Source: Candidatus Omnitrophota bacterium (GTDB lineage: Bacteria; Omnitrophota; Gorgyraeia; VGKH01; JBHPFN01). From it: a stretch of 64,000 nucleotides of DNA. Every line of letters begins with the position of its first letter. Positions within the stretch are counted from its first letter, which is position 1. The notes below the pieces were generated by a model that worked only from the letters and a program-made list of their open reading frames with translations, did no database searches and was not told the DNA's origin. Where the stretch lies: contig JBHPFN010000002.1 of assembly GCA_042571725.1 (NCBI GenBank), positions 14,030-78,029 of the forward strand, written 5' to 3'. Position numbers and translations under genes: made by a program. This document shows positions 1 through 64,000 of this stretch, in pieces.

Positions 1-13
1 AATAGAGCCTAAA

Positions 14-66
14 AACTTAAATAAAGTTAAAAAAAACTTGCAATAAGTTTAACTTTATGCTATACT
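14..66 (+). promoter_or_regulatory. Putative sigma70-type promoter (TTGCAA 38-43, N17, TATACT 61-66) embedded in repeated AACTT/AAGTT half-sites
   Basis: Read directly. The -35/-10 hexamers have a 17-nt spacer and lie about 20 nt upstream of the ATG at 88. A 9-bp inverted repeat AAAGTTAAA (23-31) / TTTAACTTT (48-56) brackets the -35, and there are five AACTT/AAGTT half-sites between 14 and 55. Confidence 0.5.
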
Positions 67-87
67 TGTCTTAAGAAAGGAAAAATC

Positions 88-441
88 ATGAGAATAACAG
101 AATGCCCTTTTTGCAAGGAAAACGTAAGGGTGACAAAGGTCGGATGCATCAAGTGCGGGATCAATTTCGAGGGGGAATTCTATGCAGCGCCGACTATGTC
201 ACTCTCTGAGGAACAGCAGAGTTTTATTGAGTTATTTGTCTTAAGCAGCGGCAGCCTCAAAGAGATGGCCAGCATTCTAGGGGTCACGTATCCTACGGTG
301 CGCACCAGGCTTGATGAGATAATCGAAGACCTCAAGAAAGAAATAGGCAAGCGTGAAAGCTACAAACAGGATATTTTAGAAAAAGTTGAACAGGGAAAAT
401 TAGATCCTGAAAAGGCAGCAGAAATCATTAAAAATTTATAA
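88..441 (+). CDS. DUF2089-type zinc-ribbon + HTH protein with a short SHOCT-like C-terminal tail
   Basis: Intact 117-aa ORF. It has CPFC...CIKC zinc-ribbon cysteines followed by the HTH-like LKEMASILGVTYPTVRTRLDEI, which is the DUF2089 architecture as I remember it. Confidence 0.8.
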   Translation: MRITECPFCKENVRVTKVGCIKCGINFEGEFYAAPTMSLSEEQQSFIELFVLSSGSLKEMASILGVTYPTVRTRLDEIIEDLKKEIGKRESYKQDILEKVEQGKLDPEKAAEIIKNL

Positions 442-451
442 AGGAGGACCC

Positions 452-1525
452 ATGGAAGGTAGAGAAAAAATTAGGCAGTTATTAAGAGAAGGCAAGGTTA
501 ATTCCGATCAAGCCGTAATGCTTCTGCATGCGCTCAAGGAGTCTGAGTCAAGAAGAGAGAAGGTTTTCAAGCAGGTGCTCTCACAGAAGAAGAAGAGAGA
601 AAAAAATAAATGGGGTTTCTTAGGCATGTGGCTTTTGGTGGTGTTTGCTACAGTAATGTTGCTGCTTGCGCTAGGAATCAATCAAGGGATAGGGCAGGAT
701 GCCGGCAAGGCGCTTGTGTATTTTAACCAAGCCAGTAGCGAAATCGAAGGCGGACGTTACGAAGAAGCAATCGATCTTATAAAAAAGGGAACCAGAAAGG
801 CTTCACGGTTTCCTTTAGGCTATACCCTTTTGGGATCAACCTACAGGCTTTTGCAAGAGAGAACCGGGGACGCTTCTCTTATAAAGGAAGAGACCAAGGC
901 ATTTGAAAAGGCACACCACTTGAAAGACAACTACACAAGGAGGTCACAGATGAACACCATAGCGATTTTCTTTGCATGTATTTTTGTATTACTCACCGCA
1001 GGCGTTCTTACATTGATTTTCACATTTTTGTATAATCGCCTGGTGAACAATGAGGAAAGTGTGAATGAGGCCTGGGCACAGCTAAAGACGTTTTATGACA
1101 GGAAGGCTGATTTGATCCCCGCACTTCTGGGGGTAATTAAAAATTACACCACTCACGAGAAGGATACGCTCCAGCACGTGGCACAGGCACGGGCAGATGC
1201 CTCAAAGGTTGTTGACGGAGTTAATCTTGATGCGCTCAAAGAGGCACAGCTGCAAAAGGTCTCCGCTTCACAAAAGACATTGGAAGGGATGTTGGGCAAG
1301 CTCTATGCCGTAGCCGAACACCATCCGGATTTAAAAGCCAATGCCAACTATTTAACCATCCAGCAGCAATTGGAAGAAGCAGAGGATGAGATCGTCAGGG
1401 CGCGCTCACAGTTTAACCGGAGAGTGCGGGCATATAATTCAGCGGTTCGCGGTTTTCCTCTTAATGTGGTAGCCGCATCATTTAAGTTTGCTGCGAAAGG
1501 ATACCTCGGGGAGAAAAAGGCATAA
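452..1525 (+). CDS. Membrane protein: N-terminal SHOCT-like helix, TM, TPR-like segment, TM, C-terminal LemA-family domain
   Basis: AAGGAGG RBS upstream. The C-terminal half carries LemA motifs (NRLV..EE.V.EAWAQL...DLIP.L...HEK.TL..V..AR, HPDLKAN.NY..LQ.QLEE.E..I..AR..FN..V..YN). Two hydrophobic segments are present. Confidence 0.8.
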   Translation: MEGREKIRQLLREGKVNSDQAVMLLHALKESESRREKVFKQVLSQKKKREKNKWGFLGMWLLVVFATVMLLLALGINQGIGQDAGKALVYFNQASSEIEGGRYEEAIDLIKKGTRKASRFPLGYTLLGSTYRLLQERTGDASLIKEETKAFEKAHHLKDNYTRRSQMNTIAIFFACIFVLLTAGVLTLIFTFLYNRLVNNEESVNEAWAQLKTFYDRKADLIPALLGVIKNYTTHEKDTLQHVAQARADASKVVDGVNLDALKEAQLQKVSASQKTLEGMLGKLYAVAEHHPDLKANANYLTIQQQLEEAEDEIVRARSQFNRRVRAYNSAVRGFPLNVVAASFKFAAKGYLGEKKA

Positions 1526-1570
1526 ATGAAAAACGTATTAATCGACATTAAAAAAACAAGGAGGTGTAGG

Positions 1571-2176
1571 ATGAAGGAGCAAGGAAATGTAGCACTAGTA
1601 TTAGTAGCAGTGATTGCATTAGCAGCAATAGGCGGCTTTTTAATCCTTAACTACAACGGGATTGTGAAGCTGGACAAAATCGTTGAGGAATCTCAGGCCC
1701 AGATAGAAGTAGTATGTCAAAGAAGACTGGACCTAATCCCTAATCTGGTTGAGACAGTCAAAGGCTATGCAGCACACGAAAAAGAAACCTTTACTGCCAT
1801 CACACAAGCCAGAAGCCGTGCGCAGGGAGTGTTAGATGGAATAAAGGGAAAAGATTCATTAGTCAAGGAAGATTTTATGGCACTCGCAGCGTCTCAATCA
1901 CAGTTGACCAGTACCCTAAAGAGCCTTTTTGCATTAGTTGAGAACTATCCGGTATTGCAAGCCAGCACCAATTTTTTAGCCTTGCAGGATCAGCTTGAGG
2001 GAACAGAGAATAGGATTTCTGTAACTCGACAGCGCTATAATTCCAGCGTCCGGGGCTATAACACTAAGATCACTATGTTTCCGGGAAATATTGTTGCACC
2101 GATGTTTGGTTTTGAAGAAAAAGGTTATTTTGAAGCCAAGGAAGAAGCTTTGGAGCCTGTCACTATTGGTTTTTAG
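1571..2176 (+). CDS. lemA: LemA family protein (single N-terminal TM)
   Basis: I prefer the internal ATG at 1571, preceded by AAGGAGG at about 1558-1564, over the track start at 1526. LemA motifs are present: RR.DLIPNLVETVKGYA.HEKETF, NYP.L.AS.NF..LQ.QLEGTENRI...R..YN..V..YN. Confidence 0.85.
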   Translation: MKEQGNVALVLVAVIALAAIGGFLILNYNGIVKLDKIVEESQAQIEVVCQRRLDLIPNLVETVKGYAAHEKETFTAITQARSRAQGVLDGIKGKDSLVKEDFMALAASQSQLTSTLKSLFALVENYPVLQASTNFLALQDQLEGTENRISVTRQRYNSSVRGYNTKITMFPGNIVAPMFGFEEKGYFEAKEEALEPVTIGF

Positions 2177-2219
2177 TTTCTAAAAAACACAACAGTCTCT
2201 ATAGCAGGAAGGATCAGCA

Positions 2220-3893
2220 ATGAAAAAAGAACATATCAGTGCAATTATCACCTCGCTCATCGGCATACTCTTAATCAGCGGTGCCTTGGTAATAGCTCGC
2301 AAAGCGTATAGGGGAGAACCTACATTTACGCTGCACGCACGGCCTCCTGGCGAGGAGCTGGTATTTGATTATGCCGGGATAATGGAAGATTACAAAGAAT
2401 CCGTCAACGGGTATTTGGAATCGATAAAAAAGCGGCATTCAATCGAAGGCGTGATTGTAACCGTTGCCTCAACAGAAGAGGCAATGACCGTTGAAGAATT
2501 AGCTGTAGCAATATTCAATAATTGGAAGATAGGCAAAGACACTGATGGTAGAGGTGTGTTGTTGCTGCTGTTAGCGGATCAGAAACAGGTTAAGGTAGAA
2601 GTTGCTCTGGAGCTAGAGGATGTTTTTACCGATATGTTTTGCGGATACATTGAAGACATTCAGCTAAGGCCCTACTTTTTTAGTGGCGATCTGGGCTTAG
2701 GAATGGTGGCGGTAATGGAGGAGCTTGAGAACCGCGCCCAGATAAAACAGAGGGGAGAGTATACTAAAAGCTTCATCGCTGGCTTAGATGAAGAGTTGCT
2801 CTCAGGAGGCGCAGGCGCCAAGAGAGACTTAGCAAAATTCCAAAAGGAAACGGTAGAGGCTGTCGGCTCTCAGTATCCTGCCGGAAAAACTCCCACCGAG
2901 GCTTGGAATACACTTATCCGCGCCTGGCGCGATAAGGTACGCGATCCCAATATCGGGGTCTATTCAGATTTAACCAAGCTAGCCTTTCGCGGATATACGA
3001 ATTCTCCTGATTCCCGCTTTGAGAAGGATTACAAGACATATTTCGGCAAATCCTTTGAGGTCCTCTCCGACGGCACCTACGCGGTTATTTATTTCGGAAA
3101 GAAAAAAGGCTGGGAAAATTCACCCTGGCTAATGCACAACAGCCCTGAGGGTTGGATGTTCGATATTGTCAGCCAGCGCAAATATGTACGCTTCGGCCCA
3201 AGCCCTACCTGGGCAGTTGAGATAACCGATCACCCTTATGTAAACCTGCTTAACCGCTGTCCTTATTATACGGGTATTGATATGCCCCTGGGTAGAGAAG
3301 ATATCTACTATGCCCATCAGGATAAAGAGTATGCCGCACGCATTGTTGCGCTAGAGGCCCGATACGCAGAAAACCCTAATGACTTTGATGTTGCCATGGA
3401 ATTAGGCAGATTGAAAACCATAACAGCCATGCGGCCGCAAGAGGTGTTTTCTGTTTTGAAAAAGGCAAAGCAGCTGAATCCCCAGAGCAGTCAGCCATAT
3501 AAATACATAGCCATCCGTCACGTGGATGCTAATTTTCAATACAAAACAGCCATGCCTGAGATTAAGGAATATATTAAACGAGAGCCAAAAAACCCATTTG
3601 GCTATAAATTTTTAGGCTTCCTTCATTATCAATTAAAGGAATTTGAACAGGCGGTTAAACAATTCAAAAAAGCCCAAGAGATAGAACCAAACAGTCTTTA
3701 TACCTTTTGTAAATTATCACGCTGTTATGCTGAATTGTCATCAGGCCGTGCCACGCTTGACCCGCGAAAGGAAATCGACAAAAATTTAGCGCTCGAGATG
3801 CTTGAGAAGGCAAAGACCCTTTCGTATCAAGGCCCGGGAAGAGTCAGATTGTTGCAACGGTTTTTGAAAAAGAAGAAAATAATTACGCAATAA
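2220..3893 (+). CDS. TPM-domain protein with N-terminal TM, an uncharacterised middle domain and C-terminal TPR repeats
   Basis: TPM/phosphatase-like signature (VFDYAGIM...IEGVIVTV.S......ELA..IFNNWKIGK....GVLLLL....Q.V.VEV...LE). It lies directly downstream of the LemA genes, which is the classic LemA-TPM neighbourhood. TPR-like helices occupy the last ~150 aa. Confidence 0.8.
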   Translation: MKKEHISAIITSLIGILLISGALVIARKAYRGEPTFTLHARPPGEELVFDYAGIMEDYKESVNGYLESIKKRHSIEGVIVTVASTEEAMTVEELAVAIFNNWKIGKDTDGRGVLLLLLADQKQVKVEVALELEDVFTDMFCGYIEDIQLRPYFFSGDLGLGMVAVMEELENRAQIKQRGEYTKSFIAGLDEELLSGGAGAKRDLAKFQKETVEAVGSQYPAGKTPTEAWNTLIRAWRDKVRDPNIGVYSDLTKLAFRGYTNSPDSRFEKDYKTYFGKSFEVLSDGTYAVIYFGKKKGWENSPWLMHNSPEGWMFDIVSQRKYVRFGPSPTWAVEITDHPYVNLLNRCPYYTGIDMPLGREDIYYAHQDKEYAARIVALEARYAENPNDFDVAMELGRLKTITAMRPQEVFSVLKKAKQLNPQSSQPYKYIAIRHVDANFQYKTAMPEIKEYIKREPKNPFGYKFLGFLHYQLKEFEQAVKQFKKAQEIEPNSLYTFCKLSRCYAELSSGRATLDPRKEIDKNLALEMLEKAKTLSYQGPGRVRLLQRFLKKKKIITQ

Positions 3894-3946
3894 CAACACA
3901 ACAATCTTCCCGCGCTTAACGGGAAGGTCACAAAAAGGAGGTTGTA

Positions 3947-6262
3947 ATGAAAAGCCACGGAAAAGCAGCAATGATAGGAGGTGTAGTTGTGCTTCTTGTC
4001 ACGGTCTGCGGCATACTGTTTGCCCAGAGCGCTGATTGGCCAACGTTTCGTAAAGACGCCCAAAGAAATGGCGTTGACGACGGCATCAGCCCTTTTGAAT
4101 TTCCACTTGGGAAAAGATGGAGTCAATTTGTTGATCCGGAAGAAAACGTCAATATTGAGGCCTCTCCGGTCGTAGCGGATAATAAGGTATTTATTGGTAG
4201 CCTTGGTAATTTTGGCCCGAGCTATCCGGATCATCTCTACGTTCTTGATTTGGGAACCGGTGAAATTTTGAAAAGTTGGGGTTCTTCGGATAATGTAGGC
4301 ATGATTTGGGCCACACCAACCTATCACAACGGCAAGGTCTATGTGTTTGATTGGGGAGGCTATATCCACCGCTTAGATGTCAGCGACCCTGATCCGAACA
4401 ACTGGAGCAAGGATTGGGAGCTTCAGATCATTGAGAGCGCCGGAGATATCTCAATGGACTATTTTTGGGTCACCCGAGAAAGAACGTCTCCTTTGATTAT
4501 AGAAGATCCTGTTGACGGTGATAAACTTATCGTTCTAACGCAAGAAATAAAATACGATAGTTATTCTTATGAATTTCTGGAATCAATCGGAAAGATTTTT
4601 TGTGTTAATCCGGATAGTCCTTCAGAAAATATCTGGGGGCCGATTGATATCGGAGAAGTGCATTATTCTTCCCCGGCATATTCAGAGGATAAGTTGATTA
4701 TGACAGGCTATACAATGGTACCCGACGGAGGATATGGACAAGAAGTCGAAGGTACGGTGTATGCCCGGGATATCGCAACGGGAGAGATTATTTGGCAGAA
4801 TATGGTAGCTCCCAATGGAGCTATTGTCTCGACCCCTGCGATTCATAATGGCAAGGTCTATGTGGGCACAAGAGAGGGCTTTGACTCGAAGTTGCACCGT
4901 CTCGATTTAAACACAGGTAATCTTGACTGGTCCATTGCAATAGCTGATTTGCAAATAGAACTATATCCTGATTTAAACGAAATGTGGACATCGCCTACAG
5001 TTGCCTATGGAAAGGTTTATTTTGCATCCTATTCAACGCTTCATTGCGCTGTGGATGGGGATGTTCCATTACCTTGTCCTGGGTGGATACCGTTTAATCC
5101 TGGATTTTTGTTATTCAGCTCGCCCAGTATTTCCAACGGAGTCGTATATATTAGTACAGACGATTACTATTCTGTTGCAGATCCGCCTCGTGAGAATCAG
5201 GCATTGTTTGCGCTTGATGCAAATGATGGAACGGTTATCTGGCAATATCAGGATGCACTGCAACAATGGATTGGTTCAGCCCAGACATCACCGGCCCTGG
5301 CCGAGGGTGCGGTAGTGTTTGCCTCGTATGATGCGCCAGGCGCAAGCGGCGTGTACTGTTTTCAGTCAGGCACTGGTTGCGGGGACGGTGCCATCGGCGA
5401 CGGTGAAGTATGCGATGGCAATTCTCAAGCCTGTACCACTATAGATGGATACGAAGGAACGCAGGATTGCAACAGTGAGTGTTCAGGCTTTGATGAATGT
5501 ATCAGTGACTGGTATTGCGGTGATGGTTTTGTCAATGGTCCTGAGCTATGCGATGGCAATTCTCAAGCCTGTACAACCATCGATGGATACGCAGGTACAC
5601 AAAGTTGTAATGCCGCGTGTACTGGTTTTGACGCATGTACCAGCAACTTGTACTGCGGTGATGGTATAGTAAACGGCAATGAGATATGCGACACTGAAAC
5701 TCAAGCCTGTATAACCATAGATGGATATGAAGGTACGCAAGACTGCAACGGTCAATGTACCGGATTTGATGAATGTATAAGAATCTTCTACTGCGGTGAC
5801 GGATATTGTTCCGGAGCTACACAAGGAGAAGATTGCGCAACCTGTCCGCAGGACTGTTTAGGTGGCCAAGGAGGCATGTGCTCGGCCTGCTGGAAGGGCA
5901 GATGCGATGGTTATTGCAATGAAAGAAAAGAGACATCAGAATGCGCAGATTGCGCCGGGGATTACTGCTGCGGAGACGGAATCTGCAGTTTCGGAGAAGA
6001 TGTGTATAATTGTCAAATAGACTGCGGTTGTGTAAGTGATGCAGACTGCGGCGACGGACAGAGCTGTACCATGGATTTCTGTAATAATGGTATCTGCGAA
6101 AACATCTGGCCGGCGTGCGGATTTGCTGACGGATGTTGCGCATCTGATTGTACTCCGGCTACAGACCCTGACTGCCAAGATTGTAGCGCATGCTTTAAAG
6201 GAGTCTGCGACGGCGAATGTCATCCCAGAAAAGATGGCCCGGGTTGCCCGGATTGCGCATAA
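3947..6262 (+). CDS. Exported PQQ-like beta-propeller repeat protein with a long Cys-rich repeat tail
   Basis: AAGGAGG RBS and a signal-peptide-like N-terminus (GVVVLLVTVCGILFA|QS). Recurrent SP.V.....V.G.....Y..D..TG...W blades are typical of BamB/PQQ-like propellers. The C-terminal ~300 aa hold CGDG...E.CD..(N) Cys-rich repeats resembling the Myxococcus cysteine-rich repeat. Confidence 0.8.
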   Translation: MKSHGKAAMIGGVVVLLVTVCGILFAQSADWPTFRKDAQRNGVDDGISPFEFPLGKRWSQFVDPEENVNIEASPVVADNKVFIGSLGNFGPSYPDHLYVLDLGTGEILKSWGSSDNVGMIWATPTYHNGKVYVFDWGGYIHRLDVSDPDPNNWSKDWELQIIESAGDISMDYFWVTRERTSPLIIEDPVDGDKLIVLTQEIKYDSYSYEFLESIGKIFCVNPDSPSENIWGPIDIGEVHYSSPAYSEDKLIMTGYTMVPDGGYGQEVEGTVYARDIATGEIIWQNMVAPNGAIVSTPAIHNGKVYVGTREGFDSKLHRLDLNTGNLDWSIAIADLQIELYPDLNEMWTSPTVAYGKVYFASYSTLHCAVDGDVPLPCPGWIPFNPGFLLFSSPSISNGVVYISTDDYYSVADPPRENQALFALDANDGTVIWQYQDALQQWIGSAQTSPALAEGAVVFASYDAPGASGVYCFQSGTGCGDGAIGDGEVCDGNSQACTTIDGYEGTQDCNSECSGFDECISDWYCGDGFVNGPELCDGNSQACTTIDGYAGTQSCNAACTGFDACTSNLYCGDGIVNGNEICDTETQACITIDGYEGTQDCNGQCTGFDECIRIFYCGDGYCSGATQGEDCATCPQDCLGGQGGMCSACWKGRCDGYCNERKETSECADCAGDYCCGDGICSFGEDVYNCQIDCGCVSDADCGDGQSCTMDFCNNGICENIWPACGFADGCCASDCTPATDPDCQDCSACFKGVCDGECHPRKDGPGCPDCA
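5378..5791 (+). repeat. Three tandem 138-nt (46-codon) in-frame repeats encoding CGDG-x5-E-x-CD...ACTTIDGY-GTQ-CN..C.GFD.C
   Basis: The TGC of each CGDG starts at 5378, 5516, 5654 and 5792, an exact 138-nt period. Long identical DNA stretches are shared, e.g. tgcgatggcaattctcaagcctgtac at about 5411 and 5549. Confidence 0.9.
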
Positions 6263-6281
6263 ATAGATGAAGCATTGAATG

Positions 6282-6314
6282 TGCGTTCCCGTGGCGTTTC
6301 GCCACGGGAACGCA
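6282..6314 (+). terminator. Perfect 15-bp stem / 3-nt loop hairpin downstream of the propeller gene (terminator-like, no T-tract)
   Basis: tgcgttcccgtggcg-ttt-cgccacgggaacgca, read directly. It starts 20 nt after the stop at 6262. The missing U-tract lowers confidence that it is an intrinsic terminator. Confidence 0.5.
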
Positions 6315-6409
6315 TAGAAGTGGAAAGGGTGAAAAAGGGGAAGCGACACCCAAATGTTCAATAGAGTGGGTGTTGAATTTCGTCTAATGCAAAGGAGGAC
6401 AAAATTCTA

Positions 6410-6778
6410 ATGGAGAAGAAAAGATTAGTTAGCAAAATGTCATTAGTTAGTGCGTTTATAATAGTGATACTGTTCGCACAAAATATATTTGCCGAACCGT
6501 TACCTTTTCCTATACCTAAACCAAAGGTGTCTATCAACGAAGCAATAGACCTTGCGTCAGAATATTTTTATAAAATTGAATCTTTCCCAGATGATGATTT
6601 TTTTAAAAAGAAAGATTTCATTCTTACTTTAGCAAGATACACGCACTATTATGATGATGATTTTCATAGTGAAGGGGCATGGTTTATAGCTTTTGTACAT
6701 CCAGTTGGAACTGATATTACTTATACATATAAAATTAGTAATGATAAAAAAGTAGTCCTTGTTGAACATACAGTATAA
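6410..6778 (+). CDS. Small exported hypothetical protein
   Basis: AAGGAGG RBS and a signal-peptide-like N-terminus (MEKKRLVSKMSLVSAFIIVILFAQNIFA|EP). No recognisable family. Confidence 0.7.
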   Translation: MEKKRLVSKMSLVSAFIIVILFAQNIFAEPLPFPIPKPKVSINEAIDLASEYFYKIESFPDDDFFKKKDFILTLARYTHYYDDDFHSEGAWFIAFVHPVGTDITYTYKISNDKKVVLVEHTV

Positions 6779-6966
6779 AATATATCTTTTCTCCCGCCCC
6801 AAAGTGAAGCGACAATTTATGAACGAAGGGGGAGTGAAACCCCGAACAACGTGAGGGGTAAAGCCTGCCTGCACTCATCGTGCTAGATAGTGAGTGCTGC
6901 ACCTACGAGTGAAAGCAATATGGGTGCTGCCGGCAGGCAGGGAGCAGCTTAAGTAAGGAGAAAGTA

Positions 6967-7440
6967 ATGGGGAAAGTCTATAAGTATTATAATCAACAGG
7001 AAGCATTGAAGATTGAAGCCAGTCTTAAATCTGAAAATATTCCTGTTGAAATCCATTCTTTTGAGAATTGGGGATACGATGGAGTATTTAGACATGAAGT
7101 TGGGATGGGCGAAGTTATAGTCCCTGATGAATACGAAAAAAGGGCTAAAGCTATTATAAGCGAAGTCTTAAAAGAATTTAAGCATACTGCTGAAGATATG
7201 GAATTCAAAATAATTAAACTTAGGCAATCGAGCAAGAGCGTGAATGGATTTCTTGTCTCTGCGGTTATTTCTATTCTTATTGGGTTATCAGTAACAGGGT
7301 ATTCTGTTTTTATTTCTGCTGGTGAGGGTATTATATTTCTTATGGGTTGTCTTATTATTTTTGTTGGTATTGCAATGATTTTTAATTGGAAGAAAGCACT
7401 AAAAGACCGCGAGAAATTGAAGCGGCTTAGCGAGAAGTAA
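6967..7440 (+). CDS. Hypothetical membrane protein; small N-terminal alpha/beta domain (possibly DUF2007-like) plus two C-terminal TM helices
   Basis: AAGGAG RBS. The N-terminal 70 aa are soluble and two hydrophobic helices follow (FLVSAVISILIGLSV, IIFLMGCLIIFVGIAMIF). The family call is weak. Confidence 0.6.
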   Translation: MGKVYKYYNQQEALKIEASLKSENIPVEIHSFENWGYDGVFRHEVGMGEVIVPDEYEKRAKAIISEVLKEFKHTAEDMEFKIIKLRQSSKSVNGFLVSAVISILIGLSVTGYSVFISAGEGIIFLMGCLIIFVGIAMIFNWKKALKDREKLKRLSEK

Positions 7441-7527
7441 ATAAAGGAGCAGTTCAGTCCCCGCCCTTGATTCATTTGGCGGGGCAGTCCCGAACGAAGT
7501 GAGGGATAAATAAGGAGGTAATTAGTG

Positions 7528-7782
7528 ATGGGATTAGAAAAATTAACAGAAATGGAAAGAAAAGAAATTGAGTATTTTAGGAAATCAATTAAAAATTCTG
7601 TTATTGCTGGAGTTATTATGCTTGTTGTAGGTTTTGTCTTACACACGACGGCTATATTGACGAAAAACGCACAGCTGTCAATCGGTACTCCCGTATTAAT
7701 GATTATGGGAACCGTGTTTGCAGTTAGGGCGATGGAAAGCAATAAGTGGATAAAAATTATTGATATACTAACAAAGAATTGA
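7528..7782 (+). CDS. Small two-TM hypothetical membrane protein
   Basis: AAGGAGG lies 9 nt upstream of the ATG at 7528 (the track starts at the GTG at 7525). Two hydrophobic segments. Confidence 0.6.
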   Translation: MGLEKLTEMERKEIEYFRKSIKNSVIAGVIMLVVGFVLHTTAILTKNAQLSIGTPVLMIMGTVFAVRAMESNKWIKIIDILTKN

Positions 7783-7811
7783 TTTTCAGCAATAGTCATA
7801 GAGGAGGCAGG

Positions 7812-9506
7812 ATGTTAAAGCAAATTAGAAATATAATGATTCTTATGGTTGTCGTAATGCAGTTTAGTATTCTTTGTTGTGCCCAAAAGGACACAGCTAT
7901 AAGCGCAGAGAAGATTATGCAAAAAAGGCCCCGCGAAGATGGGCACTGCTTTGATTTTACACAAGTTGTGCCGAAAAATATTGTTAAGAGGATAAATGGC
8001 ATGTGGGGAAGGGCCTTTGAGAGTTCCGACATTGATTTTGTAATGCTGATTATTCCTTCGTTAGACAATAATTCCATTACAGAATACGCAGCAGAGTTAT
8101 TTACCAAGTGGGAAATCGGCAAAAGCACACAAGGTAAAAAAGGCATTCTTATACTTATTGCGATGCAGGAACAGAAGATCAAGATTGAGATTGGATATGA
8201 TTTGGAAGAGGTATACACCGATATGTATGTCGGACAGGTCGAGCGGGATATGCTCAAGGAGTTCTTAGAACAGGCTGATTGGGAAAGAGGTTTTTTTGGG
8301 ACGATTGAACATTTTATTGGAAGAATCTATTTAGCGGAAAAGAAAGGCATCATTGTTGATGAGATTGCTGCCGAGGACGATCAACTTAGGTATTATTCAC
8401 AAGGGGCAGGTGCAAAAAATGTATTTGATTTTGGCGCGGCTTTAAATAAGCCGATTCCAAAGGTTCCGGCGGAATTGCGCGCGTATTTTGGCGCTCAGCC
8501 CACCCCTGAGCTGGCGTTTCAACGTTACATGGAGAAAAATACAAAACTTATAGCTGATCATACACTTGATCTTTACACTGAAAGCTCGAAGGTGTTTTAT
8601 AGCAACTGGCGCACAAGCTCCGGTCAAATGCGCGGGGAAGCAGAATGGTTTGACGGAATTCCCTATGTGGTAAAACAGAAAGGAAAGTATGCGGTAGTTT
8701 TGTTTCCTTGCAATGGTGATGTTTGGGAATTCATGATGCACAACCCTTACTTTTTCTATCGAAGTGAAAAGGGCTGGCAGATTGATATTAACACTATGTC
8801 CCGATCGCTGATAATGGGTGCCCGTGGTGCCGATTGGCATTTCATGAGCAGGCTGCATCCGTATATGTTTGCTTTTGATGATTATGTTCTAACGAGGGAA
8901 CTTTATCTCCCTGATGAGGGCCAAAAGGCATTTTTGGGTTTGGGGTATAAGAGGAATATCAACAAACAGTATAATGCCTTTGAAATCTTTCCTGCCTACG
9001 AAGGACCCGCGAAGAAAGCAGGTGTTGAAAGCGGAGATATCTTACTTTCAATTGATGGTGAAAAGATTACAAAGCAGTTTCAAGACTGGGAGATGATGAA
9101 GCGCTATAACCCCGGGGATGTGGTAGTTGTGGAAGTTCTTCGCAATGGTAAGGGAAAAAACATAAAAGTACGATTGGACGAGGTACCTAAAAAGAAATAT
9201 CCTGAGGTAAAAAAAACGGGCGACGCCTGGTTTGGTTTTTATAGAGGATACTCGCAGCCGTATGAAAGAAAGATAACTGGACCCAGAACCACTGATTCTG
9301 TTCTTTATGTTGTTAAGGGAAGCCCTGCAGAGAAAGCGGGATTAAAGGAAAGGGACGTTATTTTTGATAAGGACAGCGATTTTATGTATGATGAAACTAT
9401 AAAGCCTGGCGATAAAGTCACCTTCGAGGTCCTGCGCGATCTGAAGAAACGCATAAAGATTACTATCACCGCCGGAAGCTATTCACCTGGGAAAGAGGGG
9501 ATTTAA
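7812..9506 (+). CDS. TPM-domain protein with the same middle domain as 2220-3893 and two C-terminal PDZ domains
   Basis: GGAGG RBS before the ATG at 7812, with a lipoprotein-like N-terminus (FSILCCAQ). TPM signature: ITEYAAELFTKWEIGKSTQGKKGILILIAMQEQKIKIEIGYDLEE. PDZ motifs: GPAKKAGVESGDILLSIDG and GSPAEKAGLKERDVI. Confidence 0.8.
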   Translation: MLKQIRNIMILMVVVMQFSILCCAQKDTAISAEKIMQKRPREDGHCFDFTQVVPKNIVKRINGMWGRAFESSDIDFVMLIIPSLDNNSITEYAAELFTKWEIGKSTQGKKGILILIAMQEQKIKIEIGYDLEEVYTDMYVGQVERDMLKEFLEQADWERGFFGTIEHFIGRIYLAEKKGIIVDEIAAEDDQLRYYSQGAGAKNVFDFGAALNKPIPKVPAELRAYFGAQPTPELAFQRYMEKNTKLIADHTLDLYTESSKVFYSNWRTSSGQMRGEAEWFDGIPYVVKQKGKYAVVLFPCNGDVWEFMMHNPYFFYRSEKGWQIDINTMSRSLIMGARGADWHFMSRLHPYMFAFDDYVLTRELYLPDEGQKAFLGLGYKRNINKQYNAFEIFPAYEGPAKKAGVESGDILLSIDGEKITKQFQDWEMMKRYNPGDVVVVEVLRNGKGKNIKVRLDEVPKKKYPEVKKTGDAWFGFYRGYSQPYERKITGPRTTDSVLYVVKGSPAEKAGLKERDVIFDKDSDFMYDETIKPGDKVTFEVLRDLKKRIKITITAGSYSPGKEGI

Positions 9507-9508
9507 TC

Positions 9509-11221
9509 ATGTGTTCCAAAAACAATAAAAGGGTTATAAAATTCGCAATTATAATCTTAGGGATTTATATAATGTTACCTCAGCAAGCTTATGCTTCAGG
9601 ATATCATCCGCCGTTTGATCAGGCTGTTAAAGAGGCTGAGCTGATTGTGTTAGGAGACGTTATCGAGGCCTGGGATCCGAAAGCAAAACAGGATTCGGAA
9701 AGGTTTGATTTTTCTGAGGGGAGAGCGTATCGCATGCGCGTCGAGAAGGTGTACAAGGGCGACGTAAAAGCAGGAGATGAAATAATCTTTTGGGATGCCC
9801 ATTATATGAGTACGGCAAGCTACCATGTCAGTGAGGGCAATAAAAATTTAACCTTCCTTGTTCCAGCCGAATTGTCGGAATTTGAAAAAAGGCATTTTCA
9901 ATTTGGAACTCCCGAACTTTATCGTCCCATCACAAACTGTAATCAGGAATATGATTTTGATATTGGAGAGTATCAAGGGTATCTTTATCTTCTGGATCTG
10001 ACGCTCATGAATCCCCCTGAAGATCTGCGTCCAACATATACTAAGATCTTAAGGGAAGAGAATAATCGATATGTTCTCAGGTATGTCTTTGAGCATTGGC
10101 CTGCAGAATTGACTCAGGAGGATATTCTGCTCTTTCGAGAAACCTTTAATAAACACTATCAAGACGCCTATGTCACGAATCCGGCCATTGAACGGCTTGC
10201 CCTTCAGGGAGAATTTTTCGATGATACAAACTTAAGACAGCTTCTTAAGGAAGGAAGTTCTTACCAGAGAATGGAACTTTTGGCAATGGTAGATGCTAAG
10301 AATATTAAATCAGTTGAAGATATTCTTTTTGATTGGATCATGGAAGAAGAAAGAAATCTTGGTGAGCAAGAGAGCATTGAGATTCTTGCCGATCTTTCTC
10401 CGGAGTATTTAAGAAAGCAGCTCAGCAACCGAAAAATACCTTTTTGGAAATTAATCCCTTGCCTGCAGGCGCTCGAGATTAACGGAAGCGATGTTGGAAA
10501 GGAAGATTTTAGTCCGGAAATCCTTGCGTTAGATCCATATACGATCAGCAATATCGGTGAGGTCTATAGCGGAAAGGATTTCCATGGAATTTGCGCCATG
10601 GATTATATTCAGGAGTTAGAGTCTGATTTCGATGTGATCTGGGGATATTCTAGAGAGCGCGAGAAATGGAAGACGGCACTTCCTTTATTTGAGCCACTTT
10701 TGAAAAAACCTGACAGCCCCATACGAAGATTAGTAGTTGCATTAATGAGGACATATGGCCTTACTGTAGTAAGAGAAGGGGATGGTTATGTTGTTGACCG
10801 TAGCAAAACATCAGCTTCTCCACCTGTTAGGCTAGAAATTGAAGCACCGAAAGAACCTTTTCAACTCGGCGATTCTTTAAAACAATTGAGAGTAAAAGAA
10901 ACTGCAATAGCGGATGGAGCGTGGTTTTCTTTCAATGGCAGTTTGAGTTGGGCAGTTCGGGAAGATGATGGAGGCACTGCTGGTGGCGGTGGTACATTCG
11001 GCATTTTCGAGAACGTTGATATTCCAAAAGATAAATTTGTTCAACTAGAAGAAGGACAGACATTCTATTCTTCAGATTCTCTCGGATGGAGTATGAGTCG
11101 GCCGGGAAGATATTATGCATCGGTTTCTAAAGTGTATCCGCACGACGGAGCAAGCGTAGGCCTCGATGCCTGGACAGGAACCGTATTTTCCAACACAGTA
11201 GAAATAGAAGTGGTGGAATGA
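9509..11221 (+). CDS. Large exported hypothetical protein
   Basis: 570-aa intact ORF starting 2 nt after the upstream stop. Signal-peptide-like N-terminus (FAIIILGIYIMLPQQAYA|SG). No family recognised. Confidence 0.7.
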   Translation: MCSKNNKRVIKFAIIILGIYIMLPQQAYASGYHPPFDQAVKEAELIVLGDVIEAWDPKAKQDSERFDFSEGRAYRMRVEKVYKGDVKAGDEIIFWDAHYMSTASYHVSEGNKNLTFLVPAELSEFEKRHFQFGTPELYRPITNCNQEYDFDIGEYQGYLYLLDLTLMNPPEDLRPTYTKILREENNRYVLRYVFEHWPAELTQEDILLFRETFNKHYQDAYVTNPAIERLALQGEFFDDTNLRQLLKEGSSYQRMELLAMVDAKNIKSVEDILFDWIMEEERNLGEQESIEILADLSPEYLRKQLSNRKIPFWKLIPCLQALEINGSDVGKEDFSPEILALDPYTISNIGEVYSGKDFHGICAMDYIQELESDFDVIWGYSREREKWKTALPLFEPLLKKPDSPIRRLVVALMRTYGLTVVREGDGYVVDRSKTSASPPVRLEIEAPKEPFQLGDSLKQLRVKETAIADGAWFSFNGSLSWAVREDDGGTAGGGGTFGIFENVDIPKDKFVQLEEGQTFYSSDSLGWSMSRPGRYYASVSKVYPHDGASVGLDAWTGTVFSNTVEIEVVE

Positions 11222-11329
11222 CAGTCGCTCGCACGCAGGCTTTATTAAACAGTATTGACAAAGCTATTGAAATATTCGGAGGGAAGATTTGATGTCAATC
11301 CTCTATAAAAATAAGATAAAGGGGGAGTG

Positions 11330-11562
11330 ACACCCAAATGTTCAATAGAATGGGTGTTGAATTTCTGCACCCAGCGCGTTAACTACACCCAGCGTGCTAA
11401 ATAGGAGGTCTTGTACTCACTGATATAAAATAGCTGAGTGCTATAGGGTGCTGCACCCACTAATGTAAGAAATCTGGGTGCTAGCTAATGCAAAGGAGGG
11501 TAGCACTCAGCTTGTTTAGCACTAGTGAGTGTAGCACCCTCCCAGATTAAAACAGGGGGTGC
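11330..11562 (+). repeat. Array of about 6 tandem hairpin modules (GCACYCA / 12-16 nt loop / TGRGTGC) in the leader of 11572-12075
   Basis: Read directly, e.g. acaccca-aatgttcaatagaa-tgggtgt and gcaccca-ctaatgtaagaaatc-tgggtgc. One further unit, gcaccc-tcccagattaaaaca-ggggtgc, lacks the WTGTAR loop motif but is counted among the ~6 units of this array. Confidence 0.8.
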
Positions 11563-11571
11563 AAAATTCTA

Positions 11572-12075
11572 ATGGAGAAGAGAAAGTTACTTAGGGTGAC
11601 AAAATTCATATTTCTATTTCTTATTTTTATTGCGTCCAGCGCGTATGCTCAAACTACACCCGAGGAACTAGCTGCCCATTTAGCAGAAGCTATTAAAACA
11701 AACGATATTGAGGCTTTTGAAGCTCTGGTTCATCCACAAAGCTTGGAGTATTTAAAAGAGCATGACTTGGAGCAATTTAATAGAATTATAAAATATGGCC
11801 TTCTTGGACAAACCATAGAAAAAGATTATGAGATTAAAGTTTCTGACACAGCTGAGGAGAAGGAATATAATCTTCAACTCAACAGGTTGGAAATTAGAGA
11901 TAAATTTTTTATCTTTCCAGTTAAACCAAAGTATTATTTAAAAATTAGAAGTGTAACTAGGGATGAAGCTTTAAAGCTTACTAGTAAACATACTGTCGCT
12001 CGCTATTATATCGGCGAAGAGGAAGGAAGATGGTATATAATCTTAACAACGGAATCAGGCACTTTAGAGGAGTAA
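11572..12075 (+). CDS. Small exported hypothetical protein
   Basis: Signal-peptide-like N-terminus (MEKRKLLRVTKFIFLFLIFIASSAYA|QT). It shares the aaaattcTAATGGAGAAGA start context with the gene at 6410. Confidence 0.7.
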   Translation: MEKRKLLRVTKFIFLFLIFIASSAYAQTTPEELAAHLAEAIKTNDIEAFEALVHPQSLEYLKEHDLEQFNRIIKYGLLGQTIEKDYEIKVSDTAEEKEYNLQLNRLEIRDKFFIFPVKPKYYLKIRSVTRDEALKLTSKHTVARYYIGEEEGRWYIILTTESGTLEE

Positions 12076-12103
12076 TATTTTGGGCGTCTTTAAACGAGAC
12101 AAT

Positions 12104-12265
12104 ACACCCAGCAATGTAAGCGAGCACTCAGCGTGTAGGATAGGGAGTGTTGCGCCCAGGATGTAAATTAGGGGGCACTAAGCGTTGCTCCGCCGAAGGC
12201 GGGGCTACACACAGCATTGTAAAACGAGGGTGTGTTGCACTCACTAATGTAAAATACCTGAGTGC
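12104..12265 (+). repeat. Array of about 6 hairpin modules, including one CCGCC-GAA-GGCGG module, in the leader of 12278-12763
   Basis: Read directly: gcactca-ctaatgtaaaatacc-tgagtgc, gcgccca-ggatgtaaatta-gggggc, acacaca-gcattgtaaaacga-gggtgtgt, ctccgcc-gaa-ggcgggg. Confidence 0.8.
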
Positions 12266-12277
12266 TAAGGAGGCGTG

Positions 12278-12763
12278 ATGGAGATTAAAATAATGAAGAA
12301 AAGGGATAAAGATTTTTGGATTAGTAAGCATAAAGAAAGAAAAAATATTGCACTTGGATTTCTTTTTAAAGATGAACACATAGCTTTTGAATTATCTTAT
12401 AAGCAATGGAACTTATTTTTAAGGCTTATTAAGCTAACTAAAAGCAAAAAAAATCTTCCTAAAGGTGAGGATGCATTTCAAGGTATTAATTTGGATACAG
12501 GTAAATTGATGTATTTCAGTTTGAAAGTGCAACAGCTTATTCTCAAAACAATTATGAAAGAAAGTAAGGGTAGAATACCTCAAAATAAAGCAAGCGTTTG
12601 GAACAAAAGATATGTGAAAGATATTAAGAATAATTTTATGGCTAAGGAAATGCACATAGTAAAAAATGATGTTGTGTTGACCATATCAAGAAAGAAATTC
12701 CGAAGACTTTGCGAATACTGCCTAAACCAAAAAAACTTTATTATTATATCAGAGATATATTGA
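12278..12763 (+). CDS. Lys-rich hypothetical protein with no signal peptide
   Basis: TAAGGAGG RBS before GTGATG (ATG at 12278). Intact ORF, no family recognised. Confidence 0.6.
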   Translation: MEIKIMKKRDKDFWISKHKERKNIALGFLFKDEHIAFELSYKQWNLFLRLIKLTKSKKNLPKGEDAFQGINLDTGKLMYFSLKVQQLILKTIMKESKGRIPQNKASVWNKRYVKDIKNNFMAKEMHIVKNDVVLTISRKKFRRLCEYCLNQKNFIIISEIY

Positions 12764-12950
12764 ATTTACCTCACCCACCCCAAAGTAAAGCCTGCCTGCC
12801 GCCTGCCTGTCGGCAGACAGGGCAGGCAGGGAGCAGTTCAGCGCCCATGAGCTTAAAGAATAGTGGGTGCAGCACGGAGCGGAGCGAGGTGACACCCAGC
12901 ATGGAAAAAATAGCGGGTGTTACGTTCAGAATGAAAGCGAGGGAACGTTA

Positions 12951-13361
12951 ATGGAGAAGAAATTGCGATATTACATTTTAAATCTTTTTGTCATTGCTTT
13001 ATTTTTTTCAAGTCTGGTTTATGCGGCTACTCCTCAAACAATATGCGCAGTAATCTTTGGCATTACTATTGGAGAGAAGGGAGAATTGTTGGATGTTAGA
13101 ATAAGCAAGGTTATTGATGCATCTTCCGGCTCGACTGATGCAATAGAAGTTGAGATCCCTGATACGTATTTTGCGAATGCAAAAGCAAAGATTGAAAACC
13201 ATGGATACGAACCTGCATTGGAAAACGGAAGACCCAAAGAGTTCTTTACCTACTTTTATTATGATGCTAATCGGCCGGATGTAGTCATAGATGATACAAA
13301 GCTAATAGAATCTAAAGTCGTCCCGATTCGAGGCAGCAATTTGAAAAAGGAAGAGAGATGA
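12951..13361 (+). CDS. Small exported hypothetical protein (weak TonB-C-like pattern)
   Basis: I prefer the internal ATG at 12951 (MEKKLRYYILNLFVIALFFSSLVYA|AT). The 5' extension in the track runs through the repeat mosaic. The TAATG stop/start context is as at 6410 and 11572. Confidence 0.65.
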   Translation: MEKKLRYYILNLFVIALFFSSLVYAATPQTICAVIFGITIGEKGELLDVRISKVIDASSGSTDAIEVEIPDTYFANAKAKIENHGYEPALENGRPKEFFTYFYYDANRPDVVIDDTKLIESKVVPIRGSNLKKEER

Positions 13362-14023
13362 AGCTAAAATATATTTTAATTTTTTTAACCATCGCTTTTA
13401 TTGTAAACACTGTGCTTTGTTTTTTCGTTCTTCCCGGGATAATGCCTGATTACTATAGGGCAGATTATGATTTTCCAGAAGATGATATTCGAAAAAGCAT
13501 TTCGGGGATTTTCTTTCCTGTCAAAGAAGCAAAGCTATATGAAGCTTCTGATGTATCTTTGGTTCAACCCATTGGAATATTGACTGAGCCAGTTACCTTT
13601 TCTGGTGACAGACATCAAGTAAATGACGTTCTGATGAGGATTGTTTTGGATGAAAAACACGATGCCTATGTATCCCGTTCCGATTTGCGATATTTACCAT
13701 CTGGTGACAAAACTAGTTCCCAATCAATAGACTTGGTCCTTAAAAACAGGCTTCCCGATGGAAAGTATTATTCTGAAGAAGCTAGGTGGAGCGCTAGATC
13801 CATTGAAGAGGGTATCTCAAGAGTAACCGTTGTGTATGATGATTTTACTGATTATACTTATAAATTTATCTATGATACTGACGGAGAAAAGATTTGGTCA
13901 GTCAAAAAGAGGGGTCCCTGGAGTTTTATAGAATACATATGGTTTTTGTATTTAATTATAACTAATGGGGGAATTGTTGTGTTGGCGGGTGTAGCAATTC
14001 ACTCTAGAAAGAAGTTCAAGTAA
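13358..14023 (+). CDS. Hypothetical membrane protein (N- and C-terminal TM helices)
   Basis: ATGA overlap with the upstream gene. Hydrophobic N-terminus and C-terminal WFLYLIITNGGIVVLAGVAI. Confidence 0.65.
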   Translation: MKLKYILIFLTIAFIVNTVLCFFVLPGIMPDYYRADYDFPEDDIRKSISGIFFPVKEAKLYEASDVSLVQPIGILTEPVTFSGDRHQVNDVLMRIVLDEKHDAYVSRSDLRYLPSGDKTSSQSIDLVLKNRLPDGKYYSEEARWSARSIEEGISRVTVVYDDFTDYTYKFIYDTDGEKIWSVKKRGPWSFIEYIWFLYLIITNGGIVVLAGVAIHSRKKFK

Positions 14024-14087
14024 AGCGCAATTTCAGAAGGAGAAACTTAATGTTTAACGTACGTAAAAATAAAGCTAAGGAGGAACA

Positions 14088-14285
14088 ATGGAATTCTTGG
14101 AATTGTTAGCAGGCTGGGCTAATTTTCTTTTCCCGTTGTTGCTGGTTGGTTTTCTTCTCTACTATATCGTATTTATAAGAAGAAAGCGCGAAAAAAGGTA
14201 TTATGAGGTGGTAGAACGAAGCCTCGCCCAGGGAAAAGAACAGGTAGAGGTTTTGAGAGAAATCAGAGATTTGCTTAAGAAATGA
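14088..14285 (+). CDS. 65-aa single-TM hypothetical protein
   Basis: AAGGAGG RBS 6 nt upstream. One TM helix followed by a charged tail. Confidence 0.55.
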   Translation: MEFLELLAGWANFLFPLLLVGFLLYYIVFIRRKREKRYYEVVERSLAQGKEQVEVLREIRDLLKK

Positions 14286-14340
14286 TCTTGCCCGCCTTAA
14301 AGTGAGGGCTTAGCCCGTTTCGCTTACGTGTTACGGGCTA

Positions 14341-14506
14341 GCACCGAGCGAAGCGAGGTGAGCAATGTAAAGAAGGGGGTGTGGAAATGACACCCATAAT
14401 GTATACGACGGGGTGCTGCACTCATATTGTCAGGTAGTAGTAAGTGCTGTGCTCCCTATTGTAAAATATAGGAGCGCTGTACCAAAAATGTAAACTAGGG
14501 GGTACT
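14341..14506 (+). repeat. Array of hairpin modules (1 GAGCGAAGCGA-loop module and about 4 GCACYCA-type modules) abutting the GTG start at 14507
   Basis: Read directly: caccgagcgaagcgaggtg; acaccca-taatgtatacgac-ggggtg; gcactca-tattgtcaggtagtag-taagtgc; gctcc-ctattgtaaaatat-aggagc; gtacc-aaaaatgtaaactag-ggggtac. Confidence 0.75.
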
Positions 14507-15382
14507 GTGAGAAAACTATTACTCGTTTTAGCGTTTTGTTTATTAGCTACTTCTGTGTTTGCTCAAACATCAGTTATTTCTGGCAGGGTTGAGCTTCCAG
14601 AGGTCGATAAAGAAGGGAATCTATTTATAAAGTTTTCACCTGCAGGTCAGTTTCTTTCCGCCCCTGAAAGCGAGCGCTATTTTACCGTGATAAAGAAAGA
14701 AGATATCACATCACACAAAGTACCATACAAAATCGAGGTTGTTCCTCCAGGTAAATATTGGGGGTTTTGCACCTGGGATATTGCTGAATTTTTCTGGGAG
14801 CCATCATGGGGAGAAGGCAATTGTCCTGCGTATGAAGGAGATTATACTGGAGGCACTCAAGAGTTGATTGTTATTCAAGAAGGAGAAACCTTAGAAAATA
14901 TTGATTTTGAGTGCAAGAATTATCTTGGACAGACTGAGAAAAGCGGTTATCAGGCTGCGTACAAAATCCTCGATATCCGATACGAGAAAAACACTGAGAA
15001 CAATGAGCCCAAGATTCTTGTTAGGATTAAAAACATTGATACAAAACCTATCGGCGAGATATGGATGGGTTGTTTTATCAATGGCGAAGAAACGTTTGAT
15101 TTCAGCGTTTTTGATCTCGAGGATTTACTAGAGCCAGGGGAGCAAAGAGAATTTGATATGACGTATTGCTACACCGATACGTATCTTTCGCATCGCTTTG
15201 ACGAAGAGACGCTGAGGCTGAAAGATGCCGGCCCCTCTGTGTATGAATTGGATATTAAATTGGTCTCCAACGACAACGATGAGGTTTTTGAAAAACACAT
15301 TACCGTAACCGATGTTAAGCCAAGGATGATAAAAGAAGTTCTTGAGAGCGGTATGAATTATTACGAAATTATTTGGGAGTAA
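14507..15382 (+). CDS. Exported hypothetical protein
   Basis: GTG start, signal peptide MRKLLLVLAFCLLATSVFA|QT, 291-aa intact ORF. Confidence 0.7.
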   Translation: MRKLLLVLAFCLLATSVFAQTSVISGRVELPEVDKEGNLFIKFSPAGQFLSAPESERYFTVIKKEDITSHKVPYKIEVVPPGKYWGFCTWDIAEFFWEPSWGEGNCPAYEGDYTGGTQELIVIQEGETLENIDFECKNYLGQTEKSGYQAAYKILDIRYEKNTENNEPKILVRIKNIDTKPIGEIWMGCFINGEETFDFSVFDLEDLLEPGEQREFDMTYCYTDTYLSHRFDEETLRLKDAGPSVYELDIKLVSNDNDEVFEKHITVTDVKPRMIKEVLESGMNYYEIIWE

Positions 15383-15492
15383 ATATCGACAATTCCAACA
15401 GCAATATAAGCGACACCCAGGATGTAAAATAGAGGGTGTTGCCCCGCCAAAACCTGCCTGACGGCAGTCAGGGGCGGGGCTAAGGAAAAGAG

Positions 15493-15924
15493 ATGAAAAA
15501 TAGACTGTTTTTATCAATAATGATAATCTTATTAATGCCTGGCTTTGCGCTTTCGGATGTTATCGTTGAAATTCCAATACAATCAGAAAATAAAGAGGAA
15601 ATTGGATTTGACTTTCATATATCAAGTTATACGTATGAATCTACTGTCGGGCTAACCATTTCCTTTCAACCAACTGAAAAATTGAAGACGCTTTCAGAAA
15701 TTAGAGTTGAAGCGAGAAGATTTAATCAATTACTCTTTAACATTCCTTTAAAGATAGAAAAGGAAGAGGATGGATCGTTAGTGGGTGAATTTTCTGTCAG
15801 GAGAAACCTATTAGAGGAGACTAAGATTATTTTGATATGCGGTGACCCACTTTATCAATATTCAATTAGTCTTAAAAGCCAAGTAACACCCGCCTTCTCT
15901 GAAGTAAAGGAGCGCCTAGAATGA
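15493..15924 (+). CDS. Small exported hypothetical protein
   Basis: Preceded by CCCCGCC...GGCGGGG-CTAAGGAAAAGAG-ATG. Signal-peptide-like N-terminus. Confidence 0.65.
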   Translation: MKNRLFLSIMIILLMPGFALSDVIVEIPIQSENKEEIGFDFHISSYTYESTVGLTISFQPTEKLKTLSEIRVEARRFNQLLFNIPLKIEKEEDGSLVGEFSVRRNLLEETKIILICGDPLYQYSISLKSQVTPAFSEVKERLE

Positions 15925-16307
15925 CAAAAAAGGAAATTGTAATTACTGCGGTTTCACTTTTTGTTATTGTGCTTTTGGCTGGCAACACGCTTTTTTTGAA
16001 TAAAATCCTTAATCAAGATGATAAGAAGGCATTAATTACCATTATGGAGAATTTGCAAATAGGCGATGAAAAGGAAAGGGTTGAGAATATCTTTAGTCGA
16101 CATAGAACAGATGCATTAGAATTAAAAAAGTCAGAAGATTATGAAGGCTGGGAAGAAAATCAGTGGCTTATACAAATGCCTGTGGAGTTCGGTGCCACAG
16201 ATTGGATTTTATGGATTGAATTTGTGGATGAAAAGGTTGCTTCCTTAAAGATCCGGCTTCACGACAGCAAGGATTTGAAGCCTAAAGGAACACCACCCGA
16301 TAAATAA
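15921..16307 (+). CDS. Small N-terminally anchored hypothetical protein
   Basis: ATGA overlap with the upstream gene, AAGGAG RBS, single N-terminal TM. Confidence 0.65.
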   Translation: MTKKEIVITAVSLFVIVLLAGNTLFLNKILNQDDKKALITIMENLQIGDEKERVENIFSRHRTDALELKKSEDYEGWEENQWLIQMPVEFGATDWILWIEFVDEKVASLKIRLHDSKDLKPKGTPPDK

Positions 16308-16329
16308 AATAACTTCAGGGAGGTAAGTG

Positions 16330-16659
16330 ATGAAAAAAATCTATTTATCTCTAATCATACTTGCATCACTCATATTTCTTTTCAATTTTTCAGTCTGCAT
16401 TGCTATTCCTCCGGAATATTCTGTTGCAATGAGATTAGAGCAGAATCAAGATAAATGGGATTTAGTAATAGATGACGATTTTTTATTTCCATTTTTAGCA
16501 TCCCGTGGTCCGAAGGAAGAATTAATAAAATTTATTAGCCAAAATAAAGACAATTATACACATTACAGAGAAACCGCGATGTTTACAATAACCGTAATAT
16601 TATTTAGCGTTATTGGTTATTGTAGAGAAAGGCGTTTTACCGCTATCAGCAAAAAGTAA
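16330..16659 (+). CDS. Small hypothetical membrane protein
   Basis: GGGAGG RBS 6 nt before the ATG at 16330. N-terminal signal/TM and a C-terminal TM. Confidence 0.6.
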   Translation: MKKIYLSLIILASLIFLFNFSVCIAIPPEYSVAMRLEQNQDKWDLVIDDDFLFPFLASRGPKEELIKFISQNKDNYTHYRETAMFTITVILFSVIGYCRERRFTAISKK

Positions 16660-16752
16660 AGGCTGAGTTTAAAGAACGCAGAAGGCAATAGTTTCCATTT
16701 TACTTTTGCGTTTTTATTTGAGATAATTAACAAAAGAGCGAGGTGAGGAAAG

Positions 16753-17541
16753 ATGAAAAATAGATATGCAAAGGTTTTTATTGTGGTGGTGAGCTTTGCC
16801 GTCGGCATGCTTGGCTACGCCGCGAGCAGGCTTTATGCCTGGGATGAAGTTGATACAGATTCTGCTGAGTTGGTGATCGAGGTCGATATACCGCACTTAG
16901 GCGCAGGTAACGCCACTTCCGGGTCGACAAGGACCTTTGCCGGGGGTAGATTTTCAGTTGAGACCGTGGCGTATCTTAAAGGAGGAACAGCTACTGGCGG
17001 AGTAGCGCAAGACAGTTACTCTAGGGATCCGAACGACACTGTTTTTTATTATGGCAACAAGTGTGTAACGGTAGACGATGGGCAAAACTATATTCTCGTT
17101 GTCATATGTAAGGCCGAGTTTAATGGCGCAATACCTGAAATAACAACATACCCATGGAATCAAATTCATATCACTACCGAAGACGGCAGTAGTATATCAG
17201 GCCTTAAAGTGACCGATGATGTTGGCTCAGCCCGGTTTTACGCTCAGGCAACTAATGCAAACCGGAGTTGGAAAGAAAGATCTAATAAGCTTATGGTGTA
17301 TTTCTTCCCGGAGGGTTACAAGAAGAAAACAGCCGCTTCCCAACGCAGGTTTCGTGTTCAGCCCAAGCCCACCATAGAAAAAAGCGTACCGTCAAGCGCT
17401 GATAGTGAAAATAAAGGATTGACCACGATAACATATTCCAAGGGCGGTTTGCAGTATGAAGAGATCTTTAAAAAAGGAAAGCTGATCAAAAAGACCGCGC
17501 GAGATAAAGATGGCAATCTTGTATCTGATGAAGAATATTAA
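16753..17541 (+). CDS. Exported hypothetical protein with a C-terminal MORN-variant (YwqK-like) repeat
   Basis: Hydrophobic N-terminus. The C-terminal TITYSKGGLQYEEIFKKGKLIKKTARDKDGNLVSDEEY resembles MORN-variant repeats. Confidence 0.6.
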   Translation: MKNRYAKVFIVVVSFAVGMLGYAASRLYAWDEVDTDSAELVIEVDIPHLGAGNATSGSTRTFAGGRFSVETVAYLKGGTATGGVAQDSYSRDPNDTVFYYGNKCVTVDDGQNYILVVICKAEFNGAIPEITTYPWNQIHITTEDGSSISGLKVTDDVGSARFYAQATNANRSWKERSNKLMVYFFPEGYKKKTAASQRRFRVQPKPTIEKSVPSSADSENKGLTTITYSKGGLQYEEIFKKGKLIKKTARDKDGNLVSDEEY

Positions 17542-17561
17542 AAAGAAGGCTGGCGCGTAAG

Positions 17562-18176
17562 ATGAAGATACTTGCGATTAGCGGAAGCTACAGAAGAGGT
17601 AAGACAATTGACACCTTGATTGATAAAGCAATTGAAGGCATTAAGCAAGCAGACTCTTCAGCCAAGGTAGAAAAGATTCATCTCGTAGACAAAAATATTA
17701 AATACTGCACAAATTGCATGACCTGCCGCAACGATGATCCTGAAAAGCCCGTAGCACGGTGTGTTATTAACGATGATATGCAGGAGATGTATAAAAAAAT
17801 AAACGAAGCAGACGGATATATCTTTGGCACGCCGGTCAATTGCGGCACCGTAACAGCAGTATTGAAAACTTTTATTGAGCGCTCTACTTGGATATTTTCA
17901 AAACCCGGCACTAAGCCATTCAAAGGGTGTCCTACCCCACGCACGAAAAAGAAAAAAGCCGCACTGTTTATTATCAGCTCAGGGATTATCCCTCCGATCT
18001 TACGGAGGTTCTGCGATGACGCGAGCAAGCTTCTTAAGGATTATATCCAATGTTGTTTTGATACCAAGATCGTTGGAAATATGTATGCAGGCGCAGTTGA
18101 AAGACGGGGCGTTTCCTATTATTTTGAACAATCGAAGAAAAATGGAGAAAAGTTAACTCGCACGCTTATTACATAA
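17562..18176 (+). CDS. Flavodoxin-like fold NAD(P)H-dependent FMN reductase family protein (possible Fe-S flavoprotein)
   Basis: MKILAISGSYRRGKT...DGYIFGTPVNCGTVTAVLKTFIER pattern of the FMN_red family, plus a Cys cluster CTNCMTC...C. Confidence 0.75.
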   Translation: MKILAISGSYRRGKTIDTLIDKAIEGIKQADSSAKVEKIHLVDKNIKYCTNCMTCRNDDPEKPVARCVINDDMQEMYKKINEADGYIFGTPVNCGTVTAVLKTFIERSTWIFSKPGTKPFKGCPTPRTKKKKAALFIISSGIIPPILRRFCDDASKLLKDYIQCCFDTKIVGNMYAGAVERRGVSYYFEQSKKNGEKLTRTLIT

Positions 18177-18391
18177 GTTCTATAATCCCCCCCGAAGGCA
18201 GCGAGCATTGCGGAATTTCAGGGACACGCACTTTTTTAGTATTTGTACCCTTCGGGCTGCACTGCGGGTGCTGCACCCATATCTTTACGAACGAATGAGT
18301 GCTGCCCGCGTACCAACTATGCCAATAAACGCTAAAGACAAAAGTAAGCTTTTCAATCATTGAGGATTGTGCAAAAAAAGGAGCAAAATAG

Positions 18392-18823
18392 GTGTTACAC
18401 CAACTTTTATATGTCAGCGTTGAAACGCATCATTTAACCGAGGCAGATCTTGAAGAGTTATTGCAACAGAGCAGAGAGAAGAATGCCCGCTTAGGGATCA
18501 CGGGTATTTTGCTGTATTACAAAAATCATTTTTTTCAAGTGTTAGAAGGCGAGAAAGAAAAGGTATTTGAGCTTTTTTATTCTATCAAGGCCGACCAGCG
18601 GCACGCCAGCGTTATCATGGTCTGGGATCAGGAAATCTCCAAGCGCAGCTTTAACGATTGGACGATGGCATTCTTAAATCTTAACAAAATAGATACGTCC
18701 CAGCTTGCAGGCTTTTCTGAATTTCTGGAAAAAAGTTTTACCACCGAGATATCAGAAACGCACCTTACGGTTGCGCTGCAGCTTTTGGTGAAATTCAAAG
18801 ATTCTTTAACGGGGGATAAGTGA
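18392..18823 (+). CDS. BLUF-domain (blue-light FAD sensor) protein, stand-alone
   Basis: GTG start after AAAGGAG. BLUF hallmarks: LLYVS....L.E.DLEELL.QSREKN...GITGILLY....FFQVLEGEKE.V.ELF..I..D.RH. Confidence 0.8.
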   Translation: MLHQLLYVSVETHHLTEADLEELLQQSREKNARLGITGILLYYKNHFFQVLEGEKEKVFELFYSIKADQRHASVIMVWDQEISKRSFNDWTMAFLNLNKIDTSQLAGFSEFLEKSFTTEISETHLTVALQLLVKFKDSLTGDK

Positions 18824-18866
18824 AGGAGAAATTCTTTTAGGACAATGGGCACTAAGGAGTAATGAG

Positions 18867-19868
18867 ATGAAGAAACTATTTTTATTAATTCTCTTTATGG
18901 CAATGCTTTGCAATGTTGTCGTAGCTCAAGAAGAAGAAAGGAAATCACCCGCCTCCGGAAAAGAGGTCGCAGAATCTCTTGCGGAAATGCACAAAAAATT
19001 TATGCCCACCGAAGAAGAATTCCGAGAACTGCAGAAGGAAACCGATTGCCCGGATTGCGTTCCTTTTGATATCACAAAAATGGGTGGCGATGATGTTGAT
19101 ACATGGGATTATTCCCAGCTTACGATTGAGCACGCTTTTATGGCTGATAACGGCGATTATTATGTAACGTTTAAGTTTGTTCGGGATATGCCTTTAAGAT
19201 TAAAGAATATTTACGGATTCTGGATCAGTGAAAGAGTCATCTATCCGATTCAAGCTCGGGGAGGATCAATAGCAAGCAATAAGATTCGTGCAACTCTCAG
19301 TGATGCAGAAAGAAAGGAACACATCGGAGACCTCGCGTTGAATCAAGGGATATTAACAATTACATGTGCAGGACAAGCGCAAAATCTAGAGAAGGTATCG
19401 GCGCTGGGAAAAGAAGAGTTAATCCAAAAGATTATAAGTAAAGAGATCAGGCCTATTAATCTATCTAACGTAAGGATGCCGCAAGGTCTTTTTAAGATCT
19501 GGGGAACGGATGCCTATATTTATTATGATACTACGAGGTTTCGCCAGGGATATCAAAATCGGTTTTTTATGGGAGCAGGACATGCCTTAAACGAATACGA
19601 AATTGAGAATTTTTATTATTTCAAGGACGGAGGCACTACTATAATCGAAGTAAAAGATAAGGGTACATTATATATTCCACAGAGGATGTTTCCCGGAGAA
19701 ACCAAAAAACCATATTGGCAGCCGGTGGGTTCAGATGAAAAACAAGATATTGAAGAGCTAAAGCTTGAAAATAGCGTGTTGGAAGGCGTGGGTATTGATG
19801 TTGGAGAATTTGAAATTCCAAGATTAAAAAATCCTTGCGATGTTTTCACAAACCGAATCGGATCATAA
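18867..19868 (+). CDS. Exported hypothetical protein
   Basis: AAGGAG RBS, signal peptide MKKLFLLILFMAMLCNVVVA|QE, 333-aa intact ORF. Confidence 0.7.
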   Translation: MKKLFLLILFMAMLCNVVVAQEEERKSPASGKEVAESLAEMHKKFMPTEEEFRELQKETDCPDCVPFDITKMGGDDVDTWDYSQLTIEHAFMADNGDYYVTFKFVRDMPLRLKNIYGFWISERVIYPIQARGGSIASNKIRATLSDAERKEHIGDLALNQGILTITCAGQAQNLEKVSALGKEELIQKIISKEIRPINLSNVRMPQGLFKIWGTDAYIYYDTTRFRQGYQNRFFMGAGHALNEYEIENFYYFKDGGTTIIEVKDKGTLYIPQRMFPGETKKPYWQPVGSDEKQDIEELKLENSVLEGVGIDVGEFEIPRLKNPCDVFTNRIGS

Positions 19869-19908
19869 ACCATAAACGCTTTACGCAAGATTCAAAACTG
19901 GAGGAAAG

Positions 19909-20304
19909 ATGAGAAGGTTATTTATTATTCTGCTGTGTTTAGGTCTTGTGGCAATGTTTTCTGCGCAGGAGGCTTGTGCTCAGGAAGCGGAGAAGACGAT
20001 TGTCCGCAGGGTAATCGGCATTGTGCAAGGTACGAGCATTACATCGGGCTTTGGAAGTAGCTGCCCGAGAGAGTATGTTGTACAAAATAGATTAGGTGAA
20101 TTGGGCACATTCGAAAATCGAGTGGTCTCTGTGCGCGGAAAAATAACAGGAGATTTATCGTGCGCTACCCCTAAGAAAATCACCCTAGAATCAGATACGC
20201 GCATTGACCGTATAGGAGAGCAACGATTGATCGATTCCCTGCAGCGCTCAGGAAAGCATCCTTCGGTGCTACAAGCATTACTTCGACTTCATGGCAGTGA
20301 CTAA
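19909..20304 (+). CDS. Small exported hypothetical protein
   Basis: GGAGG RBS, signal peptide MRRLFIILLCLGLVAMFSAQEACA|QE. Confidence 0.65.
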   Translation: MRRLFIILLCLGLVAMFSAQEACAQEAEKTIVRRVIGIVQGTSITSGFGSSCPREYVVQNRLGELGTFENRVVSVRGKITGDLSCATPKKITLESDTRIDRIGEQRLIDSLQRSGKHPSVLQALLRLHGSD

Positions 20305-20480
20305 GAGGAATTCCGGCCCGCAGATTTTTATAATAGGGCGGACTGGAATTTCGCTCGGGGCAATCGAACACCCAGCGTGCAAATTAGAGAGTGCTGCGCA
20401 CTAGAGGCTTACGCCGGTGCGCTAGGTCGAAATTCCGGGGACACGCACCCCAAGAGATTAAAAACGCAAAAGGAGATATA

Positions 20481-21068
20481 ATGAAGAAGGTATTATTTAT
20501 TTTTTTGAGCGTGGCAATAGTTGGGTGTATTGTGTTGTGTTCGATGTCCGAGCTTGCAGCACAATATTCCGCTGAAGATTACAAAAAGAGGATCGAGTAT
20601 TTAAGTAAACATCCTGAGAAGGCCAGAAAGTATACCCCAGAGTCTTTAGATGCAAGTGTGGAGCCACCCGACGAACCTTCGGATGAAAGAGCGCAACCAC
20701 CAGAAGAGCCCTTAGATGAAAGCATAGAACCATCAGAAATTTCTGGTGTCCCTTGCGCAGAACGGGCAGATCATTTAGAAAAGTGTGAGCCTTATATGTG
20801 CCAGAAAGAAGATGATATGTCTCCTGGGAATATGATTACCCAAACCATTGAAGGTTTTGCCGGAGAGATGTGCGTATATAGGTTGGTAAGTACGAGTGGT
20901 CGTGAGATGGTATGCAAATTGTCTGATGATCAAAGGGCTAAGTTTGCAAAATCTATGGGAGGCAAAGAAGTTTCTGCGTATTCAGATCTGTTCGGAGCTT
21001 TTACGGAGGCACTTGAAACAGGAGAATGCGTTATTTATGAAAACGGCGAAGTCGTTCCTATTGAGTGA
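20481..21068 (+). CDS. Exported Cys-containing hypothetical protein, paralog of 21864-22433
   Basis: I prefer the ATG at 20481 after AAAGGAG. Shares (S)xEDYKKRIEYLSKHPE.A.KY.PES and a conserved Cys pattern with the downstream paralog. Confidence 0.7.
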   Translation: MKKVLFIFLSVAIVGCIVLCSMSELAAQYSAEDYKKRIEYLSKHPEKARKYTPESLDASVEPPDEPSDERAQPPEEPLDESIEPSEISGVPCAERADHLEKCEPYMCQKEDDMSPGNMITQTIEGFAGEMCVYRLVSTSGREMVCKLSDDQRAKFAKSMGGKEVSAYSDLFGAFTEALETGECVIYENGEVVPIE

Positions 21069-21086
21069 AGAAAATAAGGGGGAATT

Positions 21087-21428
21087 ATGAAAAAGATGTT
21101 TTTTGTTTTGGCTGCGTTATTGCTGGTCAGTCCGTTAGCATTTGCGCATCCGCCATCGAAGATAGAGGTTGCTTTTGATAGCACTTCCAAGATGCTGACG
21201 GCGACTATATTTCATCCGGTGCAAGATGCCCAAGGCCATTATATCATGAAGGTCGATATAGGGTTTAACGGCGAAGAGATCATCGAGCACCATATCAGCG
21301 TGCAGGATAATGATACAACCCAGACCGTGGGGTATCGTATCCCTGAGGCTAAGGCCGCAGACGTCTTATCCGTTGAGGCCTATTGCAATATATACGGAAC
21401 CAAAACCGAGAAAGTGACCGTGGAGTAA
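21087..21428 (+). CDS. Exported superoxide-reductase-like (desulfoferrodoxin Fe-domain-like) small protein
   Basis: Signal peptide ...SPLAFA|HPP. The mature sequence aligns by eye to 1Fe-SOR landmarks as I recall them: H-P-x-I(E), FHPV, GHYI..V, and C-terminal YCNIYG....VTVE versus YCNIHGLWENEVTLE. The last His ligand is replaced by Tyr. Confidence 0.45.
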   Translation: MKKMFFVLAALLLVSPLAFAHPPSKIEVAFDSTSKMLTATIFHPVQDAQGHYIMKVDIGFNGEEIIEHHISVQDNDTTQTVGYRIPEAKAADVLSVEAYCNIYGTKTEKVTVE

Positions 21429-21429
21429 G

Positions 21430-21807
21430 ATGAGACAAAAAATTGCATTTGTGTTGTTAAGGACAGGCTTAGGCGCAGTTTTTCTGGTGTTTGGTATAGG
21501 CAAGTTTCAACATGACTACTGGGCGCGCACCATCGAGTCGATGGATTTCTTCCAGCAGCTTCCCTGGGGCGTTGAGTATTCGGTTCTGGCTGTCGGGGTC
21601 TTGGAAGTGTTAACAGGAACGTGTTTGATCCTCGGGTTATTCACGCGTATCATAGCGCTCATCGCCGCAGCGCAGCTTTTTATGATTCTTTATTTGCTGC
21701 AGTTTCAAGAGATACGCGACATCGGGCTGTTGGCTGCAGCGCTATATGTGGCAGCCTCAGCTGATACTTCGCTGGGTTTAGATAGGTTCCTTAATAAAAG
21801 ATCATAG
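21430..21807 (+). CDS. DoxX family membrane protein
   Basis: Starts 2 nt after the upstream stop. Four-TM pattern with LLRTGLGAVFLVFGIGKF and VLEVLTGTCLILGLFTR, typical of DoxX. Confidence 0.75.
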   Translation: MRQKIAFVLLRTGLGAVFLVFGIGKFQHDYWARTIESMDFFQQLPWGVEYSVLAVGVLEVLTGTCLILGLFTRIIALIAAAQLFMILYLLQFQEIRDIGLLAAALYVAASADTSLGLDRFLNKRS

Positions 21808-21863
21808 GCGCTGTGTGCAACGACGCGGGAGATAATTAGAAAGGACTCAAAACAGGAGAAGAG

Positions 21864-22433
21864 ATGAGGAAATTGTCCGTTGTTTTATTGTCTCTGGCAT
21901 GGGTTGGGTGTATTGTGCTCTGTGTCATTTCAGACCTCGCGGCACAATCTTCCGTCGAGGATTATAAAAAGAGGATCGAGTATTTAAGCAAACATCCTGA
22001 AAGAGCCAAAAAGTATATCCCAGAGTCTTCGGTTGAAAGCGTGGAGTCACCAGACAAACCTCTGGAAGAAAGCACGCAGCCGCCGGCAATTACCGATGAT
22101 CCTTGCGCAGAATTGCCAGATTATTTGGAACAGTGCAAGCCTTACACGTGCCAGAAGAAAAATTCTAATACTTCCTTAGGGGAGATGATCACATTTACAG
22201 TTGAAGGGTTTACCGAACAGGCGTGTGGGTATAGAATGGCGGGTTCGACGGGCTTTGAAATAGCATGTAGCTTGTCAGACGATACAAGGGCTAACATTGC
22301 AAAAGCGATACGAAACCAAAGCCTTGCGGGGTTATACGATCATATCGGAATTTTAATGAGTGCATCTGAGGCAGGAGAGTGTGTTCACTATGAAGACGGA
22401 AAAGTAGTTCCTTATGAGCAAGGAGAATTATGA
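21864..22433 (+). CDS. Exported Cys-containing hypothetical protein, paralog of 20481-21068
   Basis: AGGAGAAGAG RBS region. A stretch of about 75 nt of close DNA similarity links 21958-22030 with 20573-20645. Confidence 0.7.
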   Translation: MRKLSVVLLSLAWVGCIVLCVISDLAAQSSVEDYKKRIEYLSKHPERAKKYIPESSVESVESPDKPLEESTQPPAITDDPCAELPDYLEQCKPYTCQKKNSNTSLGEMITFTVEGFTEQACGYRMAGSTGFEIACSLSDDTRANIAKAIRNQSLAGLYDHIGILMSASEAGECVHYEDGKVVPYEQGEL

Positions 22434-22990
22434 AAAATAAAAGTGCTTTAGTTGTTATGTGTTTAGTATGCGTATTATTTTTCAGTTTACACGCTTACGC
22501 CGTGGATTGGGGTTCTTTGTTTGGTGGGCATAAATCGAGCAACGCCAATGAGCCTGCGGGCACGCAGGCAAAGCCGTCGCAAGTCTCGGTTAAGGCAGAC
22601 GGAGGCGGTGAGGGTTCGGGCACTATGTCGAGCGAACCTGACATTTCTCCCTCTTTGCCCGGCAGTTTAGGTGAAGGGTCTGATTCAGGTGGAACCTACA
22701 TTGGCACGTGGCTTCGGCAGGCATTATATATAAGCGGAAAACTTGAGCACCGCACCCCGGCGACATTGATCTATACAAAAGATGCATTTTCTGCTTTTGG
22801 GACCTGCTCTACCGCCGGTACCATTTCAGTATCAGATAATACAATTAAAACCGTGATGACACAATCCGACTGTCCCGGAGGGGTAAAGGCCCCGATGACG
22901 ATAACCTATAATTATCAGATAACCGATGAGGGCAAAAAGCTTATTTTGACAGTCGGCCCGGTAAAGGAAGTCTATATCCGGAAAGAATAA
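22430..22990 (+). CDS. Exported hypothetical protein with a low-complexity Gly/Ser linker
   Basis: ATGA overlap, signal peptide ...FFSLHAYA|VD. Confidence 0.65.
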   Translation: MKNKSALVVMCLVCVLFFSLHAYAVDWGSLFGGHKSSNANEPAGTQAKPSQVSVKADGGGEGSGTMSSEPDISPSLPGSLGEGSDSGGTYIGTWLRQALYISGKLEHRTPATLIYTKDAFSAFGTCSTAGTISVSDNTIKTVMTQSDCPGGVKAPMTITYNYQITDEGKKLILTVGPVKEVYIRKE

Positions 22991-23030
22991 ATAATTAGCT
23001 TGCGCTAGGAGAACAAAAGGAGGTTATTCT

Positions 23031-23783
23031 GTGAAAAAGATTATTTCTGCTACTTTTTTATTTTTCGCTTTAAGTATTGCTTCCATGGCTTTAGCTGCGG
23101 AGCTTGAAGTAGTAATTTATCCTTCTAATCAAACTGCAAGTTTTGATGCTGAAAAAAAAGTGAGAGAATATGTATTTAATGAAACCTGTTATACGGCATT
23201 TTTTGTCAAAGGATTCTCGAGAAATCCGGACGGCTCGATCGATCTAACTTCTCATGTTAAATGCATTGACCCCAAAGGGAATATTTTGTTTGATGAAAAA
23301 GACTATGCGAAAGCAAAATCAGCCCCTGCTGATGTCGAATTTATTAATTTGGATACGTCTTTCGATGTGACTATCGAAGACGGTGACCCTGTAGGAATGT
23401 ATGTTATCGAAGTAGAAGTAGTCGATACTATTTCAAAAGAAAATAAAATAGCTCAAACAACAGTATTCTATTTTGATACAAATGAATCTAAGAATTTGAT
23501 TATGAAACCGGTTAAAACCGCTGAAGACCTTGATAACTTATGGGCGGAATATTTCCGTTCGAAAAATCCTTGGGCGGTAAAGCGGATCATCTCTGCGCTG
23601 CGTCTTCGTAAAGAATCTCCCAAGCTCGAAGATGCGGTGGTTGGTGCCGCAGCGAAATGGTCGCTTGAATCAAACGCTAAACAACACCCCGATATCTTAG
23701 AGATTTGTAAGCAATCGCTTAAGAATACAAAAGGCGCAATAAACGAATTACTTCAAGAAATTATTGCAAATGCAGAGAAATGA
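23031..23783 (+). CDS. Exported hypothetical protein
   Basis: GTG start after AAAGGAGG, signal peptide ...SIASMALA|AE. Confidence 0.65.
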   Translation: MKKIISATFLFFALSIASMALAAELEVVIYPSNQTASFDAEKKVREYVFNETCYTAFFVKGFSRNPDGSIDLTSHVKCIDPKGNILFDEKDYAKAKSAPADVEFINLDTSFDVTIEDGDPVGMYVIEVEVVDTISKENKIAQTTVFYFDTNESKNLIMKPVKTAEDLDNLWAEYFRSKNPWAVKRIISALRLRKESPKLEDAVVGAAAKWSLESNAKQHPDILEICKQSLKNTKGAINELLQEIIANAEK

Positions 23784-24583
23784 AAATATTCATAAGCGAT
23801 CTACACTTAGGTGACGGTTCACGGACGGATGATTTTCACCGTGATAGGCAGCTTCTGGAATTTCTTGAATTTGTCGAGAGCCAGGCAAAGGAATTAATCA
23901 TCTTAGGGGATTTTCTTGAATTGTGGCAGGCCGACCTGGACAGGGTGGTGTTTAGGCACAGCGAGGTTATCAATAAACTTTTATCTTTAAGAAAAAAAAT
24001 AAAATTCACCTATGTCATCGGAAACCACGATTATATACCTTTTGTGAAATTTGTAGGAGCGGATAGCGACATAACCTTGGAATACCGCGATGACGAGCAG
24101 CAAATCGTTGCGGAGCACGGCCACCGATACGATATATTTAATCGCTACAAAAATCCACTGCGTTCAATTAAATGGCCGCCGGGAAAACATCTGACTTTGC
24201 TTGTCACCGGCCTAGAAAGATTTATTCATCCGGATGCCGATAAATGGACAAAGAACACATTGGTTAACCTTGACGAATTTTTACAAAAGGCAATAACCGT
24301 ACGAAATAAGATTACCCCCTCCAGCAAAGACTACGTAAAGTGCGGGGGTCATTTCGGAGAGTTTCAGGAAGCGGTGAAGAACCATATCAGAGAAGGGGCA
24401 AAGGTAGTTGTCTTCGGCCATACGCATAAGCCCCAGCTAGACAATGTAGAACAGGGAATTTATGCTAACTGCGGAACATGGGTAGATGCCGATACGCCTA
24501 CGTACATTGTCTGCTACAAAGATAAAGTAGAGCTCAGAGAAGCGCTGAGTCAAAAATTGATTAAAGATTTAGCGATAAAATAA
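23780..24583 (+). CDS. Calcineurin-like metallophosphoesterase (LpxH-like)
   Basis: ATGA overlap. Motifs: ISDLHLGDG, LGDFLELW, GNHD, HGH, FGHTH. Confidence 0.8.
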   Translation: MKIFISDLHLGDGSRTDDFHRDRQLLEFLEFVESQAKELIILGDFLELWQADLDRVVFRHSEVINKLLSLRKKIKFTYVIGNHDYIPFVKFVGADSDITLEYRDDEQQIVAEHGHRYDIFNRYKNPLRSIKWPPGKHLTLLVTGLERFIHPDADKWTKNTLVNLDEFLQKAITVRNKITPSSKDYVKCGGHFGEFQEAVKNHIREGAKVVVFGHTHKPQLDNVEQGIYANCGTWVDADTPTYIVCYKDKVELREALSQKLIKDLAIK

Positions 24584-24651
24584 GAGAAGTAGGGGCGCAT
24601 ACTTCTTGCGTAGAAAAATAGAATTCAGCTAAACTTGTTGCGTAGAAACTT

Positions 24652-25128
24652 ATGTGTACGACTAGACACTTTTTAAAAGTAATCCTCGTTTTGTTGTTTA
24701 CGTGCGTATTTTGCTCGGCTGTAAGTGCGCAGGTGGATGATTATAGTTATCAAGAGCAGTATGTGCTGCGTCTTCGCGAGAAGCCGGTAATGCTTGCCGC
24801 GCGCGCAAAGGCGGTTGACGAAGATGAAAACGGCCTCTACGATTTTCTGCAGATAACGCTGGATTTGGAAATTGTCGAATTCGGCCATTATTTTTTTAAA
24901 TGGTCATTGCTGACCCTTGAGGGCCAAGAAGTAACGCACTATGGAGTGGGTAGGATGTTTAAGCCAGGGGTACACAAACAAGATATTTATATTGCCTCTG
25001 TTGCAATGAGTCAGAGCCTTTTAGACGGCCCGTATATCGTTAAGGTCGATCTGGTCAAAGATTACAAAGAGATTATCGACCGAACCACCTACCGGACCAG
25101 GCCGTATCTGGCAGGGGATTTTGAGTGA
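24652..25128 (+). CDS. Small exported hypothetical protein
   Basis: Signal-peptide-like N-terminus ...CVFCSAVSA|QV. No obvious SD. Confidence 0.55.
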   Translation: MCTTRHFLKVILVLLFTCVFCSAVSAQVDDYSYQEQYVLRLREKPVMLAARAKAVDEDENGLYDFLQITLDLEIVEFGHYFFKWSLLTLEGQEVTHYGVGRMFKPGVHKQDIYIASVAMSQSLLDGPYIVKVDLVKDYKEIIDRTTYRTRPYLAGDFE

Positions 25129-25286
25129 ATCGGATCACTAGGATGTAAACGACACCCAGCAATGTAAGCGAGGGGCCCCCTTCGGGGTCGTCTACATGTA
25201 CCGAGTTATGTCACGTACGTTCCATAACTCGAACATTCGACGGTGTTGCCCGCCAATGAAGTAATGGCGGGCTAAGGGGAGATAAG

Positions 25287-25547
25287 ATGAGAAAGCCGGT
25301 AAAAATTATTTATGAGATTAGCTGCTTTATTGTTTTCTTTTTCTTGTCAACGTTCTCCGCTTATTCAGTTGCTTCAAGAATCATATATAAGATGCAGCCC
25401 GACCGACCTGTTGAAGATATTCAAAGGTATATTGAAAGCGGTGGTCCTGGCATAGCAATATTTGGCGGCTTTTTTTTCATTTTATTTCTCATTTTATTGT
25501 ATGTCATTAAAAGCATTGTGGAAAAGCGGTTAAAAAAGGAGGCCTGA
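25287..25547 (+). CDS. 86-aa two-TM hypothetical protein
   Basis: Preceded by GCCCGCC-loop-GGCGGGC-TAAGGGGAG. Two hydrophobic helices. Confidence 0.6.
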   Translation: MRKPVKIIYEISCFIVFFFLSTFSAYSVASRIIYKMQPDRPVEDIQRYIESGGPGIAIFGGFFFILFLILLYVIKSIVEKRLKKEA

Positions 25548-25548
25548 A

Positions 25549-26379
25549 ATGACTAAATTATTCTTACTCGTTTTACTCTGCATTTCTCTAGCCACCCCTG
25601 TCTTTGCTCAACGAGACGCTACCACCTTCGCCACGCCAATAAAGAAGCACAATATCTACACCGACATCAAAGTCATCAAGGTTTTTGATTGCGCTACCTT
25701 AGAGCTCCAGAGCGGTGAAAAGGTGCGTCTTATCGGCGTTAAGTGTCCTGAAGCAAAAACAAAGGCATGTAATAAGGCCACAGAGTTTGTTAAGGATTTA
25801 TTGGGAGAAAAGGACAACAGCGTTCGTTTAGAGTATGATGTTGAAGAGAAAGATGAGCTCGGGAGATTACTAGCGTATGTGTATATTGATTTAGGATTGG
25901 TAGATGTGGAGGCAAGAGAGGGGATTTACTATACCTTTGATTACGGAACCTCTGTGTTTGTCAATGCCAGTATTATTCAGTCCGGTTTTGCTTCGCCGGT
26001 AACCAGCGGCCCTAATGTTCAACATGCGGAAGTGTTTCAGGAGCTGTTTCAGGAAGCGGTGCTATCAAAACAAGGCCAATGGCAAGAGCGCGAAGTAGGC
26101 AAAGAAGGTTGTCTCAGCCTTGGGGGCGCGTGGGGTATATTCGGCGAGCTGCAGGATAAACAATGCAACTTGCCCACAACCGACAAAGGTAAACCTTGCA
26201 AAAACTATAGCGATTGCCATGGTGCGTGCATTGCTGATTTGACCGATGAACAATGGAAGAGGGCAGAGCAAGGGGATGTATTGACCACAGACGGTAAATG
26301 CTCCGCATGGACGCTTAATTACAGCTGTCTTCCCTTTGTTGAAGGCGGAAAGGTTAAGGGTATCCTCTGTCAAGATTAA
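25549..26379 (+). CDS. Exported staphylococcal-nuclease (SNase/thermonuclease)-like protein with a C-terminal Cys-rich domain
   Basis: Signal peptide ...ATPVFA|QR. SNase-like landmarks: V.KV.DC.TLEL..GEKVRLIGV.CPE, LGRLLAYVY, ...IIQSGFA. The C-terminal ~100 aa contain 8 Cys. Confidence 0.65.
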   Translation: MTKLFLLVLLCISLATPVFAQRDATTFATPIKKHNIYTDIKVIKVFDCATLELQSGEKVRLIGVKCPEAKTKACNKATEFVKDLLGEKDNSVRLEYDVEEKDELGRLLAYVYIDLGLVDVEAREGIYYTFDYGTSVFVNASIIQSGFASPVTSGPNVQHAEVFQELFQEAVLSKQGQWQEREVGKEGCLSLGGAWGIFGELQDKQCNLPTTDKGKPCKNYSDCHGACIADLTDEQWKRAEQGDVLTTDGKCSAWTLNYSCLPFVEGGKVKGILCQD

Positions 26380-26415
26380 CAGGAGACAAAAAGAGAATAA
26401 AAGAGGGTTGCAGAG

Positions 26416-27093
26416 ATGAAGAATAAAACAAGCACAGTAGTATTCATTACGTTAGTTCTTATTGCTAAACTATCCTTTGCAGAATCTTGTATGCCAAAGC
26501 CAGCAGAGTTTCACTTCTTAAATGCAGATGTTGTATTTACAGGGAAGGTGGAAAATATCGAAGAGCTTGGAAAACAAGATGAGATGTATGTGAAAAGTAA
26601 GGTAAGGCTAAACGTTGAAGAAGTATTGAAAGGCGATGTGTCCGATTCAGTTGTGGTGTTTGAAAATACTTACTACGGAGCAATGTTTAAAGAAAATGAA
26701 AGATATTTGGTCTTTGCCGGTTTTTTGGATGAAGAACTCTTAACCGGCTCATGTTCCGGTACAAAAAATATGAAATATCTTTCTGATGAGTTTAAAAAGA
26801 TAGAACGTATTAACCAATTGATTCAGGGACAAATGAAATCCATTAAAAATCTTGATGAAGATGAAGAGCTTAAGTATGAGATCTCTATAGTTGATGATGG
26901 CGCCATAGAATATAAACAATATGATGAAAACGGAAGGCTGCTTTTTCATGACACTTTTAAAGATGGTGAACATATATGGAGGCAATTTTTTAATGATGGG
27001 ATGTATAAGTATATAGAATATTTGTATAAAAATGGGAAGTTAATATATCTTAAAAAATATGACCAAAACGGTAAGCTTATTCTTGAAGAGTAG
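26416..27093 (+). CDS. Exported protein with C-terminal MORN-variant (YwqK-like) repeats
   Basis: Signal peptide ...IAKLSFA|ES. C-terminal YDENGRLLFHDTFKDGEH...YKNGKLIYLKKYDQNGKLILEE. Confidence 0.65.
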   Translation: MKNKTSTVVFITLVLIAKLSFAESCMPKPAEFHFLNADVVFTGKVENIEELGKQDEMYVKSKVRLNVEEVLKGDVSDSVVVFENTYYGAMFKENERYLVFAGFLDEELLTGSCSGTKNMKYLSDEFKKIERINQLIQGQMKSIKNLDEDEELKYEISIVDDGAIEYKQYDENGRLLFHDTFKDGEHIWRQFFNDGMYKYIEYLYKNGKLIYLKKYDQNGKLILEE

Positions 27094-27268
27094 TTGTGTG
27101 GGAAAATAAACGGCCCGTTGAGGGAAACGAGGTGGCACCCAGCATTCTAAAATCAGGGGGCACTCAAAATGTAGGATAGGGAGTGTTACCTCGCCAGAAT
27201 TTGCCTTATGGCAATCATGGGCGAGGTTAAGTGTTGCCCCGCCCTTGGCGGGGCTAAGGAGAAATGAA

Positions 27269-27946
27269 ATGAAAAAACTATTAATTGTTTTAATATGTTT
27301 AGCGTTGATTACAGCCTTCAGTTCATTATTTGTAATAAATTTGGTAAAAAATAGATTGCCAAACATGATTACAGAGACACTCTCTAAGCATATAACCGTT
27401 GATTCGATTAAGATTGCTCTAAACGGGCAATTTATTTTAGAAGGAACACCTGATGAAGCGGCTGATGATTCTACACTCGTGCTGGTATTAATGGATAGCG
27501 ATTTATTTAAGAACGTTCAGTTGGAAAAAGTAAAAGCGGAAATTGTCGACTGTGAAATAATGCGTGAATTTGCCATTAGTGGTTATCTAACCCCTGTTGC
27601 TCTATTTAATGAAAAAACTCAAGCGTCTTTAGAAGTTATTAGCAAAAACTTTATAAGAGAAAAACAACAGTCAGACAAAGATGCAGATATGCGTGCAAAA
27701 AAAATGGATTCTTTACTTGAAAGACTTCTCAACGAATATGTAGATGTTTCTTCGAGCGAGCCAGAGTATTGGAAAAAGCAATGGACAATAATAGAAAAAG
27801 ACCCAGAGCTTGAGAATCTACGCTGGTATCAGAGAGATTTTCTTAGAATGATTTATGCGAAATATTCAGGGAAAAAATGCAATATAACAGGAGAAGAACT
27901 TGAAAGATGGTATGACGATTTTTATTATGAAAAGGAACTAAAATGA
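27269..27946 (+). CDS. Exported/anchored hypothetical protein
   Basis: I prefer the ATG at 27269 after GGCGGGG-CTAAGGAG. N-terminus MKKLLIVLICLALITAFSSL. Confidence 0.65.
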   Translation: MKKLLIVLICLALITAFSSLFVINLVKNRLPNMITETLSKHITVDSIKIALNGQFILEGTPDEAADDSTLVLVLMDSDLFKNVQLEKVKAEIVDCEIMREFAISGYLTPVALFNEKTQASLEVISKNFIREKQQSDKDADMRAKKMDSLLERLLNEYVDVSSSEPEYWKKQWTIIEKDPELENLRWYQRDFLRMIYAKYSGKKCNITGEELERWYDDFYYEKELK

Positions 27947-28398
27947 CACCAAAAGTGTTAGTCAGGGGGTGTTGTACCCCGAATGTGAACGAGAGGATAC
28001 TAAAAAACCCGGTACTCTTTTTAATTTTTTTAGCGCTGATGTTGGCAACAGCAAGCTATGCCCAAGAGCAGCAGACAATAGATTACGAAGCTATCCAGCA
28101 ACAGGCAGCAGATATTGATTATTCCGACGGCATTAATAAGCAAGAGGCGGTTCTCTTAGCCCAGAATGTTTTTATAGAGCAAGGGAATGCTGAGGATTTC
28201 TTTCTCAGCGACCCCATTGTTACCAAAGAGACAGTAGAGGTTCTCTACGAAACTCAACAAGGGTCAGCGCGCAAACAAGTAGAGGTTTGGGCTGTTGGTT
28301 TCACATCAAGATTCGCCGCAAAAGGAACAGCGCTTTTGCCTTCTTTCGGCGTTGATATCGATACTGCGACAGGCGAGTTTGTTGTGAGGATGCAATAG
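27943..28398 (+). CDS. Exported hypothetical protein (start uncertain: ATG 27943 or in-frame GTG 27985)
   Basis: ATGA overlap favours 27943, but the first 14 codons coincide with a hairpin module (acacc-aaaagtgttagtcag-ggggtgt). The GTG at 27985 would give MNERILKNPVLFLIFLALMLATASYA|QE. Confidence 0.6.
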   Translation: MTPKVLVRGCCTPNVNERILKNPVLFLIFLALMLATASYAQEQQTIDYEAIQQQAADIDYSDGINKQEAVLLAQNVFIEQGNAEDFFLSDPIVTKETVEVLYETQQGSARKQVEVWAVGFTSRFAAKGTALLPSFGVDIDTATGEFVVRMQ

Positions 28399-28400
28399 CG

Positions 28401-28610
28401 ATGAATATATTTGCCGGAATTCTTTTACTAGCAATCAGTGTATTATTGATATTCTTACCTACGATGATCGATACATTTAAGAACCCTTCGATTACATGGA
28501 ATGCAGCACTTTTTATCTCGATATTCGGGGTAGTGTTAATGAGTTTAGTAAGCGTTACCGTTGGTTTATGTTTGATTTTAGGGATCTTTACCATTGATTT
28601 TTTTGCATGA
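28401..28610 (+). CDS. 69-aa two-TM hypothetical protein
   Basis: Starts 2 nt after the upstream stop and is almost entirely hydrophobic. Confidence 0.55.
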   Translation: MNIFAGILLLAISVLLIFLPTMIDTFKNPSITWNAALFISIFGVVLMSLVSVTVGLCLILGIFTIDFFA

Positions 28611-28658
28611 TATTGATCAATACTATAAAAAGCAAATAGAGGGGACATTTAAGATATT

Positions 28659-30077
28659 ATGAAACATCATTGTCCACAAATCTGCATAGAGAAAGTTCCT
28701 AAGATACACTTAGATGAGTTTTTGCGGCAGCAGACCGAGCGCATCGGCAGCCGGCTTAGGCTAGTAGCAGCGCTTTTTATCATAACCTTTTTCGCTGGCA
28801 GCATAGCCACTCTTATTACATTAAAGGAAGATGTAAGTAGCGCGCTTATTGTTGCTTGGATTCTTTGTGTGGGCTGTAGTACTGCCGCGTTTGTGTTATC
28901 CAAAAAAACTACTACGGTAGGCCTGGCAAAATTGAATGCCACCATCGTAATGACAATCATCATTGCCGAGATGACATGGTATCATATTACCACAGGTGTA
29001 ACACCCTTTGAGACGGCAATGACGTTTATATTTATGCTCATTGGTTTTTCTCTTATTTTTCCCTGGTTTCCGAAAGAGACTATCGGTGTACTTGCGTTGC
29101 ACCTAGCGGGTTTTGTGATTTACCTGGTTGCAACTCCGACGTATTTCTATAAAGGTGCTATTGTAGCAACGGAATTAACCGACTTCTTGCAGGGAATCAT
29201 TACCATGTGCTCATCTACTATTATGTGTTTCTTCTTAAGCAAGTTTGAACGCAAACGAGATATAGAAAATTTTGTCCTGCTTAAAGAGGTAGAAAGCAAA
29301 AACAGACAGATGCAAACCGAATTGGAAATGGCCACCCGCCTTCAGCAGCGATTGGTGCCAAAATCGGTCAGCACTGACCTTGCTGATATCGCGGTGACGT
29401 ATTTACCGGCCAGCTATATGAGTGGCGACTACGCAAAGCTGCATTTTGTTGACAAAAATAAACTGCTTTTTTTACTCTGCGATGTTACCGGCCACGGAGT
29501 TTCTGCGGCGTTTTTAGTCAACACTGTCCACACCCAGCTAGAGCGCTTAATAAAAGAAGAGAAAGAGCCCGGGGCGCTCCTTAACGAGCTCGATAAGGTT
29601 GTGGTGGAGGATTTTAAGGAAACAGGAATGTTTCTAACGGCGTTTTGCGGCCTGTTGGATTATGCCAAAAAAAGATTTGTCTATTCTAGCTACGGACACC
29701 CTCCGCAGTATATCTATCGGGCAACTGACTCTGATATCACACGGCTTAATTCTCAAACTACCCTTTTAGGCATTCCTTTTAGCGATGACAGCGTGTATCA
29801 AAACGAAGTACCGTTTAATAAGGGAGATCAAATACTACTTTTTACCGATGGGGTAATTGAGACCAGAGACCGGCAGGGCCAGGAGTTCGGAGGTGAGAGG
29901 CTTGAGGATTTTATACGTAACAACGATTCGCTTGGCGTTGAGCCCTTCAACCAAAAGCTGATTGATGCATTAAATCTGTTCAAGCAAGGAGAATTCAAAG
30001 ACGACGTCTTTATACTTAATATGAAGATAAAATCGCCGCAGAGAACTATAGACGCCCTACGCAAAGTCTTTAAATAA
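28659..30077 (+). CDS. Multi-TM sensor fused to a SpoIIE/PP2C-type serine phosphatase (RsbU-like)
   Basis: About 6 TM helices, then LQQRLVP........YLPAS.MSGDY.....D...L.FLLCDVTGHGVSAAF......, F.TAF.G.LD, LFTDGV.E. Confidence 0.8.
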   Translation: MKHHCPQICIEKVPKIHLDEFLRQQTERIGSRLRLVAALFIITFFAGSIATLITLKEDVSSALIVAWILCVGCSTAAFVLSKKTTTVGLAKLNATIVMTIIIAEMTWYHITTGVTPFETAMTFIFMLIGFSLIFPWFPKETIGVLALHLAGFVIYLVATPTYFYKGAIVATELTDFLQGIITMCSSTIMCFFLSKFERKRDIENFVLLKEVESKNRQMQTELEMATRLQQRLVPKSVSTDLADIAVTYLPASYMSGDYAKLHFVDKNKLLFLLCDVTGHGVSAAFLVNTVHTQLERLIKEEKEPGALLNELDKVVVEDFKETGMFLTAFCGLLDYAKKRFVYSSYGHPPQYIYRATDSDITRLNSQTTLLGIPFSDDSVYQNEVPFNKGDQILLFTDGVIETRDRQGQEFGGERLEDFIRNNDSLGVEPFNQKLIDALNLFKQGEFKDDVFILNMKIKSPQRTIDALRKVFK

Positions 30078-30148
30078 TCTCACCTACACAACAACTTTTT
30101 CTTAGGTATCTAACTTATTTATTGACAAACAGTTATGAGCACATAAAG

Positions 30149-30168
30149 GTGGGAAACCCCCACTTTTT
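30149..30168 (+). terminator. Weak intrinsic terminator candidate after the SpoIIE gene
   Basis: gtggg-aaacc-cccac followed by TTTTT. The stem is only 5 bp. Confidence 0.4.
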
Positions 30169-30196
30169 CGCCCCTTTCTATGACCTTGTCTAGGGC

Positions 30197-30224
30197 TTGA
30201 AAACGGCCTATTTCGTGATATACT
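30197..30224 (+). promoter_or_regulatory. Sigma70-type promoter for the riboswitch/pseudopilin operon (TTGAAA-N16-TATACT with TGn extended -10)
   Basis: ttgaaa at 30197-30202 and tatact at 30219-30224, preceded by tga. It places a transcription start about 10 nt before the aptamer. Confidence 0.55.
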
Positions 30225-30240
30225 TTTAATAGAGAAATAA

Positions 30241-30340
30241 ATGCCTACTGACACTGGCAAACCCCGCGTAAGCGGGGGGCGCAAAGCGACAGCTCCTTAA
30301 AAGACACCTTTTAAGGAGGGCTGCGTTACCAAAGAGGCAG
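30241..30340 (+). ncRNA. c-di-GMP-I (GEMM-I) riboswitch aptamer
   Basis: ACUGGCAAACC-CCGC-GUAA-GCGG-GGGGCGCAAAGC-[11-bp hairpin ctccttaaaag/cttttaaggag]-GGCUGCGUUACC matches by eye the conserved GGCAAAC / GNRA hairpin / G(A)CGCAAAGC / second hairpin / GUUACC order of the V. cholerae Vc2 aptamer as I remember it. Possible P1: tgcct 30242-30246 with aggca 30335-30339. Confidence 0.8.
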
Positions 30341-30375
30341 ATGAATAGCGGTTTGAAAATATGTAGTTACATAAA

Positions 30376-30403
30376 CCCTGGAGAAATCTGCCAGGGTTTT
30401 TTT
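30376..30403 (+). terminator. Intrinsic terminator forming the riboswitch expression platform
   Basis: ccctgg-agaaatctg-ccaggg followed by seven T. ggcagat (30336-30342) is complementary to atctgcc (30386-30392), which gives an alternative antiterminator pairing. Confidence 0.8.
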
Positions 30404-30455
30404 AGTTGCGAAAACATAAAATTATGGTAAGATATTGAATTACAAGGAGATTGAC

Positions 30456-30866
30456 GTGAAGCTTAAAAACGCTAAAGGAATGACATTAGTAGAAATCCTA
30501 GTTGCGGCGTTTATATTCGCTATAGCACTAGGGCCGCTGTTGCAGAGTTTGACAGGTGAACTTTTCCTGATTGACCTTGCTAAGGGCCAGACGAGAGCTA
30601 TTTTTGATTCAAGAAACATGATGGAGGCAATTAAAGTGACACCATTTGCGAATATGACTACACTTTTTGAAGATGGCACGGTTGACGGTCCGGCAGCCAA
30701 TAGGTATGACTCCTTAGTAGGTGGATATAGCCTGCCAGGTGAGCATATAACGGTAACGTATGCAGACATTGCTACGGATCCGCTCGAAATAGAAGTAGAG
30801 GTAGCCTGGCAGGATAGGCGCGGCCAGGTACGTAGCGTATCAGCATTTACGTTTAAAACGAGGTAA
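30456..30866 (+). CDS. Minor pseudopilin (GspI/PilV-like) with prepilin-type N-terminal cleavage/methylation motif
   Basis: GTG at 30456 sits 6 nt after AAGGAG. The leader VKLKNAKG|MTLVEILVAAFIFAIALG has Gly at -1, Glu at +5 and a hydrophobic helix. Confidence 0.8.
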   Translation: MKLKNAKGMTLVEILVAAFIFAIALGPLLQSLTGELFLIDLAKGQTRAIFDSRNMMEAIKVTPFANMTTLFEDGTVDGPAANRYDSLVGGYSLPGEHITVTYADIATDPLEIEVEVAWQDRRGQVRSVSAFTFKTR

Positions 30867-30873
30867 GCACGAC

Positions 30874-31458
30874 ATGCGTAGCCTTAGACACAATAAGACT
30901 TCTGGATTTTCACTGATGGAAATATTAGTGGCCAGCGCAATTTTAGCCTTAGTCATGGGGGCGCTCTCAAGCATTTATATTTCCGGATTAGATGTATGGG
31001 AAAGCGGCACCAACCAGGCAGACCTGCAGGCACAAGCCAGGGCAGCCTTAAATTACATGGTTGCAGAGTTGAGAAACGCAACGAGGACTTCTTCTCAGAA
31101 CCCATCTCCCAATCTCTCCATTCCGTCCGTACCGAATAATAAACAGATACATTTTTATCTCCCAGGAGATAAAGACGACGATGGCTTTCTCACCGATGCA
31201 AACGGAGATATTGAATGGGTTACCAATAGCCAGATACACTACCAGTATATCCCCGGGCAGAAGATGTTGCGTCGCTCAGTAGGCGGAAACCATAGGATTT
31301 TTGCAACCGATGTATCGGATGTGGAGTTTGAGGATATCACCGTAGACCCAACACTGGCTCTCAACGAATTGAGAATTATTTTAACCATAAGCAAAACAAC
31401 TAAGAAACAGAAAACAGCTGAAATTACCGTATCTTCGATCGTGGCATTAAGAAATTAA
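30874..31458 (+). CDS. Minor pseudopilin (GspJ/PilW-like) with prepilin-type N-terminal motif; paralog of the minus-strand small genes
   Basis: ...NKTSG|FSLMEILVASAILALV. The C-terminal ...VSSIVALRN matches SSVALRN / SSVSLRN of 56563-57324, 59870-60526 and 63068-64000. Confidence 0.8.
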   Translation: MRSLRHNKTSGFSLMEILVASAILALVMGALSSIYISGLDVWESGTNQADLQAQARAALNYMVAELRNATRTSSQNPSPNLSIPSVPNNKQIHFYLPGDKDDDGFLTDANGDIEWVTNSQIHYQYIPGQKMLRRSVGGNHRIFATDVSDVEFEDITVDPTLALNELRIILTISKTTKKQKTAEITVSSIVALRN

Positions 31459-31471
31459 CAGGGAGCATCAT

Positions 31472-33118
31472 ATGTTTTGTAATCGGGTTTTACTGCATGG
31501 GAAAAAAGCGCAAGCACTAGTTGTGGTCTACATGGTAGTGGCTGCCTTTACCGTACTGTGCGTTGCCCTGTTATCCAAGGCGATCAACGAAAGGAATCTT
31601 GCCCTGCGAAATAGGCTGGAGCACGAGGCATTTTATCTGGCAGAAGGGGCTATAGAAGACGCGATAGCGCAGTTTAGTAGCGCGATTGCGAATTACCAAA
31701 TCCAACCGGATGCAAATTTTAATACCAGCACCACGTTTACTATGTTTGGCTCAGAGGTGATCAATTCCACCATTACCGACATTGAAGGTGCTGATCGTCC
31801 AGAGACAGAAGGTGAAACGAATATATTGGTAAGAAACTTTCAAATTACTGCTACGGCAGTGCATCCTGAGAATAACGAGATATCTGTAACGCTGCATCAG
31901 ATTATCGCGCGCAGGCTCATCCCAACCTTTCAACACTCGGTATTTTATGATGATGACTTAGAGATGTTGCCCGGGCCCGATATGGATTTAAGCGGCAGGA
32001 TCCACTGCAACGAGGATATTTATGTGGACGCAGGAAACGGAAGCGTTTTGACCATTGATTCAACATCCTTTCACTCCGCCGGCAATATCTATAACCAAAG
32101 AAAAGACACCGGTGCTGAGGATGGCGGGGAAGTGTCTATCCGCGTAACAAAGCCGGGTGCGCCCCAATACGAAGATATGGATAATTTAGACAGCGAAGTC
32201 CCCACATGGACGGTTGATGCTACAACCCGCTGGCAGGGCACGGTGCGAAGCGCGGATCACGGAGTGACTGAGCTTACTGCACCCTCAGTAGCTTCAATCC
32301 AACCCGATGGGTATTATGCAACCAATGCCGATGTGATTATCGAGAACGGCGAGATTCGCAGAAACGGTGTTTTATTAGTAGAAGGCACTGATTATCCGGT
32401 CGATACTATTAAGACGACGAATTCTTTTTATAATAATAGAGAAGAGCGATTGGTTAAAATGACAGAGATAGATTTAAGAAAGTTGGCTGGTTATGAGCCA
32501 GGAGATCCTGAGGGCAGCCCGACTTTCGCCACAAGCATACTGCCGCCAAACGGTCTGCTGTATGCCACCAGGGATGATGCCGGAGCGGTTCGTCAACCCG
32601 GCATTAAATTAGTAAACGGAGAAAAGATATATCAAAACATCGGGTTAACCGTTGTGTCAAATGATCCGGTATATATTCAGGGAGATTATAATACTGATGA
32701 TGAGAAGCCGGCTGCGGTGATCTGTGATGCGTTAAACTTGCTTTCCAACAACTGGGATCCGGATGATACAGAGAGCACAAGCAGCTTAAATAATCGAATG
32801 GCTGATGAAACAACGTTTAACACTGTCTTTGTTGCCGGTATAGATACGACAACGCCCGGCGTTCAGTATAACGGCGGTTTAGAAAATTATCCCAGGATGC
32901 ATGAGAATTGGTCCGGCATAAATCTAAATATTAAAGGCTCTTTTGTAGCCTTGTGGAATAGCGCTATCGCAACCGGTGAATGGGTCTATGGAAATCCGCA
33001 ATATACCGCACCCCGGCGTAACTGGCAGTATAATACTGATCTTAACGATACCAGTAAACTTCCTCCCTTTACCCCCTGGGCTGTTGAAGTAGAGCGCGTT
33101 GCCTGGTGGAAAGAATAA
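31472..33118 (+). CDS. Large PilX-N-terminal-like / GspK-like pseudopilin-associated protein
   Basis: N-terminal hydrophobic helix followed by ...NERNLALRNRLEHEAFYLAEGAIEDAI (PilX_N-like). Shares PVYIQGDYN...PAAVI..A...LS with the CYL.GNYN...PSAVI motif of the minus-strand giants. Confidence 0.7.
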   Translation: MFCNRVLLHGKKAQALVVVYMVVAAFTVLCVALLSKAINERNLALRNRLEHEAFYLAEGAIEDAIAQFSSAIANYQIQPDANFNTSTTFTMFGSEVINSTITDIEGADRPETEGETNILVRNFQITATAVHPENNEISVTLHQIIARRLIPTFQHSVFYDDDLEMLPGPDMDLSGRIHCNEDIYVDAGNGSVLTIDSTSFHSAGNIYNQRKDTGAEDGGEVSIRVTKPGAPQYEDMDNLDSEVPTWTVDATTRWQGTVRSADHGVTELTAPSVASIQPDGYYATNADVIIENGEIRRNGVLLVEGTDYPVDTIKTTNSFYNNREERLVKMTEIDLRKLAGYEPGDPEGSPTFATSILPPNGLLYATRDDAGAVRQPGIKLVNGEKIYQNIGLTVVSNDPVYIQGDYNTDDEKPAAVICDALNLLSNNWDPDDTESTSSLNNRMADETTFNTVFVAGIDTTTPGVQYNGGLENYPRMHENWSGINLNIKGSFVALWNSAIATGEWVYGNPQYTAPRRNWQYNTDLNDTSKLPPFTPWAVEVERVAWWKE

Positions 33119-33249
33119 ATCCTTAAAAGCCCCCTTCCCGCAACACCCCCATCACAATAAACTCTTTTTTTGCCCTACGCAAGACAAGCGAAAACTCTTT
33201 TTTTAAATAGCCTTTCTTATGCTATAATACTCTCAAACAGGGAGATGCA

Positions 33250-33570
33250 ATGATTAGTTTTGAAGAGTTCAAAAAGCTAGAGATCGTAACTGCTAAGATA
33301 CAAAAAGTAGACAACCATCCTAATGCCGACAAGCTCTACGTGTTGACAGTAGAGGTAGCAGGGCAAGCCAAGACATTGGTGGCAGGTATAAAGGCATACT
33401 ATAGCCCTGAGCAGTTGATCGGTAAGAATATCGTAATAGCAAATAATTTAGAGCACGCGCAGATCCGGGGTGTGACTTCAGAAGGCATGCTTTTAGCAGC
33501 GCAGGATGAGAACGGTATCTCAGTGCTATCACCCGACAGGGAGATGGTTTCCGGAAGCAAAGTGAGGTAA
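33250..33570 (+). CDS. tRNA-binding domain protein (CsaA/Trbp111-like)
   Basis: F..L.I..AKI..V..HPNADKLYVL.V......TLV.GI...Y.PE.L.GK.IV...NL.....RGV.SEGMLLAA. Confidence 0.8.
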   Translation: MISFEEFKKLEIVTAKIQKVDNHPNADKLYVLTVEVAGQAKTLVAGIKAYYSPEQLIGKNIVIANNLEHAQIRGVTSEGMLLAAQDENGISVLSPDREMVSGSKVR

Positions 33571-33576
33571 GATAAG

Positions 33577-34878
33577 ATGCTGAAAATAAATATAATCGTG
33601 CTATTTATCGGCGTAATGCTGGGTTTAAATATTGCCCGGTTGTTCGTTAGGCGGATGTCTTTTTCCAAAGAGGACGTTGATGAAAAAACGCCATTTGTTC
33701 CTCCACCGCATATTGTACAGTCTTCCTCTGCGCAGACAGAATCGGAAGCGGAGCCTAAGGTTGAAGATCCTACCGTTCTTGAGAAGAAGATATTATATGA
33801 AGAAGAGTTGATGCGGCTCTTAAAGATCGAGCAGGAGATTTCTTCAAAACTCCAAATAGGAGAGATTGCGCGCATTATCGTAGAGAACGCAATAAAGATT
33901 TTTAATGCTGAGAAATGCGCCTTGCTTTTGTACGATACAGAAACAAAGGAGCTGCGATTAGCCTACAGCATTGGTATCTCCGAGAGAGATATGCAAAAGA
34001 CACACGTGCGCCTCGGCGAAGGTATTTCAGGCCGGACGGCGGAAAACAACGAAATGCTGATTCTAAATAATCTAGAAAAAGAAGCAGGCCTTAGCAATGA
34101 TGACTGCGAGTATTATTATAGCGGGCCATTGGTCAGCGCTCCCTTGTCCATAAAAGGTATCGTAGCAGGCGTTATTAATATCGACCGCAAAAAGACAGGA
34201 GCGCCGTTTGACAATGACGATGTACGGTTTTTGCGGGGGCTTGCGATTCAAGCTGCCATCGCCATACAAAATGCAAGGCTCTACGAAGAGGTGCAAGAAG
34301 GCTACTTACGCACCATCACCGCACTCGCGCAAGCCCTGGATGCGAAGGATCCCTACACCCACATGCATTCTGAGAACGTCACCAGGTATTCGGTTGCTAT
34401 CGCAGAAGAGATGAGCCTGCCGCTATCAGAGATAGAAAAGATAAGAAGAGGTGGTTTGCTACACGATATCGGTAAGATAGGCATCAAGGATGATATACTC
34501 ACCAAACCCGGTAAGTTGACCGATGAGGAGTTTGAGCAGATCAAAACCCATCCCGCTAAAGGAGAGGGAATCTTGCGTTCGCTGCCGTTTTTGCAAGATG
34601 TTGCGGAGATCGTGCGGCACCACCATGAACGCTACGGCGGCGGAGGGTATCCTGATAAGCTCAAAGGGTACCAGATAGAACAGGGAGCAAAGATTATGGC
34701 TGTTGCAGATGCCTTTGATGCAATGACCTCCGATAGGCCGTACCGCAAGGCCTTAAGCCTGGAAAAAGCTACCGACGAGCTTAAGCGTAACAGCGGGTCG
34801 CAGTTCGATCCGGGAGTGGTAGATGCATTTCTCAAAGTCCTCGAGCGCAACCCCAAGATTCTCGAAACCCCTGCATAG
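33577..34878 (+). CDS. Membrane-anchored GAF + HD-GYP domain protein (putative c-di-GMP phosphodiesterase)
   Basis: N-terminal TM, then a GAF-like region (CALLLYD...LRLAYSIG). HD-GYP landmarks: H...V..Y...IA, LLHDIGKIGI, HHERYGGGGYP, AD.FDAMTSDRPYR. Confidence 0.85.
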   Translation: MLKINIIVLFIGVMLGLNIARLFVRRMSFSKEDVDEKTPFVPPPHIVQSSSAQTESEAEPKVEDPTVLEKKILYEEELMRLLKIEQEISSKLQIGEIARIIVENAIKIFNAEKCALLLYDTETKELRLAYSIGISERDMQKTHVRLGEGISGRTAENNEMLILNNLEKEAGLSNDDCEYYYSGPLVSAPLSIKGIVAGVINIDRKKTGAPFDNDDVRFLRGLAIQAAIAIQNARLYEEVQEGYLRTITALAQALDAKDPYTHMHSENVTRYSVAIAEEMSLPLSEIEKIRRGGLLHDIGKIGIKDDILTKPGKLTDEEFEQIKTHPAKGEGILRSLPFLQDVAEIVRHHHERYGGGGYPDKLKGYQIEQGAKIMAVADAFDAMTSDRPYRKALSLEKATDELKRNSGSQFDPGVVDAFLKVLERNPKILETPA

Positions 34879-34887
34879 ATTTCTAAC

Positions 34888-35310
34888 ATGGCACATGTTA
34901 TAAGTAAGTCAATTCAATTATCAACCCGCGGAAATACCGATATTATCGATATCACTCCCGAGGTAGAGCAGAGGCTTAAGGAAACGAAACTAAAGAGCGG
35001 CATGGTAACAATTTCGGTTGCAGGTTCCACCGCATCGGTTACCACCTGCGAGTACGAACCGGGCGTTGTGGCTGATTTAAAACGTATGTACGAAGAGCTT
35101 ATTCCCGGTAATAGAAAGTACGCCCATGATGATGCCTGGGGTGATGGCAATGCCCATTCGCACATGAGGGCATCACTTACCGGGCCGAGTGCGACCATTT
35201 CGTTTCTCGAGGGAAAATTAAGCGTAGGCACGTGGCAACAGATTATTCTTATCGACTTTGATAATAAGCCCCGCCGCAGAAAAGTGCTTTTGCAATTTAT
35301 TGGTGAATAA
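34888..35310 (+). CDS. YjbQ/UPF0047 family protein (secondary thiamine-phosphate synthase-like)
   Basis: DIT.EV........G.V.....GSTAS.TT.EYEPG...DL.......P......H......GNAHSH.RASL.G.S....F..GKL..GTWQQI..IDFD. Confidence 0.8.
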   Translation: MAHVISKSIQLSTRGNTDIIDITPEVEQRLKETKLKSGMVTISVAGSTASVTTCEYEPGVVADLKRMYEELIPGNRKYAHDDAWGDGNAHSHMRASLTGPSATISFLEGKLSVGTWQQIILIDFDNKPRRRKVLLQFIGE

Positions 35311-35312
35311 TA

Positions 35313-35816
35313 ATGGATGCTTCAGGCTTACAGCAGTTTGTCCCGACAGAGGTGTGCTTTCAGTGTGATATCTGCTGCCGGTTTACCGACTACCAGAGCG
35401 AATGGAATCCCTCTGTAGCAGAACAGGAACTTTATTGTTTTATCAAAGCCGGTTACCCTCCCGCTCTCTTTGACAAGGACAATAAGATAAAAACTATTCC
35501 CCGAGAGGACATTCATATATGCCCGCTCTTTGATTATAACAAAAAGCTCTGTACGGCCTACGCTATCAGACCCTTTGATTGCGCGCTCTACCCCTTTGTG
35601 TTGACCAGGGATAATAAGAAGATTTGTTTAGCCGTGGATACGCAGTGCCCGTTTGTGCAACAAAAACGTAACACAGAAGATTTTACCCGCTTTGTTGCGT
35701 ATCTAACCAAGGAATTATCGTCAGAAAAGTGGCAGGGCATTATTCGCAATAATCCCCAGCTTATAGGAACGTATAAGGAGCATATCAATATGCTGCAGGA
35801 GCTTTACCAGGAGTAA
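35313..35816 (+). CDS. YkgJ-type CxxCxxCC cysteine-cluster protein
   Basis: The CFQCDICC motif near the N-terminus plus later conserved Cys residues (C..YAIRPFDCALYP). Confidence 0.7.
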   Translation: MDASGLQQFVPTEVCFQCDICCRFTDYQSEWNPSVAEQELYCFIKAGYPPALFDKDNKIKTIPREDIHICPLFDYNKKLCTAYAIRPFDCALYPFVLTRDNKKICLAVDTQCPFVQQKRNTEDFTRFVAYLTKELSSEKWQGIIRNNPQLIGTYKEHINMLQELYQE

Positions 35817-35823
35817 GCACAAC

Positions 35824-36714
35824 GTGAAACCGATAGAATTACCCGACAAATCCCTCTTCGACACCTTTTTAAAACAAGAGCGGCATAGTTTATCTGCATA
35901 TTCTTTTGTCAGCATATATCTTTGGAAGGATGTGTTTGATATTTTTTGGGAGATAATCGACGGACGGCTCTGTGTTTTTGCGCAGGATTCGGTGGGTTGT
36001 TTTATGTGGCTTCCGCCGCTGGGAGAGAGTCCGGATGTCGAGGTTATTGAGAGATGTTTTCATAGTATGAATACGCGTACGCGCAACGGTAGCGTTGCGC
36101 GCATTGAAAACATCGAAGAAGAACAGCGAGAGCATTATGCAGCGATAGGCTTACCGTGTTCTTTAAAGGATAAGGAGTATGTGTATCAAACGGAAAGACT
36201 CATCGGGCTAAAAGGCAACACCTACAAGAAGAAACGGTCCGCATATAATTATTTTACCAAACACTACGACTGTACGCTTCGGCCGTTTGCCGACAGTCAC
36301 AGAGAAGAGTGTCTTGCGCTCTATGACCGTTGGGTGAACAGCCGTAAACAGGCGTACAGCGATCCTGTCTATATTCAGATGCTGCAGGATAACTATCGTA
36401 CAACACAGAGAGCGCTTGAGGACTACCGGGAGCTTGAGCTAGAAGGAAAAGTGGCGGTTATCGACGATGAAGTCAAAGGGTATAGCTTTGGTTTTTCATT
36501 ACATGAAGACACCTTTTGTATTATATTCGAGGTCGCGGATGTAATGGTGAAAGGGCTTTCGCAATATTTATTCAGGGAGTTTGTAAAAGAGAAACAGACG
36601 TTTAGCTATATTAATGCGATGGACGCATCATACCTAGAGAACTTGCAAAAGGTAAAAGAATCGTACCGGCCTTTCCGGTTAGAGCCATCATATATCGCAA
36701 CGAAAGCGAGCTAG
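35824..36714 (+). CDS. DUF2156-like (MprF C-terminal domain-like) protein
   Basis: GTG start. LSAYSFVSIYLWKDVF, ...Y.YQTERLIGLKGNTYKKKRSAYNYF and INAMDASYLENLQKVKESYRP resemble the DUF2156 pattern from memory. Confidence 0.6.
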   Translation: MKPIELPDKSLFDTFLKQERHSLSAYSFVSIYLWKDVFDIFWEIIDGRLCVFAQDSVGCFMWLPPLGESPDVEVIERCFHSMNTRTRNGSVARIENIEEEQREHYAAIGLPCSLKDKEYVYQTERLIGLKGNTYKKKRSAYNYFTKHYDCTLRPFADSHREECLALYDRWVNSRKQAYSDPVYIQMLQDNYRTTQRALEDYRELELEGKVAVIDDEVKGYSFGFSLHEDTFCIIFEVADVMVKGLSQYLFREFVKEKQTFSYINAMDASYLENLQKVKESYRPFRLEPSYIATKAS

Positions 36715-37535
36715 TGGATACACCTTTACGTAATACAGAATTTGTAATTGTTGACGTTGAGACCACCGGCCTATCGCCTCAGATGGGAGATAGGATCTGT
36801 GAGATTGCGGCAATGCGCGTCAAGGGAAAGAAGATAGTAAGCACTTTTCAATCGCTGGTGAATCCTCAGCGCTCCATCTCGTATGGCGCCTACGAGGTAA
36901 ACCATATTAGCGATGACATGGTAAAGGACGCGCCTGAGTTTAATGAAATACTCCCTCGGTTTATGGAGTTTATTCAGGATACCTGTTTAGTCGGGTACAA
37001 TGTGAATTTTGATTTAGGGTTTATTAGAAACGAACTTTCCATGTTGGGCAGCGATATTCCTTTGACGATTGGGCTCATCGATGTATTGCGCATGGCCAGG
37101 AGGCTTTTGCCGGATGCGGGCAGGTATCCTTTGTGGCACGTAGCGCAAGTGCTTAAGATAAGTATGCCTCAGAAGCATAGAGCGTTTGGCGATGTTGAAT
37201 TGACCAAAGAGGTGTTCGATAAACTGTTGGATATATTGTTGTCAAAGGGCGTTGATACCTTCTCAACATTGCACAACTTGTTTGGCGTCAATCACAGCTT
37301 AAACGTAGATCTCAACAATCGTAAACTTGCGACGATTCAGGAGGCAATCGACTTAGAGGTAACATTAGCGGTTAAGTATTTCTCCTCGGGCAGAGCACAA
37401 ATGACTGAGCGGCAGGTAACGCCTAAAGAGATAAAGAGAGAGCGAGATAGTTATTTCTTAAAAGGGTTTTGTCATTTAAGAAACGAAGAGAGGAGTTTTA
37501 AGGTTGATAGAATCATTGATGTGGAAATCGTATGA
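36714..37535 (+). CDS. DEDDh 3'-5' exonuclease (DnaQ/epsilon-like) with a C-terminal WYL-like domain
   Basis: FVIVDVETTGL, VGYNV.FDL.FI and HRAFGDVE (ExoI-III motifs). The C-terminal ...YFLKGFCHLRNEERSFKVDRI is WYL-like. Confidence 0.8.
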   Translation: MDTPLRNTEFVIVDVETTGLSPQMGDRICEIAAMRVKGKKIVSTFQSLVNPQRSISYGAYEVNHISDDMVKDAPEFNEILPRFMEFIQDTCLVGYNVNFDLGFIRNELSMLGSDIPLTIGLIDVLRMARRLLPDAGRYPLWHVAQVLKISMPQKHRAFGDVELTKEVFDKLLDILLSKGVDTFSTLHNLFGVNHSLNVDLNNRKLATIQEAIDLEVTLAVKYFSSGRAQMTERQVTPKEIKRERDSYFLKGFCHLRNEERSFKVDRIIDVEIV

Positions 37536-38955
37536 TTACAACCAAGACGGCGTAGACCTTTTTAACGCGCTTAAGGAGAAGCCGTATAGCTTCTTTTTAG
37601 ATAGTAGCAAGGATATTTACGGTTTGGGGCGTTTTTCTTTTATCGGATTTGATCCGTTTATGGTGGTGCGTAACAAAGGGCAGAAGCCTTTTGGCACCTT
37701 AAAGGAATTGTTGCAGCGATTTGCTATCAGTGATTCCAAAAAGCTCTCGCCGCTACCGGCGGGGGCAGTGGGATTTTTAGGATACGATTTAGGCCTTATG
37801 ATGGAGCATATTCCTCTTTCTGCGCAGGATGATCTTATGTTGCCGGATTACGCATTCGGCTTTTACGATTGCATTATTACTATTGATCACTGGAAGAAAA
37901 AGCTGCATATTTTTTCCTCAGGGCTCCCGGAGAAAAACAGCCTTTTAGCAAAAAAACGGGCACAGCAGCGGTTAAAGGAAGTTGTCGATTCTGTTGCCCA
38001 TGCTGAAGTCTCTAGCGATAGAGTACCATTTTCCTCAACCGCTGAAGAGAAATGGGATCTAGCCGCGCAAGCTGATAGCATCGGCATGAAATGCAATATG
38101 ACAAAATCCGCCTACCTTAAGGCGGTTAAGAGAGCACTTTCCTATATTGCAGTCGGTGATATCTATCAGGTTAATCTTTCGCAGAGATTTTCCATGGAGC
38201 TACCTGAGGTTGAGCCGGCTAATCGCGCTATGGATTTTGAGATATTTACTTTACTTCGCAGAAGTTCTCCGTCGAGCTTCGGGGCATATTTCAATTGTGG
38301 AGATTTTAGCATAGCTTGCTCTTCGCCCGAGAGATTTTTGCATGTATCAGATCGCACTGTTATAACGCGTCCCATGAAAGGCACGCGGCCCCGCAGAGAA
38401 ACTATTGGTGAGGATAAAAAGCAAAAGGAAGAATTGCTGCGCAGCCGCAAAGATAGGGCAGAGCTGCTTATGATTGTAGATTTATTAAGAAATGATCTGG
38501 GCAGGGTATGTGAATACGGCTCGGTAAAAGTAAAGGACATGCGTACACTAGAGCGGTATAATACTGTCTTTCAGACTACCGCAACTATCCAAGGGATCTT
38601 GCATAAACAAAAAGATAGGGTTGATTTGGTCAAGGCGTGCTTTCCGGGAGGTTCTATTACAGGCTGTCCTAAGATTCGCTCAATGCAGATTATTGAGGAG
38701 CTGGAGCCTACGAGGCGTGCTCTGTATACTGGATCCTTAGGGTATTTTAGTTTTACCGGAGACATGGATTTAAATATCTTAATCCGCACGTTGCTTATGA
38801 AAGGCAACAAGGCGTATTTTCAAGTCGGCGGCGGTATTGTTGCCGATTCAAAACCGGAAGATGAATATCAAGAGACATTGGTAAAGGCTAAGGCCTTATT
38901 TTCAAGTTTACAAACACATTGTTCTGGCCGGATAGCGGTGAAGGCAAGCGTATGA
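37504..38955 (+). CDS. pabB: Aminodeoxychorismate synthase component I (chorismate-binding enzyme family)
   Basis: GD.YQVNLSQRF, SSPERFL, RPMKGTRPR, KDRAEL.MIVDL.RNDLGRV, FPGGSITG.PK.R.M.IIEELE...R..YTGS.GY. The start is either TTG at 37504 or ATG at 37519. Assignment to PabB rather than TrpE rests on the adjacent pabC-like gene. Confidence 0.8.
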   Translation: MIESLMWKSYDYNQDGVDLFNALKEKPYSFFLDSSKDIYGLGRFSFIGFDPFMVVRNKGQKPFGTLKELLQRFAISDSKKLSPLPAGAVGFLGYDLGLMMEHIPLSAQDDLMLPDYAFGFYDCIITIDHWKKKLHIFSSGLPEKNSLLAKKRAQQRLKEVVDSVAHAEVSSDRVPFSSTAEEKWDLAAQADSIGMKCNMTKSAYLKAVKRALSYIAVGDIYQVNLSQRFSMELPEVEPANRAMDFEIFTLLRRSSPSSFGAYFNCGDFSIACSSPERFLHVSDRTVITRPMKGTRPRRETIGEDKKQKEELLRSRKDRAELLMIVDLLRNDLGRVCEYGSVKVKDMRTLERYNTVFQTTATIQGILHKQKDRVDLVKACFPGGSITGCPKIRSMQIIEELEPTRRALYTGSLGYFSFTGDMDLNILIRTLLMKGNKAYFQVGGGIVADSKPEDEYQETLVKAKALFSSLQTHCSGRIAVKASV

Positions 38956-39770
38956 AAAAGGCAATCGTATTCTATGATGGGAAGTTTGTTGCGGCAGGAG
39001 AGAAGGGGATTATCAATCCTTTTGACCCCGGATTTCTATACGGATACGGCGTGTTTGAGACGATGCGTTCATACAACGAAAAGATCTTCCGTTTTTACGA
39101 TCACTACCATCGCCTTAGGCAAGCGACTTCTCGCTTAGGGATTGAGCTTAGAGATTCGGCAGGTTATCTGCAACGCATGGCAGAGAGCACAATCAAGAAA
39201 AATAGACTTTTAAATGCCTACATCCGACTTAATTGTTGGCAAGGAGCAAAGCGATCGCACACTCTGATTTTTGTAAAAAAACTACCAAGGTATTCTTGCA
39301 AAGGATTTAAGGCAATTGTTTCAGAATATCGACACAATGAATACTCTGCACTTGCAGGGATTAAATCTTTGAACTATTCGAACTTTTATCTCGCGCGGCG
39401 CAATGCAGAAGCTAAGGGTTTTGACGAAGCAATTCTTTTAAATACAAAAGGAAATATAGTTGAGGGAACGCGGAGCAACATATTTTTTGTATTCAACAAA
39501 AAGCTTTTTACTCCTTCGTTGTCTTGTGGATGTTTATCCGGCGTGACCAGAAAGGTTGTTTTGGAATTAGCGCGCAAGGAAAGAATAGCGGTAAAAGAAA
39601 CGAACATTCTGCCGCGCGCGTTACACAATGCCGATGAGGTATTGGTAACCAATTCTCTGCTTGAGATCATGCCGGTCACGCGCATCGGCAAAAAGAAAAT
39701 TAACAAAGGTGTTCCCGGGGAAATTACCCGTTTACTTTCGCAAAGATACCGAACCTTAACAAAATTATGA
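38952..39770 (+). CDS. pabC: Class IV aminotransferase family, aminodeoxychorismate lyase-like
   Basis: ATGA overlap with pabB at 38952-38955. FLYG.GVFET.R, E.ILLN..G.I.EGT.SNIF and GVTR fold-type IV motifs. Confidence 0.75.
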   Translation: MKKAIVFYDGKFVAAGEKGIINPFDPGFLYGYGVFETMRSYNEKIFRFYDHYHRLRQATSRLGIELRDSAGYLQRMAESTIKKNRLLNAYIRLNCWQGAKRSHTLIFVKKLPRYSCKGFKAIVSEYRHNEYSALAGIKSLNYSNFYLARRNAEAKGFDEAILLNTKGNIVEGTRSNIFFVFNKKLFTPSLSCGCLSGVTRKVVLELARKERIAVKETNILPRALHNADEVLVTNSLLEIMPVTRIGKKKINKGVPGEITRLLSQRYRTLTKL

Positions 39771-40924
39771 GTAAAGCAATAACAGCGCTCCCATCCTTCA
39801 AAATATTTAAACATCCCATGCTTGCCTGTGGATCGGACGTAAAGAATACATTTTGTTTAGGCAAAAAAGATTCGCTCTTTGTAAGCAGCGACAACGGGGA
39901 TTTAGAAAACGTGGATAATTTTTTGCGATATGAAAAAAATATTAATTCTGCTAAAAAGCGTTTTCATCTGCAGCCACGCGTTATTGCATATGATATGCAT
40001 CCGGAATACCATTCTGCAAAGTTCGCCGTTGAGACATTACGCAGCAATGCGCATCTTATCGGCATTTCGGTGCAGCACCACGAGGCCCACATTGCCTCGT
40101 GTATGTTTAGCAATAATCTTACTTCACAGGTAATCGGCATAAGTTTTGACGGAACAGGTTTTGGCTCAGATGGAAAGATGTGGGGAGGGGAGTTTTTCGT
40201 AGGGAACTATAAAAAGTTTTCCCGCATAGCGCACCTGCGATATATTCCTATACCCGGCGGTGCACAGGCAATTTTTGAACCTTGGAGGATAGCGTTTTCG
40301 CAGGTGTATGATATCTACAAAGGAAAGATGTGGGATATAAAAATCGATTTTATAAAAAAATTAAATAAGAGAAAATGTCGGGTGTTACAGCAGATGATTC
40401 AAAAAAATATCAACTGCCCGCTTACCTCTAGCATGGGAAGACTATTTGATGCGGTATCTGCGCTTATCGGTATACGAGGCACCGTTGTTTACGAAGCACA
40501 GGCAGCTATAGAATTGGAAAAAGAGGCAACAAAGTCACAGGCAGCTACCGTTAAGCCGTATCGTTATGCACTCGCGCATGAGGACTGTCTTATTATCGAT
40601 GTGCGCCCTATGTTTAGAGAAATCATCGCTGATATAAAAGCAAAGGTGCCACGGGGAAAAATAGCGTTTCGGTTCCACTATACCGTTGCGCGGATGATAT
40701 GTGATGTAAGCGCCATCGCGCGAAAAAAATTTGGGGTTAAAAAGGTAGTGCTTAGCGGCGGGGTGTTTCAAAATAAGCTGTTACTTTCACTGGCTACTGG
40801 TATGCTGAAAAAAGAAAAATTTCGAATCTTTACGCATACAACTACGCCTACAAACGATTCAGGCATAAGCATTGGGCAGCTGATGATTGCTCAGGCGCGC
40901 ATGCCAAGAATAAGGAAGCGATAA
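39767..40924 (+). CDS. HypF-like protein consisting only of the C-terminal Kae1-like domain
   Basis: ATGA overlap with pabC. LACG...KNTFCL, AYDMHPEYHS, VQHHEAHIASCM, GISFDGTGFGSDGKMWGGEFF, PIPGG..A..EPWR, TSSMGRLFDAVSALIG, YEAQAAIELE, LSGGVFQN.LL, NDSGIS.GQ. No acylphosphatase, Zn-finger or YrdC-like region is present in the ORF. Confidence 0.75.
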   Translation: MSKAITALPSFKIFKHPMLACGSDVKNTFCLGKKDSLFVSSDNGDLENVDNFLRYEKNINSAKKRFHLQPRVIAYDMHPEYHSAKFAVETLRSNAHLIGISVQHHEAHIASCMFSNNLTSQVIGISFDGTGFGSDGKMWGGEFFVGNYKKFSRIAHLRYIPIPGGAQAIFEPWRIAFSQVYDIYKGKMWDIKIDFIKKLNKRKCRVLQQMIQKNINCPLTSSMGRLFDAVSALIGIRGTVVYEAQAAIELEKEATKSQAATVKPYRYALAHEDCLIIDVRPMFREIIADIKAKVPRGKIAFRFHYTVARMICDVSAIARKKFGVKKVVLSGGVFQNKLLLSLATGMLKKEKFRIFTHTTTPTNDSGISIGQLMIAQARMPRIRKR

Positions 40925-40925
40925 A

Positions 40926-41126
40926 ATGTGTTTAGCTATACCAATGAAGATTGTTGATATCCAGGGAGAATTTGCCGTGGTTTCCGTCGGGAAAGTTCGG
41001 CGTAAGGTTAATGTTCAACTTCTCCCCCACATCAAGCGCGGAGAGTATATTATGGTGCACGCCGGCTTTGGCATTCAAAAACTTGATGAAAAAGAAGCGA
41101 AGAAGACGCTTAAAATATTCAAATGA
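40926..41126 (+). CDS. hypC: Hydrogenase maturation chaperone HypC/HupF family
   Basis: N-terminal MCLAIP motif, 66 aa, ...GEYIMVHAGFGIQKLDEKEA. Confidence 0.9.
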   Translation: MCLAIPMKIVDIQGEFAVVSVGKVRRKVNVQLLPHIKRGEYIMVHAGFGIQKLDEKEAKKTLKIFK

Positions 41127-42232
41127 AATACATTGATGAGTTCAGAAATAAAAAGGCTGTAAAGAAAATCGCCCAGCTTCTGCATAGGATAGCCCCCCGC
41201 GATAGGGAGATTAATCTCATGGAGGTCTGTGGGACTCACACCAACAGTTTTTTCCGTTATGGGCTCAATAACCTTATTCCTGAAAACGTTAATCTGCTCT
41301 CCGGCCCCGGTTGTCCGGTGTGCGTTTCGCATCAGGACTATATTGATAAAGCGATTCAGTATGCAAAACAGGACGATGTGATTATTGCTACATTTGGTGA
41401 TATGCTGCGCGTGCCGGGTGCCAGCTCCTCATTGGAACAACAGCGTGCCGAAGGCGCTGATATTAGAATTGTCTATTCTCCGATGGATGCGATCGATATT
41501 GCGCTCAAACATTCTGACAAAAAGATAATTTTTTTGGGCGTTGGGTTTGAAACTACCATTCCTACTGTAGCCTTAACCATTACACAGGCAAAGAAGTTGA
41601 AGGTAAAAAACTTCTTTGTTTTCTGTTCTCACAAGTTGATTCCACCTGCAATGAAGGCGTTACTGAACGATAGAAGGTTAAACCTGCAAGGGTTTATTTG
41701 CCCCGGGCATGTAAGTACTATTATCGGTAGCAAACCATATCAATTCGTTGCAAAGCAGTTTTCTACACCTTGTGTGATCGCAGGATTCGAGCCGCTGGAT
41801 ATGCTCGAGGGCATTGTTATGTTGCTAAAGCAGATTGCTCAGAAGAGAGCAGGGGTAGAGATTCAATATAGTAGGGTGGTGCGCGCCCAAGGTAATGTGG
41901 AGGCACAGAAGATAATTAACCAAGTGTTTGAGATTATTGATGATTCGTGGCGCGGTTTAGGTGTGATTCCTAAGAGCGGCCTGCGTATGAGAAAACGATT
42001 CGCGGATTTTGACGCAGAAAAGACTATGCCAATAAAGTTGCCAGTTTCGAAAAAAATGCGTACGTACAAGAAGTGTTTGTGCGGCGAGGTTCTTAAGGGC
42101 ATTATTAAGCCTCCGCAGTGTCCAAGCTTTGGTAAGGCGTGCACGCCAGCCTCTGCGTTAGGGCCGTGCATGGTTTCATTCGAAGGCGCGTGTTCGGTCT
42201 ATTATAAATTTGGCAGCAGGCGCTCATTTTAA
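41123..42232 (+). CDS. hypD: Hydrogenase maturation factor HypD
   Basis: ATGA overlap with hypC. EVCGTHT, GPGCPVCV, FGDMLRVPG, GFETT and CPGHVS motifs. Confidence 0.9.
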   Translation: MKYIDEFRNKKAVKKIAQLLHRIAPRDREINLMEVCGTHTNSFFRYGLNNLIPENVNLLSGPGCPVCVSHQDYIDKAIQYAKQDDVIIATFGDMLRVPGASSSLEQQRAEGADIRIVYSPMDAIDIALKHSDKKIIFLGVGFETTIPTVALTITQAKKLKVKNFFVFCSHKLIPPAMKALLNDRRLNLQGFICPGHVSTIIGSKPYQFVAKQFSTPCVIAGFEPLDMLEGIVMLLKQIAQKRAGVEIQYSRVVRAQGNVEAQKIINQVFEIIDDSWRGLGVIPKSGLRMRKRFADFDAEKTMPIKLPVSKKMRTYKKCLCGEVLKGIIKPPQCPSFGKACTPASALGPCMVSFEGACSVYYKFGSRRSF

Positions 42233-42286
42233 TTGATTTATCGAGGATGAAGTGATAGAATGACCTAAATAAAGAAGGAGGATGCT

Positions 42287-42772
42287 ATGGATGAAATACT
42301 AGAGATTTTGGAAAACGATGCCCGTATTACCCCTGCGCAGATTGCCAAGATGACCGGTAAATCAGTAGCAACCGTAAAGAATGCAATAAAGCAGTTCGAG
42401 AAAAAAGGCGTGATTCTAAAATACAAGACAGTGCTTAACAAAGAGCTTCTGCAGGAAAATCATCCTACGGTACGCGCGCTCATCGAGGTCCAGGTTATGC
42501 CTCAGAAGAACGTGGGTTTTGACTATCTGGCTGAAAGAATTTATCAATTTCCTGAGGTAAAAAGCTGCTATTTGGTTTCCGGTACGTATGACCTGCTTTT
42601 AATCGTTGAGGGAAAGGATATCCGTACCGTGGCGGATTTTGTCTCTGCAAAGCTTGCTCCTATGGAGAACGTCCGTGGAACCACAACCCACTTTTTGTTA
42701 CAGAAATATAAGGAAGATGGTCAGATATTAAAGAAGAAGGAACGAGGAAAAAGATTAGCAATATCGTATTAA
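42287..42772 (+). CDS. Lrp/AsnC family transcriptional regulator
   Basis: N-terminal HTH (ILEILENDARITPAQIAKMTGKSVATVKNAIKQFEKKGVI) and a C-terminal RAM-like domain. Confidence 0.85.
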   Translation: MDEILEILENDARITPAQIAKMTGKSVATVKNAIKQFEKKGVILKYKTVLNKELLQENHPTVRALIEVQVMPQKNVGFDYLAERIYQFPEVKSCYLVSGTYDLLLIVEGKDIRTVADFVSAKLAPMENVRGTTTHFLLQKYKEDGQILKKKERGKRLAISY

Positions 42773-42785
42773 TAGGTTTACAAAG

Positions 42786-43934
42786 ATGAAAATATCAAAA
42801 CGCGTTGAACAGATGAAGCCCTCCGGCATACGGGCATTTTTTGATCTCGTCTTAGGGATGAAAGACGTTATTTCTCTGGGCGTAGGTGAGCCGGATTTTG
42901 ACACCCCCTGGCATATCCGAGAAGCGGCTATTTATTCGCTTGAGAAAGGCTTTACCTCCTATACTTCCAATAAAGGCATGATTGAGCTGAGGAGACAAAT
43001 CGCAAGTTTCTTGCGCCACCGATACGGCTTACAATATGACCCTGAGGAAGAGATCCTTATTACCGTGGGGGTTAGCGAAGCATACGATTTAGCAATGCGC
43101 GCGCTGATTAACCCCAATGATCGCATTATAGTTCCTGAACCATCATACGTATCATACTATCCGATTGTTTCTCTTGTCGGGGGAAGGCCAGTATACATAA
43201 AGACGGATGTGAAAAAAGGCTTTAAGCTGGAACCAAAAAAAATATCTGATTTGTGTACTCGCGGGACCAAGGGATTATTGATTAACTACCCTGCAAATCC
43301 CACAGGAGCTTCATACAAAAAAGAAGAGTTACGGGAAATTAGTAAGGTAGCTATTAAAAAAGACTTAATCGTAGTCAGCGACGAAGTCTATGATGAGCTT
43401 ACCTATGACTTTAAACATACCCCCCTTGCAACCTTAAAAGGCATGAAGTCGCGGACGGTATATTTAAACGGTTTCTCTAAGGCATACGCAATGACGGGAT
43501 TCCGCATTGGATATGCATGCGGGCCCCGCGCTATTATTCAGGCAATGACAAAAATTCATCAGTATACAATGCTCTGCGCTTCCATTACTGCTCAGATAGC
43601 TGCGCAGGAGGCATTGAGAAAAGGTATGCCTTCAGTCGAGCAGATGAAGAGGGAATACCGCCGGCGCAGGGAATTTGTCGTCGACGGGCTCAATAACTTA
43701 GGGCTGGAATGTCATAAACCGGAAGGCGCATTTTATGTCTTTCCTTCTATAAAGAATACAGGATATGACTCGATAACGTTTGCTCAGGAGCTCTTAAAGC
43801 GCAAAAAAGTTGCGTTAGTCCCAGGAGGCGCGTTTGGGCCTTCGGGCAAAGGGCATGTAAGAATCTCCTATGCATCAAGCTTTGAAGGTCTTAAAGAAGC
43901 TTTGGAGCGCATGGCAGAATTCTTAAAGCGGTAA
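42786..43934 (+). CDS. Class I/II PLP-dependent aminotransferase (aspartate aminotransferase-like)
   Basis: ...LG.GEPDFDTP, NYP.NPTG, SDEVY..L.Y, FSKAYAMTGFRIGY (PLP Lys) and R.S. Confidence 0.85.
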   Translation: MKISKRVEQMKPSGIRAFFDLVLGMKDVISLGVGEPDFDTPWHIREAAIYSLEKGFTSYTSNKGMIELRRQIASFLRHRYGLQYDPEEEILITVGVSEAYDLAMRALINPNDRIIVPEPSYVSYYPIVSLVGGRPVYIKTDVKKGFKLEPKKISDLCTRGTKGLLINYPANPTGASYKKEELREISKVAIKKDLIVVSDEVYDELTYDFKHTPLATLKGMKSRTVYLNGFSKAYAMTGFRIGYACGPRAIIQAMTKIHQYTMLCASITAQIAAQEALRKGMPSVEQMKREYRRRREFVVDGLNNLGLECHKPEGAFYVFPSIKNTGYDSITFAQELLKRKKVALVPGGAFGPSGKGHVRISYASSFEGLKEALERMAEFLKR

Positions 43935-43952
43935 GCCGTACTCTATAGAACC

Positions 43953-44339
43953 ATGAACGCATATAAACGAAAGAAAGAAAAAGACAGCCTCGATTTTGAA
44001 ATTGAGTTTTTTGAAAAACTCTTACGAAGAAGGCCGGAGTTTATCGAGGTGCTGCGCGCTCTCGGGGATGCGTATACTCAGCGGGGATATTATGCAAAGG
44101 GGCTTGCGGTTGATAAGAAGTTAGCTCAGCTTCGGCCGGATGATGCGCTTATATTCTATAATCTTGCCTGCAGCTATTCTTTAATGCGGGAGATCGAACG
44201 TTCTTTAGAGGCCATTACTAGGGCTATCGAGTTAGGGTACGACGATTTTACTTTTTTACATAACGATGCGGATTTAGAGAATCTACGCGCAGACATTCGT
44301 TTCCGCGACATGATGTCAAAACTTCAACTGAAGCTGTAA
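43953..44339 (+). CDS. Small TPR-like repeat protein
   Basis: TPR-like helices (ALGDAYTQRGYYAKGLAVDKKLAQLRPDDALIFYNLACSYS). Confidence 0.65.
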   Translation: MNAYKRKKEKDSLDFEIEFFEKLLRRRPEFIEVLRALGDAYTQRGYYAKGLAVDKKLAQLRPDDALIFYNLACSYSLMREIERSLEAITRAIELGYDDFTFLHNDADLENLRADIRFRDMMSKLQLKL

Positions 44340-44373
44340 CCTGCCGCGTTTATTTCTATCATTGTACATAACC

Positions 44374-46308
44374 ATGGGAAGAAAAAAACAGAAAAGACAA
44401 GACAGAAGAAAGTACATTCGGCTTAAAAGTGTTTTTCCTGTTGAGTTTCGGGTAGTTTCAGACACTGAGCCGCGTTGGCAGCAGGGCTTCACTTCGGATG
44501 TAAGCACCGATGGTATATGTTTAAAGATTAACAATGCCGACGAACAATACCTGCAGGATATTTACCGAGGGGGAATGCGGCTATCGCTGCGAATTGATAT
44601 TCCGCTTACGGGCAAAGGCACAAACGCGCTTGCCAAAATTACCTGGATACGTAAAGAAAAAGACGCTCCTATTAATCGATATGCAGTAGGCCTTGAGTTT
44701 GTAAAGGTTGACCCCGCAGAAGCCTATCGGATGGTGCGCTATGCCAGGCGGCTACGGAGTTCGGGAAGGTTGGCATTCTATTGTGTTTTTATCGTCGGAT
44801 TGTATGCTAGTTTTATGTATGTTAACAATGTAGAGATGCGCTATGAAAACCAGGACTTAGTGCAAAAGTTAGTTAACAGCGTGCGGCAAGAGGAGGTTCT
44901 TGAGGGGAATTTGCAGAAACTTTCCAGGGAAAAGGAAAACGCCGAAGATCAAATATTGGCTTATGGTGAGCGCGCAGCATTCTTAGAAAAGAAGATTACC
45001 GAGGTGCAGATCAGAGGAGACGAGCGTCTCGAGAAAGAGGTATCGGATTTGAAAGAAGAATTGTCTCTGGCTAAAAAGGAAAAAAAGAAAATAGAAAAAG
45101 AGCTCTTAGAAGCAGAAAGAAAAACAAAAGAAATCCAAGATTCGCTTGTTTCAATAAAGCAAGAAAAAGAGGTTCTTAAAAAAGCTACGATAGAGAAGAT
45201 GTATACGTGGCTTTCGATTCATCAAAACCCCCGCACGGGCCTGGTTATGAGCTTTGAAGGCGATCAGCAGGTAGGCGACTGGGCATTCATCTATGACCAA
45301 TCCTTGGCAGCGCAGGCGTATCTTTTATTCGACGACACCGAGCGGGCTAAAAAGATATTTAATTTTTTCCAAAGGACAGCACCGGAGACCTTCGAAGGAT
45401 TTGCTAATGCCTACTTTGCGAGTTCTGAGGACGTTGCAGAGTATTCGGTGCACGCAGGGCCCAATATTTGGGTGGGCATTGCGTTGTTGCAGTATTTTCA
45501 TAAAACCTCAAGCGATGAATATATGCCTTTGACAAAAAAAATTGCCGATTGGCTTATTGCGTTTCAAGAACAAGATCCCGAGGGAGGCATACGGGGAGGC
45601 CCTAAGGATCGATGGTTTTCTACTGAGCACAATTTAGATGCCTTTGCGTTTTTCAGCATGTTCTATGAGATTACCGGTGAGCAAAAATATAATCTGGCCA
45701 GAGATAAAGTCCTCCAGTGGGTCGTGGCACACGCCTATGACAAAACAGAGGTACCTATCAAGCGCGGCAAGGGAGACGCTACCATCGCTACCGATACCTA
45801 CGCCTGGTCAATCGCTGCATTGGGTCCTAAGCTCCTCAAAAAAGTAGCAATGGACCCTGATGAAATTATTACATTTGCAGAGGAGAATTGCGGCGTACAG
45901 GTAAACTATGAGCGCTCCAATGGAGAGGTAATTGCTGTCAAAGGATTTGATTTTGCAAAATACAGAAACATGCCTCGGGAAGGCATCATTTCAACAGAAT
46001 GGACAGCGCAGATGGTGCTGGCGTTTAAGATTATGCAGGAATATTACCGTACGAGTAATGATGTAGTAAAGAGTGAATACTATGCGGGAAAATATTCTGA
46101 TTATGTAAGCGAACTGGAGAAGCTGGTTATTTCTTCCCCGTCTCCGACCGGGCAGGGAGAAGGTTGCTTGCCGTACGCAACAGAAGACGATGTAGATACT
46201 GGCCACGGCTGGAGGACACCGCGAGGAAAATCAACCGGTTCCTTGGCGGCAACGGCGTATACAATCTTTGCCCAAAAAGGATATAATCCTCTGCAGCTGA
46301 AAAAATAA
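44374..46308 (+). CDS. PilZ domain - TM - coiled coil - large C-terminal alpha-helical domain fusion protein
   Basis: RRKYIR (RRxxxR) and DVSTDG (DxSxxG) PilZ c-di-GMP-binding motifs. One TM (LAFYCVFIVGLYASFMYV), a K/E-rich coiled coil and about 370 aa of uncharacterised C-terminus. ATG at 44374 is preferred over TTG at 44362. Confidence 0.75.
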   Translation: MGRKKQKRQDRRKYIRLKSVFPVEFRVVSDTEPRWQQGFTSDVSTDGICLKINNADEQYLQDIYRGGMRLSLRIDIPLTGKGTNALAKITWIRKEKDAPINRYAVGLEFVKVDPAEAYRMVRYARRLRSSGRLAFYCVFIVGLYASFMYVNNVEMRYENQDLVQKLVNSVRQEEVLEGNLQKLSREKENAEDQILAYGERAAFLEKKITEVQIRGDERLEKEVSDLKEELSLAKKEKKKIEKELLEAERKTKEIQDSLVSIKQEKEVLKKATIEKMYTWLSIHQNPRTGLVMSFEGDQQVGDWAFIYDQSLAAQAYLLFDDTERAKKIFNFFQRTAPETFEGFANAYFASSEDVAEYSVHAGPNIWVGIALLQYFHKTSSDEYMPLTKKIADWLIAFQEQDPEGGIRGGPKDRWFSTEHNLDAFAFFSMFYEITGEQKYNLARDKVLQWVVAHAYDKTEVPIKRGKGDATIATDTYAWSIAALGPKLLKKVAMDPDEIITFAEENCGVQVNYERSNGEVIAVKGFDFAKYRNMPREGIISTEWTAQMVLAFKIMQEYYRTSNDVVKSEYYAGKYSDYVSELEKLVISSPSPTGQGEGCLPYATEDDVDTGHGWRTPRGKSTGSLAATAYTIFAQKGYNPLQLKK

Positions 46309-46319
46309 AATAAAAAAGA

Positions 46320-49133
46320 GTGCTTTGTCTCAGAAAAAATATATTTTACTTCTGTTTAGCGTTATTCTGCATAAGCCCTTATGCGCATGCCGATGAAGTA
46401 CCTTCTTATTCTATCGATTGTAAAGTAGACGTAGCTTCGCATACCTTACGCGCGCACGAGAGAGTTGTCTTTACCAACCCCGTTGATCACCCCATCCAAG
46501 AGCTCTTTTTTCACATCTATCCTAACCGCCATTTTACCGAGCAGGAAAAGCAGTTTATCACCCGCTATGCCGGATACTTTAAGATGAATCCTTTTCCTGA
46601 GGGATTTCAAAGCGGTAGCTTTACCATCCACTCGGTGACGCAGAACGCAGAGCAGTTAGATTTTGAAATCACCTTAGAAGATAAAACGATACTTAAAGTA
46701 ATATTGCCTGAGCCGGTAGCTGCGCATGAAACTGTTGAAGTAGAGATCGATTTTAGCGCACGCATTCCTCATTCGTACGGGAGATTCGGCTGGCATGAAA
46801 ACATCATCAGCTTAGCGCGATGGTATCCGCTTCTTTCGGTTCTCGACGAAGAAGGTTGGCACAATTACCCCTTTTATCCGTACCATCAACCTTTTTTCGC
46901 CGAGGCAGCAACCTATAACGTCAATCTCACGGTTCCAACCGAGCAGATTATCGCACACACCGGATTGCTGAAAAATACTACAGAACACAACGACGGCACC
47001 AAGACCCTTTCGATCGAAACAGAGTTGCCGGTGCGCGATTTTACCCTTACGCTAAGTCCGGACTACCGTGTTTTTTCTTTAGAGCAAAACAACGTAAAAA
47101 TTAATTCCTACTATTTACCGGGTGACGAATTCTACGGAAAACAGGCAGCCCAAAACGTTGCCACCCTCATGGATAACTATAGCCGGCAGTTCGGAGATTA
47201 TCCCTATCGAGAATTTAACATCGCACCTGTTTTTTTAGGATACGGAGGCAATCAGGCTTCAAATATAATCTTGATAGATACCCGCGCCTATACACTGCCG
47301 AAGTTTTTGATCCGCTATTTCGATTTTCTTATCTCGCATGAAGCCGGGCACCAGTGGTTTTATAATATGGTAGGCTCTGATGAATACAAAGAAATGTGGA
47401 TCGACGAGGGGATTAATTCCTATTTCATCTCAGAATATTTAGAGGAAAAGTACGGGCCCGATGCTCAGGTGATGGTTTTACCAAAAGGCTTTAAGCACTT
47501 GATTCCGAATTTTTCATTCGAAAACGGAAGGATCATGCGATATATGTTTGTAGCCAAAAACGGATTGGATAGACCCGTGCTAGGAGAGCTTTCAAGCTTT
47601 CAAGAGCCCAGCAGTATATTTACGCTCGCCTACGGCAAGGGGTCGCTGGTGATGCAGATGTTGCGTTCGCTGGTAGGCGAGGAAACTTTTCAGAGCATTA
47701 TGAAGCGTTATTTTCAAGATTACGCATTCAAAAATATAAGCGTAGCTGATGTGGTTCGCATTGCCGAAGAGGAAAGTGCCCAAGAGCTAGATTGGTTTTT
47801 TGATCAATGGCTCTACACGGATAAGACCTGTGATTACGCAATAACCGAAGTGCGCAATAACACTATCACCGTTGAAAACCGCGGCCAGATTATCATGCCG
47901 GTAAAAACAACCATCGCCTTTTCCGACGGCACTACCAAAGACGACTATTGGGACGGACAGGGAGATGCAAGGCACATTGAGGCGGATGGTTCTGGTGTTA
48001 TCAGAAAGGTCATCGTCGATCCGGACAGTGCGCTTTTAGATATTGATAGGACAAATAACCTCTGGCCGAGAAGCTTAGAAGTGCAAGCAGTGCCACTTTA
48101 CTTTTTTGCTTACGAGATTCCGGTATTCCTCTCGCACGATTCATATAGTTTAATATATGGACCAGAAGTTCGAAATGGAGGTTTGGGGATAAGAGCAACG
48201 CTTCAGAAACCTTTTGATAATATCATAAGTCTTTCAACCACGTTTGATGTTAATTCGAGCGTTTTCAAGGCGGTGTTAGGTTTTGAGCAGAAGAATATTC
48301 TAAACACATTGCTTTCTGCAGGTATCGAGGTATTTAAAGACGAAGACCCGCACGGAAAAAACGAAGATTTAGACGGTGGCAAGGTGTATATCCGCCGGGA
48401 ACTGTGGCCCGCGCGCTACGGCTTGACAGAAATCAATGACCATGTAACACTGTATTTATTGCGCAATAGGAAGTTTGAAGGAAGCCTGATTGCATCCGGT
48501 AAAGAAGACCCCGAAGGTATCTCGTATAAGAGAAAGCATGAGGCAATCGTAGGCTTAGATTTTAGTTTTGATCGTGCCGGGCCGTATTTTGATCCGGAGG
48601 TCGGCTACCGGGTAAAATCAACCATTGAACACGCGGATCATTTTATGGGAGGCAAGGAGGCTTTTTCGCGATGTTCGGTTGATGTTAGTAAATACGTTGC
48701 ACTGCCTTTGGATCAAAAGCTCGCGTTTCACCTTAAGGTCGGCTGGGGATTTCCGTCGGATAAGAATTTATACGAACTGGGAGGCAATGAGAGCCTGCGC
48801 GGTTACGGCCATAAGGCATTGCGCGGTTCGCGAGTATTGCTGGGCAGCGTTGAATATCGATTTCCCATATGGAAAAATATCAACACGCGATTTTTAGATA
48901 ACACGATTACACTCCAGAGCCTTCATGGAGCGGCATTTTATGATGCGGGGAGAATTTGGCACGCGGCGTTTAGCGAGAACGGTTTAAAACACGATGCGGG
49001 CTTAGGCATAAGAGCACATATTGATATTGCCTCTTTTTTAGAGAAAATTATTCTGCGGATTGATATCGCTCAGGCAATCGATGAGCCGAAAGAAGATCCG
49101 CACGTATGGTTTGGCATAAGCCACACATTTTAA
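46320..49133 (+). CDS. M1-family zinc metallopeptidase fused to a C-terminal Omp85/BamA-type (surface antigen D15) beta-barrel
   Basis: GTG start and signal-like N-terminus. HEAGH-X18-E gluzincin motif at about 47337. The barrel-like C-terminus has LGGNESLRGY, ...GAAFYDAGRIW, GLGIR, RIDIA and a terminal ...FGISHTF (aromatic last residue). Confidence 0.75.
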   Translation: MLCLRKNIFYFCLALFCISPYAHADEVPSYSIDCKVDVASHTLRAHERVVFTNPVDHPIQELFFHIYPNRHFTEQEKQFITRYAGYFKMNPFPEGFQSGSFTIHSVTQNAEQLDFEITLEDKTILKVILPEPVAAHETVEVEIDFSARIPHSYGRFGWHENIISLARWYPLLSVLDEEGWHNYPFYPYHQPFFAEAATYNVNLTVPTEQIIAHTGLLKNTTEHNDGTKTLSIETELPVRDFTLTLSPDYRVFSLEQNNVKINSYYLPGDEFYGKQAAQNVATLMDNYSRQFGDYPYREFNIAPVFLGYGGNQASNIILIDTRAYTLPKFLIRYFDFLISHEAGHQWFYNMVGSDEYKEMWIDEGINSYFISEYLEEKYGPDAQVMVLPKGFKHLIPNFSFENGRIMRYMFVAKNGLDRPVLGELSSFQEPSSIFTLAYGKGSLVMQMLRSLVGEETFQSIMKRYFQDYAFKNISVADVVRIAEEESAQELDWFFDQWLYTDKTCDYAITEVRNNTITVENRGQIIMPVKTTIAFSDGTTKDDYWDGQGDARHIEADGSGVIRKVIVDPDSALLDIDRTNNLWPRSLEVQAVPLYFFAYEIPVFLSHDSYSLIYGPEVRNGGLGIRATLQKPFDNIISLSTTFDVNSSVFKAVLGFEQKNILNTLLSAGIEVFKDEDPHGKNEDLDGGKVYIRRELWPARYGLTEINDHVTLYLLRNRKFEGSLIASGKEDPEGISYKRKHEAIVGLDFSFDRAGPYFDPEVGYRVKSTIEHADHFMGGKEAFSRCSVDVSKYVALPLDQKLAFHLKVGWGFPSDKNLYELGGNESLRGYGHKALRGSRVLLGSVEYRFPIWKNINTRFLDNTITLQSLHGAAFYDAGRIWHAAFSENGLKHDAGLGIRAHIDIASFLEKIILRIDIAQAIDEPKEDPHVWFGISHTF

Positions 49134-49143
49134 TATTGAGCGT

Positions 49144-49863
49144 ATGAAAATTCGATCACTGTTATTGTTGTTTACCATTGCTATTACGCTTTTTTCTGCT
49201 GCATATTTTGTATTCGCGGGAGTCGATGCATATTCTCGTTTGAGAGAGGAAATGGTGGAGAAGCAGATCAAAAACAGAGGTATAAAAGATGCAAATGTGC
49301 TTTCGGCGATGCGCACAGTGGAGCGGCATCGGTTTGTGCCGAAGAGCCGGAGGCTCTTTGCATACGCAGATTCAGCACTTCCTATAGGAGAAGATCAAAC
49401 TATCTCCCAGCCCTACATTGTTGCGCTTATGACCGAGGCACTGCGTCTTAAGAAAGGCGATAAGGTCTTAGAAGTCGGCACAGGTTCGGGATATCAGGCA
49501 GCAATCTTGGGAGAATTCGTCGATCAAGTCTATACGATAGAAATTATCTGTTCTCTGGCTAACCGCTCAGAGAAGCTTTTGCAGGAGCTTGGGTACTCTA
49601 ATATACACGTGAAGTGTGGCGATGGATATTTAGGCTGGCCTGATCAGGCATCCTTTGATGCGATAATCGTAACCTGCGCGATTGATGAAGTTCCAGGCCC
49701 TCTTATAGAACAATTAGCCGAAGGCGGACGCCTGGTTATTCCCTTGGGCCCCCAAGGCTATCAAAATTTAACGCTCATAGAAAAGAAAGACAATCAAATT
49801 ACCAGATCATTTATTACAGGGTGTAGATTTGTGCCCATGACCGGCGATAATGTTGTTCAATAA
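49144..49863 (+). CDS. pcm: Protein-L-isoaspartate O-methyltransferase with an N-terminal hydrophobic (signal/anchor) extension
   Basis: V..AM..V.RH.FVP......AY.D.ALPIGE.QTISQPYIVA.MTE.L......KVLEVGTGSGYQAAIL. Confidence 0.85.
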   Translation: MKIRSLLLLFTIAITLFSAAYFVFAGVDAYSRLREEMVEKQIKNRGIKDANVLSAMRTVERHRFVPKSRRLFAYADSALPIGEDQTISQPYIVALMTEALRLKKGDKVLEVGTGSGYQAAILGEFVDQVYTIEIICSLANRSEKLLQELGYSNIHVKCGDGYLGWPDQASFDAIIVTCAIDEVPGPLIEQLAEGGRLVIPLGPQGYQNLTLIEKKDNQITRSFITGCRFVPMTGDNVVQ

Positions 49864-49880
49864 AAAAGGAGAGTGTTGTT

Positions 49881-50399
49881 ATGGATGTAATGGATGCGAT
49901 TAAACAAAGAAGAAGCGTGCGTAGTTACCTTCAAAAGCCGGTTGAGAAAGAAAAACTAAAACGTATTCTCGAGGCTGCTGGCTTAGCGCCCTCTGCGGGC
50001 AATCGGCAGGAGTGGCGGTTTATTGTTGTCCTTGATAGGGCAACCAGAGAGAGGCTTATGGAAGCCGCGAAAAACCAACCATTCGTAGGAGAGGCACCGG
50101 TGGTGATTGCAGCCTGTGCCAAGACAGATAATCATGTGATGACCTGCGGCCAGGCATGCTATCCGATCGATGTTGCCATAGCAATTGATCACTTAACGCT
50201 CAAGGCTACCGAAGAAGGCTTAGGAAGTTGTTGGATAGGCGCGTTTCACGAAGACCGGGTAAAAGAGATCTTAGGTATTCCTATAGAGATACGCGTGGTT
50301 GAGCTGGTTACCGTCGGATATGCAGCTGATTCTTTAGATAAGGAAAAAAACAGACTTGCCTTAGATGAGATCGTGATGCATGAAACATGGCAGAAATAA
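49881..50399 (+). CDS. Nitroreductase family protein
   Basis: AIKQRRSVRSY and APSAGN.Q.WRF.VV motifs. AAGGAG RBS. Confidence 0.8.
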   Translation: MDVMDAIKQRRSVRSYLQKPVEKEKLKRILEAAGLAPSAGNRQEWRFIVVLDRATRERLMEAAKNQPFVGEAPVVIAACAKTDNHVMTCGQACYPIDVAIAIDHLTLKATEEGLGSCWIGAFHEDRVKEILGIPIEIRVVELVTVGYAADSLDKEKNRLALDEIVMHETWQK

Positions 50400-50437
50400 T
50401 GATTCATATCATATGATTAAACCGGAGCAAAAAAATA

Positions 50438-51364
50438 ATGACAGAAAAAATTGATGATAATTTCCGTTGCGGCTTTGTCGCGGTTGTGGGCAGGCCTAAC
50501 GCAGGAAAATCGACCCTGGTAAATACGATCCTGAAGAGAAAAATAGCGATAGTAACACGCGTGCCTCAGACCACGCGCAATATTATCCGTGGCATCTATA
50601 ACGCCAAGGATATCCAGATTATCTTTGTGGATACCCCGGGCCTGCATAATCCTAAAGACCATTTAGGTAAGATGATGAATAAGACCAGCCGTCAGACCAT
50701 AGACGATGTTGATATCGTGCTTTATTTAATGGATACTAGCAGGCCTCCGGAAAAAGAAGAAAAGAGGATCATTGAAACGGTACAGAGAGCAAAAAAGCCA
50801 ATTATTTTAGGATTGAATAAGGTTGATTTAGGCGCCAAGCATATGAAAGACTATATTGACTTATGGCAAGAGGCTACAGGTAAAGATATAACAACGCTTG
50901 AGGATTCAATAAAGCTGTTGCCGCTCTCTAGCCTTAAGGGTACGCAGATAAAAGAGCTCATGGATATTATTACCAAGCTACTGCCGAAATCAGTGCCGCT
51001 TTTCCCGGTAGATGTGGTATCAGATTTTCCCCAGCGGCTGTTTATAGCCGAGCTTGTACGGGAGAAATTATTTAATCTGTTGCGGGACGAGATTCCTTAC
51101 GGCTTAAGCGTAAGCGTTGAGGATATCGTTGAGCAGAAAAAGAATCTCTTAGCTATTTACATGATTATTCTTGTGGACAGGGATTCACAGAAGAAAATCG
51201 TGATTGGCCAGAAGGGGAGCTTATTGAAGAAAGCCGGCACAGAAGCACGCAAAGAATTAGAGAAATTACTGGGTAAAAAGGTATACCTCGATTTGCGGGT
51301 CAAAACAAGAAGAGACTGGCGGGATAACGCGCGCGTCTTGCAAGAATTAGGCCTTATTGAATAG
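50438..51364 (+). CDS. era: GTPase Era
   Basis: G1 GRPNAGKST, G2 TTR, G3 DTPG, NK.D, and a C-terminal KH domain (IIGQKGSLLK). Confidence 0.9.
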   Translation: MTEKIDDNFRCGFVAVVGRPNAGKSTLVNTILKRKIAIVTRVPQTTRNIIRGIYNAKDIQIIFVDTPGLHNPKDHLGKMMNKTSRQTIDDVDIVLYLMDTSRPPEKEEKRIIETVQRAKKPIILGLNKVDLGAKHMKDYIDLWQEATGKDITTLEDSIKLLPLSSLKGTQIKELMDIITKLLPKSVPLFPVDVVSDFPQRLFIAELVREKLFNLLRDEIPYGLSVSVEDIVEQKKNLLAIYMIILVDRDSQKKIVIGQKGSLLKKAGTEARKELEKLLGKKVYLDLRVKTRRDWRDNARVLQELGLIE

Positions 51365-51381
51365 CGTATCTTAGGCCGTCG

Positions 51382-53940
51382 TTAGGAAACAGGCTGAGGC
51401 GTCAATGCTTCATTATGGTGATTAAAGTAATAGTCAGAATCCGGCACCGCTAATAAAATGCTATCAAAGAATCCTGGTAGCTCTCCCGGCGGTAATGTTG
51501 ATGGGTCAGATGTATCGTAATTGTCTTCGTATTCGTAGATATTACGGTTGTTCCACGGGTCTTCAGAAGCCATATCATGGGGCCACCCAAGAAGGCCATC
51601 GCCTCTGCACAGTTTAGCAACCCCTGCGTGCGTAGGGTATTTGGTGGCAAACGCATCCGGGCCACCTGGGGCGCAGCTGCGCACATGATCCTTGTCAATC
51701 GCTGGCCACTTGTCGTTCGGCCACCCTGCCCATTTGAAGTTGTCGTCCGGCAAGGTTACAAAGGCGCCTACCGTCAGTTTTTGCTTACAGCCAGTCGAGG
51801 GAGGGCACCAGTCTTCCAATACCGTAGGCGGATAGGCTGAATAGCCAATAATCGAGACGTAATATGCATGATCAGCAGTTACGCCCGGTGTCATGGTACC
51901 TGCCATTTCATCTTGCCAGGAAGTAGCAAAATCCCCGTCTCCATCCCAATAGTCGGCAGTCGGCTCCCTGCTACCGATGCAGCCCGGGCCTCCTTGGGTT
52001 TCGTCGCAGTCTAGACTCGGACTATAGTCATCAACTACATATGGCAAGTTGGGATTATGGAGTAAGTTCGGTAGGCCGTCAGGGGCATCTGTTTCGAGCC
52101 GCTGCATTTCACTTAAGAAGGTACTTGATAAGGTATGGGTCGTTTGGGCAGAGATCACCGCAGAGGGTTGCCATTTAGCCCCAGTATTATAGTTCCCAAA
52201 AAGATAGCAGTTTCTCTCGCCAACGGTTGTAAGCGGACCGCTTAGATCTTCTGCGTTGTCAAGTCCAACGTCAAACTCAGAGTAAATAATACCATTGTCC
52301 GGCCAGATATTTACACCGCCTGAACCCAGTTTTCCGAGATCGAGCGTTATCACCTCATCTTTTTTCAACCAGCTGTTAACATCGACGAAAGATTCCGTTG
52401 TAGCGATTGTTACGCCCTTATATGTGTAGTCACCATTTCCATCAGGACAGATTTCGATTTTTGACCCTCCCCCTGTCGGGTTTATCTCCAGCATAGGTTC
52501 TCCTGCGCCGGTGCACTCCAACGGGCCTGCTTCAGCAATATACATGCCGTCGTCTTTAGCCTGATTGCCGTAGGTCTGCGCATTAATCTTAAGAGGACTA
52601 ATATGGTGCGCCTCGGTAAGGCTATCTTTGATTATCCCTGTTAAATTATTCTCGTCAAGCCACGTTGTCCAAGCATCGGTCTGCTCTACAGAATGCAACG
52701 ATTTGCTCAGTGTTGTAATTTTACCGTCTTGAAGTCTTGGCCAATGACACTTAGTAGCTCCACACGGCCTTCCATTCCAGGACTGATGATACACATTATA
52801 GTCCCATGGGTCATCAAGCATGTTTGGTATCTGTATGATAGGGCCTCCATCGGTATTTATATCAGTGTGCAATTCGGTTAATGGTTTTGAACCGTCTGCG
52901 TATATATAATAGTCTTCAATGGTATAAAGCTCCGGGAAGGGGGTATTGCCCGGCGCAAGCAATGCATTTTCCTGAGGGATGTAACAGTTAGAAAAGCTTC
53001 CCATGCAGGGTACATACTCTTGATTAGTAGTTGCTGCCCGAGGATTGCTAGGATTAAATACTGGATAGTCAGGATGCACAGGCGACCCATCGTTGAGCAT
53101 AAAAAGACCTCGTTCCCCTCCAGCGGTAAAACCATCCACCCAGTTATAATGTCGATATTCAGGTTCGGTGATCGGCAGTTCTGTTCTCCAGTCCGGCCGA
53201 TACCAGAATAGTAAATCTTCCCAGGGGGGGGTAGTGGCAGAGATATCATTACCGTCTGCGTCATATCGAGGGGATCCCGCAGGTGGCAGAAACGGCTCGT
53301 TCCCGTACATAATATGTTTTGCGGAAGAGAGCTCTCTAATATCAATAATATCTACGCTATCCCATATCGTGAACACGTCGTTAGTATGCATCCTACCGCC
53401 ATTGGCGTCATAGGTTGTCCAACCAGCGTGTATTCTATAGGGAGTAAACCAGAAATATTCGTAGAGTGAAATAGCTGCTACTTTTGAAGCTAAAAGATAC
53501 GTATGGTCACCGTTGTTGCTTATGCCCCTGGATAAGATAATGAGTTGTTCGTCGATGGGGTCTTCGTAGACCTTAACCGAGAATGTTCCATTGAGGGCTT
53601 CGTATGCACCATGCGGAGATGAGGGGCGGTGCTCAGCAATGGTTGATAACGTAACGTCCAACGGGTCTGCTGTCTCATCGTAGTGCAGCACAGGAGGAAC
53701 CTGGCCAGTAATAACATTATGAGTTTGCCATATCTGTCCATGTTGAAGTATTTCGTAATACGCGCACTCGTATCCCATTTCCGCATTATATTTTGCGCTG
53801 AGCTTGTCGAGATTATATCTCATCACTATAGTTTCATGGACGCTCTTAGAAAATATCGCTGCAGAGAGGATGGTGAGCAGTATGAGGGCAGCGAATGTAG
53901 CCACGAGAAGAAATCCGTTTTGTTGCGTTAGACGTTTCAT
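51382..53940 (-). CDS. Giant PilX-N/GspK-like pseudopilin-family protein, paralog A (no partner pseudopilin upstream)
   Basis: ATG at 53940 lies 9 nt after AAGGAG (the track GTG at 53949 is rejected). N-terminus MKRLTQQNG|FLLVATFAALILLTILSAAIF with no Glu at +5, then ...AEMGYECAYYEIL (PilX_N-like). Shares YVPC.G.F.NCY.PQ, NIWP.NGIIYSE, PLTTV..NCYL.GNYN, QPSAVI, DYWDGDGD and TLPPGELPGFFDSILLAVPDS with three neighbouring paralogs. Confidence 0.8.
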   Translation of the reverse strand: MKRLTQQNGFLLVATFAALILLTILSAAIFSKSVHETIVMRYNLDKLSAKYNAEMGYECAYYEILQHGQIWQTHNVITGQVPPVLHYDETADPLDVTLSTIAEHRPSSPHGAYEALNGTFSVKVYEDPIDEQLIILSRGISNNGDHTYLLASKVAAISLYEYFWFTPYRIHAGWTTYDANGGRMHTNDVFTIWDSVDIIDIRELSSAKHIMYGNEPFLPPAGSPRYDADGNDISATTPPWEDLLFWYRPDWRTELPITEPEYRHYNWVDGFTAGGERGLFMLNDGSPVHPDYPVFNPSNPRAATTNQEYVPCMGSFSNCYIPQENALLAPGNTPFPELYTIEDYYIYADGSKPLTELHTDINTDGGPIIQIPNMLDDPWDYNVYHQSWNGRPCGATKCHWPRLQDGKITTLSKSLHSVEQTDAWTTWLDENNLTGIIKDSLTEAHHISPLKINAQTYGNQAKDDGMYIAEAGPLECTGAGEPMLEINPTGGGSKIEICPDGNGDYTYKGVTIATTESFVDVNSWLKKDEVITLDLGKLGSGGVNIWPDNGIIYSEFDVGLDNAEDLSGPLTTVGERNCYLFGNYNTGAKWQPSAVISAQTTHTLSSTFLSEMQRLETDAPDGLPNLLHNPNLPYVVDDYSPSLDCDETQGGPGCIGSREPTADYWDGDGDFATSWQDEMAGTMTPGVTADHAYYVSIIGYSAYPPTVLEDWCPPSTGCKQKLTVGAFVTLPDDNFKWAGWPNDKWPAIDKDHVRSCAPGGPDAFATKYPTHAGVAKLCRGDGLLGWPHDMASEDPWNNRNIYEYEDNYDTSDPSTLPPGELPGFFDSILLAVPDSDYYFNHHNEALTPQPVS

Positions 53941-54006
53941 CGTAATCACGCTCCTTATAAGTTTATGCGTATGTCCAAGCTCGGTATAACCTAAGCCTGT
54001 TTATAA

Positions 54007-56529
54007 TTAACTAGCGCTCGGACTCAGCTCTGGCGCATGGTGGTTAAAATAGTGTTCGCTATCCGGCACTGTTAAGCGAATGCTCTCAAAGTATCCCGGC
54101 AGTTCTCCGGGCGGTACTTTTTCCGGATCTGTTATATCATAGCGATCTTCGTATCGAAAGATATTACGGTCAGGGTGCGGTTTCATATAAGTCCAAGACC
54201 CGCCCCGCTCAGCGCCTCTGCACTTGTGTTGCGCTACTGCCTCAGGGTAGGCTTCAGCAAATTCCTCATCGTTGCAAAAGCGGAAATTTGTATAGTGCCA
54301 CGTATTATCAGGGTGTCGGTGCCGGAAGTTGTCTGCTTCCAAAGTAACAAAGGAGCCCACCATCTGCCGCTCGAAATTTCTCCAGTCTTCTAATAAAATC
54401 GGTGGGTTTCCCAGGTAGCTGACAATAGAAACGTAATATTCGTGGTCAGAGGTTACCTCCGGGGTCATTGTGTTTGCCATTTCGTGTTGCCAATGAGTAG
54501 CATCGTTATCATCTCCATCCCAATAGTCTGCCTCTGGACCAGTACCACCTGTACAGCCGTCTCCTCCCTGATCTTCGTGGCATGGCAGGGTCGTATAATA
54601 TCCGTCAGCAGCATAGGGGGTATTAGGATTATTTAGAAAGTTCGGCAAGCCATTAGGCGCTTCGGTTCTAAGCCGTTCCATTTGTTCTATAAATGTTTCT
54701 GAGAAGGTATAGGGGTGTTTTGCGGTGATTACCGCAGATGGCTTCCAGGCCTCCTCGCTATCACTATTATAATTTCCGAAAAGATAGCAGTTTTCTTTGG
54801 AAACGGTAGTAAGGGGCTCAGCGAGAATCTCTGCATTGTCTAAGCCAACATTGTACTCAGAGTAAATAATGCCGTTACCTGGCCAGGCATCCACAGTGCC
54901 TAAGGCTTCAAGGTCGAGCTTCACCATATGTTCTTCGCGCACGGTTCTCACATCGATAAAAGAGTAACGTTCTGCAATAGCTTGGCCGCCATATTGATAC
55001 GTGCCGTTTTCTTCAGGGCAAATGATCTCTGCGCCTCTTTGAATTACTGGTATTTCATCTTCTCCGTAATGTTCCGCGCACTCACCGCTACTTAAATTTA
55101 CCGTCCTAATATACATACCGTGGTTAATAGCCTGATCAACATAGGTCCGATTATTGATTCTAATGGGAGTGATATGTTCTGCACCGGTATTTTTGTCTTT
55201 GAGGATATTATATAAGCTATTGTCATTGAGCCAGGATTCCCAGGCAGCCTTCTGTTCTGTGGAATGCAGTGCTTTGGTAGGTACTGTAACGGAACCAGAT
55301 TGAGGGTTAGGGTAGTAAACCGTTCCGTTTGGAGTCCACTGTCCATTTGATGACAGATTAAACAGATCGTAGTCCCATTGCTGATTAAGCATGTTGGGAA
55401 TCTGAATATCTTCACCTTCTCTGTCGCCTATATATGGCTTTATCTTTGCGTGCTGGTGATGTAATACCGTTTCATCTGCGTCCTCTCCGTAGATATAATA
55501 GTTTTGCACAGTGTAGAGCTTTTGATTAATCAGGTGTTCCGGGTGGCCGTGCGCGAGTACTTCATTTGCCTCAGGCAGATAACAGTTATTAAACTCTCCT
55601 TCGCAGGGTACATAGATTTGATTAGTGGTTGGTGCCGGTGGATCCTCAGGATTATATGCAGGATAGTCCGGATTCGACCCATCGTTATACATATACAGTT
55701 TATATTGCATTCCCCCTGCGAGAGAACCGTCATTTCTGTTGTAGTGTTGATTTCTATCGAGGGGTTGAGCAGAAACAAAGGGCGGTCGCCGATTCCAATA
55801 TATTTCTTCCCAGGTAGGGGTTTCGTGAGAAACGTCAATCCCGTGCGCATCATACCGTGGAGAGCCCGGAGGCGGTACAAATGCACCGTGCGAGTAGGAG
55901 ATGTGTTTTCCTGCGGAGAGCTCCGCAATCTCATAAAATCGTGCATTGTTTTGAAAAAGCAATTCGTCGTTTGTGTGCATCTTGGCACCACTCGCTTGAT
56001 AGGTGGTTGAGCTTACAGCCCATTTATAAGGGGTGAATCTGAAGTATTCGTAGAGTGAGGCTGCCGCTACTTTTGCAGCTAACAAATAGGTGTAGTTGCC
56101 ATCTTCACTTGTGCCTCGGGAGAGGATGATGAGCTGGTGGTCAACAGGATCCATGTATACCTTGACCAAAAACCTTCCATTGAGTGCCTTGTATCCTTCC
56201 GCGGGGTCGTGTTCAGCAATATGCGAGAGTTTAACATCTAACGGGTCCACGATGTCTTCGTTGAGCAGTAACAATGGATCGCCTGGGCTTTGTTCGGCGT
56301 TGAGATAATGAGTCTGCCATTGCGAACCATGCCGCAGTATCTCATAATAGGCGCACTCGAATCCTTTTTCCGCATAATATTTTGCGCTGAGCTTGCCGAG
56401 ATTGCGCTTCATCGTAGTATTTTCGTGGACACTTTTGGCAAATATCGCTGCAGAGAGGATGATTAATAGTATGAGGGCAGCGAACGTAGTCAGCAGTAAA
56501 AAACCATTTTGTTGCGTTAGCCGTTTCAT
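54007..56529 (-). CDS. Giant PilX-N/GspK-like pseudopilin-family protein, paralog B
   Basis: ATG at 56529 after AAAGGAG. The N-terminal 70 aa are nearly identical to paralog A, and the DNA at 56440-56529 closely matches 53850-53940. Confidence 0.8.
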   Translation of the reverse strand: MKRLTQQNGFLLLTTFAALILLIILSAAIFAKSVHENTTMKRNLGKLSAKYYAEKGFECAYYEILRHGSQWQTHYLNAEQSPGDPLLLLNEDIVDPLDVKLSHIAEHDPAEGYKALNGRFLVKVYMDPVDHQLIILSRGTSEDGNYTYLLAAKVAAASLYEYFRFTPYKWAVSSTTYQASGAKMHTNDELLFQNNARFYEIAELSAGKHISYSHGAFVPPPGSPRYDAHGIDVSHETPTWEEIYWNRRPPFVSAQPLDRNQHYNRNDGSLAGGMQYKLYMYNDGSNPDYPAYNPEDPPAPTTNQIYVPCEGEFNNCYLPEANEVLAHGHPEHLINQKLYTVQNYYIYGEDADETVLHHQHAKIKPYIGDREGEDIQIPNMLNQQWDYDLFNLSSNGQWTPNGTVYYPNPQSGSVTVPTKALHSTEQKAAWESWLNDNSLYNILKDKNTGAEHITPIRINNRTYVDQAINHGMYIRTVNLSSGECAEHYGEDEIPVIQRGAEIICPEENGTYQYGGQAIAERYSFIDVRTVREEHMVKLDLEALGTVDAWPGNGIIYSEYNVGLDNAEILAEPLTTVSKENCYLFGNYNSDSEEAWKPSAVITAKHPYTFSETFIEQMERLRTEAPNGLPNFLNNPNTPYAADGYYTTLPCHEDQGGDGCTGGTGPEADYWDGDDNDATHWQHEMANTMTPEVTSDHEYYVSIVSYLGNPPILLEDWRNFERQMVGSFVTLEADNFRHRHPDNTWHYTNFRFCNDEEFAEAYPEAVAQHKCRGAERGGSWTYMKPHPDRNIFRYEDRYDITDPEKVPPGELPGYFESIRLTVPDSEHYFNHHAPELSPSAS

Positions 56530-56562
56530 CGTAATCACGCTCCTTTGTAGCAGCAAGGCCTG

Positions 56563-57324
56563 CTAGTTTCTTAATGCGACTGAAGAAGTAAGAACCAAAG
56601 AAAAAACTCCTCCTAATATCGATGACTTTGATGCCGTAACGGTTATAGTAATAAAATCAGGGTTTTCATCTTTTGGATTTCCTTCTTGGTCGAAACCTTC
56701 CAATACCATACTTTCAATATTATCAGCGATTACGGTTATATTGTAGTCTCCTTCGCCGCCGAGCTCTTGTGCAAAGGCAGTGCCTAAGAAAAACTTCTTG
56801 AGAAACGACATCCAACAGTCGATAGGACAGTTGAAAGGGTCTTCAGGCGCAACGCAATCATCATCGCCGCAGTCGTCCTGCGTGGTTGTATCTCTTATCC
56901 TTACCAGCCTCCCCAGGTGGGTAGGTGAGAAGTTTGATGAAGGAACAAGATAGATAATATCGTTGTTCAAAAAGTTATCGCCCCCCCACTTAAGTTGTCC
57001 GGCAGGGTCTTCCAGGAAGTAGGAGCCTGCATGATCATGAGCAGTGGTTTGAGGAGTTTGAAATCTGACAAGATTGCCACTACACGGATTCCCGGGTACA
57101 TCAACGCACGCTTGAATTGTTACACGACTCGGTTCAGATTTTTCTAACTCCATAATAAGCTTCTCCAGGCCAAAGCGCGCCTTCTGTTGTAGTTCAACAT
57201 TGATTGAGCTTCTTATCCAGGTGTTTCGTCCGATAATCACCACTCCAGCGACGATGCCAATCAAAAAGGCCCCCACTATTATTGTTGCGAGCGCTTCCGC
57301 TACGGTAAATGCCTTCTTATTCAT
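56563..57324 (-). CDS. GspJ/PilW-like pseudopilin with an internal Cys-rich insert
   Basis: I prefer the ATG at 57324. MNKKA|FTVAEALATIIVGAFLIG has Phe at +1 and Glu at +5 but Ala at -1. C-terminal SSVALRN. The insert DDCGDDDCVAPEDPFNCPIDC is at about 56812-56877. Confidence 0.8.
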   Translation of the reverse strand: MNKKAFTVAEALATIIVGAFLIGIVAGVVIIGRNTWIRSSINVELQQKARFGLEKLIMELEKSEPSRVTIQACVDVPGNPCSGNLVRFQTPQTTAHDHAGSYFLEDPAGQLKWGGDNFLNNDIIYLVPSSNFSPTHLGRLVRIRDTTTQDDCGDDDCVAPEDPFNCPIDCWMSFLKKFFLGTAFAQELGGEGDYNITVIADNIESMVLEGFDQEGNPKDENPDFITITVTASKSSILGGVFSLVLTSSVALRN

Positions 57325-57346
57325 GCTTTTTCTTTCCTTTTCACCT

Positions 57347-59836
57347 TTACCCCCCGCTGGGGACAACCGGACTATATTCTGGCAAGTGGTAAGTAAAAGC
57401 GTGTTCAGTATCCGGTACAGCTAATAATATCGTATCAAAGAAACCCGGCAGCTCTCCGGGTGGCAAAGTAGCTGGATCAGTGACATCGTAGGTGTCCTCA
57501 TATTCGAACGAGTTGGCGTCTCCTACTGGTAATATGCCAGTCAGGTACGGGCTAGGCCAGCCGGGGTATTGCGAGGCGCGACAGGGTGCGCCAGGATAGT
57601 TTTCGTCTATGTATGCGCATGTGCGTGCTTTATCCCAGTCTAAATTCGGCCAGGATGAATTGGGCGCTTCCTGCCAGTCAAAGTTATCCTCCGGCAAATT
57701 GATAAAGGCTCCTCGTACATTTCTTGAATAGCAACTACCCTGTTGACCTTCAGGGTCAGGGCACCACCGTTCCAATACATGAGGCGGATAGGCTGCCCAG
57801 CCGATAATAGAGACGTTATAATTATAGTCTTGATCTACCGCGGGTACTCTTGTCGCCTCTGGCGCTTCATCCTGCCAATCAGTATTAGGGTCACCATCAC
57901 CGTCCCAATACGGTTCTTCTGGGTTCGCTGGATCATAGCCATTGAGTTCATAAGGGTAATTAGGGTTATTTAAGGTGGTAGGCAGGCCGCCAGGGGCAGC
58001 AGCTTCGGCCGCATGGGTATTGGCAAAGAAATTTTCTGAGAGCGTATAGACTCTTTCAGGTGATATTACTGCCGAAGGCTGATAGCCGCTACTGTTATAA
58101 TTGCCCACAAGGTAGGCATTCTTATAGGAAACAGTAGTAAGGGGGTCCTCGAGAAACGATGCATTGGTCAAGGCGATGTTTTCCTCAGAGTAAATCAGGC
58201 CATTCTCAGGCCATATATTAGCGTAGCTTGAATTTATTTTTTCAAGATCAAGCTTAATGACCTCTTTCTCCAGGAGACTGTTTACATCAATAAAAGTATC
58301 GATTGCAGCAACCTCAACACCATTAAATTCATACTTTCCGCCCTTAGGGCAGATTATTTTTGTTCCGGATTTTGTAGTTGACCTTATTGCGAGTGCATTA
58401 TCTGTACACGATTTGTCTGGCGCAATATACATACCCAAAGCCAGGGCTTTATTAAAGTAGGTCTGCGCATTGATTTTAAGAGGAGAGATATGGTGTGCAC
58501 CGGAATTCTTATCTTTTACTACTTCTAATAAGTTATTGGTATCGCGGAAAAACTCCCAGGCTGCACGCTGCTTCACCGTATGAAAAGTGTTTACTTCTAT
58601 TGTAACCGGAGGATCATCAGGATTTGGGTAGTAAACTGTGCCTACCGGAGACCATCTTCCGCCGGATGATTCGTGGTATAAATCCCAGTCCCATTCGTTT
58701 TCAAGACCCTCAAAAAGATTAGGGATTACTACTTCCTCAGCGACGTTGAGCGGCTTGATTCGACAAAAGCCGCGGCGTTCCTCCCACACAGCTAATTCCT
58801 CACCATATATTGGATAGTCAATATATTTATACAGGTCGGAGTTCTTTTTAAGATGTCCTGCTGCCAGTTCCTCGTTTAACTGAGGCAGGTAGCACTTGTT
58901 AGCAAATGTACCCGCTTCTGTGCCTTGGCAGGGTACATACATCTCATTGCCTTCACCCGCAGGCACTTTGTTATCATAATCGGGGTTTTCCATATATAAT
59001 CCCCTCTCCATGCCGCTGACTACCCCGTCGGCTTTATTAAAATATTGATTTTCATCAAGGTTCATCGGGGTTTGCCAGGGATCGCGCATCCAGTATATGA
59101 TCTCTTCCCAGGGGGGCGCGCCAGAGACTTCATTTCCATCCGAGTCATATCGTTTAGCTCCCGGAGGCGGTAAAAACGTCTGTTGATGATAGGCGATGTG
59201 GCCTGCTGCAGAGAGTTCTGCGATATCAAGAAACTTGTTGCCATCAGCGATTATTATGTTTTTGTTGGTATGTATCTTGCCGCCATTGGCTTGAAAGGTG
59301 GTCCACCACGGGAATATTGTCTCAGGGGTAAACCAGAAATGAGAATAGAGCGATGCAGCTGCAACTTTATTCACGAGAAGATAGGTAGCGTTGCCATTAT
59401 CACTTATTCCCCTGGAGAGGATGATAAATTGATCGTCAGCCGGATCTTGATATACCTTGACAAAAAAATCTCCTGTTTTTGATTGATATGTGCCAGCAGT
59501 TGCATCATATTCAGCGACGTCTTGGAGTATCACATCGAGGTCGTAGCCGGCTTGGACATCCGCCATGTTGTGAAGAAGGTAAGGATCGCTGGGGAGTCTC
59601 TCTGGATCAAGCAGGTGCGTTACCCAATCAGATCCGTGGAACGTTAGTTCATAATAGGCGCATTCATATCCCATTTCAGCATTATATACCGCTGTGAGCT
59701 TGCGCAAATTTCTTTTCACCATTGCATTTCCCTGAACGCTTCTGGAAAATATCGCAGTAGAAAGCATAGTGAGTGCGACAAGAGCTATAAGCACGCCTAT
59801 GAGAAGAAAGCCTTTTTTTTCAGAACGTTGTTTCAT
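57347..59836 (-). CDS. Giant PilX-N/GspK-like pseudopilin-family protein, paralog C
   Basis: I prefer the ATG at 59836 (MKQRSEKKG|FLLIGVLIALVAL...). Same conserved motif set as A and B, including ...TLPPGELPGFFDTILLAVPDT. Confidence 0.8.
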   Translation of the reverse strand: MKQRSEKKGFLLIGVLIALVALTMLSTAIFSRSVQGNAMVKRNLRKLTAVYNAEMGYECAYYELTFHGSDWVTHLLDPERLPSDPYLLHNMADVQAGYDLDVILQDVAEYDATAGTYQSKTGDFFVKVYQDPADDQFIILSRGISDNGNATYLLVNKVAAASLYSHFWFTPETIFPWWTTFQANGGKIHTNKNIIIADGNKFLDIAELSAAGHIAYHQQTFLPPPGAKRYDSDGNEVSGAPPWEEIIYWMRDPWQTPMNLDENQYFNKADGVVSGMERGLYMENPDYDNKVPAGEGNEMYVPCQGTEAGTFANKCYLPQLNEELAAGHLKKNSDLYKYIDYPIYGEELAVWEERRGFCRIKPLNVAEEVVIPNLFEGLENEWDWDLYHESSGGRWSPVGTVYYPNPDDPPVTIEVNTFHTVKQRAAWEFFRDTNNLLEVVKDKNSGAHHISPLKINAQTYFNKALALGMYIAPDKSCTDNALAIRSTTKSGTKIICPKGGKYEFNGVEVAAIDTFIDVNSLLEKEVIKLDLEKINSSYANIWPENGLIYSEENIALTNASFLEDPLTTVSYKNAYLVGNYNSSGYQPSAVISPERVYTLSENFFANTHAAEAAAPGGLPTTLNNPNYPYELNGYDPANPEEPYWDGDGDPNTDWQDEAPEATRVPAVDQDYNYNVSIIGWAAYPPHVLERWCPDPEGQQGSCYSRNVRGAFINLPEDNFDWQEAPNSSWPNLDWDKARTCAYIDENYPGAPCRASQYPGWPSPYLTGILPVGDANSFEYEDTYDVTDPATLPPGELPGFFDTILLAVPDTEHAFTYHLPEYSPVVPSGG

Positions 59837-59869
59837 GAACATCATATCCTTCGCAGGTAGAGCCCCCGG

Positions 59870-60526
59870 CTAGTTCCTCAACGAAACTGAAGAAGAGAGG
59901 TTAAACCTAAACGCCTCTCCGATATGCGATGGCTTCTCTACCAGAACAGTAATCTCTACATAATCAGGATTTTCTTGTGTATCTTCGCCAGCATAATCAT
60001 AGCCTAGAAATCCTATGGCACTAACACGGTCAGCGATTACGGTGATAGCGTAATCGTCTTCATTCTCAAACTCAACTGCTACGCCTTCTTTTTTGACCAT
60101 TCTTACCAGCCTACCTTGGTGCTCAGAAGAAAAGTTGCTACGAGGCACCATGTAGATAGTCTCCTCGTTTAATCTGCCATCAGCTCCCCATTTGATTTCT
60201 CCGGCAGGATCTTCCAGAAAATACGTTCCTGCAATAGGGTCGTCGGTTACTTGGGGGGTTTGAAATCTAATCAATTGTCCTACACAGGTATCATCCATTT
60301 CATTTATGCACGCTTGGATAGATGCATAGCTTGCGTCAGATCTCCTTAATTCCATCCCTAGTTTTTCCAGGCAATGGTGTGCCTTCTGCTGCAGTTCAAT
60401 AGAGGCAGAATTTCTTATCCAGGTGTTTCGTCCGACAAACACCGTTCCAGCGACGACGCCAAGTAAGAAAGCTCCAATCATTATTGTTACGAGCATTTCC
60501 GATACGGTAAATGCTTTTTTATCCAT
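59870..60526 (-). CDS. GspJ/PilW-like pseudopilin (shortest paralog, no insert)
   Basis: MDKKA|FTVSEMLVTIMIGAFLLG, C-terminal SSVSLRN. It starts 5 nt downstream of the stop of paralog D. Confidence 0.8.
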   Translation of the reverse strand: MDKKAFTVSEMLVTIMIGAFLLGVVAGTVFVGRNTWIRNSASIELQQKAHHCLEKLGMELRRSDASYASIQACINEMDDTCVGQLIRFQTPQVTDDPIAGTYFLEDPAGEIKWGADGRLNEETIYMVPRSNFSSEHQGRLVRMVKKEGVAVEFENEDDYAITVIADRVSAIGFLGYDYAGEDTQENPDYVEITVLVEKPSHIGEAFRFNLSSSVSLRN

Positions 60527-60531
60527 CGTTT

Positions 60532-63036
60532 TTATCCTCCGCCTCCTATAACACCTGGACTGAGTTCAGAAGGATGGTGCGTAAAATCATAATCCGAATC
60601 AGGTATTGCTAAAAATATACTATCAAAGAAGCCGGGCAGTTCTCCCGGGGGCAATGTGGAAGGGTCTTGGATATCATAGCGAATTTCAAATTCGAACCAA
60701 TTGTCATTACCAATGGGAATTTTAGAGCCCATCTCATGTGGCCAGCCCCGGCTCTGCTCACCGCGACAGGGAGCGTTAGGATAGTTGGCAATCATAAAGT
60801 CGTCATCGCATCTGCGTGCTTTATCTTGATCAAAATCCGGCCAGCTTGTACTAGGGTAGTTGTTCCATCTAAAGTTGTCTTCTTCTAGATTAACAAACGC
60901 ACCCACGACCTTTCTTTGAACACAAACGCCGTCGTCTTCTTCACACCAGCTTTCCAGCACATACGGCGGATAAGCATCGTAGCCAATAATTGACACATTG
61001 TATACGTGGTCATCGGTAACCAGCGGTGTCATTGTGCCTGCCTTTTCATCTTGCCAGGAATTATTTGGGTCTGGATCGTCGTCCCAAAAGTCATCTTCAG
61101 GACCGGTACCGCCTATGCAACCATCGCCTCCTTGGGAGGGGTCGCAGTCTAGGTCTGTGCTAAACTCATCCTCCACATAAGGATAGTTTGGATTATGCCG
61201 TGGATTAGGTAAGCCATCAGGGGCTACAGCTTCTACCGCCTCCATATTTGCAAAGAAATCAGTAGAAAGAGTATATGTCTTTTCTCCTCCAATGACCGCG
61301 GATGGTTGCCAGTCGTCCTCTAGTACATTATAGTTTCCAACCAGGTAGCAGTTTTCTTTTGCGACCGTAGTAAGCGGTTTGGCCAGAATCGCCGCATTGG
61401 TTAAGGCAATATTATGCGTAGCATAAATAATCCCGTTTTCTGGCCAAATATTCGCATCGCCTAAGTTTCCCAGGTCAAGCTTTATGACCTCTTTTACCAG
61501 GGCGCTGTTTGGATCCATAAAATCATCGAGCGCAGCAATCTCAAAGCCTCCGTAGCTATAGACTCCATTCATATCAGGGCAGACCTCTACTTGTTCTATT
61601 TCTGGATCTCCATCTATATTGGCGTTTATCGTTATCTTGAGCGTCGTATCTCCTCCTCCTACGCAAGACAGTTCTCCATCTAACGCTATATACATACCGG
61701 CAGTTTGGGCACTATCGAAGTAAGTTGTGGAGTTAATTCTTAATGGAGTGATACGATTGGCCTCGGTATTGTGTTCTTTGATTACTCCTTGAAACTCATT
61801 GTCAGTTACCCAGTCGGACCAGTCAGATAGTTGGTGTTCAGAATTTGTAGTTTTAACCGGTATGGTAATTGGACTCCCGGGGGGTGGATAGTAATACGTG
61901 TTGCCGCCGTAGGGCCTACCTTCGTATGTTAATCGGTGTAAGTGATGAGGCCATGATGTATTCATAAGCGAAGGAAGTTTTACAGTGGTTGCGCCTTCAA
62001 ACTTACGAATTTGCGTATGGGCATATCTCAATCCAAGGCTCGTATTGCCAGATATATTATAGCCTTCATACTGATACAGCTCGGGGTTAATCTTAGTAAC
62101 ATCATGACCCCCTGCCAATACCGGGTTTGGTTGAGGCAGGTAGCAATTAGCAAATGCGCCTTCGCATGGTACATACGCGTCCCCTTCGGGCATCGGGTTA
62201 TCCATATACAATCCACCCTGCATTCCTGAGACGCGACCATCTACATTGTTGTAGTATGGATATATGTCAAGATCCATCGGGTCTTTCCAAGGATCGCGCA
62301 ACCAGAATACGATATCCTCCCAGGTTATGCCGGCGGGCATGGGGAGGGGAGCGCCACCTTCATCATAGGCTTCAGTAATATCAGGCGGCAGAAAAGTCGA
62401 TTGCCGATAGAAAATATATCCTGCGGCAGTAAGTTCTTTTACATCAAGAATCTTTACGCCGTCATACAATGCTAAGTTTCCATTAGTATGTATCTTGCCG
62501 CCATTGGCTTCATAAGTAGTCCACGACGGCCAGCTGTCTTCGGGATTAAACCAGAAGTATTCGTAGAGAGACGCTGTTGCTACTTTCGAAGCTAAAAGAG
62601 CGGTATCGCCGTCAGCGCTGATTCCTCTTGAGAGGATAATGAACTGTCCATCAATAGGATCTATATAGATCTTGACAAGAAATTCACCGTTGAGCGCCCG
62701 GTACGCTCCGTCGTATGCTCCCGGGTCGTGGTCTGCGATACTTGATAAGATAACATCACGCGCTACTCCGCCATTGAGCAGCAGAAGAGGGTCATCTCCA
62801 GTTTCAGCAACGGAATGGGTAACCCAGTACGTGCCGTGACGCACCAGCTCATAATGGGCACACACACCGCCCATTTCGGCATTGTACATGGCGCTTAGTT
62901 TGCTAATATTCTTTTTCACCACCATGTTTTCATTGATGCTTTTGGCAAATATCCCCCCAGCAAGGACGGTGAGCACTATTAACGTTATAAATGTGCCGAT
63001 GAGAAGAAATCCCTTGTGTTGAGCAATGCGGTTCAT
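60532..63036 (-). CDS. Giant PilX-N/GspK-like pseudopilin-family protein, paralog D
   Basis: ATG at 63036 lies 9 nt after AAGGAG (MNRIAQHKG|FLLIGTFITLIVL...). Same motif set, including ...TLPPGELPGFFDSIFLAIPDS. Confidence 0.8.
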   Translation of the reverse strand: MNRIAQHKGFLLIGTFITLIVLTVLAGGIFAKSINENMVVKKNISKLSAMYNAEMGGVCAHYELVRHGTYWVTHSVAETGDDPLLLLNGGVARDVILSSIADHDPGAYDGAYRALNGEFLVKIYIDPIDGQFIILSRGISADGDTALLASKVATASLYEYFWFNPEDSWPSWTTYEANGGKIHTNGNLALYDGVKILDVKELTAAGYIFYRQSTFLPPDITEAYDEGGAPLPMPAGITWEDIVFWLRDPWKDPMDLDIYPYYNNVDGRVSGMQGGLYMDNPMPEGDAYVPCEGAFANCYLPQPNPVLAGGHDVTKINPELYQYEGYNISGNTSLGLRYAHTQIRKFEGATTVKLPSLMNTSWPHHLHRLTYEGRPYGGNTYYYPPPGSPITIPVKTTNSEHQLSDWSDWVTDNEFQGVIKEHNTEANRITPLRINSTTYFDSAQTAGMYIALDGELSCVGGGDTTLKITINANIDGDPEIEQVEVCPDMNGVYSYGGFEIAALDDFMDPNSALVKEVIKLDLGNLGDANIWPENGIIYATHNIALTNAAILAKPLTTVAKENCYLVGNYNVLEDDWQPSAVIGGEKTYTLSTDFFANMEAVEAVAPDGLPNPRHNPNYPYVEDEFSTDLDCDPSQGGDGCIGGTGPEDDFWDDDPDPNNSWQDEKAGTMTPLVTDDHVYNVSIIGYDAYPPYVLESWCEEDDGVCVQRKVVGAFVNLEEDNFRWNNYPSTSWPDFDQDKARRCDDDFMIANYPNAPCRGEQSRGWPHEMGSKIPIGNDNWFEFEIRYDIQDPSTLPPGELPGFFDSIFLAIPDSDYDFTHHPSELSPGVIGGGG

Positions 63037-63067
63037 GGCAATCATCTCCTTTTGTTGTGGTCGCAAG

Positions 63068-64000
63068 TTAGTTCCTCAGCGATACTGAGCTTTCAAGCAT
63101 GAATTGAAACAGCCTTCCTACCATTGAGTCTTGTGAAGCGGCAATATTTATATTTACAAAATCTGGATTGTAGTCTTTTACATCTCCGTTGAGGCTCAAA
63201 CCTTCAAACTCAATGTTGGTAATATCATCAGCGATTACGGTAATATTGTACGTGTCTTCAGCGCCGAGCTGCTGCGCAAAGACCACGCCACTGAAAAAGC
63301 GCTTGAGCAGAGAGCCATAGGGAGGATTGTCTTGTTTTATTATCAATTTTTTATTATGTACCAGATACCCTTCTGCAAAGTAGGTGTGGTAGGGATTGAC
63401 ATTGAGGTCGTAGACGGTTATCGGCATATCAAGTTTGACTTCTTGGATATCGCTTATAGGTTCAAGCTCGCCTTTTTGATTGAGCAGCTCATCACCTATC
63501 TTTAAAGAGCCGATCTCCACCCACTGACCGTTATGGTATACCGGATGATTAGGAGTTACCTTCAGGGCGCCATTAACGATAAGATACCTATCCGCAGTAT
63601 TGAGAAAAACGTATTTTACCGCATCCTTTACTGTTTGTTTTGTTTCTTCGTTAAAGGCTAAGACCTCATCGTCTACGTTAATATGTTCAATAGGTTTTGA
63701 AGTGCCATCGGCCATGGTAATCGAGGTGCCCGGCACAAAACAAGGGCCGCCCGAACAAGGAGCGCAGTCGGGGCAATTTGAGCAGGTTTCTCCCAACGCA
63801 GGTTCACAGCTACCGTTGGGGCAGGTTATTTCTTTTGCCACTAACCTTACGAGCCTGCCTTGATGTTCTTCAGAGAAATCTTCGTGGGGCACAAGATAGA
63901 TGATGTCTTGATTGAGAATTCCATCAGCTCCCCACTTAAGCAGGCCGTCAGAGTCTTCGAAATAGTATGTCCCGGCGACCGGGTCGTCGGTTATTTGAGG
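63068..64000 (-). CDS. GspJ/PilW-like pseudopilin carrying a Cys-rich module plus a Hint (intein-like) domain; 5' end lies beyond the window
   Basis: The frame stays open from 63892 to the window edge. It reads PQITDDPVAGTYYFEDSDGLLKWGADGILNQDIIYLVPHEDFSEEHQGRLVRLV, colinear with FQTPQVTDDPIAGTYFLEDPAGEIKWGADG...IYMVPRSNFSSEHQGRLVRMV of 59870-60526. C-terminal SSVSLRN. Confidence 0.8.
   Translation of the reverse strand, partial: PQITDDPVAGTYYFEDSDGLLKWGADGILNQDIIYLVPHEDFSEEHQGRLVRLVAKEITCPNGSCEPALGETCSNCPDCAPCSGGPCFVPGTSITMADGTSKPIEHINVDDEVLAFNEETKQTVKDAVKYVFLNTADRYLIVNGALKVTPNHPVYHNGQWVEIGSLKIGDELLNQKGELEPISDIQEVKLDMPITVYDLNVNPYHTYFAEGYLVHNKKLIIKQDNPPYGSLLKRFFSGVVFAQQLGAEDTYNITVIADDITNIEFEGLSLNGDVKDYNPDFVNINIAASQDSMVGRLFQFMLESSVSLRN
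63353..63742 (-). other. Hint / bacterial intein-like (BIL) autoprocessing domain, 130 aa, inserted in the pseudopilin
   Basis: Block A: CFVPGTSITMADGTSKPIEHINVDDEVL. Block B: VTPNHPVY..GQWVEIGSLKIGDEL. Blocks F/G: VYDLNVNPYHTYFAEGYLVHN. The residue after HN is Lys, so there is no Cys/Ser/Thr +1 nucleophile. Confidence 0.85.

Follow-up and report, generated by a model that had tools for sequence, protein, structure and literature searches.

The three tightly packed, co-directional genes identified by ORF check at 30456-33118 (+) of the window (the whole 64,000-nt stretch of DNA analysed here) probably form, together with a promoter-like site, a c-di-GMP-I riboswitch and an intrinsic terminator, a single transcription unit for a pilus tip or priming set of minor pilins. 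The operon belongs to a known kind and is itself conserved; next to it stands an amplified, unusual set of far larger relatives. None of the ORF3 homologues (at least 632) carries a name, and every source that names members of the cassette calls them "hypothetical protein"; comparisons of sequences and of a structural model now identify them as a putative set for the pilus tip or its priming, in which the beta-domain subunit is of the ComZ/PilX type. The elements of the unit are as follows:

30197..30224, plus strand: promoter-like site (TTGAAA, 16 nt, TG-extended TATACT; 10/12 match to consensus, with TG)
30243..30338, plus strand: c-di-GMP-I (GEMM-I) aptamer with an extended P1, in which GCCU (30243-30246) pairs with AGGC (30335-30338)
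30375..30407, plus strand: intrinsic terminator, AAACCCUGG ... CCAGGGUUUUUUU, read in the sequence and formed in the minimum-free-energy fold
30456..30866, plus strand: ORF1, 136 aa, minor prepilin of the GspI/PilV class (MKLKNAKG/MTLVEILVA; Gly-1, Glu+5)
30874..31458, plus strand: ORF2, 194 aa, J-position minor prepilin (NKTSG/FSLMEILVA; ends ...SSIVALRN)
31472..33118, plus strand: ORF3, 548 aa, putative K-position tip subunit (pilin helix without Glu5 at the N-terminus, then a predicted pilin sheet, large beta-rich insert and final strand)

The genes are separated by only 7 nt (ORF1-ORF2) and 13 nt (ORF2-ORF3), and ORF1 begins with a GTG codon that has AAGGAG 6 nt upstream. Promoter-like site, aptamer and terminator precede it in this order. 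The promoter-like site is the best in the region, where the total number of such sites is not above that in shuffles; its position would place the transcript start some 10-15 nt before the aptamer, and a similar sequence stands upstream of the aptamer at another locus (L005).

The first two products are readily recognised as prepilins. ORF1 scores 29 bits with the Pfam N_methyl model (cut-off 21.2 bits), and its best NCBIfam matches are XpsI (E 7.5e-7, near full length; 29.2 bits against a cut-off of 150), PilV (21.6 against 52.2) and GspI (21.0 against 44.35), all under their own cut-offs. Across the family, whose HMM recovers ORF1 itself at 4.8e-55, PilV is matched by 17 of 25 members and GspI by 16 of 25, and these profile matches show ORF1 to be of the predicted GspI/PilV class. 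When all stop-to-stop ORFs of 35 aa or more in the window were scanned, the ORF1-family HMM found no second I-like gene. The initial annotation had described this gene as the only I/V-like member, a statement that stands for the window and not necessarily for the genome, because the minus-strand array described below runs off at position 64000 with its fourth small gene cut.

ORF2 reaches 27.5 bits with N_methyl (same cut-off), has Gly-1 and Glu+5, and is recovered by its family HMM at 3.3e-82. No classifying model exceeds its cut-off; sub-threshold matches include the ComGF, Verru_Chthon cassette protein C, PpdB-like and HpsC families, the best being Verru_Chthon C (25.3 bits) and PpdB-like (25.6 bits). 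Within the family 15 of 28 members match ComGF and 3-4 match GspJ, again all below threshold. Taken at sequence level, these matches show ORF2 as the putative occupant of the GspJ/PilW/ComGF position. The Verru_Chthon model (TIGR02598/TIGR02599) is likewise matched by 15 of the 28 members, with scores of ~25 bits (cut-off 256) that come mostly from the N-terminal helix. We take these models to describe multi-copy prepilin-like cassettes of the PVC relatives Verrucomicrobium and Chthoniobacter, presumably from a related superphylum; as in the window, prepilin-like cassettes are repeated there within one genome. The NCBIfam matches to named minor pilins all fall far under the curated cut-offs, and we count this against the tip-complex reading.

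ORF3 was less easily placed. It has no Pfam match at E <= 0.1, and Pfam domains are likewise absent from its giant relatives; PilX_N-type matches in the family amount to one homologue with a precomputed PF14341 and a Trueperaceae homologue (L081) with 18.5 bits against 25.5. The family consensus (KGQALI..Y) lacks Glu5. A match to the NCBIfam HpsA model (NF038301; E 5.5e-27, 93.9 bits in four stretches, against an equivalog cut-off of 400 bits) shows ORF3 to be homologous to part of HpsA, and not a member of the HpsA equivalog. The AF2 model (pLDDT 89.4, pTM 0.85) consists of a helix (2-73), five strands (83-151), a beta-rich region (157-519) and a last strand (536-547), an order that fits the insertion of a domain between the penultimate and the last strands. 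Searched with Foldseek against the PDB, it gave one significant match, ComZ (6qvi; E 7.9e-7, probability 1.00, TM 0.23-0.25); a Foldseek search of viral structures gave none. A sequence link between the ORF3 family and ComZ was not found, even by way of L081, and when the K, J and I families were run as profiles against the sequences in the PDB, only pilin N-terminal helices or noise came back. On the model, ORF3 resembles a subunit of the ComZ or beta-solenoid PilX type, in which the pilin helix would be kept and a beta domain would precede the last strand. The earlier description of the operon as I-J-K-like thus agrees with the PilV/GspI matches of ORF1, the ComGF/GspJ matches of ORF2 and the Glu5-less, ComZ-like ORF3.

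The closest known systems share parts of this arrangement. ComZ of Thermus thermophilus, found with PilA1-PilA3 at the tip of the competence pilus (PDB 6QVI; PMC6561018), is GspK-like and carries a large domain between its penultimate and last strands; like ORF3 it has ~550 aa, is missed by pilin predictors and is encoded beside small minor pilins, and the ORF3 model suggests that the architecture is shared too, a pilin fold into which a big beta-rich domain is set ahead of the final strand. It differs in having no detectable sequence similarity to ORF3 and a low global TM-score, and at the Thermus locus a major pilin accompanies three small pilins, and there is no riboswitch. Cyanobacterial beta-solenoid PilX/HpsA proteins (bioRxiv 10.64898/2026.02.12.705559; NF038301) have their insertion at the same place, and there, as in the window, one genome encodes PilX-type subunits of two sizes, one smaller and one greatly expanded, which have been interpreted as serving a single machinery in alternative priming complexes; they belong to another phylum, whereas here we see a three-gene cassette with an RNA switch. 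With GspI-GspJ-GspK of type II secretion (T2SS) and PilV-PilW-PilX of type IVa pili the cassette shares the order small, medium, large and the presence of Glu5 in the first two products only. On the other hand, ORF2 is shorter than a typical GspJ or PilW, the insert of ORF3 is beta-rich where that of GspK is helical, an H/FimU-class gene is missing from the cassette, and all family matches are below cut-off. Distant relatives of the cassette come closer to these sets, with a GspH-like gene added in first place in four-gene H-I-J-K-like operons (GspH-like, ~125, ~300 and ~600 aa).

The core cassette proved to be widespread. We found at least 632 ORF3 protein clusters and the cassette in 249 species-level genomes (41-70% identity within Omnitrophota), where it forms a compact unit in unrelated genomic flanks. 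The second class of K proteins, the giants, comprises 307 clusters in an exhaustive search, of which a word-indexed protein search gave only 5. In the window this class forms an array on the minus strand:

51382..53949, minus strand: giant K1, 855-aa ORF (852 aa from MKRL), with no J of its own; matches P0123
54007..56556, minus strand: giant K2, 849-aa ORF, from ORF call and HMM
56563..57366, minus strand: array J2, 267-aa ORF (KKA/FTVAE; Cys-rich insert; ends SSVALRN; ORF2-family HMM 1e-13)
57347..59845, minus strand: giant K3, 832-aa ORF (829 aa in NCBI), from ORF call
59870..60526, minus strand: array J3, 218 aa (ends SSVSLRN; ORF2-family HMM 1.1e-14, full length)
60532..63066, minus strand: giant K4, 844-aa ORF (834 aa in NCBI), from ORF call
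63068..64000, minus strand: array J4, cut at the window end, its frame open to 64000, with a Hint domain within a Cys-rich insert

K1 and K2 are separated by 57 nt. Ala-1, Phe+1 and Glu+5 characterise the J proteins of the array; the giants have a hydrophobic helix without Glu5. J3 is linked to ORF2 by BLASTP as well (7e-9); J4 is recognised by the ORF2-family HMM in its C-terminal part only (4.6e-4), and its Hint (intein-like) domain matches Pfam PT-HINT at 3.4e-19. The C-terminal ending of ORF2 (...VSSIVALRN), reported earlier to resemble that of the array proteins, does so (...SSVALRN or ...SSVSLRN), and in fact an ...xRN terminus marks the entire ORF2 family across other genomes. Between ORF3 and the giants, BLASTP gave two colinear HSPs (7e-6 and 3e-4), the giants HMM gave i-E 8.8e-6 for the non-helix block of ORF3 taken by itself, and a deep profile-profile alignment extended over 470 columns (E 1.9e-38), an earlier two-profile hhalign with only four giants having given 90-94% probability. 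The motif first noticed beside the helix belongs to a block common to both, NG(I/L)(I/L)Y...LT.V...Y(I/L).G(D/N)YN...P(A/S)AVI, and the homology of the 548-aa protein and the giants extends far past the helix. By these comparisons the array proteins, large and small, are genuine homologues of ORF3 and ORF2. Giants did not match the HpsA model.

The relationship is nevertheless not the one initially proposed. Giants are 47-54% and array J proteins 50-56% identical among themselves, and the core operon is only 23-27% identical to the array; instead of a diverged complete copy of the array it is a cassette conserved throughout the phylum, relative to which the giants are a separate, old and rarer paralogous class. 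Of the suggestion that ORF3 lacks about 300 aa of central Cys-rich regions, the differences in length and in Cys content (10-14 in the giants, 4 in ORF3) are real; the extra residues, however, form variable, Cys-rich insertions scattered over several sites (in K1, 219-268, 279-371, 380-408, 476-488, 627-683 and 740-786). These sites were placed by profile alignment and not by structure because the AlphaFold model of K3, built from only six sequences, is unusable (pLDDT 37.5).

That the operon is preceded by a riboswitch, as the initial annotation had it, is supported by model scores and covariation. The aptamer matches Rfam RF03167 at 30247-30334 with 61.5 bits (E 4e-12), clearing the gathering score of 59 by 2.5 bits; the score of RF01051 is masked by clan competition with RF03167 (clan CL00126). 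Our own covariance model gives the window aptamer 80.9 bits and finds an aptamer before the cassette in the window and at ten further loci. Among 14 cassette-linked aptamers 92% of the cells are paired and 13 pairs show compensatory (double) changes, and all four pairs of the extended P1 covary; none of 500 shuffles matched this and slid controls gave 39-53%, in an alignment that was fitted to the model and so favours the structure. The nucleotides that we take to be the ligand contacts, G20, A47 and C92 in Vc2 numbering (the meaning of the A47 site being taken from the Vc2 structure), are present in the alignments as UGGCAAAC (G20), CGCAAAGC (A47) and UUACC (C92), and because of this canonical signature c-di-GMP is the likely ligand of the predicted aptamer. 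Of 49 core-type loci whose upstream sequence was long enough, only about 9 carry the aptamer, so that it is optional for the core cassette; in other genomes it often precedes giant-type cassettes as well and is thus not special to the core operon.

In the working that we propose, the I and J subunits would pair in the inner membrane and the Glu5-less K subunit would cap the pair, by analogy with what is known of GspI-J-K and PilV-W-X; the trimer would prime polymerisation of the major pilin and then sit at the filament tip, the beta domain of ORF3 lying on the filament axis as a contact surface. Binding of c-di-GMP would make the extended P1 hold AGGC, by which the antiterminator would be blocked, the terminator would form and the operon would be off. 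The antiterminator is the pairing of GAGGCAGAU (30334-30342) with AUCUGCC (30389-30395), which overlaps the 3' strand of P1 and lies 2 kcal/mol above the minimum. The minus-strand array encodes a second, ancient class of J and K, the simplest reading of which is that they would serve the same machinery as alternative tip modules. Searches of the window found no pilus ATPase, platform, secretin, peptidase or major pilin; type IV pilus machinery was absent from 452-23000 and from the genes sampled in 27245-51364. This counts against the scheme, and so do the low TM-score of the ComZ match and the missing sequence link to ComZ, the narrow margin of the Rfam hit, the optional presence of the aptamer, and the equilibrium folding described below.

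Each part of this scheme has a competitor. For the aptamer, the top-scoring Rfam model, RF03167, is the c-di-GMP-I-GGC variant, and a true variant would sense another ligand. This we consider highly improbable: the variant carries G for A47 (consensus ACGCGAA, against GCGCAAA in the window), and since GCGCAAAGC takes the place of ACGCGAAgC in the variant consensus, the window aptamer has the canonical A, and not G, at the defining site (CGCAAAGC), as do most of the cassette-linked copies. The sign of the switch is less clear, and we hold the OFF assignment with low confidence. With P1 forced or blocked, equilibrium folding retained the terminator in almost every leader, so that it leaves the two states unseparated and does not decide between ON and OFF. 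Relief of termination by c-di-GMP, with induction of the tip complex, would follow the precedent of the Clostridioides difficile pilA1 riboswitch; adhesion is usually favoured by c-di-GMP, and riboswitches of either sign are known (PMC6366702, PMC9262584). We nonetheless regard it as somewhat unlikely, as the terminator hairpin is self-contained and uses no aptamer sequence, and the sole competing helix found engages the P1 3' strand that the ligand should sequester, which is the usual OFF layout. A stem followed by a U-run is present 3' of the aptamer in most other leaders examined. The pilA1 leader (PMC6200980, PMC6366702) resembles ours in joining a cyclic-di-GMP aptamer and a terminator before a pilin gene, and differs in its class II aptamer (class I here), in controlling a major pilin rather than a minor-pilin tip set, and in being ON where OFF is predicted here.

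For the proteins, the initial annotation envisaged a single I-like subunit, made by the plus-strand operon, which each minus-strand J-K pair borrows for an alternative tip. We found no I-family gene in the 12.6-kb part of the array that the window covers, and J-K-only units do exist elsewhere: in L093 J-K-J-K comes immediately after a riboswitch, the genes upstream are divergent and there is no I within 16.5 kb. The about equal divergence of array J (50-56%) and K (47-54%) fits en-bloc duplication of J-K, and cyanobacterial PilX and PilV subfamilies co-occur even when not adjacent (10.64898/2026.02.12.705559). Still, borrowing seems rather doubtful to us: the array continues beyond 64000, where an I-like gene could lie, giant-type K in most other genomes comes with its own I and J (eight of the loci inspected), K1 does not even have a J, and array J is only 23-25% identical to ORF2, so that its compatibility with ORF1 is not evident. 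A bolder version, in which one class of c-di-GMP riboswitch heads core and giant-type cassettes alike in Omnitrophota and their relatives, c-di-GMP chooses among interchangeable tip complexes priming a single pilus machine and the giant class here lost its I and amplified J-K as a repertoire of tip adhesins sharing one I, appears unlikely; if true, the amplified pairs, whose disulfide-rich inserts would be hypervariable and one of whose J proteins would bear a self-processing Hint domain, would amount to programmable recognition of host or prey. It is more unlikely yet that what the cassette primes is not a surface pilus but a T2SS-like or Hps-like pseudopilus for the export of proteins or polysaccharide. 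The best match of ORF1 is indeed the T2SS subunit XpsI, and ORF3 and ORF2 match HpsA and HpsC, both of a cyanobacterial polysaccharide-secretion locus. ORF3, however, has neither a GspK-type helical insert nor a match to the T2SS GspK family (no Pfam match at E <= 0.1), K subunits with a beta-solenoid are found on true pili (ComZ, PMC6561018; cyanobacterial PilX, 10.64898/2026.02.12.705559), and nearly all Omnitrophota have type IVa pili (PMC10066038).

The reading that we prefer, a riboswitch-led tip or priming set for a pilus, bears on the biology of these uncultured, ultra-small bacteria, which are thought to live attached to other cells and for which type IV pili have been proposed as one of the attachment tools (PMC10066038). 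In the literature searched we found no report of second-messenger control at the RNA level that acts on a tip complex and not on the major pilin or motor. The recurrence of a c-di-GMP aptamer before two ancient paralogous cassette classes would, if confirmed, offer a testable route to the switching of surface-recognition modules in Omnitrophota, and the amplified Cys-rich giants would be candidate specificity determinants. Genes for c-di-GMP signalling are also present nearby, one coding for a GAF and HD-GYP protein (33577-34878) and one for a PilZ protein (44362-46308).

From the combined analysis, the plus-strand locus is a c-di-GMP-I riboswitch-gated operon predicted to encode an I-J-K-type minor-pilin tip/priming complex (positions as in GspI-J-K and PilV-W-X), with the following layout.

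Features of the leader and operon (window positions)
30197-30224, plus strand: promoter-like site with an extended -10 (sequence match)
30243-30246 (GCCU) with 30335-30338 (AGGC), plus strand: extended P1 helix, covarying at 4/4 pairs
30247-30334, plus strand: c-di-GMP-I-clan aptamer (Rfam 61.5 bits, gathering score 59, E 4e-12)
30375-30407, plus strand: terminator, stem and U-run (sequence and fold)
30456-30866, plus strand: ORF1, 136 aa, GTG start preceded by AAGGAG
30874-31458, plus strand: ORF2, 194 aa
31472-33118, plus strand: ORF3, 548 aa (NCBI protein ACFL1E_01035, 100% same sequence)

The three genes are co-directional and separated by 7 nt (ORF1-ORF2) and 13 nt (ORF2-ORF3). The N-termini of ORF1 (MKLKNAKG/MTLVEILVA) and ORF2 (NKTSG/FSLMEILVA) carry a prepilin cleavage/methylation motif scoring above the Pfam cut-off, while ORF3 begins with a hydrophobic helix without Glu5 and returned no domain in the Pfam search. 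The top NCBIfam match of ORF1 is XpsI (near full length), followed by PilV and GspI, which are matched at sub-threshold level by 17/25 and 16/25 members of its family, respectively; the ORF2 family matches ComGF, Verru_Chthon cassette protein C and, occasionally, GspJ. Since all these matches are far below curated cut-offs, we call ORF1 I-like and ORF2 J-like by position and class, not as family members.

The K subunit of the operon is, on structural modelling, probably of the ComZ / beta-solenoid PilX type. A confident AlphaFold model of ORF3 (34 homologues, pLDDT 89.4, pTM 0.85) starts with a helix (2-73) and five strands (83-151), continues as an extended beta-rich stretch (157-519) and closes with a long strand (536-547). 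The single significant Foldseek match of this model in the PDB was ComZ, a competence pilin of Thermus thermophilus (6qvi, E 7.9e-7, probability 1.00), with a global TM-score of just 0.23-0.25. On the published argument, ComZ can be accommodated nowhere but at the tip of the pilus, and its binding partner is PilA2 (PMC6561018). ORF3 also matched the NCBIfam model of cyanobacterial HpsA (E 5.5e-27; 93.9 bits, cut-off 400). According to a 2026 preprint (10.64898/2026.02.12.705559), all cyanobacterial PilX proteins have a ComZ-like solenoid, one PilX subfamily is expanded and HpsA-like, and two kinds of filament are primed by two distinct minor-pilin sets; these PilX/HpsA sets are the closest described system to the ORF1-ORF3 cassette.

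Homologues of ORF3 fall into at least 632 clusters, every named one being "hypothetical", and a scan that sampled each species by a single genome detected relatives in 249 genomes. Identity is 41-65% within Omnitrophota, where the gene invariably closes a compact trio (~135/~190/~540 aa) with unrelated flanks, and ~30-36% in Bdellovibrionota, Planctomycetota, Acidobacteriota, Deltaproteobacteria, Dadabacteria and Trueperaceae. In the latter groups it closes a ~150/~125/~300/~600-aa quartet, whose first member weakly matches GspH and whose last weakly matches PilX_N. The quartet follows the classical H-I-J-K order, with which the sub-threshold ORF1- and ORF2-family matches agree.

The riboswitch that the initial annotation placed ahead of the operon is borne out by an Rfam match above the gathering score and by covariation. 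The top-scoring Rfam model is the "GGC" variant; however, comparison of its consensus ACGCGAAgC with GCGCAAAGC in the window reveals the canonical A at the variant-defining nucleotide, which makes a true GGC-variant aptamer unlikely. UGGCAAAC and UUACC give G, A and C at the three positions that contact the ligand in the numbering of the Vibrio Vc2 structure. Because of the canonical A and these contact positions, we treat the leader RNA as a predicted ordinary c-di-GMP sensor. A covariance model, started from the window and one relative and then iterated, placed the aptamer directly upstream of the cassette in ten other loci (L005, L009, L029, L031, L032, L038, L046, L047, L052 and L068), with a weak match in L041; its frequency at the core cassette is about 9/49 species-level loci having enough upstream sequence. 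Among cassette-linked copies 92% of cells are paired and 13 of the 22 pairs have compensatory changes (0/500 shuffles as good), and most other leaders examined have a terminator hairpin with a U-run 3' of the aptamer. Given the linked copies, the covariation and these terminators, the element is a predicted transcription-termination riboswitch, recurrent at the cassette and not obligatory.

Some of the cassette-linked aptamers depart from this picture, having a non-G at the G20-equivalent (UAGCAAAC, AUGCUAAC or ACGCAAAC) or an additional hairpin inserted 3' of GGCG(C/U) (L100 1278-1448, L041 1220-1270, both L009 copies, L046 131-242). Since A at the G20-equivalent site is known to mark variants selective for cGAMP, the ligand recognised may not be the same in every genome. 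L009 has two near-identical aptamer-terminator leaders, one (of 1204-1296 and 4158-4250) upstream of the I-J-K cassette and the other downstream of it, upstream of another prepilin-like ORF.

As to the sign of the switch, a fold of the window leader 2 kcal/mol above the minimum pairs GAGGCAGAU (30334-30342) with AUCUGCC (30389-30395), replacing the terminator. This alternative helix shares nucleotides with the 3' strand of the extended P1; a P1 stabilised by ligand would therefore block it and allow termination, as in an OFF switch. When P1 was forced or blocked in equilibrium modelling, the terminator persisted in all states and for almost all leaders; owing to this persistence, we infer the OFF sign with only modest confidence.

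The minus-strand array (51382-64000) reads, in transcription order, J4 (truncated at the end of the window), K4, J3, K3, J2, K2 and K1, followed by a convergent era. The ORF2-family HMM detected J3 at 1e-14 over its full length, J2 at 1e-13 and the fragment of J4 at 5e-4, and the sole match of the ORF1-family HMM among the window ORFs was ORF1. The claim that only the plus-strand locus has an I-like gene therefore stands within the window, where the array runs off at base 64000; an I-like gene or an aptamer may lie beyond that point, upstream of the array. For the large proteins (ORF3 and the giants, K1-K4), BLASTP gave two colinear HSPs. A six-sequence giants HMM, run against all ORFs of 88 loci, retrieved K-position proteins only (best 2e-15, window ORF3 2.4e-8), the non-helix block being significant on its own, and an alignment of 96 giant-family proteins with the ORF3 family (99.95% probability, E 1.9e-38, 470 columns) covers nearly the whole of ORF3. 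Homology beyond the N-terminal helix is thereby established. The giants' surplus of ~300 residues has the size first reported, but instead of one central block it forms six insertions (K1 219-268, 279-371, 380-408, 476-488, 627-683 and 740-786). The giants contain 10-14 cysteines, most of them paired inside the inserts, and ORF3 has 4; the Cys-rich inserts are the least conserved parts among the four K paralogs. Identity is 47-54% among K and 50-56% among J paralogs, and 23-27% between array and core proteins. The C-terminal ...xRN noticed in ORF2 and the array occurs throughout the J family, in either class of cassette. The ORF1 family (I-family proteins, L009-L071) has its own conserved end, ...STF(K/R)TR, and the two endings hint that C-termini matter for complex assembly.

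J4 (63068-64000, minus strand) contains a Hint/bacterial intein-like domain (Pfam PT-HINT, 3.4e-19). It sits inside a Cys-rich insert that is also present in J2, there lacking Hint. The domain begins CFVPGT, contains TPNH and ends in VHN followed by Lys (not a splicing nucleophile), which suggests self-cleavage rather than splicing of this pilin-like protein. K2 (54007-56556, minus strand; 849 aa) is an intact ORF, yet it was absent among the NCBI proteins retrieved, which included three of the four giants. At 50438-51364 (plus strand) the array end is convergent with era and a nitroreductase gene, and because this synteny recurs around P0124 and P0125, the giant homologues closest to the array (L007 and L008), the position of the array locus is conserved in this small clade.

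A word-indexed search had made the giants seem nearly unique; an exhaustive search overturned this, returning 307 clusters (94 at E <= 1e-30) of ~650-1180 aa. Because so many clusters were found, the giants are an old, separate and rarer class. The proposal that the plus-strand operon is a diverged copy of the array fails accordingly, since the operon is a conserved cassette (249 genomes) and the giants form their own class. Nor do most of the giant-type cassettes resemble a borrower of a single I-like subunit: among 14 loci with giant-type K genes found in a metagenome scan, K is mostly preceded by its own I-like and J-like genes (L089, L091, L092, L094, L096, L097, L100, L101), often in tandem cassettes or K-K pairs. 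L093, on the other hand, is J-K-J-K with divergent genes upstream, an aptamer directly 5' of the first J and no I gene within 16.5 kb; from this layout, J-K-only units exist and can be complete transcription units. Giant-type cassettes directly behind an aptamer of this kind are present in L094, L096, L097 (twice), L100 and L101 too, so riboswitch control is predicted to be common to both classes. The initial observation is thus confirmed and its interpretation partly supported: the wider pattern is of two ancient classes of cassette, each frequently preceded by the same aptamer, with J-K-amplified giants bearing variable Cys-rich inserts here. Tandem arrangements are also seen in other genomes, both of K-K genes and of whole I-J-K cassettes (L066 4263-6059, L089, L092, L097 and L102). 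In several of these loci, major-pilin-like genes (MNRKGFTLVEIMIVVAIIALLAAIAI) lie in runs a few kb downstream.

Nearly all Omnitrophota have type IVa pili, and a role in host attachment has been proposed (PMC10066038). No description of the cassettes or their riboswitch was found in the literature searched, and in the window neither a pilus ATPase nor a platform protein, a secretin or a major pilin was found. The window does encode, on the plus strand, two c-di-GMP-related proteins: one with GAF and HD_5 (HD-GYP type) domains two genes downstream of the operon (33577-34878) and a 648-aa PilZ-domain protein (44362-46308). Also on this strand are a BLUF blue-light sensor (18392-18823) and a 937-aa protein (46320-49133) joining Peptidase_M1 to a C-terminal Omp85-superfamily barrel, a pairing that looks unusual.

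Follow-up and report, generated by a model that had tools for sequence, protein, structure and literature searches.

A conserved outer-membrane protein of Omnitrophota with an M1 zinc peptidase in place of POTRA on a BamA/TamA-type Omp85 barrel

Do the M1 zinc metallopeptidase and the Omp85 barrel that appear to share one reading frame in an uncultured bacterium really form a single protein and, if so, on which side of the outer membrane would the peptidase work? The frame lies in a 64,000-nucleotide stretch of DNA from Candidatus Omnitrophota (the window). Omp85 proteins are central to outer-membrane biogenesis and type V secretion, and it is the N-terminal domains that set their function. 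An Omp85 barrel bearing an intact M1 zinc peptidase instead of POTRA domains is absent from the published classification, and the automatic names currently in use ('M1 family aminopeptidase', 'pepN_1' and 'BamA/TamA family outer membrane protein') each cover half of the protein.

One gene and its domains

The features identified in and around the gene are shown in Table 1. Both halves of the product scored above the Pfam gathering thresholds, as the first-pass annotation had expected: Peptidase_M1 (PF01433) matched aa 333-497 (E 3.2e-23, 82.9 bits versus a cut-off of 27.7) and Omp85 (PF01103) matched aa 688-937 (E 8.8e-15, 55.5 bits versus a cut-off of 24). The full-length AlphaFold2 (AF2) model, comprising domains I-III, the linker and 16 strands, had a mean pLDDT of 91.8 and a pTM of 0.91. 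NCBI lists the same frame, at the same length and with 100% identity and coverage, as a gene model (P0001) of a Candidatus Omnitrophota MAG. Could a frameshift or a chimeric assembly nevertheless have joined a peptidase gene to an adjacent Omp85 gene? Independent assemblies and sources supplied more than 117 full-length homologues (46-64% identity) that were colinear through the junction, and 117 of them aligned unbroken over 48.0-48.2 kb (aa 560-627), where near-invariant residues span the join (D567, P568, L573, D574, D576, N579, N580, W582, V591, Y594, Y598, P601, Y609, G614 and P615). All 120 top hits were full length with both Pfam domains, an uninterrupted match was found at 80 genomic loci, and cultured Gemmataceae encode this architecture in their complete genomes. 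GC content was also flat across the gene (0.44-0.46). These homologue data ruled out a two-gene join at 48.0-48.2 kb and leave an artefact with a negligible probability; the single protein proposed earlier is confirmed, and it is a genuine outer-membrane protein conserved among Omnitrophota, with a zinc peptidase instead of POTRA on a BamA/TamA-type barrel.

Table 1. Features of the fusion gene and its upstream neighbours, with positions in the window
Feature	Residues (aa)	Positions	Strand	Basis or remark
Small cytoplasmic TPR protein, syntenic upstream gene (context)	128 in all	43953..44339	+	Pfam TPR, NCBIfam TPR_END_plus
Protein with PilZ domain, hydrophobic segment, coiled coil and 350-aa C-terminal region; 11 nt upstream of fusion	648 in all	44362..46308	+	Pfam PilZ, E 1.3e-8
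M1 peptidase-Omp85 barrel fusion gene	937 plus stop codon	46320..49133	+	GTG start; ORF list
Sec (SPase I-type) signal peptide, ending AHA before DE	1-24	46320..46391	+	sequence MLCLRKNIFYFCLALFCISPYAHA, then DE
M1 domain I, N-terminal beta-sandwich	25-265	46392..47114	+	AF2 secondary structure all-beta
M1 catalytic (thermolysin-like) domain	266-500	47115..47819	+	Pfam PF01433; PDB phmmer
GGNQA at GXMEN exopeptidase-motif position, Gln312 replacing Glu	309-313	47244..47258	+	alignment
Zinc site HEAGH-X18-E	H340, E341, H344, E363	47337..47408	+	sequence
Transition-state-stabilising Tyr of M1 enzymes, motif YGKG	Tyr438	47631..47633	+	alignment
Small all-beta domain equivalent to M1 domain III, not POTRA	501-566	47820..48017	+	AF2, Foldseek
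Conserved 42-aa linker, DPxxxxLDIDRTNNxWP ... VPLYFFAYEIPVFL	567-608	48018..48143	+	high pLDDT
16-strand Omp85 (BamA/TamA-type) beta-barrel	609-937	48144..49130	+	Pfam PF01103, AF2, Foldseek
Loop-6 lid-lock motif LRGY	826-829	48795..48806	+	between strands 11 and 12 in AF2
Strand-13 motif FYDAG (FxDxG)	873-877	48936..48950	+	conservation
C-terminal strand 16 and beta-signal HVWFGISHTF, terminal Phe		49101..49130	+	conservation

The signal-like N-terminus noticed in the first reading proved to be a family trait, as all members have a hydrophobic start that closes in small-x-small residues; in the AF2 model it forms a helix at residues 5-17 with low pLDDT, and no conserved lipobox was present at the N-terminus of the fusion family. 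The N-terminal half aligned with IRAP, ERAP1 and ERAP2 in Foldseek (E 5e-27 to 1e-23, about 590 aligned columns), that is, over the fold of M1 domains I-III (beta-sandwich, thermolysin-like and small beta-sandwich), and a PDB search with phmmer returned M1 enzymes only (aminopeptidase A, ColAP, ERAP2 and IRAP). Domain I contains a family-specific invariant motif, GWHNYPFYPYHQPFF, at aa 179-193, in which W180, Y186 and H189 are invariant. Among the 117 homologues, the catalytic domain was the most conserved region of the protein (mean major-residue frequency 0.69) and domain III, which in the AF2 model is all-beta at residues 506-566 with six strands and no helices, the least conserved (0.49). 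In the linker, 29% of the columns were at least 90% conserved, and its junction motif is common to the fusions of Gemmataceae and Latescibacterota.

For the C-terminal part, the proposed Omp85 barrel of about 330 residues ending in Phe was borne out by the PF01103 match, by the lid-lock motifs and by the terminal F937 (116 of 117 homologues), and the AF2 models of the full-length protein and of the barrel alone both contained 16 strands. In Foldseek, the top 50 structures matching the barrel were all TamA or BamA (E about 5e-9), with no FhaC-type structure among them, and the best matches of a profile search against the PDB were BamA of F. nucleatum (9ccg) and TamA. Lid-lock motifs have been defined as (V/L/M)RG(F/Y/W) in loop 6 together with FxDxG in strand 13 (PMC11358297). 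In the loop-6 motif, L826 and G828 were present in all 117 homologues and R827 in 116, with Tyr, Phe or Trp at position 829; in strand 13, F873 was found in 117 and D875 and G877 in 114 each. The beta-signal also contained W930 (116/117) and G932 (112/117).

The closest structural neighbours of the barrel are thus BamA and TamA, with which it shares the 16 strands, the (L/V)RG(Y/F) motif of loop 6, the FxDxG of strand 13 and an aromatic C-terminus, whereas it differs from them in having an enzymatic N-terminus without POTRA and in scoring far below the equivalog cut-offs. No Pfam POTRA hit was obtained, and the AF2 model of the fusion had no beta-alpha-alpha-beta-beta element. Assignment to BamA (TIGR03303, five POTRA; 25.8 bits versus a cut-off of 297) and to TamA (NF047950, three POTRA and a TamB partner; 17.9 bits versus 625) was rejected, as was a TpsB identity (FhaC-type), there being no Pfam hit to a ShlB-type barrel (PF03865) or to POTRA_2. 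The match to the general NCBIfam model Omp85_fam (57.4 bits) was also below its cut-off of 200, and none of the annotated neighbours of the fusion was a TamB-like (DUF490) gene.

Active site and the GXMEN position

The gluzincin signature HEAGH-X18-E that had been recognized in the first reading was intact, since H340, E341, H344 and E363 were present in all 117 homologues. Tyr438 was equally invariant (117/117) and retained in all clades; the Tyr of LAYGKG aligned with the SYSKG/YVKG Tyr of ColAP (3cia) and aminopeptidase A (4kx7). With its zinc ligands, general-base E341 and Tyr438 all kept, and with its catalytic domain better conserved than any other region, the peptidase module looks active.

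At the position of the exopeptidase motif GXMEN, which is sought 22-38 residues upstream of HEXXH, the protein has GGNQA (31 residues upstream), in which only the Gly residues are kept. In 3cia, a cold-active aminopeptidase, the aligned segment is GGMEN, and in aminopeptidase A (4kx7) it is the GAMEN region. Gln was found at position 312 in 110 of 117 close relatives and Glu in seven, and G310 was invariant. Elsewhere the Glu is retained, as GGNE[STA] or NGNEC in divergent fusion clades and as GGMEY in standalone relatives. Thus, the first-pass annotation was right that Gln stands for the Glu of GAMEN in this protein, but the change does not extend to the whole architecture: on the sequences compared, it is derived and limited to one sub-clade. 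In mutagenesis studies, canonical M1 enzymes lose their activity when this Glu is replaced by Gln, so that activity in the Omnitrophota clade is not guaranteed. Because the Glu that anchors the free amino terminus of the substrate is Gln here, the specificity of this clade probably differs from that of a classical aminopeptidase. M1 subgroups without the full GXMEN motif have been documented, and a part in stabilising the transition state and in binding the N-terminus has been ascribed to the motif (PMC2241622).

Such a role of the motif, together with the loss of its Glu in 110 of 117 close relatives, could also mean that Glu312Gln abolished peptidase activity and that the M1 module only binds peptides or proteins as a periplasmic domain. 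However, strict retention of the zinc ligands, Glu341 and Tyr438 in 117/117 would be unexpected once catalysis had been lost, and sister clades keep the Glu, which makes a pseudo-enzyme highly improbable. The motif series from GGMEY through GGNE[STA] to GGNQ[SA] bears on how M1 enzymes recognize substrate N-termini and could serve as a natural specificity experiment.

Compared with canonical M1 enzymes (PepN, APN, ERAP1/2, IRAP and LTA4H), the protein shares the fold of domains I-III, HEXXH-X18-E and the catalytic Tyr. It differs in having GGNQA for GXMEN and GWHNYPFYPYHQPFF for the domain-I motif of the 'TQFEP...FPCFDEP' type, in carrying a signal peptide for export, and in having a membrane barrel instead of the helical domain IV after domain III. 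By sequence, the peptidase module is closest to standalone M1 proteins of about 500 aa such as that of Thermotalea metallivorans (WP_068557914.1; E about 1e-100 against the family profile), which are short, without domain IV, and have an N-terminal signal or anchor; unlike the fusion, they keep GGMEY with its Glu and have no barrel. As these relatives are secreted or anchored and extracytoplasmic, it would be no surprise if the fusion, too, acted extracellularly. The same group of comparators includes the two-domain M1 peptidase of Deinococcus radiodurans (PDB 6a8z/6iff).

Distribution and genomic context

Loci in GTDB were recovered with family-specific patterns, and the best 80 of 537 confirmed relatives were examined. 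Almost all of these 80 were from Omnitrophota and shared synteny, the gene order being an aminotransferase, TPR, optionally PilZ, the fusion and then Era. Of the 80 loci, 50 had the TPR gene upstream on the same strand and 37 had the PilZ gene upstream of the fusion; the 350-aa C-terminal part of the PilZ-gene product had no PDB or NCBIfam relative. The fusion is a core gene with conserved synteny in this uncultured phylum, whose members are ultra-small and possibly host-dependent. Homologous fusions were also found in Latescibacterota and in Gemmataceae (at least 953 hits, including cultured Zavarzinella, Telmatocola and Tuwongella), and the linker and barrel aligned colinearly with Telmatocola (E 5e-35). 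The earlier view that this architecture is uncommon thus has to be abandoned, whereas its description as functionally undescribed still holds, as the literature searched gave no functional study or account of an M1-Omp85 protein.

The version in cultured Planctomycetes (Tuwongella, Telmatocola and Zavarzinella) makes the protein testable now. GMBLW1_23740 of Tuwongella immobilis (VTR98848.1, 'pepN_1'), from a cultured member of Gemmataceae, has the same PF01433;PF01103 architecture and a predicted SP(Sec/SPI), and the barrel of its clade aligns colinearly with that of the window protein; it differs in its length (about 1,040 aa), in an NGNEC-type motif that keeps the Glu and in a more divergent barrel. 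In nine proteome samples it went undetected. Since a canonical BamA is also present in these Planctomycetes, the fusion is an accessory Omp85 there.

Omp85 barrels with enzymatic or propeller N-termini other than POTRA are already known, namely the 'Metallo' (PF00149), WD40 and noNterm classes (Heinz and Lithgow, 2014). Like the window fusion, these classes place a non-POTRA N-terminus on an Omp85 barrel; their function is uncharacterised, with periplasmic quality control as the suggested role. A PF01433 N-terminus is not among the ten subfamilies of that study, and the fusion also departs from most of those classes in its apparently vertical distribution within Omnitrophota, where synteny is conserved. 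The first reading had held that Omp85 passengers are normally POTRA or patatin domains; the M1 type indeed falls outside the ten subfamilies, but other non-POTRA N-termini had been described before, and the M1-Omp85 version extends this known theme.

Side of the membrane and possible function

We favour, with a probability of about 0.6, an M1-type zinc metallopeptidase that is active and fixed permanently in the outer membrane by its own Omp85 barrel, the peptidase being most likely periplasmic. Sec would export the protein, and signal peptidase I would cut after AHA24, to judge from the sequence. The C-terminal 329 residues are predicted to fold as a 16-strand BamA/TamA-type barrel, whose insertion would proceed via the terminal Phe beta-signal. 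The N-terminal 540 residues would form M1 domains I-III at the place that POTRA occupies in other Omp85 proteins, and the barrel would stand where four-domain M1 enzymes have helical domain IV. Given that LRGY of loop 6 lies between strands 11 and 12, established Omp85 topology puts the N-terminus of strand 1 in the periplasm, in which case the peptidase would dock on the periplasmic turns of the barrel. Turns T1, T3 (13 aa, LWPAxYGLxxxNDH), T4 and T7 were conserved (0.74-0.81), and the extracellular loops L1-L3 and L7 had values of 0.43-0.53. Peptides or unfolded envelope proteins may be the substrates, cleaved on the inner side of the outer membrane. Within Omnitrophota the fusion would then be a core component of the envelope, passed on vertically, and it would share a single fusion origin with the large Gemmataceae family.

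A different possibility is that the barrel exports its own M1 passenger to the surface in the manner of type Vd autotransporters, perhaps releasing it, and that the enzyme digests extracellular, host or prey proteins. PlpD of Pseudomonas aeruginosa (patatin-Omp85) likewise combines in one polypeptide a signal peptide, a hydrolytic enzyme at the N-terminus and, at the C-terminus, a 16-strand barrel of Omp85 rather than TpsB type; the standalone M1 relatives in monoderms bear signal peptides or anchors and are thus extracytoplasmic enzymes, and the predatory, parasitic or host-dependent lifestyle proposed for Omnitrophota would fit. In PlpD, however, a POTRA lies between passenger and barrel and the patatin lipase is exported and released, whereas the window protein has passenger and barrel but no POTRA, its passenger is a three-domain M1 zinc peptidase and its export is putative; the full type Vd layout of passenger, POTRA and 16-strand barrel is accordingly absent. 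To our knowledge, every known Omp85/TpsB translocase carries at least one POTRA. Moreover, the linker of only about 42 aa is predicted with high confidence rather than as a flexible threading segment, the extracellular loops are poorly conserved and the periplasmic turns conserved, the barrel has as neighbours BamA and TamA, whose lumen is closed by a dome, and phylum-wide vertical inheritance with housekeeping neighbours better fits a core envelope function than an accessory effector. We therefore regard export as unlikely, although not far-fetched. Of the two placements offered in the first reading, a tether at the surface or in the periplasm, the indirect evidence of Omp85 topology, the conserved periplasmic turns, the absence of POTRA and the BamA/TamA-only neighbours leans towards the periplasmic side. 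PlpD is itself a precedent for an N-terminal enzyme exported via an Omp85-type barrel, and as such counts against a periplasmic orientation.

The resemblance to insertases raises the further possibility of an Omp85 machine with a built-in protease, in which a BamA-like lateral gate would engage outer-membrane or surface proteins by their beta-signals, for the M1 module to process or degrade. This would serve quality control or maturation, as if BamA and BepA were joined in a single chain; taken to its extreme, the idea would make the fusion the main insertase of Omnitrophota. The lid-lock motifs, W930 and Gly932 (five residues from the C-terminus) resemble BamA, the structural neighbours are all insertases, the gene belongs to the core of the phylum and keeps its synteny, and periplasmic proteolytic quality control has been proposed for the 'Metallo' class (Heinz and Lithgow, 2014). 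Neither the window nor the 80 loci showed a second Omp85, but the DNA of those loci represents this one genomic region, and such absence of BamA is uninformative on whole genomes. On the other hand, the scores are far below the BamA and TamA equivalog cut-offs, Gemmataceae with the fusion retain a canonical BamA, and gate opening and substrate engagement are conjectural, so that we consider this machine very unlikely. BepA, an M48 periplasmic zinc metalloprotease at the BAM complex of E. coli, offers a functional analogy with no homology implied, as it belongs to a different peptidase family and is a separate soluble or peripheral TPR protein without a barrel fusion.

A self-contained proteolytic machine is quite unlikely as well: the POTRA-less barrel might use a BamA-like gate, or its lumen, to capture client polypeptides such as exported surface proteins and nascent or stalled OMPs, and present them to the M1 site docked beneath, the barrel capping the site as domain IV does in M1 enzymes. 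If true, it would be a new functional class of Omp85 that couples the barrel to proteolysis, core in Omnitrophota and present in Gemmataceae. The orientation and substrates of the fusion would show whether an Omp85 barrel can act simply as a membrane anchor for periplasmic enzymes, as a POTRA-free exporter of large folded enzymes or as a partner in proteolysis.

The M1-Omp85 fusion gene and its product

The observation of an M1-Omp85 fusion was confirmed, and the interpretation offered by the first-pass annotation was partly supported. Translation bore out the signal-like N-terminus, HEAGH-X18-E site, GGNQA sequence and terminal Phe reported there (see the table), and the ORF was identical to a gene model in NCBI (P0001 in our protein search) derived from a Candidatus Omnitrophota MAG. 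Both proposed domains were recovered by Pfam above the curated thresholds (Peptidase_M1, 82.9 bits versus 27.7; Omp85, 55.5 bits versus 24); NCBIfam matches to PepN, LTA4H, BamA, TamA and TamL were all sub-threshold. PDB relatives identified by sequence were all M1 aminopeptidases, in which GGMEN/GAMEN aligned with GGNQA and the catalytic Tyr with Tyr438. A lipoprotein anchor was rejected, as the lipobox was not conserved and the consensus terminated in an SPase I-type site. Promoter and terminator scans gave counts equal to chance expectation.

Features of the fusion and of neighbouring genes (nt, window positions; aa, window protein; conservation in the alignment of 117 full-length close homologues)
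Feature	Position	Strand	Basis	Conservation
Fusion ORF, 937 codons, GTG start	46320-49133	+	ORF list	
Signal-like N-terminus, MLCLRKNIFYFCLALFCISPYAHA followed by DE	start of fusion	+	translation	
GGNQA	47244-47258	+	translation	
HEAGH-X18-E	47337-47408	+	translation	
LAYGKG with Tyr438	fusion ORF	+	translation	
LRGY	48795-48806	+	translation	
FYDAG	48936-48950	+	translation	
C-terminus ...HVWFGISHTF	fusion ORF end	+	translation	
Signal helix	N-terminus		AF2	
Domain I, all-beta	aa 25-265		AF2	
Catalytic domain, helical	aa 266-500		AF2	
All-beta domain, six strands	aa 506-566		AF2	
Linker, short, confidently predicted	aa 567-608		AF2	
16 barrel strands	aa 609-933		AF2	
Zinc site and catalytic Tyr	H340, E341, H344, E363, Y438		alignment	117/117
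L6 lid-lock	L826, G828		alignment	117/117
L6 lid-lock	R827		alignment	116/117
Strand 13	F873		alignment	117/117
Strand 13	D875, G877		alignment	114/117
Strand 16	W930		alignment	116/117
Strand 16	G932		alignment	112/117
C-terminus	F937		alignment	116/117
PilZ neighbour, 648 aa	44362-46308	+		
PCMT neighbour	49144-49863	+		
Envelope-type gene cluster	2220-11221	+		
PQQ_2/BamB-like protein, 771 aa	3947-6262			
Tandem array of paralogues	51382-63892	-		
Small pilin-like ORF	56563-57366			
Pretoxin-HINT ORF, 274 aa	63068-63892	-		

Two separate genes, revealed by a frameshift or a join in the assembly at 48.0-48.2 kb, had been named as a finding that would overturn the fusion. This was ruled out, as the junction was kept in the 117 homologues and in 80 related genomic loci. 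A search of 5.8 billion proteins with the window protein returned 378 matches; all of the best 120 contained Pfam M1 and Omp85 domains (47-64% identity), and nearly all were full-length, the two shorter ones having 833 and 899 aa. Alignments of 30 and 117 members were colinear with nearly invariant domain-junction residues, and GC content was even along the whole gene, which argues against merged adjacent genes and makes such an artefact negligible.

A full-length AlphaFold2 (AF2) model built on the 117-sequence alignment (mean pLDDT 91.8, pTM 0.91) supplied the strand count sought earlier, placing 16 barrel strands after the M1-type domains, with long loops at strands 7/8 and 11/12 (extracellular loops L4 and L6). 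No POTRA-like beta-alpha-alpha-beta-beta unit could be observed in this model. A POTRA concealed in aa 500-608 was also rejected, since this region lacked a Pfam match and was modelled as an all-beta domain plus short linker. In Foldseek searches, the N-terminal half aligned with IRAP, ERAP1 and ERAP2 over ∼590 columns (E down to 5e-27). As this is the length of M1 domains I-III, we infer that the Omp85 barrel takes the position of the helical domain IV of four-domain M1 enzymes. The top 50 structural neighbours of a barrel-only model were all TamA/BamA, with no FhaC; their TM-scores (∼0.5-0.6) understate the similarity because that model, based on a 12-sequence alignment, reached a pLDDT of only 72. 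A barrel profile searched against PDB sequences matched F. nucleatum BamA (9ccg) and TamA. The fusion was thus shown or predicted to combine an export signal, an intact catalytic centre, lid-lock motifs, a beta-signal and a 16-strand BamA/TamA-type barrel, without POTRA.

The GXMEN position and probable peptidase activity

The first-pass annotation considered the Glu of GAMEN to be replaced. This held for the close relatives, in which position 312 was Gln in 110 of 117 sequences (Glu in seven) and the residue at the 'M' position varied, but the replacement was limited to one sub-clade. The motif was GGMEY or G(A)MEY in standalone enzymes and Latescibacterota-type proteins, NGNEC in Gemmataceae, GGNE[STA], GGIES or GGHES in divergent Omnitrophota-type fusions, and GGxQ[SMA] in the clade of the window protein. 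Because Glu was kept in the other clades, the sequences indicate that the Glu-to-Gln change is real and conserved, yet derived within a single sub-clade.

Substituting Gln for this Glu severely impairs LTA4H and aminopeptidase A. That all catalytic residues are strictly kept speaks for the window-clade proteins still being enzymes, and a pseudo-enzyme whose M1 module has no peptidase activity appears very improbable for the same reason. Recognition of the substrate N-terminus is probably altered in this clade; roles in transition-state stabilisation and in binding of the substrate N-terminus have been ascribed to the Glu and Asn of GXMEN (PMC2241622).

Probable orientation at the outer membrane and family assignment

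Given the position of L6 between strands 11 and 12, strand 1 should start in the periplasm, which would attach the M1 module to the periplasmic face of the barrel. Mean conservation was 0.69 for the catalytic domain, 0.66 for the linker, 0.64 for domain I, 0.62 for the barrel and 0.49 for domain III. Periplasmic turns T1, T3, T4 and T7 reached 0.74-0.81 (T3 is a 13-aa turn, LWPAxYGLxxxNDH), and extracellular loops L1-L3 and L7 0.43-0.53. The conserved turns and the linker would probably form the docking surface of the M1 module. To our knowledge, all known Omp85/TpsB translocases have POTRA, and the lack of POTRA in the fusion argues against self-export. On the basis of the expected strand-1 start, the probable docking surface and the absence of POTRA, we favour a peptidase tethered to the outer membrane and facing the periplasm (probability roughly 0.6). 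Type Vd-like surface display, against which the missing POTRA also speaks, is possible but rather doubtful. A processing or quality-control machine coupled to the barrel, in its extreme form the sole insertase, seems unlikely. No separate canonical BamA was found by barrel HMM and motif screen in the window and the 80 loci, which represent one genomic region and in which the fusion was the only match, or by Pfam among the large window ORFs; Planctomycetes carrying the fusion also possess canonical BamA (PMC3422733, PMC8567305).

The fusion has the features of the M1 family except GXMEN and domain IV, and those of the Omp85 superfamily except POTRA, and does not qualify as BamA, TamA, TpsB or type Vd. 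It is absent from the ten Omp85/TpsB subfamilies described previously (BamA, TamA, BamA-like, Lipo, patatin-like, WD40, 'Metallo' (PF00149), noNterm, FhaC and Hmw1B; Heinz & Lithgow 2014) and would fit best as an additional Omp85 subfamily without POTRA. In agreement with its initial designation as functionally undescribed, no description could be found in the literature on Omp85/BamA together with M1/aminopeptidase, Omnitrophota, Velamenicoccus or Planctomycetes, the only trace being one row of a Tuwongella proteome supplement. The architecture is real, functionally unstudied and widespread, and extends a known theme.

Distribution, origin and gene neighbourhood

The architecture had been regarded as uncommon, which our searches contradicted. 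Scanning GTDB (one genome per species, family-specific patterns) gave at least 537 confirmed relatives. The best 80, on which the locus analysis is based, were from Omnitrophota or from placeholder-labelled MAGs (for example, 'uncultured Planctomycetales') with Omnitrophota-type sequence and synteny. When 1.84 billion cluster representatives were searched exhaustively with a profile, 3,250 proteins were recovered at E <= 1e-30. These fell into three groups: ∼20 representatives of the full-length fusion, many proteins of 880-1,050 aa matching strongly over the M1 module alone, and standalone M1 enzymes of ∼500 aa, one from Thermotalea metallivorans. Pfam and cluster names revealed that the distant long proteins were M1-Omp85 fusions as well, P0152 being from Gemmataceae and P0165 from Latescibacterota; one P0165 fragment bears the name 'BamA/TamA family outer membrane protein'. 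With P0152 as query, at least 953 matches were obtained, among them cultured Zavarzinella formosa and, on a 6.59 Mb contig, Telmatocola sphagniphila. In Tuwongella immobilis, GMBLW1_23740 is annotated as 'pepN_1' (115.9 kDa; PF01433;PF01103; Sec/SPI signal peptide) and had zero intensity in nine of nine proteome samples (PMC8567305 supplement).

The window linker and barrel aligned colinearly with the Telmatocola protein over the stretch bounded by the DPD...NN.W junction and WFGI.H.F (26% identity, E 5e-35), so that a single fusion origin for Omnitrophota and Gemmataceae is well supported. The alignment with the Latescibacterota protein was confined to the junction and first strands (E 1e-5), and an origin also shared with this group is more weakly suggested.

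A same-strand block was conserved among the 80 loci in the order aminotransferase (35 loci), 128-aa TPR protein (50), sometimes a PilZ protein (37), fusion and, a few kb downstream, Era (38), which indicates vertical inheritance. Many TPA MAGs (L002, L006-L009, L012, L013, L020 and others) titled 'uncultured Planctomycetales/Planctomycetia bacterium' have Omnitrophota synteny around a fusion of the Omnitrophota type (45-64% identity); the title of L037 is Deltaproteobacteria and that of L077 (a 1.1-kb contig) Marinimicrobia. Such titles are probably placeholder or mis-binned labels. Full-length relatives in two Omnitrophota MAGs (L079:7911-10640 and L080:1659-4475; 28-29% identity) had a well-conserved M1 module and a far more divergent barrel (62-71 bits with the barrel HMM of the family), and could be paralogues or represent a lineage of their own at class level.

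The PilZ neighbour, which terminates 11 nt before the fusion gene, has a PilZ domain at its N-terminus (c-di-GMP receptors are among the members of this domain family), together with a hydrophobic segment and a coiled coil; its C-terminal ∼360 aa had no PDB or NCBIfam relative. It could be a putative inner-membrane partner of the fusion. The gene 10 nt downstream of the fusion encodes a protein-L-isoaspartate O-methyltransferase (PCMT; E 1.9e-65), which directly follows the fusion only in the window and L001. The hydrophobic segment at its N-terminus (MKIRSLLLLFTIAITLFSAAYFVFA) is unusual for this SAM-dependent repair enzyme, which is normally cytoplasmic. The envelope-type cluster includes a TPM-domain protein with TPR repeats, a second with PDZ domains, a beta-propeller protein and a 570-aa ORF without Pfam match. 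In Tuwongella immobilis (GMBLW1_23720-23740), the BamB paralogue bamB_4 lies two genes from 'pepN_1' (PMC8567305, supplement file 3), a proximity that may be due to chance as this genome has 28 BamB paralogues.

The tandem array comprises four paralogous ORFs of 855, 849, 832 and 844 aa (mutual identity 43-51%), none with a Pfam match and the 855-aa ORF also without an NCBIfam match, each beginning with a type IV pilin-like leader (...KGFLL(I/V)...). Smaller pilin-like ORFs (267 and 218 aa, 48% identity; prepilin motif 'KKAFTV.E') are interleaved with them. GC content was ∼0.50 at 51-52.5 kb versus 0.44 elsewhere, and relatives of the 855-aa ORF were found downstream of Era in seven of the 80 loci. 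Possibly, the array represents a diversified cassette of pilus-tip or adhesin genes. At its upstream end, an ORF with a Pretoxin-HINT domain (PF07591, E 3.4e-19) shares 52% identity over its C-terminal 83 aa with the small pilin-like ORF listed in the table.
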